Notes under the pieces: generated by a model
Told to the model about the DNA's origin: nothing
Database searches by the model: none
Seen by the model: the letters and a program-made list of their open reading frames with translations, nothing else
Shown here: one piece after another, positions 1-64,000 of the stretch
Layout: each line of letters starts with the position of its first letter
Position numbering within the stretch: position 1 is the stretch's first letter
Position numbers and translations under genes: made by a program
Source of the DNA: an uncultured Clostridia bacterium
GTDB taxonomy: Bacteria > Bacillota > Clostridia > TANB77 > CAG-465
Direction: 5' to 3'
NCBI GenBank assembly: GCA_948562205.1
Contig: CAOYAN010000002.1
Coordinates: forward strand, 42,660 to 106,659
DNA length: 64,000 bases

Positions 1-376
1 TTATTCTGTAGGAGAAGTATTTAATGATGGTTATATGAAAGTAGTGTATACTGCATTAAATGATAATTTTACAGATTATAGTAAATATGCAACTATTAAG
101 GAAGGGTGTAAAGTAATTTGTGCTTCATTTGAATTTGAAAATGTTAGTAATGGTGATGAATCAGCAAGTTCATCAGATTTTGAATGCTATGCAGATGGAT
201 ACTCTTGTGATAGCTTTTATTCTGTTGATGATTCATCTTTTTATAATAGGCTCTCAGCAGGTAAGAAAACAAAAGGTAATGTATATTTTCAAGTACCTGT
301 AAATGCAGAAAAAATCATAATTGAATATGAAAATAATATGTGGTCTAGTAAAAAAGTTAAATTTATTGTTAAATAA
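1..376 (+). CDS. secreted/lipoprotein-like domain protein, C-terminal part (ORF enters window from upstream; DUF4352-like from memory)
   Basis: Frame is open from nt 2 with no in-frame stop, so the gene starts upstream of the window. Sequence is Ser/Asp-rich and ends ...KVKFIVK. It resembles the DUF4352 family. Confidence 0.35.
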   Translation, partial: YSVGEVFNDGYMKVVYTALNDNFTDYSKYATIKEGCKVICASFEFENVSNGDESASSSDFECYADGYSCDSFYSVDDSSFYNRLSAGKKTKGNVYFQVPVNAEKIIIEYENNMWSSKKVKFIVK

Positions 377-505
377 AATGCAATTGAAGCTATTCAAAAT
401 TATATAGGAGTATTAGAGTCTTTCTAAATACTCCTTTTTATTTGATTTATAGACAAAAAAATGATATAATATTTCAAAATATGCAGAAAACTTTTTAATT
501 AAAAG

Positions 506-1423
506 GTGGAGGAAAGTATGAAAGAAAGATTATTGGATTTATTAAATGGTAAAAATATTACTATTATTAGTCATGATGTATATGATGTAGATAGTATTAT
601 GTCTGGTATACTTTTATCGAATTTACTTAAATTCTTAAATATTGATAATCAGTTTGTTATATTGCAGAAAATAAAAGAAGATGATACTTTTACGATGACT
701 AAGGAATTATTTGATATTAGCTTATATGTTTTTTTTGATATAGAAGATAAATATAGAAATTTATTTTTAGTTGATTGCTATGAGACAAAGCATCTTGGCA
801 ATGTAATAGCTTGTATTGATCATCATCCAACTGCAACAAAAATAGAGTATCCATATTATTATTGTAAGCGTTCCTGCTCTACTTCATATTTGATATATGA
901 ACTTATGCAAGAATTTGGCTATGAAATAAGTATAGAAGAAGCAAAAATGATTATTTTTTCTATGATGACTGATACAGTAGCCTTTAGAAGTGATAAAACA
1001 GTTAAATCAGAAATAATTGTTGCTAAAAATCTTGCTGAAAAATATAACATAGACTATAGTTCCTTAGAAAAATATAGTTTATGTATTACAGATATAAATA
1101 ACATGAGTTTAGAAGAAATAGTTCATTATGGTATAAAAGAATATTTATTTAATGGAAAAAGAGTAAAATCAAGTTATGTACAAGTTTGGGATTTACCCAA
1201 TAGAAAAGAAATTAAAGTTTGGCTAGATACTATAGGAAATTTGGTTGAAAAAGAAAATTTAGCAATGTGGGTATTCATTATATATGATCTTAAATGTAAT
1301 GATACATATGAGTATCATATAGAAAAAGACAGTACATACAAATATATATTAACTATAAATAGGATTTTATCTAGAGGTACAAATATTATGCCAAGAATTG
1401 AGAAAATATTTGGGAATATCTAA
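506..1423 (+). CDS. DHH-family phosphoesterase (NrnA-like)
   Basis: DHH motif in ...IACIDHHPTATK...; N-terminal 'ITIISHDVYDVD' (DxD) element typical of the DHH superfamily. Confidence 0.55.
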   Translation: MEESMKERLLDLLNGKNITIISHDVYDVDSIMSGILLSNLLKFLNIDNQFVILQKIKEDDTFTMTKELFDISLYVFFDIEDKYRNLFLVDCYETKHLGNVIACIDHHPTATKIEYPYYYCKRSCSTSYLIYELMQEFGYEISIEEAKMIIFSMMTDTVAFRSDKTVKSEIIVAKNLAEKYNIDYSSLEKYSLCITDINNMSLEEIVHYGIKEYLFNGKRVKSSYVQVWDLPNRKEIKVWLDTIGNLVEKENLAMWVFIIYDLKCNDTYEYHIEKDSTYKYILTINRILSRGTNIMPRIEKIFGNI

Positions 1424-1568
1424 AATATAATATAGCATATTAGAAAATGTTGAAATTGCGTTTGCAAAATCAACATTTTTTATTTTTTAGTCTCTATCTT
1501 TTTCATACCTTACTCTTACAATATTGTAAATTTTCTTGATAATCATATAAATTTAAGATATAATTATT

Positions 1569-2852
1569 ATGAAACAGATTATAGAAAAGAGGAATAAAAT
1601 GGAACCATTGGCATATAGAATGAAACCAAAATCTTTGAATAGCTTTTTTGGTCAAGAAGATATAGTAGGTGAAAATAAATTACTTTATAGATTAATAAAA
1701 GCAGATAAACTTACCTCAGCTATTTTTTGGGGTCCACCAGGATGTGGTAAAACTTCTCTTGCAAGAGTTGTTGCAAATAATACTAAAAATAAGTTTGTAA
1801 CTCTAAATGCTACAACTGCAGGAGTTGCAGATATAAAAAAAGTAGTTGAAGAGGCTCAAAATATATTTACTAATCCTACTGGTAAAGTAATACTTTTTAT
1901 AGATGAAATACACAGATTTAATAAGCTTCAACAGGACGCTCTACTTCCACATGTTGAAAAAGGAACCGTGATTTTAATAGGAGCTACTACTGAAAATCCG
2001 TATTTTTCTGTAAATAAAGCATTAATTTCTAGATCTACTATATTTAAGTTTAAAGAATTGGACTCAGAAGATATATTAAAAGTTTTAAGAAATTGCTTAA
2101 TTGATAAAGAACAAGGTCTTGGAAATTATAGTTTAGATGTAAAAGAAGATGCGCTAATGTATCTTTCTAAGAATTCTAATGGAGATGTAAGAAGTGCTAT
2201 GAATGCATTAGAACTTGCAGTACTTACTACAGATATGAATGAAGATGGTATTATAGTTATAGATAAACAAGTAATACTTGATTGTATAGGACAGAAAAAA
2301 TCTGTTTATGATAAATCAGATGATTCACATTATGACGTTATATCAGCATTTATAAAATCAATGAGAGGTTCTGATCCAGATGCAACACTACATTATTTAG
2401 CTAGAATGTTAGAGGGTGGAGAAGATCCAATGTTTATTGCAAGAAGAATTGTAATACAAGCATCGGAAGATGTAGGACTTGCAAATAATGAAGCACTACA
2501 AGTAGCAGTCGCTGCAATGAATGCTGTACATCAAATTGGTATGCCTGAAGCAAAAATTCCACTTGCTCAAGCAGCACTTGTCGTTGCACTAAGTCCTAAG
2601 TCTAATACTTCATATCTTGGAATAAATATGGCGGTAGCAGATATTGCTACAAAAGATATAGGACAGGTTCCTATGCATCTTAGAAATGCTACAGCAAAGG
2701 GAATGGAAGAGTTTGGATATGGAATAGATTATAAATATCCACATGATTTTGAAAATGGAAAAGTTGAGCAACAATATATGCCAGATAAATTAGTTGGAAC
2801 TAAATATTTTTTACCAAAGAAATGGGAGAGTTTTTATGAAGGAAAAGAATAA
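1569..2852 (+). CDS. rarA: replication-associated recombination protein A (AAA+ ATPase RarA/MgsA)
   Basis: Walker A GPPGCGKTSLAR, Walker B ILFIDEIH, sensor and arginine-finger regions; the C-terminal helical domain is conserved across RarA. The start may instead be Met11 (nt 1599). Confidence 0.85.
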   Translation: MKQIIEKRNKMEPLAYRMKPKSLNSFFGQEDIVGENKLLYRLIKADKLTSAIFWGPPGCGKTSLARVVANNTKNKFVTLNATTAGVADIKKVVEEAQNIFTNPTGKVILFIDEIHRFNKLQQDALLPHVEKGTVILIGATTENPYFSVNKALISRSTIFKFKELDSEDILKVLRNCLIDKEQGLGNYSLDVKEDALMYLSKNSNGDVRSAMNALELAVLTTDMNEDGIIVIDKQVILDCIGQKKSVYDKSDDSHYDVISAFIKSMRGSDPDATLHYLARMLEGGEDPMFIARRIVIQASEDVGLANNEALQVAVAAMNAVHQIGMPEAKIPLAQAALVVALSPKSNTSYLGINMAVADIATKDIGQVPMHLRNATAKGMEEFGYGIDYKYPHDFENGKVEQQYMPDKLVGTKYFLPKKWESFYEGKE

Positions 2853-4197
2853 AAAGATTAAGAAAAACACTTCTAATGAAAAAAATACAGAAGATAACTT
2901 AAAAGAGATTGAAAACATAGTTATGAATATGGTAGAGGAGACATCAAATGAAGATAGTTTGCTTGATGAAGATGCAGAAAAAGGCATTAATATCGTAAAT
3001 AGTCATAACGAAAAATTAATGGAAGATAGACAAGAGAGGTTATATGAAAATTCAAGTGAAAGAATAAATAAAAATAATAATGTTAGATATAAAATTAGAC
3101 CATTATTTATAACTACACTTGTAGTGATTATAGTTTTAGTTATATATATACTTTTTGAATATGGACCAATATTTGGAATAAATATAAGTAAAAATACTGG
3201 AATATCGGAAGAAAATAAAATAGATATAATTACAACTGATAATGATATATATAAAATGTATAATCAAGAACTTTTAGTATACTCAAATAATGTTGTATCA
3301 ACATATAATAATTATTTACAAAAGACATGGAGTTATGAGCTTTCTGAAAACTTTACACCAAGTATATACATAAATGATAATTATATGGTTATTGCTAATA
3401 ATTCAAATGGTACTATATACATGTTTGATAGCAAAAGAGAAATATTTAATAAAAAAATAGATGGCAAAATTCAATACATATATATAGATGAATATGGAAA
3501 TATTGCTGTAGAATATTCAACTACAGGTTATAAAAAAATAATTAGTGTATATGATAGAAATGGAAAGAATAAATTTGATACTTATTTATCTTCTAATACA
3601 ATTATAGATGTAAAGATAATAGAAAATTGTAGTAAGTTATTAATTGCACAAGCAAATTCTAATTCATTTAAAGTGGGAGTTACTCTAAGTATTGTTGATT
3701 CTACTAAGACTGAAAATAATATTACTGAGATTTGTAAATTTGATAATAATCTTATATATGATATAAATATTCAAGGTCAAAATGCAATTATACTTTTTGA
3801 TGATAAGATTTCAAAAGTAAACTTAAATAATTCGAATGTCTCAGATATTAAAAAATTCGATGATAATCAATTACTTTTTGTTGCAATATATAAAGACTAT
3901 TATACATATTTAAGTAAAAAATTAGATGATAGTGAAGATAAATATACAGTTGTTACAACTCAATATGATGGTATTAATATAAGTGAGGTAAATCTTAATA
4001 ATTCACCTAAAATTTTATATAATAGTGGACTTTTAAATTACTTTATATATCAAGATTCACTGCAAGTTATAAATAAATGGGGGATTGAAATAAAAAATAT
4101 ACCTATAGATTTTATGCCTAAAGATATAGTAATATTTAATAATGAAAAAAGTGTTGGACTTGTATATACTAATAAAATATATATAGTAAATTTGTAA
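2836..4197 (+). CDS. hypothetical membrane-anchored protein (acidic N-terminus, one TM helix, beta-rich repeat domain)
   Basis: Long ORF. A GGGAGAG ribosome-binding site precedes ATG 2836, which overlaps the rarA stop. A single hydrophobic segment LFITTLVVIIVLVIYILF is present. No recognisable catalytic motif. Confidence 0.4.
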   Translation: MKEKNKKIKKNTSNEKNTEDNLKEIENIVMNMVEETSNEDSLLDEDAEKGINIVNSHNEKLMEDRQERLYENSSERINKNNNVRYKIRPLFITTLVVIIVLVIYILFEYGPIFGINISKNTGISEENKIDIITTDNDIYKMYNQELLVYSNNVVSTYNNYLQKTWSYELSENFTPSIYINDNYMVIANNSNGTIYMFDSKREIFNKKIDGKIQYIYIDEYGNIAVEYSTTGYKKIISVYDRNGKNKFDTYLSSNTIIDVKIIENCSKLLIAQANSNSFKVGVTLSIVDSTKTENNITEICKFDNNLIYDINIQGQNAIILFDDKISKVNLNNSNVSDIKKFDDNQLLFVAIYKDYYTYLSKKLDDSEDKYTVVTTQYDGINISEVNLNNSPKILYNSGLLNYFIYQDSLQVINKWGIEIKNIPIDFMPKDIVIFNNEKSVGLVYTNKIYIVNL

Positions 4198-4209
4198 GGG
4201 GGAAATGAT

Positions 4210-4848
4210 ATGATAATAGATATTATAGTACTTATTTTTATAGCACTTGCTGCATATGCAGGATATAAAAAAGGACTTGTTGGAATACTTGTAAGTCTTC
4301 TTGGAATGGTTATATCAATTGTACTTGCATTTATGCTTCAAGGGGTTATAGCTGATATGCTTTATAATGATACAAGCATAGGAAAGACACTACAGCAAAG
4401 TATTGAGGAAAGTTTACAAGATAGCTTTGATAAAAAAGTAGCTGAAGAAACTGATTCTAATACATTTTATGCAGGTATTGTAAAAAGTATTGTAAATAAG
4501 GAAGAGATTTCAAAAGTTGCTGAGAATACAACTAAATTTATACTAAAAGGTGTTAGTTTTGTAGCTATATTTGTTATAACTTTTATTATTTGTTATATAG
4601 TTCAAATGATGTTAAATATAGTATTTGATCTACCAGGACTAAGTCAAATAAACGAAATAGGTGGAGTTGCTATTGGGATAATTAAAGCTCTTTTAAAAAT
4701 TTGGATTATGCTTGCAATAATATCTTTTATATCACCAATTCCAGTATTTAACTTTTTAGATACAGCAATAAAAAATACAATGCTTACTAAGTTTTTATAT
4801 GATAATAATGTTTTTGTAACTTTACTTAAAATAGGCCTTAATATGTAG
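4210..4848 (+). CDS. cvpA: CvpA-family membrane protein
   Basis: N-terminus MIIDIIVLIFIALAAYAGYKKGLV is typical of CvpA; it has four TM segments and sits in the conserved cvpA-LCP-comEA neighbourhood. Confidence 0.55.
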   Translation: MIIDIIVLIFIALAAYAGYKKGLVGILVSLLGMVISIVLAFMLQGVIADMLYNDTSIGKTLQQSIEESLQDSFDKKVAEETDSNTFYAGIVKSIVNKEEISKVAENTTKFILKGVSFVAIFVITFIICYIVQMMLNIVFDLPGLSQINEIGGVAIGIIKALLKIWIMLAIISFISPIPVFNFLDTAIKNTMLTKFLYDNNVFVTLLKIGLNM

Positions 4849-4859
4849 AGAGTGATTAT

Positions 4860-5768
4860 ATGAGTAAAAAGGATAATAAGAAAAAAAGAAAATCCTTTAG
4901 TATTTTAAAATTACTATTTGCGATTATTATACTTTTAGTTATGGCTATTTTATTACTATCATTATATAGTAATGTAACATCACAAAAGCTAATTACTGCA
5001 GATGGTAGAATTGAGACTGTTGAAGGGAAAAAAGAGTGTGTTAGTGCACTTGTTTGTGGGATAAATGATAATCTTACAGATACTATAATGTATTTAAATT
5101 ATAATACAAAAAATGGTAAGCTATTTATTATGTCTATACCTAGAGATACTTATGTTGAAAACGAGTATTGTGTAGGCCATAAAATAAATGCAATATATAG
5201 AGGGAAAAATATTATACCTCTTGTAGAAGAAGTTCAAGATAAATTAGATACAAAAATAGATTATTATGTGATTTTTGATACTAAAATGGTAAATAAACTT
5301 GTTGATGAAATTGGTGGGGTTAAAATAGAAGTCCCATTTGATATGAAATATGATGATCCAACACAAGATTTACATATTGATTTAGAAAAAGGAGTTCAAG
5401 TTTTAAATGGAATAGAGGCAGAACATTTTGTTAGATTTAGACATAATAATGATATGAGTGTTGCATATGCAATGGGGGATTTAGGTAGAGTAAAAACTCA
5501 GCAAGAGTTTATGAAATCTTTTGCAAAGTCTATGATAAGTCCCAAAAATATCTTTAAAGTTCAAAGTATTGTAAATATAATATTAGAGGATACAAAAACC
5601 AATATACAAACTGAGGATATAATAAGATATATGTTAAGTATAGTAAAATTAGATACTAATAATATTGTTACAAAAACAGCAGTAGGGTCACCAAAATATA
5701 TAAATGGTATATCATATTTTCTACTAGATGATGAAAAAACACAAGAAGAAATAAAAAATGAAATTTAA
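4860..5768 (+). CDS. LCP family protein (LytR-CpsA-Psr cell-envelope phosphotransferase)
   Basis: N-terminal TM anchor; ...MSIPRDTYVE... and the ...FDTKMVNKLVDEIGGVKIEVP... region match the LCP catalytic domain. Confidence 0.7.
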   Translation: MSKKDNKKKRKSFSILKLLFAIIILLVMAILLLSLYSNVTSQKLITADGRIETVEGKKECVSALVCGINDNLTDTIMYLNYNTKNGKLFIMSIPRDTYVENEYCVGHKINAIYRGKNIIPLVEEVQDKLDTKIDYYVIFDTKMVNKLVDEIGGVKIEVPFDMKYDDPTQDLHIDLEKGVQVLNGIEAEHFVRFRHNNDMSVAYAMGDLGRVKTQQEFMKSFAKSMISPKNIFKVQSIVNIILEDTKTNIQTEDIIRYMLSIVKLDTNNIVTKTAVGSPKYINGISYFLLDDEKTQEEIKNEI

Positions 5769-5792
5769 TATCTAACAGTTGGAAAGGACAAA

Positions 5793-6353
5793 ATGAAAAA
5801 TTTCATAATTAAATATAAAAAATATATAATTACATTAGTTATTATAATGCTTTCTATTATTTCAATAATAATGCAAGAGAAAAGTAGACAAGATAGTATT
5901 AATATAAATTCACAAGATATATCTAAAATAGAAAATAAAATTGCAGTATATATTACAGGAGCTGTAAAAAATCCAGGAGTATATTATTTAGATATAGGCT
6001 CAAGATTAAGCAATCTTTTAGATATTTGTGGAGGAATACAAGAAAACGCTGATATTAAAAAAATCAATTTAGCTAAAAAATTGTCTGATTCAGATAAGAT
6101 AGATATTCCAGTTATAAAGGAAGAAAGCATAGATGATGAAGAAGTAGAGGAAACAGAAAAAAGTGATAAAATAAATATAAACACAGCAACTGAGAGTGAG
6201 CTTATGACTTTAAATGGAATAGGTAAATCTACTGCCCAAAAAATTATTGAATATAGAAAAGTACAAGAATTTACTGAAATTGAAGACTTAATGGAAGTTC
6301 CAGGAATTGGAGAAAGTAAATTTAATAATGTAAAACATGATATTTGTACATAA
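5793..6353 (+). CDS. comEA: competence protein ComEA (helix-hairpin-helix DNA-binding)
   Basis: N-terminal TM; SLBB-like middle domain; C-terminal HhH pair ININTATESELMTLNGIGKSTAQKIIEYR...EDLMEVPGIGESKF. Confidence 0.7.
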   Translation: MKNFIIKYKKYIITLVIIMLSIISIIMQEKSRQDSININSQDISKIENKIAVYITGAVKNPGVYYLDIGSRLSNLLDICGGIQENADIKKINLAKKLSDSDKIDIPVIKEESIDDEEVEETEKSDKININTATESELMTLNGIGKSTAQKIIEYRKVQEFTEIEDLMEVPGIGESKFNNVKHDICT

Positions 6354-6477
6354 AAATAAAAACTTATAGCTAGAAAATAGCTGTAAGTTTTTTTGATAAA
6401 ACGTAGAAAATAATTTAAATTAGATGAAAAATATATTTATATATGATATAATTTCATTATAAGATGAGGTGTAAATT

Positions 6478-6810
6478 ATGGTAAAAGATTATTTAAACAA
6501 AATAGTTGAAGTGAAGATGGATAGGCCAATGGGAAGCAAGCATCCTAAAATTGGATTTATCTATCCAGTAAATTATGGATATATTCCAAATACTGTATCA
6601 GGTGATGGCGAAGAGTTAGATGCATATGTTCTTGGTGTACATGAACCATTAGATACATTTTCAGGTAGAGTTATAGCTATAATACATCGCTTAAATGATA
6701 ATGATGATAAATTAGTTGTAGTTCCAGATGGTAAAATGTATTCTGATGAACAAATAAGAGCTCTTACTGAATTTCAAGAGGCATATTTTATATCTGAAAT
6801 ATATAGATAG
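6478..6810 (+). CDS. short inorganic-pyrophosphatase-like protein (family I PPase core)
   Basis: YPVNYGYIPNTVSGDGEELDAYVL and KLVVVPDG resemble the family I PPase active-site region (compare E. coli YPCNYGYI...DGDPVDVLV, KLVAVP). At 110 aa it is a truncated form. Confidence 0.5.
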   Translation: MVKDYLNKIVEVKMDRPMGSKHPKIGFIYPVNYGYIPNTVSGDGEELDAYVLGVHEPLDTFSGRVIAIIHRLNDNDDKLVVVPDGKMYSDEQIRALTEFQEAYFISEIYR

Positions 6811-7730
6811 TGAGGGATTATATGAATCTTAAGAATAATTCTTTTATAGATTTAAATTTATACAACATATTTTATACTGTATATAAATGTGGAAGTTTTT
6901 CAAAAGCTGCTGAAAAATTATATGTTACACAACCTGCTATTAGTTATAGTATTAAAAAATTAGAAGAAATTTTAGGTATAACTTTATTTATACGTGATAA
7001 AAATGTGTTAAAAATAACAGAAGAGACTGAAGAAATTATTCCATATATAGAAGAAGCTCTTATAAATTTTAATCTTGGAAAACAAAGAATAGAAGAAAAA
7101 TTAAACTTAAGAAATAGTGTTATAAAAATTGGAATTCCATCACATATTGGTATATTTTTGTTAGTGGATATTATAGAAAAGTTTTCAAAAGATAATCCTA
7201 ACATAAATATAAAAGTAGTTTGTAAAACTACAAAAGAGTTATTTAGATTATTAAAAAATAATAGAATTGATATACTCATAGATAGTTCTCCAATAGAGGA
7301 AGTGCCAAGAGATGAATATGTTATATATAAAATATCTGAGGAAAATTATTGTTTTGCATGTAGCGTGAAAAATAAAGATATAAAAAAAGTGTCATTAGAG
7401 GATTTATTAAAATATAAATTAATAGTTCCTTCTAAAAACACTAATGCTACAACAGAGCTAGGTAAATTATTTGAAGATAATAATTTGATTCTAGAGCCTA
7501 ATTATGAAATTGATACTAGTGAGATGATTGTTGAAATGATACAAAAAAATATCGGAATTGGTTATTTATATGAAAAAATGATTGATAGAAAAGATGATAT
7601 AAGAAAGATAGATATATCTGAAAAATTACCTACTAGTGATATATTTATAATCTATAAAAAGAAGATGCTTGCAATGTCTACTAAAAAAATAATAGAATAT
7701 ATAAATGATAATATTAGCAACTATAAATAA
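6810..7730 (+). CDS. LysR-family transcriptional regulator
   Basis: N-terminal wHTH LYNIFYTVYKCGSFSKAAEKLYVTQPAISYSIKKLEE followed by a LysR substrate-binding domain. It lies immediately upstream of the radical-SAM cluster. Confidence 0.8.
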   Translation: MRDYMNLKNNSFIDLNLYNIFYTVYKCGSFSKAAEKLYVTQPAISYSIKKLEEILGITLFIRDKNVLKITEETEEIIPYIEEALINFNLGKQRIEEKLNLRNSVIKIGIPSHIGIFLLVDIIEKFSKDNPNINIKVVCKTTKELFRLLKNNRIDILIDSSPIEEVPRDEYVIYKISEENYCFACSVKNKDIKKVSLEDLLKYKLIVPSKNTNATTELGKLFEDNNLILEPNYEIDTSEMIVEMIQKNIGIGYLYEKMIDRKDDIRKIDISEKLPTSDIFIIYKKKMLAMSTKKIIEYINDNISNYK

Positions 7731-7804
7731 ATTTTATAGTTGCTAAAGTTTTATTAATTTGACTTATAATATACATGTGCTATAATCATGGTGGAGGTGA
7801 GCAT

Positions 7805-8884
7805 ATGACCAAGAAAATTAATATTGGATGGGGACTTACAAATGTTTGTAATATGAATTGCGAATTCTGCTATAGTAAAAATGCAAGAAAAGAAAGTATT
7901 TCTATTGGAATAGATGAATGGAAAAAATTTGTTGATGAGAATCATGAAAAGATTGATTCGATAAATTATGGGACAGGAGAAAATTCATTAATAGATGATT
8001 TTTTCTACTTTATAGAGTATGTTAGAGAAAATTATCCAGATATAAAGCAGTCTGTTACTACTAATGGACATATTTATAAAAAAGTAAGTAGTAATGAAAA
8101 GTTTATGGAAATTTATAGAAGATGCATTGATGAAGTTGATGTATCACTAGACTTTTGTAATAAAGATAGACACAATAAGTTTAGGGGTCAAATTATGGCA
8201 TATGACTTTGCAATTAATACATTAGCTATGTTAAAAAAAGATGGCAAAAAAGCTACTATTGTATTTGTTGGTTTTGAAGAAACTTTGCAAAAGGAAAATA
8301 TTGACGGTCTATTTGGTATTGCTAAGAAATATAATGCTTTACTTAGATTAAATATTTATAGACCAGTTGCTAAAGACAAAGATATAAATAAAAAGTTTAT
8401 TCTATCATATGATACTTTAAAAAATGCACTTGATTATATAAATGAGAGATATAAAATAATTACTTTAAGTGATGTTCTATTTGGTAATTTATTTACTGAT
8501 CAAACTGATGTTAAAGAAAATACAGGCATTGGAAGTATTAGGATACTGCCTGATGGTAATATATGTCCTTCTACTTATTTAATATCAAAAGAACAAAGAA
8601 GTAATTATTATATTACTGACAATAATGTATTAGATAAATTGAGATTTAATGATTTTGAAGAAGCTAAAGTACCATATGAATGTGACAATTGTAAATATAA
8701 GAATTCATGTAGAGGTGGAGTTTTTGATAGAAGAGTATTATGGTATGGAACGTTAGATAAAAGAGATCCATATTGTCCAATACTTCTTGGAAAAGAAATA
8801 CCAAATACTAAATATCATATAACTAAAAAAGAAAGAGTATCTGTTCATGAAGAGTATTTACCAACTATGTTTTTTTCAAACTAG
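7805..8884 (+). CDS. radical SAM enzyme with C-terminal SPASM/twitch Cys-rich domain
   Basis: CNMNCEFCYS (CX3CX2C) near the N-terminus; C-terminal CDNCKYKNSCRGG...YCPILLG auxiliary-cluster motif. A GGTGGAGGTGA ribosome-binding site precedes ATG 7805. Confidence 0.75.
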   Translation: MTKKINIGWGLTNVCNMNCEFCYSKNARKESISIGIDEWKKFVDENHEKIDSINYGTGENSLIDDFFYFIEYVRENYPDIKQSVTTNGHIYKKVSSNEKFMEIYRRCIDEVDVSLDFCNKDRHNKFRGQIMAYDFAINTLAMLKKDGKKATIVFVGFEETLQKENIDGLFGIAKKYNALLRLNIYRPVAKDKDINKKFILSYDTLKNALDYINERYKIITLSDVLFGNLFTDQTDVKENTGIGSIRILPDGNICPSTYLISKEQRSNYYITDNNVLDKLRFNDFEEAKVPYECDNCKYKNSCRGGVFDRRVLWYGTLDKRDPYCPILLGKEIPNTKYHITKKERVSVHEEYLPTMFFSN

Positions 8885-8895
8885 AAAGGATAGAT

Positions 8896-9525
8896 ATGAA
8901 AAGAATAATTGCTTTAAGACATGCAGAATCTATAAAAAATTTAGAAGATATATATGGTGGAAATGGTAAAAAACTTACACAAAATGGAATAAATAGTATT
9001 AAAGTTTTAAACGAGAAATTACAAAAACAATATAATATAAAAAATAGAAGTAATGTAGAAATTTATACTTCATGTAGACGGGTGCATGTAGAACAGACAT
9101 GTAGAAAAATTGCAGACTTTATCGGTATAGATAAAATCTATACTGATAATTTATATTCTCCAATAAATTTAGGAGCTTTTAATGGTTTATCTAAAGATGA
9201 GCAAAAAATTCTATATCCAGAAGCTGTTAAAGCATTAGAAAGATGGAATTTAGGCATTGGAGATATTAATGATTTTAAAGTTGATGGATTAGAGTCAGCT
9301 TCAAGTCATTTTCAAAGAATAAAAGCTTTCTTAAGTAATTTACAAGACGAAAAAATGTATATTTTAATTGGTACACGATCAGACATTACAGCTATAAAAA
9401 ACATTGCTTTTGGAAACAATCCAGAAGTATATATGGAGTATAAATATTATAATACGGAATATCTGTGTGGTATCTATTTTGAAATATATAATAATCATAA
9501 TGTATGTAATATAAATTTAATTTAG
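8896..9525 (+). CDS. histidine phosphatase family protein (phosphoglycerate-mutase-like)
   Basis: N-terminal RHAES (RHG-type catalytic His motif) and a later His region; length is typical of branch-1 histidine phosphatases. Confidence 0.55.
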   Translation: MKRIIALRHAESIKNLEDIYGGNGKKLTQNGINSIKVLNEKLQKQYNIKNRSNVEIYTSCRRVHVEQTCRKIADFIGIDKIYTDNLYSPINLGAFNGLSKDEQKILYPEAVKALERWNLGIGDINDFKVDGLESASSHFQRIKAFLSNLQDEKMYILIGTRSDITAIKNIAFGNNPEVYMEYKYYNTEYLCGIYFEIYNNHNVCNINLI

Positions 9526-9662
9526 AAATATAAAATTAAACAAGTAATAAAAACTATTTTATAGTAGAAATAATTTGAATAAATGTAACTATAAAACAAT
9601 GCCATATAGCAACAATATAGTAATTATTATTATATTGTTGCTATTCTAAAAGGAGATATTGT

Positions 9663-11237
9663 ATGAAAAATTATCAAAATTTGAAAATTATTTTAACTAC
9701 TCTTTCGCCAAATTCTCATAGAACGGCAGAAGAAAATTTAGGAATAGGTTATCTTGCATCTTCTTTAAGAAAAAATGGTTTTTTAGTTGAAATAATTGAT
9801 GGATGGCTTGAGGGAATAAGTGATGATGAAGTATTTAAAAGAATTTCTTCTATTGATAATATAGGAATTGTTGGTATATCTTGTTATATGTCAAATAATG
9901 ATTCATCAATAGCATTAGCTAAAAAAATTAGAAAAAATTACCCCAATATTCATCTTATATGCGGTGGCTTTGGACCTTCTTTTACTCCAAATAAATTTTT
10001 AAGTAGTAATACTTTTGAAGTTGCTATGATAGGAGAGGGAGAAAATACTATTGTTTATGTATGTGAAAATTTATTGAGTGGAAAAAGTTTAAAAGGTATA
10101 GAAGGTATTGTCTATTTTGAAAATGGAAATATTATAAAAACAGAAAATAATACACAAATTTTAAATTTAGACTCTTTACCAAGACCTGCAAGAGATACTT
10201 GTAAATTTGCAATTTCAAGAAAGTCTACTGTAAATGTTTTAACTTCTAGGGGCTGTATGGGAAATTGTACTTTTTGTTCAATTAATGCCTTTTGGAAATT
10301 ATCTAAAGGAAAGAAGTGGCGAGGAAGAAGCATAAAAGATATAATAGATGAATTAGAAGAATTATATAATATGGGTATTAGAAATATTAAATTTGTTGAT
10401 GATAGTTTTATTGATGGAAATAGGGATGAAAAATGGGCAAAAGAATTTTATGAAGAAATCAAATCAAGAAATATAAATATGATTTTTAGAGGGTCAATTA
10501 GAGCAGATTTAGTTACTGATGAAATAATAAAATATTTAAAAATGGCTGGATTTACATTATTTGCTTGTGGAATAGAAAATGGTTCTGAAGCTGTTCTTAA
10601 AAGAATGAATAAGTCTGCTAAATTAAGCTCAAATAAAAATGCATTAAATATTTTTAAAAAATATGGCATTTTGGTACAAGCTGGATTTATTTTATTTGAT
10701 GACAAAACAACATTAAGCGAAATAAAAGAAAATTGTATTTTTTTAAAGGAACATAATGAAATTATAATTAAAGGTATATTTTCTGAAATGTTTGCAGCAA
10801 ATGGCACTATTTATACAAAAAGGTTAGAAAGAGAATGTAAGATAAAAAGTGTAGAGATATATGAAAATAATAAGTATGATATAATTGATGAAAATGTAAA
10901 AATTTTATATAACTATGTAAAAAGGTGGCATAAGCTTCATATGAGCATATATGATAAAATTGTTGATCCGATATCAACTCCAAAAGCAATTGATAGTAAA
11001 GAGGCTAAGGAATTTTATGATATATATATGAGTATAAAAAATATTGACATATCATTTTTAGAGTCAATTATAACTCTAGTTGAAAAAAAATGTAGAGTTA
11101 AAGAAATAGAAAATTTTTTCATGGAATATGTTTTAGGTACAAGAGATAAGTACATTATTGCAAGTGATAAAGCAAATTTACTTTATGAAAAATTGAATTT
11201 AAAATATGATGCTAAGCTAAATCCTTTTGTAATGTAA
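9663..11237 (+). CDS. B12-binding-domain radical SAM protein (class B)
   Basis: N-terminal Rossmann-like cobalamin-binding region (IGIVGISCYMSNN...HLICGGFGPS) followed by the radical SAM core SRGCMGNCTFCS. Confidence 0.7.
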   Translation: MKNYQNLKIILTTLSPNSHRTAEENLGIGYLASSLRKNGFLVEIIDGWLEGISDDEVFKRISSIDNIGIVGISCYMSNNDSSIALAKKIRKNYPNIHLICGGFGPSFTPNKFLSSNTFEVAMIGEGENTIVYVCENLLSGKSLKGIEGIVYFENGNIIKTENNTQILNLDSLPRPARDTCKFAISRKSTVNVLTSRGCMGNCTFCSINAFWKLSKGKKWRGRSIKDIIDELEELYNMGIRNIKFVDDSFIDGNRDEKWAKEFYEEIKSRNINMIFRGSIRADLVTDEIIKYLKMAGFTLFACGIENGSEAVLKRMNKSAKLSSNKNALNIFKKYGILVQAGFILFDDKTTLSEIKENCIFLKEHNEIIIKGIFSEMFAANGTIYTKRLERECKIKSVEIYENNKYDIIDENVKILYNYVKRWHKLHMSIYDKIVDPISTPKAIDSKEAKEFYDIYMSIKNIDISFLESIITLVEKKCRVKEIENFFMEYVLGTRDKYIIASDKANLLYEKLNLKYDAKLNPFVM

Positions 11238-11328
11238 ATTATGTAGTGTGTTGATTTACTAAAGCGACTATGTTATAATGTTTGCAGCAATTTAGATTGT
11301 ACTGAATATAAAAAATAGGAGGAAATTT

Positions 11329-13479
11329 ATGCCAGACAAAAATTTCGAGTATGAAAAAAATAGACTAGAAGAAATAATTGAAAGTCTAGAAACTACTCTT
11401 GATGGAGAAGAAACTAAACTTAAAGTTTTACCCAAAAAATATGGTTATGATCCAAGACTTTTACAGAGTTTAATGTCTATGTCTGTACAAAAAATAGATG
11501 GGATTAAAAATCATATTGATAAACCATATTTTGCAAGAATAGACTTTGAAAATTCTAAAGATAAAAAGAAAGAAAAATTATATATTGGGAAAGTTGGTGT
11601 AATTGATTTAGATGGTGAAATTATAGTAACTGATTGGCGTGCTCCAATATCTTCACTATATTATGATGGTAATCTTGGAAGTGCAGAATATGTAGCACCT
11701 GAGGGAACTATAAAAGGAACTCTTGAATTAAAAAGGCAAATAATAATTGAGAATAAGAAACTTTTAGAAATATTCGATGTGGATTCTGTATCAGATGATG
11801 AATTATTAAAGCCATATCTTGGCGCAAATGCTGATAATAGGCTTAAAAATATAGTTGCATCTATTCAAAAAGAGCAAAACGATATAATTAGAAAGCCATT
11901 ATATAATAATATAATTGTTCAAGGGGTAGCTGGTAGTGGAAAAACTACAGTAGCCCTTCATAGAATAGCATATTTAATGTATAATAATTCTAAGAAATAT
12001 CATTCAAATCAATTTATGGTAATTGGGCCAAATAAATTCTTTATAAATTATATTTCTAATGTATTGCCAGATTTAGATGCAGGTCAAGTAGAACAATATA
12101 CTTTTGAAGAACTTGCAAAAAATTATATAGGAGAAAAGTTTACTGTTAAGGATCCTACTAAGAACCTTGTTGAAATACTTTCGGAGGGAAAAGATACTAT
12201 AATTTCAAAGTATAAATTATCTATGGATTATAAAGAGGAATTAGATTGTTTCTTAAACGAATTTGAAAATGAATTTATATCTGAAGATGGTATCTCTATA
12301 AATGGCTTTTGTATTTTTAGCAAAGAACAAGTTTTAGATTTTTTATCATCATCAGTTGATATTGATTTTTCTTCAAAATTACTTAGAGCAAGAAAAGTAA
12401 TTGAAACAAAAATACAAGATGCATCTAATTTATCATCCGATGTAAAATCATATTTTGGAAAACTTATAAAGGAAGCTAAAAGTGATGAAGAAAAGGATAA
12501 TCTTACTAAACTACAATGGGATACAATTGATACTATAAATAAAAATATAAAAACGTATTTAAACAAAAAATTTAATATAAAAAGTCAAAAGATAGTAACT
12601 CTTTATAAAAAGTTTATTACCTATTATAGTAAATATTCTAGAAACCCAGATATTTTAGCATCTATTAAAAAAGAAACTTTAAAAAATATTAATAAAAAAG
12701 ATTTTGATTTTGAAGATTTACCTGCTCTTATGTATATTAAGTTGAAGATTTTTGGAAGTGGAGTCTTTAAAGATTTTGCTCATGTAGTAGTAGATGAATC
12801 TCAAGATTTTGGAGCTTTTAATTTCTTTGTTTTGAAAAATCTTATGAGTAGTAGCACATTTTCTATATTCGGGGATCTTACACAAGGAATATATGAATAT
12901 CGTTCTATTAATGATTGGGAAGAGGTAGTTAATAGTACTTTTTCTGGGAAATGTAATGTTATGTTACTTGAGAAAAGCTATAGAACTACTATAGAAATTA
13001 TGGAGGCTGCAAACTTAGTTTCAAAATATATTGGAATGTTTGAAGGTAAACCTGTTATAAGACATGGTGCTGAAGTATCTTTAAATAAAGTAAATAACCA
13101 AAATAAGGTAAAGTATATTATAAATAATATAGAAAAATATATGTTAAATGGTAATAAGTCTATAGCAATTATATGTAAAACACCAAAAGAAAGTAAAGCC
13201 GTTTATGAAGAATTGTCAAAAATCAATAAAGATATTTCTTTAATTGCTGAGGACAATGAATTATATAATGGCGGTATTTGTGTAGTACCAGCGCATCTTT
13301 CTAAAGGCTTAGAATTTGATTGTGTATTAATATATGATGCTGATGAGTCTACATATTTTTCAGATAATAAAGTTGATATGAAATTATTATATGTAGCTAT
13401 GACAAGGGCATTACATGTATTAGATATTATATATCAAAATAATATTACTAAACCATTAATAAATTTAACTAATAATTAA
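11329..13479 (+). CDS. helD: HelD/DNA helicase IV-like UvrD-family helicase
   Basis: HelD-type N-terminal domain (YFARIDF...GKVGV), Walker A GVAGSGKTTVALHRIAYL, VVVDESQD Walker B, and C-terminal UvrD_C motifs (LYVAMTRALHVL). Confidence 0.7.
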   Translation: MPDKNFEYEKNRLEEIIESLETTLDGEETKLKVLPKKYGYDPRLLQSLMSMSVQKIDGIKNHIDKPYFARIDFENSKDKKKEKLYIGKVGVIDLDGEIIVTDWRAPISSLYYDGNLGSAEYVAPEGTIKGTLELKRQIIIENKKLLEIFDVDSVSDDELLKPYLGANADNRLKNIVASIQKEQNDIIRKPLYNNIIVQGVAGSGKTTVALHRIAYLMYNNSKKYHSNQFMVIGPNKFFINYISNVLPDLDAGQVEQYTFEELAKNYIGEKFTVKDPTKNLVEILSEGKDTIISKYKLSMDYKEELDCFLNEFENEFISEDGISINGFCIFSKEQVLDFLSSSVDIDFSSKLLRARKVIETKIQDASNLSSDVKSYFGKLIKEAKSDEEKDNLTKLQWDTIDTINKNIKTYLNKKFNIKSQKIVTLYKKFITYYSKYSRNPDILASIKKETLKNINKKDFDFEDLPALMYIKLKIFGSGVFKDFAHVVVDESQDFGAFNFFVLKNLMSSSTFSIFGDLTQGIYEYRSINDWEEVVNSTFSGKCNVMLLEKSYRTTIEIMEAANLVSKYIGMFEGKPVIRHGAEVSLNKVNNQNKVKYIINNIEKYMLNGNKSIAIICKTPKESKAVYEELSKINKDISLIAEDNELYNGGICVVPAHLSKGLEFDCVLIYDADESTYFSDNKVDMKLLYVAMTRALHVLDIIYQNNITKPLINLTNN

Positions 13480-13584
13480 TGTAATATAAAAATAAAAGAA
13501 AGTACCAAAAAATCGGTACTTTCTTTTTGATATAAAATCATATAGGAAAAACTAAAACATATATTCATTAGTAAGGGGGATAAG

Positions 13585-14217
13585 ATGAGATACTATATAT
13601 ATTTAGATAAAGAATTATTACAAATTCTTTTTTCTGCTATTGAAGATACAAATTTTGATATAGAAGTAGTAGAATACTCTGTAAGAAGAGATTATGGGAA
13701 TAGTAGTGAAATTTCAATTGATCCCTCTTTTGAAAACATATGTGATTTTGAAAATGGGGAGGAAAAGTATATTGGAGAGAAAAATCAAAGGAAAGGAAGA
13801 TGTAGTAAAGCTTCAAAAGAATGTGTTGGAGTAAGATATGGTCATAATAATTCCTGCAATATACAAACTGAAAAAAGATATATAAATATTGATGATATAT
13901 CAAATATGAAAAATAATGCTTTTTATCATAAACTTATTAAGAGAATGAATAGTGAAGTGGAAAAAGAAAATTCAAGAATAGTTATGGAGACTGGAATTAT
14001 AGAGTCTTGTAATAATATGTCTATAGAAAATGAAAAGGATGGATTTTTTGTTTTAAATAATAATTATATATGGTTTAATAAAGAAAAAATTAGTAGTGAT
14101 ATAAAGCTTCTTTGTGGTATGGATTGTAAAATAAATGTTATTGGGTATTTGATAAATTGCAAAAGAGAGGAGACGTCTAAAAATATTATAAAAGCAATTG
14201 CTATATTTTTAGAATAA
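13585..14217 (+). CDS. hypothetical protein
   Basis: ORF with a GGGGGA ribosome-binding site; no recognisable motif. Confidence 0.3.
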   Translation: MRYYIYLDKELLQILFSAIEDTNFDIEVVEYSVRRDYGNSSEISIDPSFENICDFENGEEKYIGEKNQRKGRCSKASKECVGVRYGHNNSCNIQTEKRYINIDDISNMKNNAFYHKLIKRMNSEVEKENSRIVMETGIIESCNNMSIENEKDGFFVLNNNYIWFNKEKISSDIKLLCGMDCKINVIGYLINCKREETSKNIIKAIAIFLE

Positions 14218-14245
14218 TTCCCCTAATATAATTAGAGGAATTATT

Positions 14246-15262
14246 CTAATATTCTGTTAGTATATGTTCTATTTCTTTTTTGTTATTTTCTACTAAATTT
14301 ATAAAAGACTCAGCTAAATCTTTGTCAAATTGAGTTCCTAAGTTTTTCTTAATTTCAGATATTGCAAAATCAATTGTTGTTTCTTCTTTATAAGGTCTTT
14401 TTGAAACGATTGCATCAAAAGAGTCACATATTGTAAGAACTTTTGCAAGATGTGGAATTTGATTACCTTTTAGTCCTTGAGGATATCCTTTTCCATCAAT
14501 TCTTTCATGATGTGAATATACAATTGGACAAATATCTTTATATATGTCAGATACTGATAGTATATTTGATGCAATAATAGTATGTAATTTTATTGTGTTA
14601 TATTCTTCTTCAGTAAGTTTTCCATCATTTAGTAGTATACTATCTGGTATGCCTATTTTGCCAATATCATGAAATGTAGCTGCAATTTGCAAGTCAGATA
14701 AATCTTTTTGAGATAAATTTAATTTTTTTGCAAATATACTACAAAGCATTGCAACACGTCTTGAATGTTCTTCTGTATAGTGATCTTTAGCATTTATTGT
14801 TTTAAGTAGAATTTGTGCAAAATCTATTAAATAGTGTTCTAATTTTTTATCCATATTTTTTATTTCATTTATTTGTTCTATATATTTAATACCACTTTGT
14901 ATCATAAGTATTAATTGATCAAACCTATTGCTTTTTTCAAAATAGGCTTGTATATCTAATTTTTTCATTACTTCTATTGATGGAGCAAGATCTTTATGAA
15001 CAGACATAAGTATTATATATATATCTTTATTAAATTCTCTTACTAGTTCAACAATTCTATCTCCTTTTACAGGTGTCATTAGATAATTTACAATTAAAAT
15101 ATCATATTTAGCAGTTTTTAAATTTTCTATAGCAGATACAGGCTCTGTAAAAGTATCTATTGTATGACCATACTTCTTTAAAACAACAGATAACATTTCC
15201 ATCATATTTACATCATCATCTATAACAAGTATTTTTGCATTTGTTATTTTTTCTTCTCCCAT
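14246..15262 (-). CDS. response regulator with receiver domain fused to HD-GYP phosphodiesterase domain
   Basis: Receiver region: KILVIDDD, an Asp pocket, K in LMSVHKD. HD-GYP region: HTEEHSRRV...HDIGK...HHERIDGKGYP. Confidence 0.8.
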   Translation of the reverse strand: MGEEKITNAKILVIDDDVNMMEMLSVVLKKYGHTIDTFTEPVSAIENLKTAKYDILIVNYLMTPVKGDRIVELVREFNKDIYIILMSVHKDLAPSIEVMKKLDIQAYFEKSNRFDQLILMIQSGIKYIEQINEIKNMDKKLEHYLIDFAQILLKTINAKDHYTEEHSRRVAMLCSIFAKKLNLSQKDLSDLQIAATFHDIGKIGIPDSILLNDGKLTEEEYNTIKLHTIIASNILSVSDIYKDICPIVYSHHERIDGKGYPQGLKGNQIPHLAKVLTICDSFDAIVSKRPYKEETTIDFAISEIKKNLGTQFDKDLAESFINLVENNKKEIEHILTEY

Positions 15263-15657
15263 ACATAATTCACCTACTTTTAAGTAAGTATATCAAAAAT
15301 ATGTTAAATAATCAATATAATTTTGTTATTTAAAATTAAGCAATGTTTAGATTTAAAATAATTTGAAATATTTTTAACAAATTTTTATTAATGTAAAGAT
15401 TTTCTAATTATTTTTGAATTGTATGGGTAACATACTTCAACATTTTTGTTTAACAAGTTAGGCAAACATTATGATATTTTATTTATTAAGATAAATCTTT
15501 CACTCTCAAAGAGAGGGAAACAGCTTGAAATTGTGGAAAAATATAGAAAACTCAAATTCAAAATATGGTAATTTACTGAAATTTTTAAAAATCATAGTAT
15601 TTTAAATTAATTTATGCTATACTATAATTAGTAGATTTTAGGAAAGGAGTTAAATAT

Positions 15658-15870
15658 ATGGCAAATGTAAAACAACGAATGATAGATATTGTTAATTCTG
15701 TGCCTAATGATTATTTTGATGGTTTAAAATCAACAGAAATGGTATTTAAACTTATGATGGAGTATATAAAAAGATATGGTGAAGATGAAACAACTATTAT
15801 TCCTGGTACTAATAAACATTTTAATTATGAAACACTAAAAGAAATACTACAAAATATAAATCCAAATTAA
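15658..15870 (+). CDS. small hypothetical protein
   Basis: AGGAAAGGAG ribosome-binding site; 70 aa; no motif. Confidence 0.25.
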   Translation: MANVKQRMIDIVNSVPNDYFDGLKSTEMVFKLMMEYIKRYGEDETTIIPGTNKHFNYETLKEILQNINPN

Positions 15871-15884
15871 AAGGAGGCTAGAAA

Positions 15885-16076
15885 ATGGATTTTATGAAAA
15901 GAACTTTAAGTCAAGTTAATACAAAAGAAAATACTCTATATGATTTTATCTATAATTTAATTTTCTTTATATCTTTAGAAAAGAGTGAAGATGATATAAA
16001 AAATGATAGAGTTATGACTATTGAAGAATCGAAAGCGAGGTTGAGACAAAAATATGGAAATCTCAATATCGAATAG
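15885..16076 (+). CDS. putative antitoxin of a ParE/RelE-type TA pair
   Basis: AAGGAGG ribosome-binding site; 63 aa; overlaps the start of the downstream toxin gene in typical TA fashion. Confidence 0.3.
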   Translation: MDFMKRTLSQVNTKENTLYDFIYNLIFFISLEKSEDDIKNDRVMTIEESKARLRQKYGNLNIE

Positions 16077-16394
16077 AGCTCAAAGTAATATTGAAAATAT
16101 TGTAGAGTTTACTTTAAGGATTTCTACTAACTATGCTAACAGCGTTGTAAATGAGAATACTCTACTATATACTCGATTAAAGATGCTCCATATATTGGAA
16201 GATATGTTATTGAAATTCCGGACAAGCATTATCGAGAACGAATTTGTGGAAATTATAGAATAATCTATGTTGTTTCGGAAAAGCATAACACTATTTTCAT
16301 TAGATATATAATTAGTGGGAAACAAAATTCTAATCTATTTTTTGAAGTTCATAAAAAAGAAATTTCTAATTTTTTGAATCATTTATTTAATTAA
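16054..16394 (+). pseudogene. ParE/RelE-family toxin gene disrupted by a frameshift near 16150-16165
   Basis: Frame A (16054..16263) gives a ParE-like N-terminus, MEISISNRAQSNIENIVEF.... The alternative frame from ~16146 gives a RelE/ParE C-terminus, ...IKDAPYIGRYVIEIPDKHYRERICGNYRIIYVVSEKHNTIFIRYIISGKQ (the GNYRIIY motif). Confidence 0.5.
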
Positions 16395-16800
16395 ATTCTT
16401 ATTTGTATAGTTTCTAAACTTATTTCATGTGATTAGGTAATTTAATGATATATATTCTTCATTTTTCATATTGTAATTTATCTTTTGTTTGGCATAAGAG
16501 TCAAAGAGTATTATTTGATATACTGGCTTATCTCTTAAAAGTTTTTCTAGCTTTTCAATGGTATATATTTTTTACTCATGGTATCAGATCTCATTTATTA
16601 TTATATTATTAATATAGCATAATTTTTAATAATTTCATATATTTATTTTATATCTTTTATAAATAGTTTAGATAAGTAACTTAAAAAATTAATATTTATT
16701 ATTATTTTTAGTTAATTTCTATCTATGAATTTTGAAAGTAGGTAAAATTAAAAATACAAAATAAAACTAATTTCTTGTCGAAAGTTGCGACCGATTTTTC

Positions 16801-16829
16801 TTGACATTACTGGGATAGGATGTTATATT
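16801..16829 (+). promoter_or_regulatory. sigma-A type promoter (TTGACA-17-TATATT) preceded by palindrome GTCGaaagttgCGAC
   Basis: Exact -35 hexamer, 17-nt spacer and a near-consensus -10. A GCAGGAGGTG ribosome-binding site follows, then a 40-codon hydrophobic peptide ORF (~16846-16965) and ORF 16952. Confidence 0.45.
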
Positions 16830-16951
16830 ATTAGTGCAGGAGGTGATGAAAATAAAAATTGTTTTTATTATATTTTCCATTTTCATTTCTTATAATCTAG
16901 TTTCAATATTTTTTATTTCTAAAAAACGAAGTAAGTTTTTTTCTAAAAGAG

Positions 16952-17578
16952 GTGACAAATATTAATAAAATTTTTGTTCTAATAAAATCAAGAAAAATTC
17001 AGTTATATATATCGATAATTTCAATTCTTATATTTTTTATTTTATGTTTTATATATAATAAATTAATGTTAAATTCTAAATGTATTTTTGTCCTAAAAGA
17101 AGATATTTCAAAAGGTGAGATAATAACATATGACACAGTTCAAAAAGTAATAGTTAAAAATTTAAATCAAGAGGAATTAGTATGTCTATATGATAGTATA
17201 GCAAAATTTGATCTTAAAAAAGGACAAATCTTAAATAACGAAATAATATCAAATAATAAAGAGGATATTATAAATGAAAAAATTATTATACCCTTAAATA
17301 ATAATGTAGTTAAATTAAAAAAAGGTGATTTTGTAAACTTATATATTACAACTAATAAAGAAAATATAAAATATGCAAAAAGATTTAAGTATCCTTTTGT
17401 TATTAATAATATAAGTAAAGAGATTACTATGAAAATAATTAGTAAAAGAGAGGTACTTAATATATATAATGATACTGAAAATAAGGTATATGTAATGATT
17501 GAAGTAGAAAAAGATATAGCCTTGTTTATAGAGAATATAAAAGATATATCAAAATTTAGTCTATCAATTGTAGAGTGA
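16952..17578 (+). CDS. hypothetical membrane-anchored protein (possible SAF/CpaB-like domain)
   Basis: GTG start with an AAGAGGTG ribosome-binding site; N-terminal TM; weak resemblance to Flp-pilus CpaB SAF domains. Confidence 0.25.
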   Translation: MTNINKIFVLIKSRKIQLYISIISILIFFILCFIYNKLMLNSKCIFVLKEDISKGEIITYDTVQKVIVKNLNQEELVCLYDSIAKFDLKKGQILNNEIISNNKEDIINEKIIIPLNNNVVKLKKGDFVNLYITTNKENIKYAKRFKYPFVINNISKEITMKIISKREVLNIYNDTENKVYVMIEVEKDIALFIENIKDISKFSLSIVE

Positions 17579-17579
17579 G

Positions 17580-17963
17580 GTGATTAATATTAAAATAGCA
17601 TTTCTGTACGATAGGCAAATATATCGCTTTCATAATAGAGTAGATAAAATAAAAAACTATATAAATAATATAATTAGAAAAGATAAAAAAGTATCACACC
17701 TTCAAACTATCACAGATACGAAAATAAAATATGATTTATATGTCATTTTATCAGATGATATTTATGAAATAGAAAAATATATTAATATGATTAAAATTAA
17801 AGATAAAAATAAAATAATAATAATTACTAAAAACAAACAAATAGACCATGTTATAAAATGTATAAATATAACAAGAAATATGTATTATTTATATAGTAGT
17901 GATGAATATTTAGTTAAAAAGATTAAAAATATTTATGAGAGCAGTTTAGCAAAATATAATTAA
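17580..17963 (+). CDS. hypothetical protein
   Basis: Translationally coupled to the upstream ORF; Lys/Ile-rich with no motif. Confidence 0.2.
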   Translation: MINIKIAFLYDRQIYRFHNRVDKIKNYINNIIRKDKKVSHLQTITDTKIKYDLYVILSDDIYEIEKYINMIKIKDKNKIIIITKNKQIDHVIKCINITRNMYYLYSSDEYLVKKIKNIYESSLAKYN

Positions 17964-18038
17964 AACATACCTTAGTAGTTCCAAAAAAATGGGAATATAT
18001 AATAAAAATATAAGCCTACTTTATATTGGAGTAGGCTT

Positions 18039-18650
18039 TTAAATTTTTGATAAAGTTTGTAGGGCATTATTTTCAATTATTAGTTTTGATTTTTCTTTTA
18101 TAGAAGTTGAAAACATATCTAGCGAGTAATATTTTTTACAATACTCAGAAAGTATCACAAATGTCTTTAAAAATTTTATATTTTTAGTAGAATAAGGACT
18201 AAAGATTATGTAGTATAAATTATTATATTTATATAAACTATTTTTACCAAAGAAAAGTTTTTCTTGCTTTGCTATATTGCACATATCTAATATAGCATCT
18301 AGTGAATCAAAACAGTAAATATTGCTATTTACTTTATAGTTTATATTACTATTTCTCAAGTTTTTAGAGCCTTTCTTAGTTTCTAAAAGTGAATATTTTT
18401 TAAGTTCTGGCATATCTTCAATTTTTGTTATTGTAACAATAATAGATTTATTATTATCTGAAGTCGTTTCAATCATAAAGTTAGAAGTATCATCTATTGT
18501 AAAAGTTTCATCTAAATCTAATTCTTCGATAAGATTTAATAATATATTTGTATTTTTTTGTATATCATTAAAAGAGATTTTTCTTTTTTTTAGTTCATCA
18601 AAAGATAATGTTATTTTTACTTTATTTTCATTTATAAGTTCGACTTTCAT
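18039..18650 (-). CDS. mecA: adaptor protein MecA (ClpC adaptor)
   Basis: N-terminus MKVELINENKVKITLSFDELKKRKISFNDI matches the MecA N-domain; the C-terminus ...KLIIENNALQTL resembles the MecA ClpC-binding domain. The start is taken at Met5, which has a GGAGGTG ribosome-binding site. Confidence 0.6.
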   Translation of the reverse strand: MKVELINENKVKITLSFDELKKRKISFNDIQKNTNILLNLIEELDLDETFTIDDTSNFMIETTSDNNKSIIVTITKIEDMPELKKYSLLETKKGSKNLRNSNINYKVNSNIYCFDSLDAILDMCNIAKQEKLFFGKNSLYKYNNLYYIIFSPYSTKNIKFLKTFVILSEYCKKYYSLDMFSTSIKEKSKLIIENNALQTLSKI

Positions 18651-18861
18651 GTACACCTCCATGTATATATAATAAGTATATGTATTATATAATTAAAGAG
18701 TTCCAAAGTCAATAATAACTTAACTAAAATACAAGAAAAAATCTTAATAATAATTCAAAAATATTGCAAGTTACATAAATTTATGTTATAATATTTTAAG
18801 TTAATTTCCTTACTCTATATTTATTATAGAGTCTATGGCCAGGAGGAGGTGAGTTTAAGTC

Positions 18862-19143
18862 ATGAATAATTACGAATCAGTTATAATACTTTCTACAAGT
18901 GCAACAGAAGAGGAAACAGTTGCTTTTGGAGAAAAAATGAAAAACTTAATTGCAGGAAGTGGCGAACTTACAAATGTTGAGGAATGGGGTAAGAAAACTT
19001 TAGCTTATGAGATTAAAAAGCAAAAAGAAGGTTACTACATACTATTTACATTTGTAGCAAAACCAGAATTTATTTCTGAATTTGAAAGAGTATTAAGACT
19101 AGATGAAATAGTTTTAAAACATATAGTAATCAAAAAAGACTAA
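18862..19143 (+). CDS. rpsF: 30S ribosomal protein S6
   Basis: MNNYESVIILS...EEWGKKTLAYEIKK...GYY is conserved S6 sequence; the rpsF-ssb-rpsR operon order is intact. Confidence 0.9.
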   Translation: MNNYESVIILSTSATEEETVAFGEKMKNLIAGSGELTNVEEWGKKTLAYEIKKQKEGYYILFTFVAKPEFISEFERVLRLDEIVLKHIVIKKD

Positions 19144-19191
19144 TATTTGAAAAAATTACACTAAAAGTGTTTGATAGGGGGAAAAAAGAAT

Positions 19192-19611
19192 ATGAATAAA
19201 TTTCAATTTATGGGGAGATTAACAAGAGACCCTGAGGCTAGATTTACGCCAAATACTAATACACCAGTAACAACATTTTCTATTGCTGTAAATAGAAGAT
19301 TTGCAGATCAAAATGGTGAGAGAAAAGCAGATTTTTTTAATTTAACTGCTTATGGAAAGCTAGCTGAGTTTTGTGCTAAATACTATAGAAAAGGACAACA
19401 AGTATTGGTCGAAGGTAGAATACAAAACAGAACTTGGGATGATCAAAATGGTCAAAAAAGATATGCAACAGATTATATAATAGAAAACGCATATTTTGCT
19501 GATTCAAGAAGAGAGCCAGGTGCTGGTGATGGAATGGGAGTAGATATGCCATCATCAAGTATAGATGGAGAATTTATAACAATAGATGATACTGATGATT
19601 TACCATTCTAA
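19192..19611 (+). CDS. ssb: single-stranded DNA-binding protein
   Basis: [15 protein letters not shown]...OB fold; Gly-rich tail ending DDLPF. Confidence 0.9.
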
Positions 19612-19643
19612 TTCAATTTATATTGGAGAGGAGGAAAAATAAA

Positions 19644-19907
19644 ATGGCAGATAATAAAAATGCAAAAAGAGGATCTAAAGGAGATAAGAACTTTAGAAGA
19701 CCTAGAAAAAAAGTTTGTAATTTTTGCGTTGATAGAATTGACGAAATAGATTATAAAGATGTAGAAAAATTAAAAAAATATGTAAGTGATAAAGGTAAAA
19801 TCTTACCTAGAAGAGTTACAGGAACTTGTGCTAAACATCAAAGAAAAGTTACTGAGGCTATTCAAAGAGCAAGACATATTGCACTTTTACCATATACAGT
19901 AAAATAG
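19644..19907 (+). CDS. rpsR: 30S ribosomal protein S18
   Basis: [45 protein letters not shown]. Confidence 0.9.
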
Positions 19908-19999
19908 GTATAATGTTCACGTTAATGTGGACATTTTTCTTTTTTTATTGATTTTTTTCAAAAATTAAAATATAATATATTAAGAAAAGGAGAAATATT

Positions 20000-20518
20000 A
20001 TGACAGAGAGTTTAGTAGCTAGTATAATAGATTTATTTGGAAGTTTTACTTCAGCACCATTTGGTAAAGAAATTATTACATTTATTATTTCATTACTTCC
20101 GATATTAGAGCTTAGAGGAGGTTTGCTTGCAGCAGGTGCTCTAAATCTTAATCCATTCATTGCATATATTGTTGCAATAATTGGTAATTTACTTCCAATA
20201 CCATTTATTTTACTTTTTTTAACACCTATTTTTAATTGGATGAAAAAAAGAAAGTTCTTAAAGAAAATAGTTGATAAATTAGAGAAAAAAGCAGAGAGTA
20301 AAAAAGATAAGTTTGAAAAGGGAGAATTTATTGCATTAATTCTTTTTGTTGGTATCCCATTACCTGGAACTGGTGCTTGGACTGGTGCCCTTATTGCTAG
20401 TGTTATTGGTATGGATAAAAAGAAAGCATTTCTTGCAATATCTCTTGGAATTTTAATGGCAAGTATAATAATGATGATACTTTCATATGGTATTTTAAAT
20501 AATGCTATGTATCATTAA
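20000..20518 (+). CDS. small multidrug export-like membrane protein (PF06695-like)
   Basis: Four-TM protein carrying the LELRGGLLAAGALNLNP...IGNLLPIPF signature that I associate with the Sm_multidrug_ex family. Confidence 0.45.
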   Translation: MTESLVASIIDLFGSFTSAPFGKEIITFIISLLPILELRGGLLAAGALNLNPFIAYIVAIIGNLLPIPFILLFLTPIFNWMKKRKFLKKIVDKLEKKAESKKDKFEKGEFIALILFVGIPLPGTGAWTGALIASVIGMDKKKAFLAISLGILMASIIMMILSYGILNNAMYH

Positions 20519-20806
20519 TAAAAAGTCACCATACAAAAATGGTGATTTTTTGTATTTTGAAACTTTGAATAAAATATAAAAGTATAGAAAAGCAATATAT
20601 AAGTTTGAAAAATTAATAATATTATTTTTCTTTTATTTAAAATGAATAAAAAAATATATATTGAACCAAAATGAAAGTAGGGACTATAAAATCTAATCTC
20701 ATTTAATATATTACTTTTTTTAAAAAATATATAAAATCTTTTATTGTTTAAAGTAATATGATATAATTTTATTATAGTATATTAAATACTTAATGAGGAG
20801 GAAAAA

Positions 20807-23446
20807 ATGATAGATAAAATAAGTAAACAAAAAAATAAAATATTATATAAAACTATGATTTGTTTAGTTTTAAGTATTATTTTTTTAAATATTTTAAATC
20901 CAGTTCATGCAGTAATAAAAGAGGACTTGCCTGTATCTGAATTAAAAGATGAGTTTCCAGGAAGTTATAAACCATATATAGAGAAATTAAAAGAGATACA
21001 TCCTAATTGGGTATTTAAGGCTGTATATACAAATTTAGATTGGAATTTAGTATTGAAGCATGAATCATATGAAGTAAATCCAGAAATTAGCTTGATAAAT
21101 AAGTATGATTATAATGAAAAATGGTTATATAATGGAGATAACATTGCTCATGATGGCCCATTTTATACTGCTTCTAAATCAGCTGTAGCTTATGCATTAG
21201 ATCCTAGAAATTTTTTAAGCGAAACTTGTATATTTCAATTTGAAACATTAAGTTTTTCTGAAAATGTACATACTATAAGTAGTGTTGAAAAAGTACTTCT
21301 AGGTACAAAAATGGCAAGTGAGGAATACAAAAATAAATATAAATGTAAGGGCGAATGGATAGAGATGAGTGAGACTTATTCTGAGATGATTGTAAGACTT
21401 TCTAAAAAATATAATATTAGCCCTACTCATGTAGCCTCAAGAATAAGACAAGAAAATAGTGGAAATGTAGTTGATGGAGCTCTGATTAATGGTGATCATG
21501 GTGTATATAATTTCTTTAATATTGGTGCTGTTCCTGGTTCTGATGGTAATAGTGCTGTAACTAATGGTCTAAATTATGCAAAAAATAACGGATGGACTAC
21601 ACCTGAAAAATCTATAGAGGCAGGAATTGCAGTTCTTGTTAAAAATTATATACAATATGGTCAAGATACAATATATTTCCAAAAATTTGATGTAAATAAT
21701 CCTTATGGAAATGCTAGCTCTTTATTTGCATTTCAATATATGACAAATATAATGGCTCCATTTAATGAGTCAAAGTCAGCATATAATGGATATGTAAAAG
21801 CAGATATGATTAATTCTGCATTTGAGTTCCACATACCAGTATATAATAATATGCCAAAAACTGCATCTCCATCACCAGAAGATGATAATCATTATAATGA
21901 GTTTGTTACAATAAAGAATAACACATATTATTACAATAGTGATGGTGAAAAAGTAACAGGATGGCAAGATATAGATGGAAATAGATACTACTTTGATCAA
22001 AGCGGTGTTATGTTTAAGGGAATAAATGTAGTAGATGGTGTAAAATATTTCTTTGGAGTTACTAAAGGTAGAGTAATGAAAGGATGGTTAAATTACGATG
22101 GAGCTACATACTATATGAATGAAGAAACAGGAGAAGTAGCAAGCGGAGTAACAAGAGTAGATGGAAAAGACTATTTCTTTGGAATAAAGAAAAACAGATT
22201 AATGAGAGGATTAATAAATGATAATGGAACTCTGTATTATACAGACAATAATGGATTACTACAAACAGGAATGATACAAATAGATGGAAAGTGGTATTAT
22301 TTTGGAGAAGATTATACAGCAGTGAGTGGACTAAAAGAAATAGATAATTTAACATATTATTTTGATCCAGATACAAAGGTAAGAGCAAGTGGAATAACAG
22401 AGGTAGAAGGAAAAAAATATTTCTTTGGAATAACTAAAGGAAAGATGATGAAAGGATTTCTAAATTACGATGGAGCTACATACTATATGAATGAAGAAAC
22501 AGGAGAAGTAGCAAGCGGAGTAACAAGAGTAGATGGAAAAGACTATTTCTTTGGAATAAAGAAAAACAGATTAATGAGAGGATTAATAAATGATAATGGA
22601 ACTCTGTATTATACAGACAATAATGGATTACTACAAACAGGAATGATACAAATAGATGGAAAGTGGTATTATTTTGGAGAAGATTATACAGCAGTAAGTG
22701 GACTAAAAGAAATAGATAATTTAACATATTATTTTGATCCAGAGACAAAGGTAAGAGCAAGTGGAATAACAGAAGTAGAAGGAAAAAAATATTTCTTTGG
22801 GATAACAAAAGGAAAAATGATGAAAGGCTGGTTAACATATAATGGATTAACATATTATATGGATGAAGAAACAGGAGAAATGGCACATAGAGTAAGCATA
22901 ATAGATTCAAAACCATACTTCTTTGGAGTAAGAACATATAAATTAATGAGAGGTTTAATAAATGATAATGGAACTCTATATTATGCTAATAGTGATGGTA
23001 TACTACAGACTGGAATGATACAAATAGATGGAAATTGGTATTATTTTGGAGAGGATTATACAGCAGTAAGTGGACTAAAAGAAATAGATAATTTAACATA
23101 TTATTTTGATCCAGAGACAAAAGTTAGGGCAAGTGGAATAACAGAAGTAGATGGAAAAAAATATTTCTTTGGAATAACAAAGGGAAAAATGATGAAAGGC
23201 TGGTTAACATATAATGGATTAACATATTATATGAATGAGACAACAGGAGAAATGGCACATAGAGTAAGCATAATAGATTCAAAACCATATTTCTTTGGAG
23301 TAAGAACATATAAATTAATGAGAGGTCTAATAAATGATAATGGAACATTATACTATGCAGATAGTAATGGTATATTACAAACAGGTAAACATGTAATAAA
23401 TGGTGTTACATATGATTTTGATAAAGATACCTATAAAGCAAAATAA
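20807..23446 (+). CDS. autolysin: N-terminal mannosyl-glycoprotein endo-beta-N-acetylglucosaminidase domain plus C-terminal choline/cell-wall-binding (YYF/GW-type) repeats
   Basis: Signal peptide; glucosaminidase region ...NISPTHVASRIRQENSG...; the C-terminal ~520 aa consist of 20-aa CW_binding_1-like repeats (G..YYF). Confidence 0.7.
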   Translation: MIDKISKQKNKILYKTMICLVLSIIFLNILNPVHAVIKEDLPVSELKDEFPGSYKPYIEKLKEIHPNWVFKAVYTNLDWNLVLKHESYEVNPEISLINKYDYNEKWLYNGDNIAHDGPFYTASKSAVAYALDPRNFLSETCIFQFETLSFSENVHTISSVEKVLLGTKMASEEYKNKYKCKGEWIEMSETYSEMIVRLSKKYNISPTHVASRIRQENSGNVVDGALINGDHGVYNFFNIGAVPGSDGNSAVTNGLNYAKNNGWTTPEKSIEAGIAVLVKNYIQYGQDTIYFQKFDVNNPYGNASSLFAFQYMTNIMAPFNESKSAYNGYVKADMINSAFEFHIPVYNNMPKTASPSPEDDNHYNEFVTIKNNTYYYNSDGEKVTGWQDIDGNRYYFDQSGVMFKGINVVDGVKYFFGVTKGRVMKGWLNYDGATYYMNEETGEVASGVTRVDGKDYFFGIKKNRLMRGLINDNGTLYYTDNNGLLQTGMIQIDGKWYYFGEDYTAVSGLKEIDNLTYYFDPDTKVRASGITEVEGKKYFFGITKGKMMKGFLNYDGATYYMNEETGEVASGVTRVDGKDYFFGIKKNRLMRGLINDNGTLYYTDNNGLLQTGMIQIDGKWYYFGEDYTAVSGLKEIDNLTYYFDPETKVRASGITEVEGKKYFFGITKGKMMKGWLTYNGLTYYMDEETGEMAHRVSIIDSKPYFFGVRTYKLMRGLINDNGTLYYANSDGILQTGMIQIDGNWYYFGEDYTAVSGLKEIDNLTYYFDPETKVRASGITEVDGKKYFFGITKGKMMKGWLTYNGLTYYMNETTGEMAHRVSIIDSKPYFFGVRTYKLMRGLINDNGTLYYADSNGILQTGKHVINGVTYDFDKDTYKAK
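22091..23400 (+). repeat. tandem 372-bp (124-codon) coding repeats inside the autolysin gene; copies 1/2 and 3/4 are near-identical
   Basis: The block at 22091-22462 recurs almost base-for-base at 22463-22834. A diverged pair follows at ~22835-23206 and 23207-23400. Confidence 0.85.
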
Positions 23447-23610
23447 ATAAAAACATCTCTTTAAAGTATTTTAGTATACTTTAGAGATGTTTTTTCTATC
23501 TTTTAATTAAAAATATTTATCTTAATTGTAGATTAAAAAAATATATGATAAAATATAACTAAATATGATAAACAAAATTTTATATTTTTGTTTTGAATTT
23601 AGGAGGATAT

Positions 23611-26331
23611 ATGAAAGATATAAGTGAGGATCAAAGATTAATAAAAAAAATTGCTAAAAAAATTCAAGAAAAAGGTGGAAGAATATATTATGTTGGTGGA
23701 TATGTAAGAGATAAAAAGCTAGGAATCGAAAACAAGGATATTGATGTAGAAATATATGGCATTGATTTTGAAGAAATAACTAATATACTATCAGAGTTTG
23801 GTAAAATAGATTTAGTAGGAGCTTCCTTTGGGATTTATAAAATTCAGGGAGTAGATATAGATTTTTGTTTTCCAAGAAGAGAAACTTTAATAGGAAAAGG
23901 CCATAAAGATTTTGATGTATCAATTGATCCATATATTTCAACTAAAGATGCAGCTAGAAGAAGAGATTTTACAATAAATTCAATTATGCAAGATGTAAAT
24001 ACAGGTGAATTTGTAGATAATTTTGGTGGCATACAAGATTTAGAAAGAAAGATTATAAAACATATAGATGATAAAACATTTGTAGAAGATCCACTAAGAG
24101 TACTTAGAGCTTGTCAATTTGCAGCAAGACTAGGATTTGATATAGATGAGAATACTGTATCCATATGTAAAACACTTGATATTTCTGTTCTACCACAAGA
24201 GAGAATTTATGAAGAAGTGAGAAAAGGACTTTTAAAAGCTAGTAAGCCATCTATCTTTATACAAAAACTAATTGAAATCGAAAAATTAGAATCAATATTT
24301 CCAGGAATTCATATTGAGGATGTAAAATTACAACAATTATATGAATTATTAGATAAAAGTGCAGCAAATAAACAATTTTCAAATAATCCTGAGTACTTTA
24401 TGTTTTCATCACTTATATATGGACTAAAAAAGGTAGATAGTGATTTAGATATTAATAATATGACAAAAAGATTATCAAAAGATAAAGCATTTAATGAATC
24501 AATACAAAATTTAGTTAATAATAAATTAACATTAGATGATTATATAGAAAATAACGAAGATATATCTGATTATGATTTAAAAAAGCTTGCTATATCTAGT
24601 ATAGATAAATATAAAGTGTTTAATATTGATGATTTATTACTCCTTGATAATTCAAGTGAAATGAATAGAGAAAATGGTATAACTAATGAATTATTAGAAG
24701 AAAAAGTAAGTAAAATTGGTTTAAATGAAAGAAGAACAATAGATGGAAAATATACAGGAGAGGATTTAAAAAGAATGGGAGTTCCTGTAAGTAAAGCATA
24801 TAAAGATATACTAAGAAAAGCTTTTGATTTACAATTACAAAATGCTACAGATGAGAAAATTCAAGAATATCTTAATGGTGTAGCAAAGGAAGAAATAATA
24901 AAAAGTGTTGCTACTAAAATAGAGAAAGAGGGAGGACATTGCTATTTCTTTGGTGGATATGTAAGGGATAAAATAATAGGGAAAAAACCAAATGATATGG
25001 ATGTACAAGTTATAGGAATAACTAATAAAAGATTTAATGATATTTTAGGAAAATATGGAGAGGTTTTATCTGTTGGCAAATCTTTTCCAATATCTAAATT
25101 AAGGACTGGAATTGATATAGATTTCTTATCTCCAGAAGATGATAATGGAAATTTATTATCTACCGAAGATGCCCAAAGACGAATTGATTTTACTATGAAT
25201 ACAGTTTTTGAAAATGCACTAACAGGTGAAATGATAGACAATTTTAATGGAATACAAGATATAAAAAGTAAAATTATAAGAATGACTGATAAAGAAACAT
25301 TTGTTAGTGATAAAGTAAGAAGTCTTAGAGCTTGTAGATTTGCTAGTGAACTAGGATTTTCTATTTCACAAGATACAATAGATGTATGTAAAAAGTTTGA
25401 TTTTGCTGATATTTCAAATTCTAGAGTATATGAAGAAGTGAAAAAAACTTTATTAAGATCAAAAAAGCCATCCGTCTTTTTTAATAATGCTTATGATATG
25501 GATATTGTAGGAAAATTATTTTCTCCAATGGAAAAAATGAAAGGATTAGAACAAGAGCCTAAATTTCATCCAGAGGGTGATGTATGGGAACATACAATGA
25601 GAGTATTGGATTTTGCAGCATCATATAGAGATGAAGCGCAAGATAAAATATCGTTTATGTTTGGTGCATTATGTCATGATTTTGGGAAAATTAGTAAAAC
25701 TGTTATAGATATAGATGAAAGTGGTAATAAAAAAATTACTTCATTTGGTCATGATGTTGAAACAAAAGAAAGTAAGTTGTTTATGGAAAGCATAGGAGTT
25801 CCTAAAAAAGTAATGAACAATGCTATTGCATTACAAAAAACTCACATGAGACCAGATACACTATATAGGGAAAATTGCAAATTATCTACTATAAGAAAGT
25901 TAATTGAGGATTCTAATAATCAATTAAATGACTGTTTGCTAATATCAAATTCTGATAGACTTGGAAGTGGAATAGAAGTTACTCAAGAAAAATTAGACTA
26001 TATTGATAATAGAAGAAAATGGTATGAAGAAAAAAATAGAGAATTACAAGAAATGAAAGAAAAAAGTAAAGTTGAAGTTATATCTGGTAAAGAATTAATT
26101 GATTTGGGATTTAAACCAGGACCTTTGTTTCGTGTAATACAAGATGAATATAAAAAGATGTCTTATGATGGTATATCAAAAGAAGAAACTATAAAACATC
26201 TATTAGAAAAATATGGTAAAAAAATAGAAAAAGAAGATATTTCAGCTGTTGTTGAAGGTATTTCTTTTGATGAAGTAAGTGAAGTACTAGATAAAATGAA
26301 AGAAAGAGAAATTGAAGGAGAGGTATTATAA
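23611..26331 (+). CDS. two-headed CCA-type tRNA nucleotidyltransferase-like protein (two class II Pol-beta-like head domains, HD domain, C-terminal extension)
   Basis: Head 1: GGRIYYVGGYVRDKKLG...DIDVEIYG...AARRRDFTINS...EDPLRVLRA. Head 2: GGHCYFFGGYVRDKIIG...DMDVQVIG...AQRRIDFTMNT...SDKVRSLRA. HD motif: HPEGDVWEHT...ALCHDFGK. AGGAGG ribosome-binding site before ATG 23611. Confidence 0.65.
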   Translation: MKDISEDQRLIKKIAKKIQEKGGRIYYVGGYVRDKKLGIENKDIDVEIYGIDFEEITNILSEFGKIDLVGASFGIYKIQGVDIDFCFPRRETLIGKGHKDFDVSIDPYISTKDAARRRDFTINSIMQDVNTGEFVDNFGGIQDLERKIIKHIDDKTFVEDPLRVLRACQFAARLGFDIDENTVSICKTLDISVLPQERIYEEVRKGLLKASKPSIFIQKLIEIEKLESIFPGIHIEDVKLQQLYELLDKSAANKQFSNNPEYFMFSSLIYGLKKVDSDLDINNMTKRLSKDKAFNESIQNLVNNKLTLDDYIENNEDISDYDLKKLAISSIDKYKVFNIDDLLLLDNSSEMNRENGITNELLEEKVSKIGLNERRTIDGKYTGEDLKRMGVPVSKAYKDILRKAFDLQLQNATDEKIQEYLNGVAKEEIIKSVATKIEKEGGHCYFFGGYVRDKIIGKKPNDMDVQVIGITNKRFNDILGKYGEVLSVGKSFPISKLRTGIDIDFLSPEDDNGNLLSTEDAQRRIDFTMNTVFENALTGEMIDNFNGIQDIKSKIIRMTDKETFVSDKVRSLRACRFASELGFSISQDTIDVCKKFDFADISNSRVYEEVKKTLLRSKKPSVFFNNAYDMDIVGKLFSPMEKMKGLEQEPKFHPEGDVWEHTMRVLDFAASYRDEAQDKISFMFGALCHDFGKISKTVIDIDESGNKKITSFGHDVETKESKLFMESIGVPKKVMNNAIALQKTHMRPDTLYRENCKLSTIRKLIEDSNNQLNDCLLISNSDRLGSGIEVTQEKLDYIDNRRKWYEEKNRELQEMKEKSKVEVISGKELIDLGFKPGPLFRVIQDEYKKMSYDGISKEETIKHLLEKYGKKIEKEDISAVVEGISFDEVSEVLDKMKEREIEGEVL

Positions 26332-26555
26332 TGGAGAAAAAATACATAGATGCCTTTTATGAGGCTTATCAAATAATTAATATGTTAGATGAGAAATTAT
26401 ATGCTAAAATTCCTCAAAAAACTATAGATAAATTTGAAAAAATGGCTAATATTTCTACTTCAGATAAAGTTATACTTCCATATATTTCTTTAAATGAGCA
26501 AAATATTTCATATGAGGGAAGAGCATTACTAAAATTAATATCTTTGTATCTATAG
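26331..26555 (+). CDS. small hypothetical protein
   Basis: Translationally coupled to the upstream gene; no motif. Confidence 0.25.
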   Translation: MEKKYIDAFYEAYQIINMLDEKLYAKIPQKTIDKFEKMANISTSDKVILPYISLNEQNISYEGRALLKLISLYL

Positions 26556-26660
26556 TATAAATACCTATAATTATTAATTGATATAAAATTAAAAAATCAA
26601 TTTTTAAATTATTATAATATAAATTATTTTACATATAATTATAGAATAAATTATTGAATC

Positions 26661-26687
26661 ACCTCTTAAAAAGTATTTCATATAATA
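26661..26687 (+). promoter_or_regulatory. candidate sigma-K-type promoter (AC-N16-CATATAATA) in front of the yabG 5' segment
   Basis: CATATAATA at ~26679-26687 fits the sigma-K -10 consensus CATAnnnTA, with an AC dinucleotide 16 nt upstream. An AGAGGTGG ribosome-binding site and a TTG start codon follow. Confidence 0.3.
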
Positions 26688-26705
26688 CTTTAGAGGTGGT
26701 TTTTT

Positions 26706-26848
26706 TGGATACTTTTAAAGTGGGAGATATAGTAGCAAGACGATCATATAACTATGATGTATTATTTAGGATAACAAATTTAAATAATGGAATTGCAGAC
26801 CTTGTTGGAATATCTGTAAGAATAGTTGCAGATGCACTAGTAGTCTGA
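26706..26848 (+). CDS. yabG: yabG 5' segment (first ~47 codons of the sporulation-specific protease gene, terminated at the element junction)
   Basis: TTG start with an AGGTGG ribosome-binding site; encodes MDTFKVGDIVARRSYNYDVLFRITNLNNGIADLVGISVRIVADA(LVV*). This matches the YabG N-terminus as I recall it (B. subtilis MQFQIGDMVARKSYQMDVLFRI...VRLIADS). The ORF caller extended it upstream to ATG 26654. Confidence 0.75.
26828..26837 (+). other. left attachment/crossover core GCAGATGCAC (attL)
   Basis: A 10-bp sequence identical to 56773-56782 at the other end of the element, preceded by AATAG at both ends. It lies exactly where colinearity with YabG breaks. Confidence 0.65.
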
Positions 26849-27444
26849 TGACAGATTTTCCAACAATATCTAAATTGTATAGTGAAATCAATGAAAAATA
26901 CTTTAATAATAAGTTTATAAGTGTTAATAGTAAATACGTTTCTGAATTATTTAATAAAGTAAGAGAGAAAAATATAAATACGAAAATATCAATCGTTATT
27001 GATAAAGAGCCACCATTAGAACTTTTAGAAAGTGAAGATTTAATTGATAAAATTCAATATTATAGAGTATTGAATAATATTCCAAAAACTAAAATGGCAA
27101 ACTTAATAGGAGTGGATGCAGAGACATATTCAAATTATGAAAAAAAGAGAATTCCATTTGTAAATCCTGTATACGTTAATATTCTATTAGAAGAATTAAA
27201 TATTAAAGAGAAAATAGAAATACCAGAGTTTATTAAATTTATTGAGGAATATCCACTTCCCAAAATAATAAATATTCTTAAAGATGAGATGATAACTAAA
27301 TCCGATTTTATTAAGAAGAGTGGCATAAGTAGGTATGCACTTGATAGTTGGATTAAGAAAAATGGAAATCAAAAAATACAGGCCTGTATGTATGAAAAAC
27401 TATACTTATATTGGAAAAAGTATAAAGGATATGGAAAAGAGTGA
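26848..27444 (+). CDS. HTH-domain protein at the left end of the element (no ribosome-binding site; in frame with the recombinase ORF across the predicted circular junction)
   Basis: Two HTH-like segments (KTKMANLIGVDAETYSNYEKKR and ITKSDFIKKSGISRYALDSWIKK). Its ATG overlaps the yabG-segment stop, and there is no Shine-Dalgarno sequence upstream. Confidence 0.4.
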   Translation: MTDFPTISKLYSEINEKYFNNKFISVNSKYVSELFNKVREKNINTKISIVIDKEPPLELLESEDLIDKIQYYRVLNNIPKTKMANLIGVDAETYSNYEKKRIPFVNPVYVNILLEELNIKEKIEIPEFIKFIEEYPLPKIINILKDEMITKSDFIKKSGISRYALDSWIKKNGNQKIQACMYEKLYLYWKKYKGYGKE

Positions 27445-27448
27445 TTAT

Positions 27449-28306
27449 ATGGAAGAAACAAAATACATATCAATTAATGAATTAGAAGATTTTAAAAATC
27501 ATCCATATAAAGTTACTGAAGATGAGAAATTACAAGAGTTAGTTGAAAGTATAAAAATTAATGGTGTTTTATCTCCAATCATTGTTAGAAAAAAAGAAGA
27601 TAAATATGAAATAATATCAGGTCATAGAAGGAAGAAAGCTTGTATGTTAGCTAATATAAAAGAAATTCCTTGTATAGTAAAAGATTTAAATGATAATGAG
27701 GCAACTATATTAATGGTTGATAGTAATATACAAAGAGAAGAAGTCTTACCTAGTGAGAAAGCTTTTGCTTATAAAATGAAATTAGATGCTCAAAAACATC
27801 AAGGTGTAAGAAAAAATATAACTTCTGTCCGAGATGAACAGAAGTTAAAAATTACAACTAGAGATAAAATAGCTTTAGAAGTTGGAGAAAGTTCATCTAA
27901 TATTAGAAGATACATTAGGCTAACTAATTTAGTAAAAGAACTTTTAGATTTAGTTGATAATAAAAAAATAGCTTTAAGTCCAGCGGTTGAGCTTTCGTAT
28001 CTAAGTGAAAAAGAGCAAAAAAGAATATATCAAAATATAGAATTTTTAGATATTACACCTTCATATTCTCAAACAATTCGTATGAAAAAATTATCACAAT
28101 TAAATAAACTTACTTTTGAAAAAATAGATGATATAATGTTGGAGGAAAAACCTAATCAAGTTGAAAAAATAAAATTAAATTCAGCAAGATTAAAAAAAGT
28201 ATTACCTAAAAATATATCTAGCGAAAAGCAAATAGAAGATTACATTATAAAATGTATAGAAAGCGTAAAAAAAAATAAAAGATTAGATTTAGAAAATGAA
28301 AGATAA
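27449..28306 (+). CDS. ParB/Spo0J-like nuclease-domain protein
   Basis: ParB box GVLSPIIVRKKEDKYEIISGHRRKKAC followed by a helical DNA-binding region. Start taken at Met39, which has an AAGAGTGA ribosome-binding site. Confidence 0.7.
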   Translation: MEETKYISINELEDFKNHPYKVTEDEKLQELVESIKINGVLSPIIVRKKEDKYEIISGHRRKKACMLANIKEIPCIVKDLNDNEATILMVDSNIQREEVLPSEKAFAYKMKLDAQKHQGVRKNITSVRDEQKLKITTRDKIALEVGESSSNIRRYIRLTNLVKELLDLVDNKKIALSPAVELSYLSEKEQKRIYQNIEFLDITPSYSQTIRMKKLSQLNKLTFEKIDDIMLEEKPNQVEKIKLNSARLKKVLPKNISSEKQIEDYIIKCIESVKKNKRLDLENER

Positions 28307-28350
28307 TAGAGGATAAAAACTCTATTATTTTTTTGTTTGAAAGGAGTTGT

Positions 28351-29160
28351 ATGGATAGTGATGAAGAGAGAAAATTAGATTTATTTAAGATAAATGAAAC
28401 ACTAACATACAGGTTTTATCAAATGCCAAAAGAATTATTTAGGAATCCATTATATAAAGATAAATTATCTTTGGAGGCTAAAGTAACTTATACACTATTG
28501 CTTGATAGATTGGAGCTGTCAAGAATAAATAAATGGTTTAATGAGAATGGGGAGATATACTTAATTTATACAAGGCAAGAACTTATAAATGAGTTAAAAA
28601 TATCTAGGACAACAGCTTCCAAAGTGTTTAGTGAATTAAAGAAATGTAATCTAATAAAAGAGGAAAGACTAGGACAGGGAATGGCAAATAGAATTTATAT
28701 AGGTAAAATGCAATCAGAAGATTTGGAAAAATTTAAAGAGAAAACTTTCAGAAGTCCAAAAGAAGAACTTCTAGAAGTCCAAAATAGAATTTCTAGAAGT
28801 CTAAAAGAAAACACTAATAATACTGATATAAATAATACTGATTTTAATATTTATAATAGTGAAGATAAAATTTTTTTTGCAGATAGAGTTTCTTTAAAAA
28901 TGAAAGAACTAAATAATTTAGTTGAACAATATGACATTGAAAAAACAGCTAAAATAATTGTAGCATTAGATTTATATAAAAAATCTAGTGGTAAAATGTA
29001 TGTTAGCGATTATAATGCTATGTTAAATTGGGTAATAAATAAAGTTTCAAGAGATGAAAAAAAAGAGATGGAAGGTAATTTTAAAAGAAGTAATATTAGA
29101 TATAAAAATTATGAACAAAGAGAATATGATGACATAGAGTCTTTTTATGACAATATATGA
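28351..29160 (+). CDS. replication initiator protein A, N-terminal-domain family (RepA_N) of firmicute conjugative elements
   Basis: LTYRFYQMPKELFRNPLYKDKLSLEAKVTYTLLLDRLELSRINKWFNENGEIYLIYTRQELINELKISRTTASKVFSELKK is the characteristic RepA_N signature. Confidence 0.7.
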   Translation: MDSDEERKLDLFKINETLTYRFYQMPKELFRNPLYKDKLSLEAKVTYTLLLDRLELSRINKWFNENGEIYLIYTRQELINELKISRTTASKVFSELKKCNLIKEERLGQGMANRIYIGKMQSEDLEKFKEKTFRSPKEELLEVQNRISRSLKENTNNTDINNTDFNIYNSEDKIFFADRVSLKMKELNNLVEQYDIEKTAKIIVALDLYKKSSGKMYVSDYNAMLNWVINKVSRDEKKEMEGNFKRSNIRYKNYEQREYDDIESFYDNI

Positions 29161-29177
29161 TAAGAGGAGAAGTAATT

Positions 29178-29597
29178 ATGGGAGAAGTAATTGTAGAAAT
29201 AAGGGGAAATAAATTTTCTGAAATAGATATAGATAATATGCTTATAGATTTTATTATGTTAGGAGAAAATGTATATTATAAAAATCAGAAAAATATTGAA
29301 AAGCAGGTAAAAGCTTTTGTAAAAAAATATAAAAGAGATGGTATGAATATTATAACTAAAAAAAGACATTTAAAGCAATTTTTAAACTCTGCTAAATTGA
29401 TTTATCAATTAACAGGGTTTTATTCATATAAAAATACTTATGATAAATATGTATATACATTAAATCAGAATCTAAAAGGAAGTAAAGTATATTTACATTT
29501 AAAAGATGAAAAAGAATTAGTAGTAATATATAATTCTATATCGAGTTTTTTGGAAAGTTGGTTTATTCATAGAAGGTGGGAGGATTTGGTTAAATGA
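29178..29597 (+). CDS. hypothetical protein
   Basis: AAGAGGAGAAG ribosome-binding site before ATG 29178; no motif. Confidence 0.3.
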   Translation: MGEVIVEIRGNKFSEIDIDNMLIDFIMLGENVYYKNQKNIEKQVKAFVKKYKRDGMNIITKKRHLKQFLNSAKLIYQLTGFYSYKNTYDKYVYTLNQNLKGSKVYLHLKDEKELVVIYNSISSFLESWFIHRRWEDLVK

Positions 29598-29950
29598 AAG
29601 AAAATGAAATAACAATTTTATATAAAAAAGTAGATGAGAATCCGAAAGTTTTGAAAATAAAAAATACTTTAGAAGAAAAGCAAAAGTTAGTTGGTGGACT
29701 TATTGAAGTAGTACCATATATAGATAATATGCTAATTATTTGTAATGAAGAAGGAAAAATACATAATTTAGAAGAAAATATTAGATTTAGTAATGATTAT
29801 ATTGCAGGAGATTTTTTTGTAATAGGTGATGATTATGAAAATGGAGATTTCAAGTCTTTAACTAATGAAGAAATAAGAAGAGCTAAAAATGATATAAGAA
29901 ACAGAAGTGTACATTATATTAAAATGTATAATGTATTAGAGAATGAATGA
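29594..29950 (+). CDS. DUF3846-like small protein (paralog of 32762..33100)
   Basis: ITILYKKVDENPKVLKIKNTLEEKQKLVGG parallels ITILKRPNKPPEIIKIPKKLKNMAKLVDG in the later ORF. This family is common in clostridial conjugative elements. Confidence 0.4.
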   Translation: MKENEITILYKKVDENPKVLKIKNTLEEKQKLVGGLIEVVPYIDNMLIICNEEGKIHNLEENIRFSNDYIAGDFFVIGDDYENGDFKSLTNEEIRRAKNDIRNRSVHYIKMYNVLENE

Positions 29951-30509
29951 TTTGAAAATAAATATTGAAGAAAAACCTAAATCTAATATAAAAAGTGGAA
30001 TAATTATTAAGTCAAAAGAGGACATATATAATATGTCAGAAATACAAGAAATAAAAAATGCAATACAAGAGTACCTTATTTTAATTGGGATGAATAATAG
30101 AAATGAAGTAAGAAATGTAAATCTTATTGGTATAGGAAAAAGTAATTTAATACATTTAGACAGTAAAGATATTATCAGAACAGCATTGATAAATGCTTCA
30201 GATAAAGTAATAATGGTGCATAATCATCCCTCAAATAATACAGAGCCTAGTAGTGCAGATAAACATATTACAAATGTTACAAGTAAAATGTTAGAAGTAT
30301 TTAATGTAAAGTTATTAGATCATATTATAGTAACAGACACAGAATGTGTTAGTATGAAAGAATTGGAAAAAATAAACGAGAATTATGAAGATAATAAACT
30401 TGGATTGCTAGATAAAGGTATTTTGTTAGAAGAAAATATTAGATTAAAGGAAAAATTGAAAAAAAATAATAAAAGTAGAAAAATGAAAATGGAAGAAAGG
30501 GAAATATAA
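29943..30509 (+). CDS. RadC-like JAB/MPN-domain protein
   Basis: JAMM motif ...DKVIMVHNHPSNNTEPSSADKHIT... Confidence 0.7.
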   Translation: MNDLKINIEEKPKSNIKSGIIIKSKEDIYNMSEIQEIKNAIQEYLILIGMNNRNEVRNVNLIGIGKSNLIHLDSKDIIRTALINASDKVIMVHNHPSNNTEPSSADKHITNVTSKMLEVFNVKLLDHIIVTDTECVSMKELEKINENYEDNKLGLLDKGILLEENIRLKEKLKKNNKSRKMKMEEREI

Positions 30510-30575
30510 ATAAAAGGAGGAGATTTTATTTGAATAATAAAATATTAAGAACTTTATATTTTCTAGGTGTTGTAA

Positions 30576-31496
30576 ATGGAAAATAAATATAGTACTGAAG
30601 AATATAAAAAGATAAAAGATAAAGAAAGAGAAGATTTAAAAGATACTCTAAATCAAGGAATAAAAGATGCCTTAAATTCTGAAAGATATAAAAACTTTCT
30701 TAATATAATGAGTAGATGTCATAATTATAGTTTTACTAATTCGCTACTTATATCACTACAAAATGAAAATGCTACACTTGTTAAATCTTTTACTGATTGG
30801 AAGAAAGACAAGGTTAGCATAAATAAGAATGAAAAAGGAATAAAAATATTTTGTCCTGTAAAACAAGTTTTTGTAGAATACCAAAAAGATGATAAAGGTA
30901 GAGTAGCATTAGATGAAAAAGGGGAAAAAATAGAAAAAGGAAAAACTGAAAGAACTACTTTTAAAGTGGGGAGAGTATTTGATATTTCTCAGACTAATGC
31001 TGATAGAGAAAAATACGAATTAAAAAAAGAGAGTGATGAAAAAATTTTAAATAAGGATCAAATAATATCAACTTTAGAAAAAGTTAGCGGAATAAAAATT
31101 AACTTTAAAAATAGTTTAGGTAGAGCAAATGGATTATTTTACCCTGAACAGCAAAAAATCGAAATAAGAGCTAATATGGGAGATATAAAAACTATTTCAA
31201 CCTGTGTTCACGAAGTTGCACACTCATTACTTCATAATAAAAATAGTAAATTAAATTTGTCTAAAGAGCAAAAAGAATTTGAGGCGGAAAGTGTAGCTTA
31301 TGTTGTATGTAAAAACTTAAATGTAGATTCTAAGGAAAATAACTTTTTATATTTAGCTAACTGGGTAGGTAAAGAAGATATATCTGATTTTAAAGATTCA
31401 TTAGATAGAATACAAAAGACAAGTAATGATATTTTAAAATATTTTGAGAAAGAAAATAGTAAGAAATTTGAAAAACAAGTACAAAACGAGATGTAA
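30576..31496 (+). CDS. ArdC-like antirestriction protein (N-terminal ssDNA-binding domain + HExxH metalloprotease-like domain)
   Basis: N-domain NYSFTNSLLISLQNENATLVKSFTDWKK; C-domain CVHEVAHSLLH. Confidence 0.65.
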   Translation: MENKYSTEEYKKIKDKEREDLKDTLNQGIKDALNSERYKNFLNIMSRCHNYSFTNSLLISLQNENATLVKSFTDWKKDKVSINKNEKGIKIFCPVKQVFVEYQKDDKGRVALDEKGEKIEKGKTERTTFKVGRVFDISQTNADREKYELKKESDEKILNKDQIISTLEKVSGIKINFKNSLGRANGLFYPEQQKIEIRANMGDIKTISTCVHEVAHSLLHNKNSKLNLSKEQKEFEAESVAYVVCKNLNVDSKENNFLYLANWVGKEDISDFKDSLDRIQKTSNDILKYFEKENSKKFEKQVQNEM

Positions 31497-31583
31497 GTTT
31501 TTTGAAGGACAAGATTCGCAAATGTCGGCAAAATGCCACCATTTACATCTTGTTAGGAAAATTTCCTAAGACCTTTTTAGGAG

Positions 31584-31877
31584 GTGGATATGAAAAAAAT
31601 AACAATACGAGTAACAGATGAGATGAACGACAAATTATTAAATGAATCTAAAAAACTTAATATAAGTAAGAATGCATATATAAATATTTTGTTTACTAAA
31701 AGAAAAGTAAATATATTTGATGGAAAAAAAGATATATTGTTAGAGCTAAATAGAATAGGTAATAATTTAAATCAGTTAACAAAACTTGCAAACTCTCATA
31801 TTATTAATGTTGTAGATTTAAAAGATATAAAAAGTGAGTTAAAAAATATATGGCAATTTTTAAGTGCATTAAAGTAA
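31584..31877 (+). CDS. mobC: MobC-family mobilisation (relaxosome accessory) protein
   Basis: RHH-like N-terminus followed by the NRIGNNLNQLTKLAN signature of MobC proteins. Confidence 0.65.
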   Translation: MDMKKITIRVTDEMNDKLLNESKKLNISKNAYINILFTKRKVNIFDGKKDILLELNRIGNNLNQLTKLANSHIINVVDLKDIKSELKNIWQFLSALK

Positions 31878-32758
31878 AAAAATACAATCTTGGAGAATTG
31901 CTGAAGTATGTTACTAGAGTTGATAAAACAAAAGATGAATTAGTATATGCGAAAGATTGTAGTGTGGAAACAGCAAAATATGAATTTGAGTTTGTAAAGA
32001 AGTTATACAATAAGAAAGATAAAAGACAATATTATCATTTTGCACAATCATTTAGTCCTGAAGATAAAATAACACCACAACTTGCACATCAAATTGGAAA
32101 AGAAATGTTAAAGTGTTTTGATGGGTTTCAAGTAGTGATGGGAACACATATTGATAAAGAACATTTGCACAATCATTTTGTTATAAATAGTGTGAGTTTT
32201 GAAAATGGACTGAAGTATCATCAAAGTAAAAAAGATTTAGAAAATATAAAAATACTTTCTAACGAACTTTGCAAAAAGTATAATTTAAGAACTATAAAAA
32301 TTGAAGCAGGAAAATGTAGTAAATATATGGACAAAAATGAATGTCATATAACAAATAAAACAGAAACTGAAAAGCAAAAGCTAATTAAATCAATAAGCAA
32401 GTGTATTAAGTCCTCTAAATCAAAAGAACAATTTATATTTAAAATGAATGAGTTAGGTTACAAGGTAAAGTGGCAAGATACAAGAAAGTATATAACATAT
32501 ACAACACCTGATGGTATGAAGTTTAGAGATAAAAGATTACACAATGTTAAATATACAAAAGAAAGAATGGAAATATATTTTGATAAATTATCAAAAAGAA
32601 ATAAGGTAAAAAATACAATTATTGGAGTTAGTTCAATAAATAAAGATACAAGTAATAAACAAAAAGATGGTTTAGATACAAAAGAATATTCAGATATAGC
32701 AAAAAAAGATTATATTAAGAAAAATGAAAATGCAAGTAGCATTGAATGGGAGGAGTAA
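31850..32758 (+). CDS. relaxase/mobilisation nuclease (MobA/VirD2-type, PF03432-like)
   Basis: YYHFAQSFSPED motif and the histidine cluster HIDKEHLHNHFVIN (HxDxxHxHxH...N). Confidence 0.7.
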   Translation: MAIFKCIKVKKYNLGELLKYVTRVDKTKDELVYAKDCSVETAKYEFEFVKKLYNKKDKRQYYHFAQSFSPEDKITPQLAHQIGKEMLKCFDGFQVVMGTHIDKEHLHNHFVINSVSFENGLKYHQSKKDLENIKILSNELCKKYNLRTIKIEAGKCSKYMDKNECHITNKTETEKQKLIKSISKCIKSSKSKEQFIFKMNELGYKVKWQDTRKYITYTTPDGMKFRDKRLHNVKYTKERMEIYFDKLSKRNKVKNTIIGVSSINKDTSNKQKDGLDTKEYSDIAKKDYIKKNENASSIEWEE

Positions 32759-32761
32759 TAT

Positions 32762-33100
32762 ATGAGTAGAGATTATATGATTACTATTTTAAAAAGACCA
32801 AACAAGCCTCCTGAAATTATAAAAATACCTAAAAAATTAAAAAATATGGCTAAATTAGTTGATGGTATTGTAGAAGAAATTAGATATGAAAAAGTAATAG
32901 TAGTATACAATAGAAATCAAGATGATTTTAAATTAAAAAGAAATAAAGTTTTTAAGGATTTAACATTGAAAGGGAACATACTTATTGTAGGAAACTATGA
33001 AGAAGAGGGAGATATTAGATCATTAAAGAAAAAAGAAATAGTAGAATATATGAGAAAAATCAAATATAAACAAAAGGAAGTCCAAAATGAAGTTGAATAG
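32762..33100 (+). CDS. DUF3846-like small protein (paralog of 29594..29950)
   Basis: See the paralog at 29594..29950. Confidence 0.4.
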   Translation: MSRDYMITILKRPNKPPEIIKIPKKLKNMAKLVDGIVEEIRYEKVIVVYNRNQDDFKLKRNKVFKDLTLKGNILIVGNYEEEGDIRSLKKKEIVEYMRKIKYKQKEVQNEVE

Positions 33101-34928
33101 AAAAGTAATAGCTTTCTTTATATGTACAATTTTAATATTACCTTTTTCGATGTATATAGGATATTACTTAAATTCTATGTTAGTATCTAAGGATATTACA
33201 TTTGAATTTGTTGAAATATTAAAAAGTTTAACAAATGGTAAGATATTAAGTTTAATATTTTGTATTCAAGCATTATTTATGATGCTGTTTTTTATGCTCA
33301 TTTTTGCACAAAAATATGGAATGTATAAAGCAAATACAGAAATGATTACAACTAATATTTCTATTCCAAAACATTACGGTCAAGGACAATATGGAACTAG
33401 TAGATTTGCAACAAATAAAGAATTTGATAGAACATATACTAAATTAAAGTTTAATAAAAATCAAGATTATTTATCACAGTCAATATCTAATGGTGGAGTA
33501 GTTGTAAAACATAATTCTAAAAGAGATTATGAAGAAATTAGTGTAGTATCAGATAATAAACATTTAATTTGTTTAGGTAATACAGGAGCAGGTAAAACGA
33601 GAAGAATACTTATAGAAAGTTTATGCATTTTAGGACTTTCAGGAGAGAGTATTATAGTTTCAGATCCTAAAGGAGAATTATATCAAATGACATCACAATT
33701 CTTTAACAAATTAGGTTATGAAGTGAATGTAATAGATTTTAAAACTCCTAAAAAATCTAATAAGTACAACTTTTTACAACCTATAATAAATGCAATTCAA
33801 AATGATGATATAAAAAGAGCAGAAGATTTGACTTGGGATTTAGTAGAAAATATAGTACAAAAAACTAATTCTAATTCTGATCCTTTATGGGAGAATGGAG
33901 AAAAAAGCATTATAGCAGGTAGTATAATGACAGTACTATTAGAAAACAAAAATAATAGAGATTATCAGAATTTAACCAATGTTTATAGCTTTATATCTAA
34001 TATGTGTCAATCAGATGAAAATGGCTTTATGCCTTTAACAGAGTATATAGAGAATTTACCTGATGAAAACCCAGCAAAAAAGATTTTTTCTATTTCAACA
34101 ATAGCTCCTGAAAAAACAAGGAGTTCTTTTTTTACTTCAGCACTTTCAACACTAAGATTATTTAGTAGTAATAGTATTTATACGATGACAAATGATAGTG
34201 ATTTTAGATTAGAAGATATAGGAGAAAAGAAATGTATAAGATATATTATTCTACCCGATGAAAGAACTACATTTTATACACTTGCTACATTATTTGTTAG
34301 TCAACAATATCAAGCATTAGTTAATTTAGCAGATAGTAGAGGTGGAAAACTTAAAGTTAGAAATAACTTTATTTTAGAAGAATTTGGTAACTTTACTAAA
34401 ATTGCTAATTTTGAAAATATGCTAACAGTCAGCCGTGGAAGAAATATAAGATTTAGTATGTTTTTACAATCTTTTTCTCAACTTGAAACAAAGTATTCAA
34501 AGACAGTAGCACAAAATATTATGGATAATGCACAAGTATGGATTTATCTTAGAACTTCAAGCTATGAAACAGCAGAGATAATAAGTAAAAAATTAGGAAG
34601 TTACACAGTTTCAGTAAATAGTCAAAGTAATTCAGTAAGTAGAAATAGTGATAATATAAGTGAATCTATGAATCTTATAGGAAGAAATTTACTTACACCT
34701 GATGAAGTATTAAGATTTGAAAGTCCTTATGCTTTGGTATTGCAATCAGGTTATTTTTCGGCAAAAACTGAGATACCTGATTTATCTAAATGGCAGTTTA
34801 ATAAAGTACTAGGACTTGGAGATGAAGAAGAAAATAGAATAATAAGAGAGAAAACAGAAAATGAAAGAAAAGTTTTAGAAGAAGAGAAAATAAAACTTTG
34901 GAAAATATGGGAAGATTACAAGTATTAA
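33087..34928 (+). CDS. type IV secretion coupling protein (VirD4/TraG family ATPase)
   Basis: Two N-terminal TM helices; Walker A LGNTGAGKTRR; a Walker B-like acidic stretch; TraG/TraD-type C-terminal region. Confidence 0.75.
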   Translation: MKLNRKVIAFFICTILILPFSMYIGYYLNSMLVSKDITFEFVEILKSLTNGKILSLIFCIQALFMMLFFMLIFAQKYGMYKANTEMITTNISIPKHYGQGQYGTSRFATNKEFDRTYTKLKFNKNQDYLSQSISNGGVVVKHNSKRDYEEISVVSDNKHLICLGNTGAGKTRRILIESLCILGLSGESIIVSDPKGELYQMTSQFFNKLGYEVNVIDFKTPKKSNKYNFLQPIINAIQNDDIKRAEDLTWDLVENIVQKTNSNSDPLWENGEKSIIAGSIMTVLLENKNNRDYQNLTNVYSFISNMCQSDENGFMPLTEYIENLPDENPAKKIFSISTIAPEKTRSSFFTSALSTLRLFSSNSIYTMTNDSDFRLEDIGEKKCIRYIILPDERTTFYTLATLFVSQQYQALVNLADSRGGKLKVRNNFILEEFGNFTKIANFENMLTVSRGRNIRFSMFLQSFSQLETKYSKTVAQNIMDNAQVWIYLRTSSYETAEIISKKLGSYTVSVNSQSNSVSRNSDNISESMNLIGRNLLTPDEVLRFESPYALVLQSGYFSAKTEIPDLSKWQFNKVLGLGDEEENRIIREKTENERKVLEEEKIKLWKIWEDYKY

Positions 34929-34941
34929 GGAGGGATAATCT

Positions 34942-35190
34942 ATGGATTTAAATAGTTCAATATTAGTTACAGGAACAATAAAACTACTAAATGATTTAAT
35001 AACATCACTTACTGGTATATCAATACTTGTTGCAACTGTTATGGGAATATATTATTTAGCAAGAAAATCATCTTGTGATGAGCAGGAAGGTAAAATGCTT
35101 ACAAGAAGATTATTTGTAGCAATAGGATGTTGTGTACTAATAACAATTATAAAAGTTTTAATACAAGTAATTACAAGTTATTATACATAG
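34942..35190 (+). CDS. small membrane protein (T4SS-associated)
   Basis: 82 aa with two TM segments, positioned between the coupling-protein gene and the VirB6-like gene. Confidence 0.3.
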   Translation: MDLNSSILVTGTIKLLNDLITSLTGISILVATVMGIYYLARKSSCDEQEGKMLTRRLFVAIGCCVLITIIKVLIQVITSYYT

Positions 35191-35199
35191 GAGAAAATA

Positions 35200-36042
35200 A
35201 TGGAAAAGTTACTTACAAATTTATTTATTTCAATAATAAAATCAGCAGATAATACAATAAATTATGCTTTTGAAAATATGGTAAAAATTTGTTTTAATGC
35301 AGAAGAATATTTAACAGAGTTGTTATCTATACAAGTTTTAGATTTTACTATGTTAAAGTCTGTTATTAGAAATTTTGCAATAGCACTTATTATTCTAAAA
35401 TTTATAAAAAAGGGAGTTGAAATGTATCTTACTTGGACTGAGGGAAGTTCAGATACACCAATTCATATATATGTCTTATACTTTATACGAAGTATGGTAC
35501 TAATTTTAGTATTTCCATTTGTATATGATATTTTTGTAAATATTGGTACTGACTTTGCAAATCAATTACTTACAAGCTTAAATTTATCGTATCAAGAAGG
35601 ACTAACAGCGAATTTAGCTACAATATCAGCAGTTGGACTTAATACAGCAATACTTGGATTAATAGAACTGATAATGCTAATTCTACTTTATATACAAATG
35701 CTTATGCGAGGTGTAGAAATGTTTGTACTTAAACTTAGTTTTCCTATATTTTGTGTTGGATTATTAGATAGCAATAAAGGTGTATTTGTACCTTTTATAA
35801 AAAAGTTTTTACAATGTACTTTTACAGTCATAATTCAAATTATTCTTGCAAAAATAGATATACTACTCTTATCATCTTCACAATTAATAATGGGGATAGC
35901 AGTATTACTTGTTGCACTTAGAACACCTAAATTTTTACAGGAATTTATGCTTGTAGCAGGTAATGGATCAAGTGGAATTTCAAATGCAGTTTTAACAACA
36001 TCAAAAGTAATTGAACTTAAAGGACAAATAACTAAAAAATAA
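35200..36042 (+). CDS. polytopic membrane protein, VirB6/TrbL-like
   Basis: At least five hydrophobic segments; position and size match VirB6-type channel subunits of Tn1549/Tn916-family elements. Confidence 0.45.
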   Translation: MEKLLTNLFISIIKSADNTINYAFENMVKICFNAEEYLTELLSIQVLDFTMLKSVIRNFAIALIILKFIKKGVEMYLTWTEGSSDTPIHIYVLYFIRSMVLILVFPFVYDIFVNIGTDFANQLLTSLNLSYQEGLTANLATISAVGLNTAILGLIELIMLILLYIQMLMRGVEMFVLKLSFPIFCVGLLDSNKGVFVPFIKKFLQCTFTVIIQIILAKIDILLLSSSQLIMGIAVLLVALRTPKFLQEFMLVAGNGSSGISNAVLTTSKVIELKGQITKK

Positions 36043-36251
36043 TGTATGTAATATATGAAATTATTTCTATACTTAGAGTATGGATTATTCCACTTGGCGT
36101 AACACTAAGGTGTATATATTGCTTAATTCAAATAATATATAATGAAGATGAAAGAAAAGTAAATACTAAAAGAATGATTAATGCTATACTATTTTTGATA
36201 GTATCAGAGGTTGTATTTGTAATTCAGGATATAATTGAATATTATTATTAA
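36042..36251 (+). CDS. small membrane protein
   Basis: 69 aa with two TM segments. Confidence 0.25.
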   Translation: MYVIYEIISILRVWIIPLGVTLRCIYCLIQIIYNEDERKVNTKRMINAILFLIVSEVVFVIQDIIEYYY

Positions 36252-36299
36252 ATATGATATTATAATATAAATAATAATTTGTTGAGGCGAAGTGAGAAT

Positions 36300-38162
36300 A
36301 TGAATTACAAAAAATATTTAATAGATAATGAATATCTAATGAGAGAATGGAATTATGAAAAAAATGTTGGATTAGATCCTAAACTATTAACTCTTAAAAG
36401 TCATAAAAAAATATGGTGGAAATGTAAAAACGGTCATGAATGGCAAGTAAGCATAGATAGCAGAAGCAAAGGGACAAGATGCCCTTATTGTAGTAATAGA
36501 CGAGTTCTAAAAGGTTATAATGATCTTGCTACTATTAATCCACAACTTGCAAAAGAATGGAATTATGAAAAAAATGGTTACTTAAAACCAGATATGGTTG
36601 TTGCAAATAACGGAAAAAAAGTATGGTGGAAATGTAGTAAGAATCATGAATGGGAAGCAACTATAATTAGTAGAAATAGAGGGGCAGGTTGTCCCTATTG
36701 TACAAATCAAAAAATATTAAGTAAATATAATGATTTAGAAACATTAAATCCACAACTTGCAAAGGAATGGAACTATGAAAAAAATGGTGATTTAAAACCA
36801 GATATGGTTGCTGTAAATAGTATTAAAAAAGTATGGTGGAAATGCAGTAAGGGTCATGAATGGGAAGCACTTGTATATAGTCGCAATAATGGAAATGATT
36901 GTCCAATTTGTTCAAAAGAATTACAAACTTCTTTTCCAGAGCAAGCAATTTATTTTTATATAAAAAAGTTATTTCCAGATGCAATAAATGGAGATCGTCA
37001 TTTGAAAATGGAATTGGATATTTTTATTCCATCTCAAAAAGTTGCTATTGAATATGATGGAATATTTTGGCATAAAAATTCTAAAAGTGATGAAAGAAAA
37101 AATAGCCTTTGTAAGAAACATAAGATAATTCTATTTAGAGTAAAAGAAAATATAAAAAAAGAAAGCTTAGAAAATGATTATTTAAAAATTATCCCTTGTT
37201 CATATTCAGACCAAGGAATTGAACACGCAATAAAATATATAGTGAACTATTTAGGTAAAAATATAGATATAAATTTAAATAGAGATCGTTCTTCAATATA
37301 TGAATCTTTTGTAATGACTCAAAAAGTTCAATCATTAATGCATAGTAATCCACAACTTGCAAAGGAATGGAATTATGAAAAAAACGGTGATTTAAAACCA
37401 GACATGGTTACAGTAAATAGTGGTAAAAAAGTTTGGTGGATATGTCATAAAGGTCATGAATGGCAAGCAATAATTAGAAATCGAAATTATGGAAATGATT
37501 GCCCAATTTGTGCAAGTCAAAAAGAACTTAAAGGATATAATGATCTTGTTACAATTAATCCATTACTTGCAAAAGAATGGAACTATGAAAAAAACGGTGA
37601 TTTAAAACCAGATATGGTTATGGCAAATAGTGGCAAAAAAGTATGGTGGAAATGTAGTAAGAATCATGAATGGGAAGCAATTATTAGTAGTAGAAATAAA
37701 GGTGCTGAATGCCCTTATTGTTCAGGCAGAAAAAGAATTGTTGGACATAATGATCTTGCTACTATTAATCCACAACTTACAAAAGAATGGAATTATGAAA
37801 AAAATGGTGATTTAAAACCTAATGTAGTATCAATAAATAGTAAGCTAAAAGTATGGTGGAAATGTAGTAAGAATCATGAATGGGAAGCAAGCATTATTAA
37901 TAGAAATAGAGGAACTGGTTGTCCTTATTGTTCAGGTAGAAAAGCAATTATTGGCTATAATGATCTTGTTACTATTAATCCACAACTTGCAAAAGAATGG
38001 AATTATGAAAAAAATGGTGATTTAAAACCAGATATGGTTATGGCGAATAGCGGTAAAAAGGTTTGGTGGAAATGTGAAAAATGTGGATATGAATGGGAAA
38101 CAAAAATATATAATAGGTCTTATGGTAGAGGATGTCCAACTTGTAAAAAAAACAAGCACTAA
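36300..38162 (+). CDS. zinc-ribbon repeat protein (7 x ~70-aa CxxC...CxxC repeats) with embedded Vsr/DUF559-like PD-(D/E)xK nuclease-fold domain
   Basis: Seven copies of EWNYEKNGDLKPDMV..NSGKKVWWKCSKNHEWEA.I.SRN.G..CPYCS. Between repeats 3 and 4 sits ...MELDIFIPSQKVAIEYDGIFWHKNSKSDERKN..., resembling the E-x-D...AIEYDG..WH core of Vsr/DUF559 endonuclease-like domains. Confidence 0.6.
   Translation: MNYKKYLIDNEYLMREWNYEKNVGLDPKLLTLKSHKKIWWKCKNGHEWQVSIDSRSKGTRCPYCSNRRVLKGYNDLATINPQLAKEWNYEKNGYLKPDMVVANNGKKVWWKCSKNHEWEATIISRNRGAGCPYCTNQKILSKYNDLETLNPQLAKEWNYEKNGDLKPDMVAVNSIKKVWWKCSKGHEWEALVYSRNNGNDCPICSKELQTSFPEQAIYFYIKKLFPDAINGDRHLKMELDIFIPSQKVAIEYDGIFWHKNSKSDERKNSLCKKHKIILFRVKENIKKESLENDYLKIIPCSYSDQGIEHAIKYIVNYLGKNIDINLNRDRSSIYESFVMTQKVQSLMHSNPQLAKEWNYEKNGDLKPDMVTVNSGKKVWWICHKGHEWQAIIRNRNYGNDCPICASQKELKGYNDLVTINPLLAKEWNYEKNGDLKPDMVMANSGKKVWWKCSKNHEWEAIISSRNKGAECPYCSGRKRIVGHNDLATINPQLTKEWNYEKNGDLKPNVVSINSKLKVWWKCSKNHEWEASIINRNRGTGCPYCSGRKAIIGYNDLVTINPQLAKEWNYEKNGDLKPDMVMANSGKKVWWKCEKCGYEWETKIYNRSYGRGCPTCKKNKH
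36345..38162 (+). repeat. 210-bp tandem coding repeats (copies starting ~36345, 36555, 36765, 37365, 37575, 37785, 37995)
   Basis: The unit ...ccacaacttgcaaaagaatggaattatgaaaaaaatggtgatttaaaaccagatatggtt... recurs with a 210-nt period. Confidence 0.85.
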
Positions 38163-38172
38163 ATAGCATATA

Positions 38173-38406
38173 TTGAATAATTACCAATTACAATTTGTAG
38201 AATTGGAGGTATCTATGAAAAAGGAAAAAATATTTAGAGTTTTAACACTTGTCTTTACAATTTTAACATTTATAGGCGCATTTTATGTGCTTATCAATAA
38301 AGGACAAGTAAATGCAGGATATGCTGTAATACCTAGTTTGTTTAATGTCATTTTTTCGCAATTAAGCATTGCTGAGAGAAATAAGAATAATGAGAACAAA
38401 GAATAA
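38173..38406 (+). CDS. small membrane protein
   Basis: 77 aa with two TM segments. Confidence 0.25.
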   Translation: MNNYQLQFVELEVSMKKEKIFRVLTLVFTILTFIGAFYVLINKGQVNAGYAVIPSLFNVIFSQLSIAERNKNNENKE

Positions 38407-38476
38407 TTAAACAAATTAAAATTTATAGAGAAGATACAATAAAAAAGTATCTTCTTTTTTTATTTAAGGAGGAGTT

Positions 38477-38788
38477 ATGAACAAAGAAGATAAAGTATAT
38501 GTACCTAAAAATGTTAAGAAGCAATTAGAATTTTTTAGGGGATTTGGAGTAAAAGAATTGATAATAATATTAATAGTAGGAATTATAAGTATTATACCAA
38601 CAATCTTATTATATAAGTATGGACATCAAGCATTTGCACTAACGTTATTTTTAGTTACTGTTGCTACTACAATTATGCTAGTGATAAAAGATGAGAATAA
38701 TGTATCTTTTTTACAACAACTAAAACTTGTATGTAAGAGTATATTTATGCAGAAAAATTTTAAATATGGGAAGAGAAACAAAAGATGA
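38477..38788 (+). CDS. small membrane protein (PrgI/TcpD-like position)
   Basis: 103 aa with two TM segments, immediately upstream of the VirB4 module. Confidence 0.3.
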   Translation: MNKEDKVYVPKNVKKQLEFFRGFGVKELIIILIVGIISIIPTILLYKYGHQAFALTLFLVTVATTIMLVIKDENNVSFLQQLKLVCKSIFMQKNFKYGKRNKR

Positions 38789-39375
38789 ATATACTAGAAA
38801 AAATATTTGGAAATAATACTTTAAGTTGTGATGAAGAACTAAATATTTTAGATATAGAAGATGATATTTTTTATTCACTAGATAATAAAGCCTCAATTTA
38901 TATTAAAGTAGAACCTATACCTTTTGAATATTTAAGTAGTAATGAAAAAAGTATTGTAGTAAAAAGATTAACTAGAGAACTTGCAGGAGAAAGAGATGTT
39001 ATAAAAATTATAACTATGTCTTTACCTATATCAACAGCAGAGGTAGATAAATATTTAGATGAAAAGAGAAACAGTGCTAAAAGTTCTTTTAAAAGAAGTA
39101 TGTTACTTAAACAAATAGATGATATAAATAAGTTAAGTTATAGAGGAGAAATGATCGAAAAACAAGTTATAATTCAGTTATTCCAAAATAGTGTTGATAA
39201 TGTGGACGAAAAACTTCAAAAAAGGGCTAAAGAGTTTGTTATTAAATTACAAAATGCGGGTATAAATAGTCATATTCTAAATAAACTAGAAATAATAAAA
39301 TTATTTAATTCCTTTCTTAATATGAGTTTAAAAGAAGAACATATAAATGATGTTTGGAGTGATTATGATGAATAG
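38785..39375 (+). CDS. hypothetical protein (T4SS-associated)
   Basis: Translationally coupled to its neighbours; no motif. Confidence 0.3.
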   Translation: MNILEKIFGNNTLSCDEELNILDIEDDIFYSLDNKASIYIKVEPIPFEYLSSNEKSIVVKRLTRELAGERDVIKIITMSLPISTAEVDKYLDEKRNSAKSSFKRSMLLKQIDDINKLSYRGEMIEKQVIIQLFQNSVDNVDEKLQKRAKEFVIKLQNAGINSHILNKLEIIKLFNSFLNMSLKEEHINDVWSDYDE

Positions 39376-41155
39376 AGAAAAAAATACTAAAATAATAAAT
39401 GCACTCATACCACTTTCGGGGCTTAGCTATGAAAGTGGTATGATTAGAATTGGAGATATGTATTCAAAAGTTGGAGGAATAACAGATTATCCAACTACTC
39501 TACCACTTGGAATAAGTAGTAAATATAATAAAATTCCTTTTTCATATACAACACATATTTTTATACCTGAGAATACAGGAATATTTACTAAAGGAATAGC
39601 AAAGGGGATAAGGCAAGCAGAAATGAGAGGCTATGAAACTAAGGATGCTAGCATTGAAATACTTTCTAAAAATGAAGCAAATTCAGGACGAGAAATGATA
39701 GAAAAATTACAAGATGGAGATACAGTAGGTTATATGATTAATATGTCTATGATATTTGGGGAAACCCCTGAAGAAGTAAAAAATAGATATAGTAGATTTG
39801 AAAATCAAATAGAAGGTTTACAAATGAGATTTAGAGGAATGTCGCACTTATCAAGGCAATCTTTTAAAACATTAGCTCCTTTTTATACAATAGATCCGGA
39901 AATAGAAAATATATTTAAAAGAAATATACTATTTTCTGATTTTTGTAAATGTTTTGCATTTGCAGGAAATCAAATAACTAAAGAAGGCTATTATTTTGGT
40001 GTTGACAATATGAATGGACTATTACTACATAATTCTTGGGAGAGAAAAAATAATATTAATGGTAATATTGTTGTTATAGGGGAAAGTGGAAGTGGTAAGA
40101 CAACAGTTTGTAAGCATATATTGTTTAATGAATATCTAATAGGAACAAAATTAATAGTTATTGATCCGGAAGGAGAATATGTAGATTTTGCCAAAAAACT
40201 AAAAGGTAATGTAATAGATATTTCAGGAGGAAATGAAAATATAATTAATCCACTACAAATAAGAATACATATAGATGACAAAAATAGTATAAAAAATTCC
40301 TATGATTTTCATATACAGAAAATAAGGAATTTTTTTAATATCTTGTTACCTGAGCTTAGATATACAGAACTTAATCTATTAATTAGGGAGTTAGAAAAAA
40401 CTTATACTAAATTTAAAATAAACAGAGAAACTGATTTTACTAAATTAAGTAATGAAGAATATCCTACATTAAATGATTTATATAAGACTATAAATTATAG
40501 CTTTAATAAAATTGATAAAAATGATAACTATTATTTAATGTATATAGTGATATTAGATTTTGTAAAAGAGCTTACAAGTGGGATATACTCAAAAATGTTT
40601 AATAATCATACAAATGTTAATTTGGATAATGATATAACAGTTTTTAATGTATCAGGGGTACAAAATGTTGAAGACAATATAAAAAAGGCTTTATATTATA
40701 ACTTACTTAATTTTTGTTGGGAGCAAATAACTAATAATAAAAAGAAAAATGAAAATACATTTTTAATATTAGATGAAGCACATTTAATGCTAGATAGTAG
40801 AATCAAGGATACTATGATTACATTAAAGACTATTTCTAAAAGGTGCAGAAAGTACAATGCTAACTTAATGATTATTACTCATTCTCTTGTTGATATGCTT
40901 GATAATGAATTAAGAAAAGAGGGACAAGGAATTTTGGAAAATGCAAACTATAAAATATTACTTGGAACAGATGGGAAAAATTTAGAAGAATCAAGAAGTA
41001 TTTTTAAACTTACTGAACAAGAACTAGATATACTAGCTTCTAAAAAGAAAGGGAGTGGTATATTCATAGCAGGAAGTTTGAAGACGCCTATTAATTTTAA
41101 AATTTTAAAGTATGAGAAAGAATTTGTTTTAGGAGAAAATAATAATGGAGCTTAA
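39347..41155 (+). CDS. VirB4/TrbE-type conjugal transfer ATPase
   Basis: Walker A GESGSGKTT and Walker B FLILDEAH; ~600 aa, typical of Gram-positive VirB4 homologues (Tn916 Orf16/TcpF-like). Confidence 0.8.
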   Translation: MMFGVIMMNREKNTKIINALIPLSGLSYESGMIRIGDMYSKVGGITDYPTTLPLGISSKYNKIPFSYTTHIFIPENTGIFTKGIAKGIRQAEMRGYETKDASIEILSKNEANSGREMIEKLQDGDTVGYMINMSMIFGETPEEVKNRYSRFENQIEGLQMRFRGMSHLSRQSFKTLAPFYTIDPEIENIFKRNILFSDFCKCFAFAGNQITKEGYYFGVDNMNGLLLHNSWERKNNINGNIVVIGESGSGKTTVCKHILFNEYLIGTKLIVIDPEGEYVDFAKKLKGNVIDISGGNENIINPLQIRIHIDDKNSIKNSYDFHIQKIRNFFNILLPELRYTELNLLIRELEKTYTKFKINRETDFTKLSNEEYPTLNDLYKTINYSFNKIDKNDNYYLMYIVILDFVKELTSGIYSKMFNNHTNVNLDNDITVFNVSGVQNVEDNIKKALYYNLLNFCWEQITNNKKKNENTFLILDEAHLMLDSRIKDTMITLKTISKRCRKYNANLMIITHSLVDMLDNELRKEGQGILENANYKILLGTDGKNLEESRSIFKLTEQELDILASKKKGSGIFIAGSLKTPINFKILKYEKEFVLGENNNGA

Positions 41156-41828
41156 AGCAATCTTAGCAATATTAGAAACTTTTAAAAATGAAGAGTTAAG
41201 AAACAACATTATAATGGGTGTAACACTACTTGTTGCTATAATAATACTTATAATTTTAATTCCTATTTATATACTTTTAAATCCTATTGAAAGTATGAAA
41301 AACTTTTTTAGTGATGATGAACAAGCAATAGTTAAAAATATACAAAATGATTATGGAAGTATAAATTATGGAATGGGTAATATAACTATTAATTCTAAAT
41401 TAGGATTTCCACTTGAAAATATTGATAAGGTTGTAATTACAGCAGAATATGGAATGTACGATCCTTGGAATACAGGAAATAATACAATGCACACAGGAAT
41501 AGATTTATCAGGGATGCATAGAGATAATGTACTTGCAGTAGAAAAAGGAGAAGTAGTATTTGCAGGAGTACAAAGTGGATATGGAAATTGTGTAGAGTTG
41601 AAACATGATATTGATGGAATAGAAATATATACATTTTATGCTCATTTAAGTAGTATAGGCGTTTGCGAAGGACAATTAGTTGAACAAGGTTATATTATAG
41701 GAAAAGAGGGTGGAGATCCTTATACAGATCAAAATGCTGGTAATAGTACAGGACACCATTTGCATTTTGAAGTAAGAACAAGTAAAGATTATGGTAATGA
41801 TGTTAATCCATATGGATTTATATTTTAG
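41145..41828 (+). CDS. M23-family peptidoglycan metalloendopeptidase (conjugation cell-wall hydrolase)
   Basis: N-terminal TM; HTGIDL...and HHLHFEV zinc-ligand motifs of LytM/M23. Confidence 0.7.
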   Translation: MELKAILAILETFKNEELRNNIIMGVTLLVAIIILIILIPIYILLNPIESMKNFFSDDEQAIVKNIQNDYGSINYGMGNITINSKLGFPLENIDKVVITAEYGMYDPWNTGNNTMHTGIDLSGMHRDNVLAVEKGEVVFAGVQSGYGNCVELKHDIDGIEIYTFYAHLSSIGVCEGQLVEQGYIIGKEGGDPYTDQNAGNSTGHHLHFEVRTSKDYGNDVNPYGFIF

Positions 41829-41847
41829 TTAGAGGGGGAGATTTAAT

Positions 41848-42207
41848 TTGAATAATAATATGCAATATAAAATAAATAATTATTTTAAAAAAATATATGG
41901 AAATGAAAGAATGATCGTTGAAAATCAAGACGAGAAAATAGGAAGCGCAGGAAAAATATTAGAGTGTTTAAAAGAAGAGATAAATTCAGTATATAAATTA
42001 GATGAAACAGATAAAAAATATTATCTTGAAAGGTATAATGAAATTATAAAAGAAATAAAAACTAAACGAAGAAATTCTATAATTTATATATTTATACATC
42101 CATCTACACAGTATTATGAAATTAAAAGTGAAAAAGATACATTAGATATTTTAAAAAATCAATATAAATTAAATAAAAAAGAAAATAATAAGGAGGTATG
42201 CTTATAG
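41848..42207 (+). CDS. hypothetical protein
   Basis: GGAGGG ribosome-binding site; no motif. Confidence 0.25.
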   Translation: MNNNMQYKINNYFKKIYGNERMIVENQDEKIGSAGKILECLKEEINSVYKLDETDKKYYLERYNEIIKEIKTKRRNSIIYIFIHPSTQYYEIKSEKDTLDILKNQYKLNKKENNKEVCL

Positions 42208-42752
42208 TAGTAGATATATATAATACAGATAAAAAGTATAGTATTGTTTATGCAGATCCACCTTGGAAATACAAAACCTGGAGAAAAGATATAGGAACAG
42301 CAGAAAAACATTATCCTACTATGGATATTGAAAGTATAGTAAATATGAAGGATACAATCAAAAAAATTTCAAATAACGATTGTATTCTTTTTTTATGGAT
42401 AACTTTTCCTTGCTTATTAGAAGGATTACAAACTATGAAAGAATGGGGATTTAAGTATAAGACTTGCGGTTTTAATTGGATTAAGAGAAACAAGAAAAGT
42501 AATACTTGGTTTTTTGGAATGGGGTATTGGACTAGAGCAAACTCAGAGATATGTTTAATTGGTACGAAAGGTTCTATAAAGCGAAAGTCAAAAAAAGTAT
42601 TTCAAATTGTAGATACTCCAGTTGAAGAGCATAGCAAAAAGCCAGATATAGTGAGAGATAGGATAGTAGAATTAATAGGAGATTTACCACGTATTGAGCT
42701 TTTTGCAAGACAAATGGTTGATGGTTGGGATTGTTGGGGAAATGAAGTTTAA
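42198..42752 (+). CDS. MT-A70-family N6-adenine DNA methyltransferase (orphan)
   Basis: YSIVYADPPWKYKTW (DPPW catalytic motif); no adjacent restriction gene. Confidence 0.75.
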   Translation: MLIVVDIYNTDKKYSIVYADPPWKYKTWRKDIGTAEKHYPTMDIESIVNMKDTIKKISNNDCILFLWITFPCLLEGLQTMKEWGFKYKTCGFNWIKRNKKSNTWFFGMGYWTRANSEICLIGTKGSIKRKSKKVFQIVDTPVEEHSKKPDIVRDRIVELIGDLPRIELFARQMVDGWDCWGNEV

Positions 42753-42763
42753 GGAGAATAAGT

Positions 42764-43423
42764 ATGACTTTTATAATTACAAATAATAAATATACAAAAG
42801 ATATGGTATGCAAGTATATAAATATGAAAAGGTGTGTTATAGAAAGTATAGAGAATTCTTTTAGTGAGTATATAGATAAAAATTTTATGAGTAAGAATTT
42901 AGAACAGTTTGATAAAATAGTTATAGATATAACATACTTTAAAGATACAAAAGAAGAAATTTTAAAAGCAATAACTAGAGTAAAAATCATATATGATATA
43001 CAAATAATTATAATAGATTTAAATTTTAAAATTGGAAATGAATTATTATCAGATTTATTTGAAATAGGAATATATGATTTTATTACATCTGAAGATAAAT
43101 CAGATCAAAACGAAGAATGGATAAAATGTTTAAATGGAAATAATTATGTTGATGCAGTTAAATTTAAAATTAGTAAAAATGACAAGAAAAAAAAGCTAAA
43201 AAAAATAAGTAGACACAAATTAAAAAAGAATTTAAAAGAAAATTATAGAAAGGATAGTAAAAATATAATATCCTGTTTTTTTGGGTTAAAAAATAGAATA
43301 TCTGATGTTTTTACATTTGTATGGTATATTATTATAACTATACTTGTAAGCATAGGAGCAACTGCACTTTTAAATTCTAATATAAGACAAATTATTCTTC
43401 AAATTATACGAGGAGGAAATTAA
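42764..43423 (+). CDS. hypothetical protein with C-terminal TM segment
   Basis: Lys-rich; C-terminal hydrophobic segment FTFVWYIIITILVSIGATALL. Confidence 0.25.
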   Translation: MTFIITNNKYTKDMVCKYINMKRCVIESIENSFSEYIDKNFMSKNLEQFDKIVIDITYFKDTKEEILKAITRVKIIYDIQIIIIDLNFKIGNELLSDLFEIGIYDFITSEDKSDQNEEWIKCLNGNNYVDAVKFKISKNDKKKKLKKISRHKLKKNLKENYRKDSKNIISCFFGLKNRISDVFTFVWYIIITILVSIGATALLNSNIRQIILQIIRGGN

Positions 43424-43424
43424 A

Positions 43425-44453
43425 ATGAAAAAGATATTTATATTGTTTACACTTTACTTAGTATTATGTAAAGACATATATGCAAGTGAAGTAAGAAATA
43501 TAAAAAAAGATAATAATAATCTTAGCTTTGAATATGAAGTAAATAAAGAAGAAAAAGATTTATTTATAAAAGATTTAGAAAAAGAGATTAATTATGAAGA
43601 CAAAAGTTATAAATTAGTAGATTATAATGTAGAGGATCAAAATTATTCTGATACTATTGAGATAAATGATATTAAAGAAATTACAACTAATTCTAATACC
43701 TTGGAAAAAATATTAGATGTTTTACCTAAAACAATAAGTTATGAAAAAGATGGATATGTAGGTAAAAATGAGTTAGATTATGAAAGCATAGAAGTAACAG
43801 AAATTTATAATGGATATTATGAAGAATTTATAGATGAAATAAAACAATATTTTGACCTTACTAGAAACGATATAGATTTTATACCAAAAGAAATAGAAAA
43901 AGATAATCATACATTATACTTAATTAATGTAGATTGGTATAAACAAACAACGAAGAATATAGGAGATTTTGTAATACCTGATTTATATAGAGGAGAAGCT
44001 TTATATAGAGGAGTTAAAAGAATATATAACCCCTATACATATAAAGTTATAGCTAAGTATAATGGAACAGCAAAAAAAGAAATAATAAAACCTGATTTAA
44101 TAAAAGTAAATTATGAAGAAATGATATCTGAGGTAGAACAAGTTGAAAATAACAAAAATGCATTACCAATAACTGTTGCAACTGCAAGCTCAATATTCTT
44201 TGTATTACTTTTATTTCGTTTAAGGAATAAAGTAAAAGTATATAGTAATGGTAAATATGTAGGAAGTTATAGAATAAAAAATAATGAAATTGATATTACT
44301 AATTTAATAAATAAAACAGATAATTCTACTTATATATTTAAGTTAAATAAAATTTTGTATAAAAGGTACAAATATAAAAGTATAAGAATTGTGAAAGGAA
44401 TTTTGAGTAAATATTGTCAAGTTAAAAGTGATAGTATTGAAGTAAAATTTTAA
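43425..44453 (+). CDS. secreted hypothetical protein
   Basis: Signal peptide MKKIFILFTLYLVLCKDIYA; a C-terminal hydrophobic segment. Confidence 0.3.
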   Translation: MKKIFILFTLYLVLCKDIYASEVRNIKKDNNNLSFEYEVNKEEKDLFIKDLEKEINYEDKSYKLVDYNVEDQNYSDTIEINDIKEITTNSNTLEKILDVLPKTISYEKDGYVGKNELDYESIEVTEIYNGYYEEFIDEIKQYFDLTRNDIDFIPKEIEKDNHTLYLINVDWYKQTTKNIGDFVIPDLYRGEALYRGVKRIYNPYTYKVIAKYNGTAKKEIIKPDLIKVNYEEMISEVEQVENNKNALPITVATASSIFFVLLLFRLRNKVKVYSNGKYVGSYRIKNNEIDITNLINKTDNSTYIFKLNKILYKRYKYKSIRIVKGILSKYCQVKSDSIEVKF

Positions 44454-44463
44454 GGTAAATGTT

Positions 44464-45009
44464 ATGAAGAAAAAATTAATAATTTTTTATAGTATTGTAC
44501 TACTTGTTGTATTATTTAGTAGTATATTTATATTTATTAGAAAAAATAAAAATAGAAATGAAAATGAGAATATTATAATAGATGATACAATAAATGAAAA
44601 CATAGAACAGGAAGAAATTATAGATGATTCTATGATAGGTACATTAACAATACCTAAAATAAATCTTATAGATGTAGAAATTCGCGAAACTGTTGAGCTT
44701 GAAACATTATCACATTCAATAGGACATTTTGAAAGTACAAACATATATAATGGGAATATAGGGCTTGCAAGTCATAATGCAGGAACAAAGGCAAATTATT
44801 TTGCTGATATAAATAAATTGGAGCTAGAAGATGAAATCTATTATAAAACTAAGTATGGAACAAAAAAGTATATAGTAGATAATATAACACAAATAGATAG
44901 TTATGACTGGAGTAAATTGGAACAAACAGAAGATAATAGAATCACACTTATAACTTGTATATCAAGTAATCCAAATATGAGATTATGTGTGCAAGGAGTA
45001 GAAAAATAA
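44464..45009 (+). CDS. sortase (transpeptidase) encoded by the element
   Basis: N-terminal TM; TLTIPKINL...LASHN (His)...ITLITC (active-site Cys)...R. Confidence 0.7.
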   Translation: MKKKLIIFYSIVLLVVLFSSIFIFIRKNKNRNENENIIIDDTINENIEQEEIIDDSMIGTLTIPKINLIDVEIRETVELETLSHSIGHFESTNIYNGNIGLASHNAGTKANYFADINKLELEDEIYYKTKYGTKKYIVDNITQIDSYDWSKLEQTEDNRITLITCISSNPNMRLCVQGVEK

Positions 45010-45067
45010 AAGGGGATTGACTTATAAAATTAAATTTTTATATAATTATATATAAGGATGTGATTTT

Positions 45068-45703
45068 ATGATTTTAAAAAGGATACTTATAGTTTTAGCA
45101 GTTGTAGTTATAACTTGTATAATAAGCACAGGATTACTTTTGATAGGTAATATGCCAATTGACATTTATACAAAAGTTAATACTAATATAAAAGATTTTG
45201 AAAATAAAAATATTGAAAAAGAAGTAGTAGCTATTTTAGAAACAAATGAAAATATGATAGAAAATAATGTATCTGAAATAGAACAAGCTAAAAATATAAA
45301 TAGTTATTATCAGAATGTTAGTAATAGTGTAAGTAATGAAGAAAGAATGATAAATAATAATGTTAGTCAGTCTAAAGAGAATTTAGTCGAAAATAAAGAT
45401 ACACAAGAAGAGTATAAGAAAGATGAATATACATTTGTCAAAAATGATAGAGAGATTCAAAATATGATTTCTATAACTAAAAGATTAATTATAGAAAATA
45501 AAGAAAATAGATATTCAGGTTTGGTGGATAATGTGAATAACATTAATTTTGTTATAGAAAAATCGGGAAATGTATTTTATCCTCTGTATGAATACCGAAT
45601 AGCAAATATAGTAATGGATAACAATTATCCTGAGTTTTATGTTTATGCAGAAGATGTATATAAAAATGGAGAATATTTGATAACTGAATATTATTTTCAA
45701 TAG
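45068..45703 (+). CDS. hypothetical membrane-anchored protein
   Basis: N-terminal TM; Asn/Glu-rich. Confidence 0.25.
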   Translation: MILKRILIVLAVVVITCIISTGLLLIGNMPIDIYTKVNTNIKDFENKNIEKEVVAILETNENMIENNVSEIEQAKNINSYYQNVSNSVSNEERMINNNVSQSKENLVENKDTQEEYKKDEYTFVKNDREIQNMISITKRLIIENKENRYSGLVDNVNNINFVIEKSGNVFYPLYEYRIANIVMDNNYPEFYVYAEDVYKNGEYLITEYYFQ

Positions 45704-45763
45704 AAATTTAAGTGGGTAAATGGAAACATTTACTCACTTGTGTTATATAGGGAGGAAATAGAA

Positions 45764-47809
45764 ATGAAAAATATAATAAAATTTACTTTTATATTTATGA
45801 TGTTATTTATAATAAGTATAGTAACAAGTATTATAAGAGCTGAAACTTATAATGTGAATGATAAAATAGATTTAGGACAATACAATATGTATTATAGACA
45901 AGGTGGCACATATGTAAATTATTGTGGACGACCACAGCCTAATTTTATGTATTTCTATAAAGATTATAATAATGTTGAACATAAAGCTTTCTGTTTAAAT
46001 TTAGGTCTAAGTGGTGCAGAAAATGGAGAATATTTAGTTGATGTGAATCAAATAATATCAGATCCTAAAGTAGCAAGTATACTTATTTCAGGAAGTCCAT
46101 ATAAAACTCTTTCAGAGTTAGGCTTAAATGATGAAGATGAGGCAAGTTTTGCTACTCAATTTGCATTATGGATATATCAAAATAATTTAGATATAAATGC
46201 TATAACTCCTTGCTCGCCAAATAATCAAAATGTAGTTGAGGCTATCAAAAAAATTTACTATGATGGAATGAATATGAATTATACATCAGAGGCAATTTTA
46301 GGAGTAGATAAAGTTGGAAAAGCTGATATTGATAATGTCGATAGAGAATATTATTCTCAAAGGTATAACATATCTCATAATGGTAATATAAAAAATATAA
46401 GTTTATCTTTGATGGGTGTAGATAATTTAAAAGTAACAGATATAAATAATAATGAAATATCAAATATAAATAATGTTAATGAATTTAAAATTTTAATACC
46501 TAGAACTAGTATTGATGAAAATAAGAATATAAAATTAAATTTTAGGACACAAGCTAATCAAACTTCTGTAATGTTTGGAGCAACTACAAAGAATGGATTT
46601 CAAGATGTGGGACTTTTGCTTGATCCAGTAAATTTTAGAACAGTACAAAGTAATTTTGATGTGGAATATAAAACTATGAATATAACATTAAATAAAATTG
46701 ATAAAGATACCAAAGAAGGAATTAAAGGTGTTACTTTTAAATTTGAAACACTAGATGGAAAAGAATTAGGAAAATATATTACAGGAGAAAACGGAATAAT
46801 ACAACTTGATGTACAAAGAGATTTAAAACTATTTAAAGAACAAAAAATCAAAGTAACAGAAATTGAAGTACCTGATAACTATTATATTGATGAAGAAAAT
46901 TGTAGTCAGATAATAGATATAAAATGGGGAGAAAATACAACTATTGAATTTCAAAATGAAAAAATAAAGGGCAATATTAAAGTTGTAAAACTAAGCTCAG
47001 AGGATAATAAATATACTAACTTATTAAAAAGATCCCCTTTAAAAGATGTTGAATTTGAAATACTTGATGTAAATGGTAAAGTTTTAGATAAAATAAAAAC
47101 AAATGAAGAGGGAATTGCAGTTACAAAAGATTTATTAAAAGGAAAATATTATATAAAAGAAATAAAACAAGCAAAATATTATTTACTAAATAAAAAAATA
47201 TATGAAGTTGAAATAGTAAATCATAAAGATTTAATAGAACAAGAGATATTAAATGATAGTGTTGATATAGATATTGAAATAGAGAAAAAAGGATTTATAG
47301 AAACACAAAATAAAGATAATATATACTATAATTTTAAAAATATACATAATAAGTCTAATGTATCTTTAGATAATTTCACTTGGAATGACATATTGCCAAC
47401 AGATGCTGTGCGATTAGATAAAATTTATACAGGTACTTGGAATGAAAAACTAAAATATAGTGTTTGGTATAAAACAAATAAAAGTGATTTTATAATGTAT
47501 ATAGATAAGTTAGATTCAGAAAAAGTATATGAATTAGATTTTAACAATTTGGAATTAAAAGAAGATGAGTATATAACAGAATTTGAATTTAGATTTGGTA
47601 CAGTACAAAGTGATTTTATGGAAGTAGAAAGTCCTATTGTATATGTAAATGTATTAAATGATTTGAAAAATGGTTTTACATTTACTAATAATACAAGAGT
47701 ATCAGGAAACTATTTAGATGAATATATTGAAGATAAAGATAAATGGACTACTATTATATATAATAAAAGAATAAGTAAGAACAAAGAGTTGCCAAAAACG
47801 GGAAAATAG
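45764..47809 (+). CDS. surface adhesin with N-terminal thioester (TQxA/TED) domain, Ig-like (CnaB/SpaA-type) domains and C-terminal LPKTG motif lacking the usual hydrophobic anchor
   Basis: Signal peptide; Cys in AFCLNLG and ATQFALW (the TQxA(I/L)W thioester signature); repeated ...TEIEVPDNYYIDEE.../...KGKYYIKEIKQAKYY... Ig-like domain sequence; ends ...KELPKTGK followed by stop. AGGGAGG ribosome-binding site before ATG 45764. Confidence 0.6.
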   Translation: MKNIIKFTFIFMMLFIISIVTSIIRAETYNVNDKIDLGQYNMYYRQGGTYVNYCGRPQPNFMYFYKDYNNVEHKAFCLNLGLSGAENGEYLVDVNQIISDPKVASILISGSPYKTLSELGLNDEDEASFATQFALWIYQNNLDINAITPCSPNNQNVVEAIKKIYYDGMNMNYTSEAILGVDKVGKADIDNVDREYYSQRYNISHNGNIKNISLSLMGVDNLKVTDINNNEISNINNVNEFKILIPRTSIDENKNIKLNFRTQANQTSVMFGATTKNGFQDVGLLLDPVNFRTVQSNFDVEYKTMNITLNKIDKDTKEGIKGVTFKFETLDGKELGKYITGENGIIQLDVQRDLKLFKEQKIKVTEIEVPDNYYIDEENCSQIIDIKWGENTTIEFQNEKIKGNIKVVKLSSEDNKYTNLLKRSPLKDVEFEILDVNGKVLDKIKTNEEGIAVTKDLLKGKYYIKEIKQAKYYLLNKKIYEVEIVNHKDLIEQEILNDSVDIDIEIEKKGFIETQNKDNIYYNFKNIHNKSNVSLDNFTWNDILPTDAVRLDKIYTGTWNEKLKYSVWYKTNKSDFIMYIDKLDSEKVYELDFNNLELKEDEYITEFEFRFGTVQSDFMEVESPIVYVNVLNDLKNGFTFTNNTRVSGNYLDEYIEDKDKWTTIIYNKRISKNKELPKTGK

Positions 47810-47843
47810 ATATATAAATAAAATCAAGATATTATAGGAAAAT

Positions 47844-47884
47844 AAAGATGACTTAATCTGATCATGAATTAAGTCATCTTTTTA
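47844..47884. terminator. bidirectional rho-independent terminator hairpin (AAGATGACTTAAT...ATTAAGTCATCTT + T-tract) between convergent genes
   Basis: 13-bp perfect stem flanked by A- and T-tracts, lying between the adhesin gene (+) and the response-regulator gene (-). Confidence 0.55.
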
Positions 47885-47931
47885 ACTAAGCATTATGAAT
47901 ATGATACGTAAACTTAAAATAAAAATATATA

Positions 47932-48639
47932 TTATTTAGAATAGTATATGTTTAATATTCCATTCAAAAATGTCTTAGGCGATGGATATTTGCTATATGA
48001 AAAATATTTATCGAAAATTTTATCATCAGTACTTTTATTCATTACTTGAATAGCTTTTGCAATATCCCATGAAATGTTAGAATATGATATGTTACTATAT
48101 TTATTTGAAATCTGATTATATAATTCATTTATATGTGTAATAAATGTAATTTTTTTTTCTATACAATAATTTAAACAATCTATAATGTATGTATATCCAA
48201 TAGAGTTTTTATTAAAGTTAAAGTTATTTAGTAAATTAATAATTTTTGTGTAGTCTATATTTTGTGTTTCTGCATAAACTATCTCATTTAATATGGAGAT
48301 TAAATTTTCTAATTTAAAAGGCTTTACAAAAGTTTTATATACTTTCAAATTTTTTTTAATTAATTCGACTATAAAATCAGAATCACCAGACATTGCTATA
48401 ACATAATTTTTTATATTATTCTTTTGCATTTTTTCAAGTATTTCTATTCCATTTAGTTTTGGAATATTTAGATCTAATAAAATAATATCAATTCTATTAT
48501 TCATAATGTAATTTAGAGCTTTTTCTCCGTCATTGCAGATAGCTATTATTCTTAATTTTTGGGATAATTGAATATTTAATTCATTAAAAAGTGATTCGAG
48601 ATAATTATAATTATCATCGACTATTAGAATATTTAGCAT
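47932..48639 (-). CDS. orphan response regulator: receiver domain + Spo0A C-terminal-like DNA-binding domain
   Basis: Receiver: ILIVDDN...D54-like in DIILLDLNIPKLNG...K in VIAMSGD. C-terminal ...IGYTYIIDCLNY...ISWDIAKAIQVMNKS...KPSPKTFLNGI aligns with the Spo0A_C signature (IKGYLYLREAI...RVERAIRHAIEVA...KPTNSEFIA). Confidence 0.5.
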   Translation of the reverse strand: MLNILIVDDNYNYLESLFNELNIQLSQKLRIIAICNDGEKALNYIMNNRIDIILLDLNIPKLNGIEILEKMQKNNIKNYVIAMSGDSDFIVELIKKNLKVYKTFVKPFKLENLISILNEIVYAETQNIDYTKIINLLNNFNFNKNSIGYTYIIDCLNYCIEKKITFITHINELYNQISNKYSNISYSNISWDIAKAIQVMNKSTDDKIFDKYFSYSKYPSPKTFLNGILNIYYSK

Positions 48640-48969
48640 ATAGTACCTCCTTTTTTATTTATGAAAAAATTAAAAAATAAATATTGAAATTAGTAATGGA
48701 ATTTCATTTTAATAGTATTAGTAGAAACTATAAATAAATTTTCAATAGGACGTTATATTTTTATAACTAGTGATAAATATCTTTTAGTTAAACTAACAAT
48801 TTATAATTATATATTACTTTTTAATATATATCAAGAAAATTGAAAAAATATCAGATAAAATAGGGAAATACAATGAAACTTATTTAATGTAAGGAAATAT
48901 TTATTTAAATTTAAAAATGGCTTGTAAAAAATATTTTTATATTATAAAATAAAAGAAAGGAGGGAAAAT

Positions 48970-49347
48970 ATGAGAAAAAAAATTATATTAACAATATCAT
49001 TTATTGTTACCATTTTACCTATGTTATTAAATTGGTTTGGCACTATTGATGGTAAATTTTTAATTAGTGGTACAGAAGTATTATTTAATCCAATTATAGT
49101 TATTTCAATAATTGTGTATTTTTTATTTGTTTGGTATAAAAGTGATATTAAATTATGTAAAATATTACCTATAATATCACTTTTTATTATATTTATATAT
49201 GAAATATATGAGTATTTTAATTATATGATTGTAAATATAGATGCTCAGAGAGTAGTATATTTAGGATATTTCATTAGTGTAATATTTATTGCTTTAATGA
49301 TTACTCTTTATATAAAAATAAATAAAAAAGATATTAAAATAAGTTAA
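48970..49347 (+). CDS. small polytopic membrane protein
   Basis: 125 aa with four TM segments. Confidence 0.25.
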   Translation: MRKKIILTISFIVTILPMLLNWFGTIDGKFLISGTEVLFNPIIVISIIVYFLFVWYKSDIKLCKILPIISLFIIFIYEIYEYFNYMIVNIDAQRVVYLGYFISVIFIALMITLYIKINKKDIKIS

Positions 49348-49604
49348 ATAATAGCTAAAATTTTGATTTTTTCAGAATTTTAGCTTTATATAGCACAATA
49401 AAATTCCATTTTTTCCCATTTTTTCTTTATTTTTCCCATTTAGTTTATTTATATGAAAATATAGTATATAATAAAAAATGTAAATATTATTTACTAACAA
49501 ATTAATATTAGTTAGGAGGAGTATGTTATGGGATAAATTAAAATTTTTTGTAGAAGTATTGGTATTTTCAAAAAGCGATTACATCATAAGGAGGAAGTTA
49601 TACC

Positions 49605-64000: not shown

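Follow-up and report, generated by a model that had tools for sequence, protein, structure and literature searches.

What protein does a recombinase gene encode once the element that carries it has been excised? The question is raised by an element of about 30 kb that interrupts yabG in the window (the whole stretch of 64,000 nucleotides analysed here). The gene for its large serine recombinase (LSR) reads outward through the right attachment site, attR, and an HTH-encoding ORF of 198 codons (ORF198) starts beside the left site, attL. According to the original prediction, the recombinase frame is kept across the shared core and, in the excised circle, enters ORF198. The ends of the element and the interrupted gene comprise the following features.

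26661..26687, + strand: putative sigmaK-type promoter of yabG (AC, 16-nt spacer, CATATAATA), read from the sequence
26705..26848, + strand: yabG 5' fragment (yabG'), with a TTG start and the Shine-Dalgarno sequence (SD) AGAGGTGG at 26692-26699; 44 YabG codons, then LVV* from the left arm of the element
26828..26837, + strand: attL core GCAGATGCAC, in the context ...agaatagttGCAGATGCACtagtagtcTGATGacag
26838..56782, + strand: integrative conjugative element, ~30 kb, with ParB, RepA_N, RadC, ArdC, MobC/NikA, relaxase, T4 coupling protein, TrbL, surface adhesin, sigma-like regulators and LSR
56773..56782, + strand: attR core GCAGATGCAC, in the context ...tacaataGCAGATGCACcagaataTGA, inside the LSR codons S-R-C-T
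56783..57501, + strand: yabG 3' fragment, beginning PEYDLKHISKEE...

The joined flanks, 26705..26837 and 56783..57501, encode a protein of 283 aa, the full-length YabG, which matches Pfam Peptidase_U57 in one stretch (profile positions 1-276 of 280, E 2.7e-97). The junction in the uninterrupted yabG of related metagenome-assembled genomes (MAGs) reads RI[IVL]ADAPEYDLKHISKEE, and the predicted attB junction of the restored gene is ...AGAATAGTTGCAGATGCACCAGAATATGA. Precise joining of the flanks restores an intact yabG ORF that matches the uninterrupted orthologues, as for intervening elements of sporulation genes. The AC...CATAnnnTA arrangement recurs 5' of yabG in related loci, and we take it to resemble the sigmaK consensus of B. 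subtilis. That the host, which is known only from MAGs, sporulates and that sigmaK controls its yabG is presumed from other spore formers.

The content of the element is conjugative, and a prophage identity was rejected. Its Pfam annotation is taken from a related locus (L002; 97-99% identical, its ORFs equal in length to those of the window), which has Relaxase, NikA/MobC, T4SS-DNA_transf/TraG, TrbL_4, ArdcN and RepA_N; in the window, PHROGs give ParB and a DnaD/RepA-like protein. Judged by its genes, with a relaxase, a coupling protein, mating-pore parts and an integration module between att sites, it is an integrative conjugative element (ICE). The identical attL junction is also present in contigs of four other samples; SRR25750592, SRR9924480, SRR29267355 and SRR26912623 are among the samples in which the element occurs.

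Elements that LSRs excise from sporulation genes include skin in sigK, SPbeta in spsM, gin in gerE, and yin in yabG of C. botulinum V73 (PMC10747680). The present element resembles them in that a mother-cell sporulation gene is interrupted, short direct repeats flank the insertion, an LSR gene lies near one end and precise excision restores the ORF; with yin, it shares the target yabG as well. Unlike these prophages or prophage remnants, it is conjugative (relaxase, coupling protein, TrbL), and its LSR frame continues across attP into a second gene. In particular, yin has prophage-like content by its published description, and its LSR gene is the first ORF, adjoining the yabG 5' fragment, whereas the present element carries relaxase, T4SS-DNA_transf, TrbL, ArdC and RepA_N, and its LSR gene is the last, at the yabG-3' end, reading outward through attR (PMC10747680). 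The same report knew of no other insertion in yabG and described yin as unique (PMC10747680). In contrast, a whole family of yabG-targeting elements is present in gut Clostridia MAGs, and yabG is a recurrent target for conjugative elements there. By analogy with skin and SPbeta, excision in the mother cell under a sporulation sigma factor may apply here too; only the sigmaK-like promoter 5' of yabG', which reads toward ORF198, is seen in the present element.

The 10-mer GCAGATGCAC occurs exactly twice across the 64 kb, and when sites with one mismatch are counted the matches number 5 against 0.65 expected, a count reached in 0 of 100 shuffles. The core of identity is really at most 8 bp, GCAGATGC, and the attL of relatives reads GATGC-GA-TAG; the frame is unaffected. 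The dyad centre is derived from 14-bp inverted arms read off the sequence.

26840..26853, + strand: P' arm inverted repeat GTAGTCTGATGACA, which includes the yabG' stop and the ORF198 start (TGATG)
56755..56768, + strand: P arm inverted repeat TGTCAACAGACTAC, which pairs with GTAGTCTGATGACA at 13 of 14 positions

The reconstructed attP consists of TGTCAACAGACTAC, 16 nt and GTAGTCTGATGACA, with a central GA within GCAGATGC, and has the imperfect dyad expected of an LSR att site. The GA at 26831-26832 is probably the crossover dinucleotide, where cleavage would occur. The predicted attP junction of the circle is ...CAACAGACTACAATAGCAGATGCACTAGTAGTCTGATGACAG.

54915..56792, + strand: LSR (Resolvase, Recombinase and Zn-ribbon), likely start 54927 or 54930

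The LSR matches phrog_95 (integrase, 2e-105) and Pfam PF00239 (2.7e-32, residues 12-163), PF07508 (1.1e-16, residues 206-335) and PF13408 (1.5e-10, residues 354-412), in line with the catalytic domain, the recombinase domain (DBD1) and the zinc ribbon with coiled coil (DBD2) of this class; a YSRKS motif is present where the catalytic serine is expected. The starts at 54927 and 54930 have a GGAG SD, and homologues begin MMKE or MKEK. The 3' end of the frame reads AGC AGA TGC ACC AGA ATA TGA (NSRCTRI*), of which the final three codons and the stop are supplied by yabG. When 54915..56782 is joined to 26838..27444, an uninterrupted ORF of 824 codons results, which reads ...NSRC-TSSL-MTDFPTISK... 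across the joint. The overlap with attR, the frame kept across the core and the entry into ORF198 in the circle are thus as predicted. In other words, attP lies inside coding sequence: the integrated form finishes on host codons as ...CTRI*, and that of the circle is ~200 codons longer. The two C-termini foreseen in the original prediction stand, and its sizes of ~625 and ~825 aa shift with the revised start, probably to 621 or 620 aa for the LSR and to about 820 aa for the fusion.

The PHROG and Pfam matches of the LSR stop near residue 575, and the tail could therefore be tolerated read-through. Under such a functionless coincidence, which we judge improbable, the LSR would be complete at ~580-600, ORF198 would be an independent regulator that starts in the P' arm by chance, and the circle fusion might form without a selected role. 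Agreement of the frames has, by itself, a prior of one in three, in keeping with this account. The 51 codons from the end of the conserved core to the ORF198 ATG speak against it: they are free of stops, as only 0.6% of composition-matched shuffles are, and the remaining two frames contain 4 and 9 stops.

26848..27444, + strand: ORF198, a linker of ~60 aa (low confidence) followed by two Cro/C1 (XRE) HTH domains; no SD; ATG in the P' arm
27431..28306, + strand: ParB-like gene, which overlaps the end of ORF198 and opens the co-oriented replication/conjugation block

As had been noted, the ATG of ORF198 (26848-26850) overlaps the TGA of yabG' (26846-26848) in a TGATG, and ORF198 lacks an SD: GGAG, GAGG and AGGA are all absent from the 21 nt 5' of its ATG. 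Several well-defined gene starts within the element have motifs of these types, and a chance start of ORF198 leaves this difference unaccounted for. No terminator-like site was found between yabG' and ORF198, and a scan for sigma-70 promoters gave counts near those in shuffles of this AT-rich DNA. The original prediction did not include the sigmaK-type promoter or the coupling through TGATG by which integrated ORF198 would be expressed.

ORF198 matches Pfam HTH_3, HTH_19 and HTH_26 below the curated cut-offs. In its AF2 model (pLDDT 85.8), the first ~30 residues have low confidence and the two HTH domains high confidence. The modelled domains superpose on P22 c2, 434 Cro, HipB and SinR in a Foldseek search of the PDB (TMt 0.6-0.7 and rmsd 1.5-3.7 Å for the best examples), and the PDB search as a whole returned only Cro/C1-type DNA-binding proteins, none described as a directionality factor. 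The model thus describes ORF198 as a tandem Cro/C1-type HTH module with the five-helix HTH_3-type fold. Its role is most likely sequence-specific DNA binding, in regulation of the element's genes or as an accessory DNA-binding domain, and less likely that of a classical directionality factor.

Relatives of ORF198 are located at element-host junctions. All close homologues come after a yabG 5' fragment with the same TGATG, and in P0004, P0161 and likewise P0170 the HTH module is a read-through fusion with the 5' fragment of a host gene. Family representatives begin with MT in 17 of 44 and with MA in 7 of 44, as expected if ATG-AC belongs to a conserved half-site. The family is known here only from metagenome contigs, because a tblastn search with ORF198 and the fused C-terminal module gave no matches among INPHARED phages and PLSDB plasmids, and a narrower family alignment gave pattern matches but none that was confirmed in GTDB representative genomes and IMG/VR. 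A profile search with a 17-sequence alignment against a set of 5.8 billion proteins (word pre-filter) added little. The N-terminal KRIGTQL of P0149 recalls NRIGTQL, a recombinase-tail motif of another subfamily; this similarity was rejected, as it may equally be the family's LFKKIK.

With modest confidence, we hold the following explanation to be the probable one. The element would be an ICE in the style of Tn916 and Tn5397, inserted co-directionally in the sporulation protease gene yabG of an uncultured gut Clostridia bacterium, with its attP in the flexible linker of a composite frame that encodes an LSR and then a tandem Cro/C1-type HTH module; integration would therefore cut the frame in two, and excision would rejoin it. 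At attR, a catalytically complete recombinase would gain a few host-encoded codons and a host stop. At attL, the HTH module would become the separate ORF198, with its ATG in the P' half-site, no SD and a TGATG overlap with yabG'. Given these three features, integrated ORF198 would be made only by read-in from the sigmaK-type promoter of yabG, followed by termination-reinitiation; we infer its expression from this coupling. Excision would restore yabG and rejoin the halves in one ORF of about 820 aa, co-directional with the downstream ParB, replication and conjugation genes, and the fused protein made from the circle may be the integrating enzyme.

Support comes from relatives in which the two halves are a single ORF, as the original prediction had proposed to look for. 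P0025 (782 aa), P0031 (780 aa) and P0083 (781 aa) are 44% identical to the hypothetical fusion across 97% of it, contain Resolvase, Recombinase, Zn_ribbon and HTH_3/19/26, and have C-termini that align with the whole length of the ORF198 family. The three fused-type clusters at 90% have 19, 14 and 11 members, many of them full-length. The circle fusion of LSR and ORF198 thus matches a genuine protein architecture, one that suggests physical cooperation of ORF198 with the LSR. A coincidence does not explain homologues that align along the full length of both halves. It is favoured by the family at large, in which standalone proteins are far commoner than fused ones (43 of 45 representatives at the 50% cluster level are <330 aa), and by the junction residues, which vary non-synonymously among relatives (TSS, DSS, DNS, DSG, NGN). 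Homologues of ORF198 are not, on the other hand, always separate genes with a ribosome-binding site of their own: junction-sited members lack one, and fused forms exist. An attP-form contig of the element or its close relatives was not found with the 824-aa query, for which the best matches, of 621 and 618 aa, are integrated-form recombinases. A counterweight is that identity to the fused relatives reaches only 44%, and that these insert at other targets, with the att site lying outside the gene.

The tails of the recombinases also bear on this point. Among the 120 closest recombinases listed, most extend beyond the conserved region and through the att core, with a subfamily-specific motif that gives way to divergent sequence. 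In the yabG-targeting group, for instance, proteins end ..SRC|TRI, |TNI, |S and |ANI.., and other subfamilies have LSSEKGSRC|var, LSSDKVSK|var and NVAIRTGEQL|var. The yabG-derived ends are seen directly in three loci (L012, L050 and L068), and the divergent tails of the yabG-targeting group are demonstrably host-derived. Some listed homologues have only 576-585 aa, as a coincidence would allow; P0007, the one examined, is shortened by a frameshift in a decayed element, and among the tails examined it is only in a decayed element that the LSR stops ahead of the att motif, which counts against a coincidence.

56657..56716, + strand: second attP-like site ('site 1'), inactive, in the LSR tail, exactly 84 bp 5' of attR; core GCAAATGCAC, with the central GA changed to AA

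A relative, L001, is integrated via site 1. The 28-codon stretch between site 1 and the active site (site 2) is recombinase tail in the present element and the N-terminus of the HTH ORF in L001, and this 84-bp segment is open in the same frame on either side. The segment behaves as an exchangeable linker within one frame, and a coincidence would not lead one to expect this. Site 1 was absent from the original prediction.

The original prediction went further and proposed that the short and fused proteins form a switch between integration and excision. This proposal finds no support in a fused type, P0194, which is widespread and indexed in 88 blocks of the collection. Four P0194 loci have in common the upstream 10 kb and 88 bp past the stop; beyond this they diverge, either into trmL, an ABC transporter and SMC or into another recombinase gene. 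Since the loci diverge only 88 bp past the stop, the fusion is a stable gene in integrated elements at two insertion sites. The att site of this type thus lies 88 bp beyond the stop of the fused gene, which is intact in the integrated copies. Insertion at two different sites suggests that P0194-type elements are mobile and, if so, the fused protein must work in both directions. A role of the fusion as a directionality switch is therefore unsupported: relatives that are always fused would need the fused form for integration as well as for excision, and they argue that fusion is compatible with the integrated state. The fused contigs L008-L011 were considered as circles or integrated copies, between which the end of homology at the stop codon does not discriminate; for the P0194 subtype, its own loci settle the matter in favour of integration.

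A related account, which we consider unlikely, places the switch in the capture of a host promoter. ORF198, coupled to yabG', would be made late in the mother cell and would trigger excision there, either as a directionality factor or by activating a 52-aa ORF and the recombinase; yabG would be rebuilt when needed, the forespore copy would stay integrated, and the fused circle ORF would be a by-product or a latch against re-integration. In accordance with it, the stop-start overlap lacks both an SD and an intervening terminator-like site, the promoter (AC, 16 nt, CATATAATA) and a strong SD precede yabG', with the promoter recurring in related loci, and all yabG-inserted relatives have retained the overlap, even L001 with its other att site. 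Three independent read-through fusions of host genes to the HTH module also point to co-directional insertion. With engineered integrase-RDF fusions, recombination runs attL x attR and the attP x attB reaction is blocked (PMC12286644), and in the SPbeta case the rebuilt gene is reported to be stabilised when re-integration is prevented (PMC5499854). However, the fold is a tandem XRE HTH for which the PDB search returned Cro/C1-type DNA-binding proteins only. Moreover, if the fused module were a directionality factor, the sole recombinase gene of the circle would block integration in recipients, and permanently fused relatives would never stay integrated, yet they do. TGATG may also be a mere part of the conserved P' half-site. 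A small conserved ORF beside the recombinase gene is the better candidate for a directionality factor.

54708..54866, + strand: ORF of 52 aa, candidate directionality factor, directly 5' of the LSR gene

Relatives, fused-type elements included, have a 53-aa ORF in the same position, and we infer that this conserved 52/53-aa ORF is a more conventional candidate than the ORF198 module.

In Tn916, circularisation is needed for expression of the transfer functions, and at the joints of Tn916, Tn5397 and Tn4451 the known cases involve formation of a promoter or transcriptional read-through. Elements of the Tn5397/Tn4451 type have a serine recombinase (TndX/TnpX) in place of Int/Xis. The present element resembles all three in being conjugative or mobilisable, in its terminal recombinase gene and co-oriented genes, and in a circle joint that links the regulatory and transfer ends; it differs in that the joint also restores a continuous reading frame. 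Transcription rather than translation might then be what matters: transfer genes would be expressed only from the circle, in which the right-end regulatory region and the recombinase gene precede the block of ORF198, ParB, replication and conjugation genes, and the open frame would avoid polarity or termination at the joint. We regard this account as possible but doubtful. Between 26848 and ~47800 all listed ORFs of 150 aa or more are on the + strand, as are those between 53657 and 56792. The right end has sigma-factor-like small regulators, a small ORF and the recombinase gene in that order, and a scan of the joint yielded no terminator-like site, an organisation like that of Tn916. The missing SD, the missing stop and the permanently fused homologues are left unexplained. 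The account is compatible with the composite-frame explanation and does not exclude it.

The archaeal integrases of the SSV1 type provide a precedent for that explanation: int contains attP and is partitioned by integration, which disrupts the catalytic protein. In the present element, by contrast, integration leaves the catalytic and the DNA-binding domains whole and would detach only an accessory module at the C-terminus. In myxophage Mx8 (IntP/IntX), attP also lies in the integrase coding sequence, so that the integrated phage has a recombinant gene whose 3' end is new and whose protein product is altered (PMC6070905). Mx8, however, has a tyrosine recombinase whose C-terminal segment is replaced and not released as an independently startable ORF, and pairs of fused and split homologues, found here, are not described for it. 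Mycobacteriophages with integration-dependent immunity (Broussard et al. 2013, in the summary cited here) have attP in a regulatory gene, and the viral and prophage products differ at the C-terminus, with a host-side stop ending the prophage form (PMC8092301). The likeness to the present locus is that circular and integrated forms encode different C-termini and that a host-side stop is used; a repressor is split there and a degradation tag lost, with tyrosine integrases, whereas here the LSR itself would be split and a folded two-domain HTH module detached. In engineered integrase-RDF fusions, a flexible linker joins an accessory protein to the C-terminal end of a large serine integrase (PMC5737554, PMC12286644). 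These fusions are artificial, contain a proven directionality factor and are excision-only; the LSR-HTH fusion, with an XRE-type HTH module and relatives that remain integrated, would be their natural counterpart as an integrase-accessory fusion.

If the circle fusion is the integrating form, recombinases of this clade that are annotated from integrated copies are misdescribed, with host-derived ends and without a DNA-binding module of ~200 aa. Mining of serine integrases for genome engineering would be affected, since the ORF in a prophage or ICE may differ from the enzyme that carries out attP x attB. Serine recombinases and conjugative elements would then join Mx8, SSV1 and integration-dependent phage immunity as cases in which integration rewrites a gene. 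In a bolder version, which we think very unlikely, a whole clade of clostridial LSR genes would be intact only in the circle, each as an integrase of ~800 aa with a tandem HTH module, and integration would place the module under a host promoter. At yabG, sigmaK transcription would yield the module and lead to excision in the mother cell, and the state of integration would be sensed by fission and fusion of the frame.

In two loci (L078 and L079), HTH modules of the fused types adjoin unrelated DNA, with the breakpoints in the linker. These loci were considered as attL states and not used as evidence; the segments that they share span no more than 0.75 and 1.5 kb and their flanks differ, and for this reason they may be deletion remnants.

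In the ~30-kb element that interrupts yabG (26838-56782), the predicted circle joint attP lies inside a composite reading frame consisting of the large serine recombinase (LSR, 54915/54927-56792), a linker, and a helix-turn-helix (HTH) module. Integration splits this frame; unsplit versions also exist and are intact in integrated elements. The interrupted gene, broken after codon 44, and the att core are arranged as follows.

26705 (TTG start) to 26846-26848 (TGA): yabG 5′ fragment, with Shine–Dalgarno (SD) sequence AGAGGTGG, ending ...RIVADA-LVV-stop
56783 onwards: yabG 3′ part, restarting with PEYDLKHISKEE...
26828-26837 and 56773-56782: att core GCAGATGCAC, present at both junctions

No further exact copy of GCAGATGCAC occurs in the 64 kb. 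Joining the flanks gives a protein of 283 aa with one continuous match to Pfam Peptidase_U57 (YabG; profile positions 1-276 of 280, E 2.7e-97). In the uninterrupted yabG of ~60 related MAGs, RI[IVL]ADAP... runs across the insertion point, and two of these genes read exactly ...ADAPEYDLKHISKEE. The element's hosts belong to uncultured gut Clostridia; Clostridium sp. CAG:465 and CAG:1219 are among their relatives. The identical left junction (attL) is present in contigs of four further sequencing runs, indicating that the insertion is real and excluding an assembly artefact. Separately, yabG of the metagenome loci L042, L053 (and L001), and L069 carries an additional C ahead of GG[AG] at one position, ~codon 32 (gtt-c-gga, gct-c-gga, gcg-c-ggg; several independent MAGs), so that the first ~32 codons do not share a frame with the remainder; this could be a common frameshift, a programmed +1 event, or an alternative start.

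The element is an integrative conjugative element and not a prophage. Between the att sites it encodes ParB, a RepA_N/DnaD-like protein, RadC, ArdC, MobC/NikA, a relaxase, a type IV coupling protein, and TrbL, as well as regulators, two small sigma-factor-like ORFs, a 52-aa ORF, a repeat-rich 627-aa ORF, and a 689-aa ORF beginning in a hydrophobic, signal-like segment. The final gene is the LSR, with Resolvase, Recombinase, and Zn-ribbon domains; the left block and the right regulatory-recombinase block are both on the + strand. The 627-aa ORF (36279-38162) contains seven repeats of ~210-nt period (36270-38219, 62-79% identity) and probably encodes a surface or mating-pair protein built of repeat domains.

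In the reconstructed attP, 16 nt lie between two 14-bp inverted arms, TGTCAACAGACTAC and GTAGTCTGATGACA, and the dyad centre is the GA within GCAGATGC. The attL of relatives reads GATGC-GA-TAG, as against GATGC-AC-TAG in our element, indicating that the crossover occurs inside GCAGATGC; the reading-frame argument is independent of its exact position. The LSR gene ends AGC AGA TGC followed by ACC AGA ATA TGA; yabG, read in another frame, thus supplies the last three codons and the stop. When the left arm of the element takes the place of the yabG 3′ arm, the frame continues as ...NSRC TSSL MTDFPTISK... and stays open for 824 codons, to the stop of the 198-aa HTH ORF (ORF198, 26848-27444). The ATG of ORF198 overlaps the stop of the yabG 5′ fragment (TGATG), and no GGAG, GAGG, or AGGA is found within 21 nt upstream of it; several well-defined element gene starts have one. 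The sequence thus bears out all the junction details of the original prediction, namely the LSR end within the right junction (attR), the frame continuity, the missing SD, and the ATG-stop overlap. The LSR most likely starts at 54927 or 54930, each of which has a GGAG SD, and would accordingly be 621 or 620 aa long; its homologues start MMKE or MKEK. An attP-form contig of this element's lineage was looked for and not found.

The continuity could be a coincidence without function. The conserved LSR region stops near residue 575, and the following 51 codons to the ORF198 ATG are free of stops, as is the case in 0.6% of composition-matched shuffles; the other two frames hold 4 and 9 stops. The pattern of tails across the clade also weakens this explanation. 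Most of the 120 closest LSRs continue past a conserved ...INLLNTKI.E..KK into a subfamily-specific motif and then into divergent tails, indicating that LSRs of the clade commonly take their stop from beyond the att core. In the yabG-targeting group, ...S/G-R-C is followed by TRI, TNI, S, ANI..., or SNRRF..., the products of differing yabG alleles in the +2 frame, so that the tail of this group is demonstrably host sequence. Other groups reach LSSEKGSRC, LSSDKVSK, or NVAIRTGEQL before the variable residues.

Natural fused homologues argue further against coincidence. With the hypothetical 824-aa fusion as query, three clusters of 780-782-aa single-ORF proteins (P0025, P0031, and P0083; 19, 14, and 11 members) match at 44% identity over 97% of the query. 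These proteins contain Resolvase, Recombinase, Zn_ribbon, and HTH_3/19/26 domains, and their C-terminal ~200 residues align along the full length of ORF198 and its family. The single-ORF recombinases with an ORF198-like extension that the original prediction proposed to look for therefore exist. Such fused proteins are not uncommon; 88 blocks of the collection index one identical 780-aa protein, P0194. Four of its loci have in common the 10 kb upstream (RepA_N, regulators, and a 53-aa ORF, followed by the fused gene) and exactly 88 bp after the fused-gene stop. Beyond this point they diverge, entering a trmL 3′ portion with an ABC transporter and SMC, trmL with other genes, or a different recombinase gene. 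In this subtype integration therefore leaves the fused gene intact, at least two sites have served for insertion of the element, and an LSR with a covalent tandem-HTH module is a genuine protein architecture. The fused relatives are distant and have targets other than yabG. One fused-type copy lies inside another large serine recombinase gene (locus L082, 12343-13941), which indicates element nesting or targeting of a recombinase gene. Loci L078 and L079 have HTH modules of fused-type recombinases but lack the recombinase part; unrelated DNA adjoins the modules at breakpoints inside the linker, in one case the 5′ fragment of a DUF1016 gene in the same frame. These could be attL states or deletion remnants.

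Close homologues of ORF198 form only four 90% clusters, all of them directly 3′ of a yabG 5′ fragment that they overlap in an identical TGATG. Among 1.84 billion representatives searched exhaustively with HMMER there are 45 family members, nearly all standalone (110-205 aa), with matches starting at ~residue 15-30 of ORF198. Their N-termini begin with MT in 17 of 44 and MA in 7 of 44, as expected if ATG-AC is part of a conserved P′ half-site (CTGATGAC). Three members are gene-caller read-throughs out of host gene 5′ fragments.

P0004: read-through from the yabG 5′ fragment
P0161: read-through from an N-terminal membrane-protein-like segment
P0170: read-through from a DUF1016 gene

These read-throughs indicate that the HTH ORF adjoins the junction with no stop between. 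The AlphaFold2 model of ORF198 (pLDDT 85.8) has a low-confidence N-terminus of ~30 residues followed by two Cro/C1-type HTH domains. Its Foldseek matches include P22 c2, 434 Cro, HipB, and SinR, and none is described as a directionality factor.

The LSR tail contains a second att-like site.

56657-56716: site 1, a complete attP-like unit inside the LSR tail, 84 bp (exactly 28 codons) ahead of attR

Site 1 reads GCAAATGCAC-TAGTAATCTGATGACAGA and comprises a P arm (a 78%-similar copy), the core GCAAATGCAC with its central GA changed to AA, and a P′ arm with its own CTGATGACAGA. For integration into yabG, the 58%-identical relative at L001 has used this first unit; the 84-bp segment and the intact second unit, with a degenerate core, lie at the relative's left end. 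Its HTH ORF begins at the first unit's ATG, again overlapping the TGA of the yabG 5′ fragment, and the second-unit ATG is changed to TTG. One set of 28 codons thus serves as recombinase tail in one lineage and as HTH N-terminus in the other, always in one frame, which is the behaviour expected of a single-frame linker and weakens the coincidence explanation. In another att-specificity subfamily, the C-terminal 45 aa of the LSR homologue P0109 contain a tandem att-crossing motif (..VANRTGKQLRQ..13 aa..VANRTGEQLQRLL), which suggests recurrent duplication of att sites at the recombinase 3′ end.

In the excised circle the fused frame would be the sole recombinase gene after transfer, and its ~820-aa product would be the integrating enzyme. 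The LSR of the integrated state retains every catalytic and DNA-binding domain. Tn916-like transcriptional read-through over the circle joint is likely in addition, but leaves the missing stop and missing SD unexplained. Upstream of yabG, AC, 16 nt, and CATATAATA (26661-26687) form what we take to be a sigmaK-type promoter pattern, followed by the strong yabG SD (to 26699). The pattern recurs in relatives, and yabG of related MAGs has similar CATAnnnTA boxes upstream. For ORF198 itself no promoter was identified, and no terminator-like site was found between the yabG promoter and SD and ORF198. Lacking an SD as well, ORF198 could therefore be made in the integrated state by termination-reinitiation during yabG transcription. 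Since the host is known from MAGs alone, sporulation-specific control is an analogy. Capture of the host promoter, with sigmaK-driven ORF198 setting off mother-cell excision, is attractive and fits the conservation of TGATG, but conflicts with the fused relatives if the HTH module acts as a directionality factor.

SSV1-type integrase genes are rewritten by integration. So are the Mx8 tyrosine integrase gene (PMC6070905) and mycobacteriophage repressor genes (PMC8092301). Our non-exhaustive literature search found no serine recombinase gene described as extending across attP with a folded C-terminal module that is split off as a separate ORF. Known LSR-carrying intervening elements of sporulation genes include skin, SPbeta, gin, and yin. 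Of these, only yin is a published yabG insertion, and the authors who described it reported no further case (PMC10747680). Our family differs from yin in being of a conjugative type and in having its LSR at the opposite end. Recombinases 55-86% identical to ours occur at the same yabG codon in other hosts (L050, L068, and L012-L014), with the junctions seen directly for L012, L050, and L068 (86%, 67%, and 55%). yabG is therefore a recurrent target of an element family, which contradicts the statement that no other yabG insertion exists. L015 (an SRR23203962 contig, with a member of one of the four ORF198 clusters) is a decayed copy in yabG of another host: the LSR is frameshifted in a poly-A run, ORF198 is cut off after ~30 codons, and the interior is swapped for other genes and a transposase. 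yabG of this host is presumably permanently disrupted.

The proposal that the short and long recombinases constitute a directionality switch is unsupported. The two insertion sites of the fused relatives suggest mobility, in which case one enzyme would need to both integrate and excise, and engineered integrase-RDF fusions are locked to excision (PMC12286644), which would not allow stable integration. The most plausible roles of the HTH module are operator binding that regulates element genes and that of an accessory DNA-binding domain. A small ORF precedes the LSR.

54708-54866: 52-aa ORF, immediately upstream of the LSR

A 53-aa ORF occupies the same place in distant relatives, fused-type included, and the sequences from L011 and our element are clearly similar. 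Present in split and fused elements alike, this ORF is a more conventional candidate directionality factor than the HTH module.
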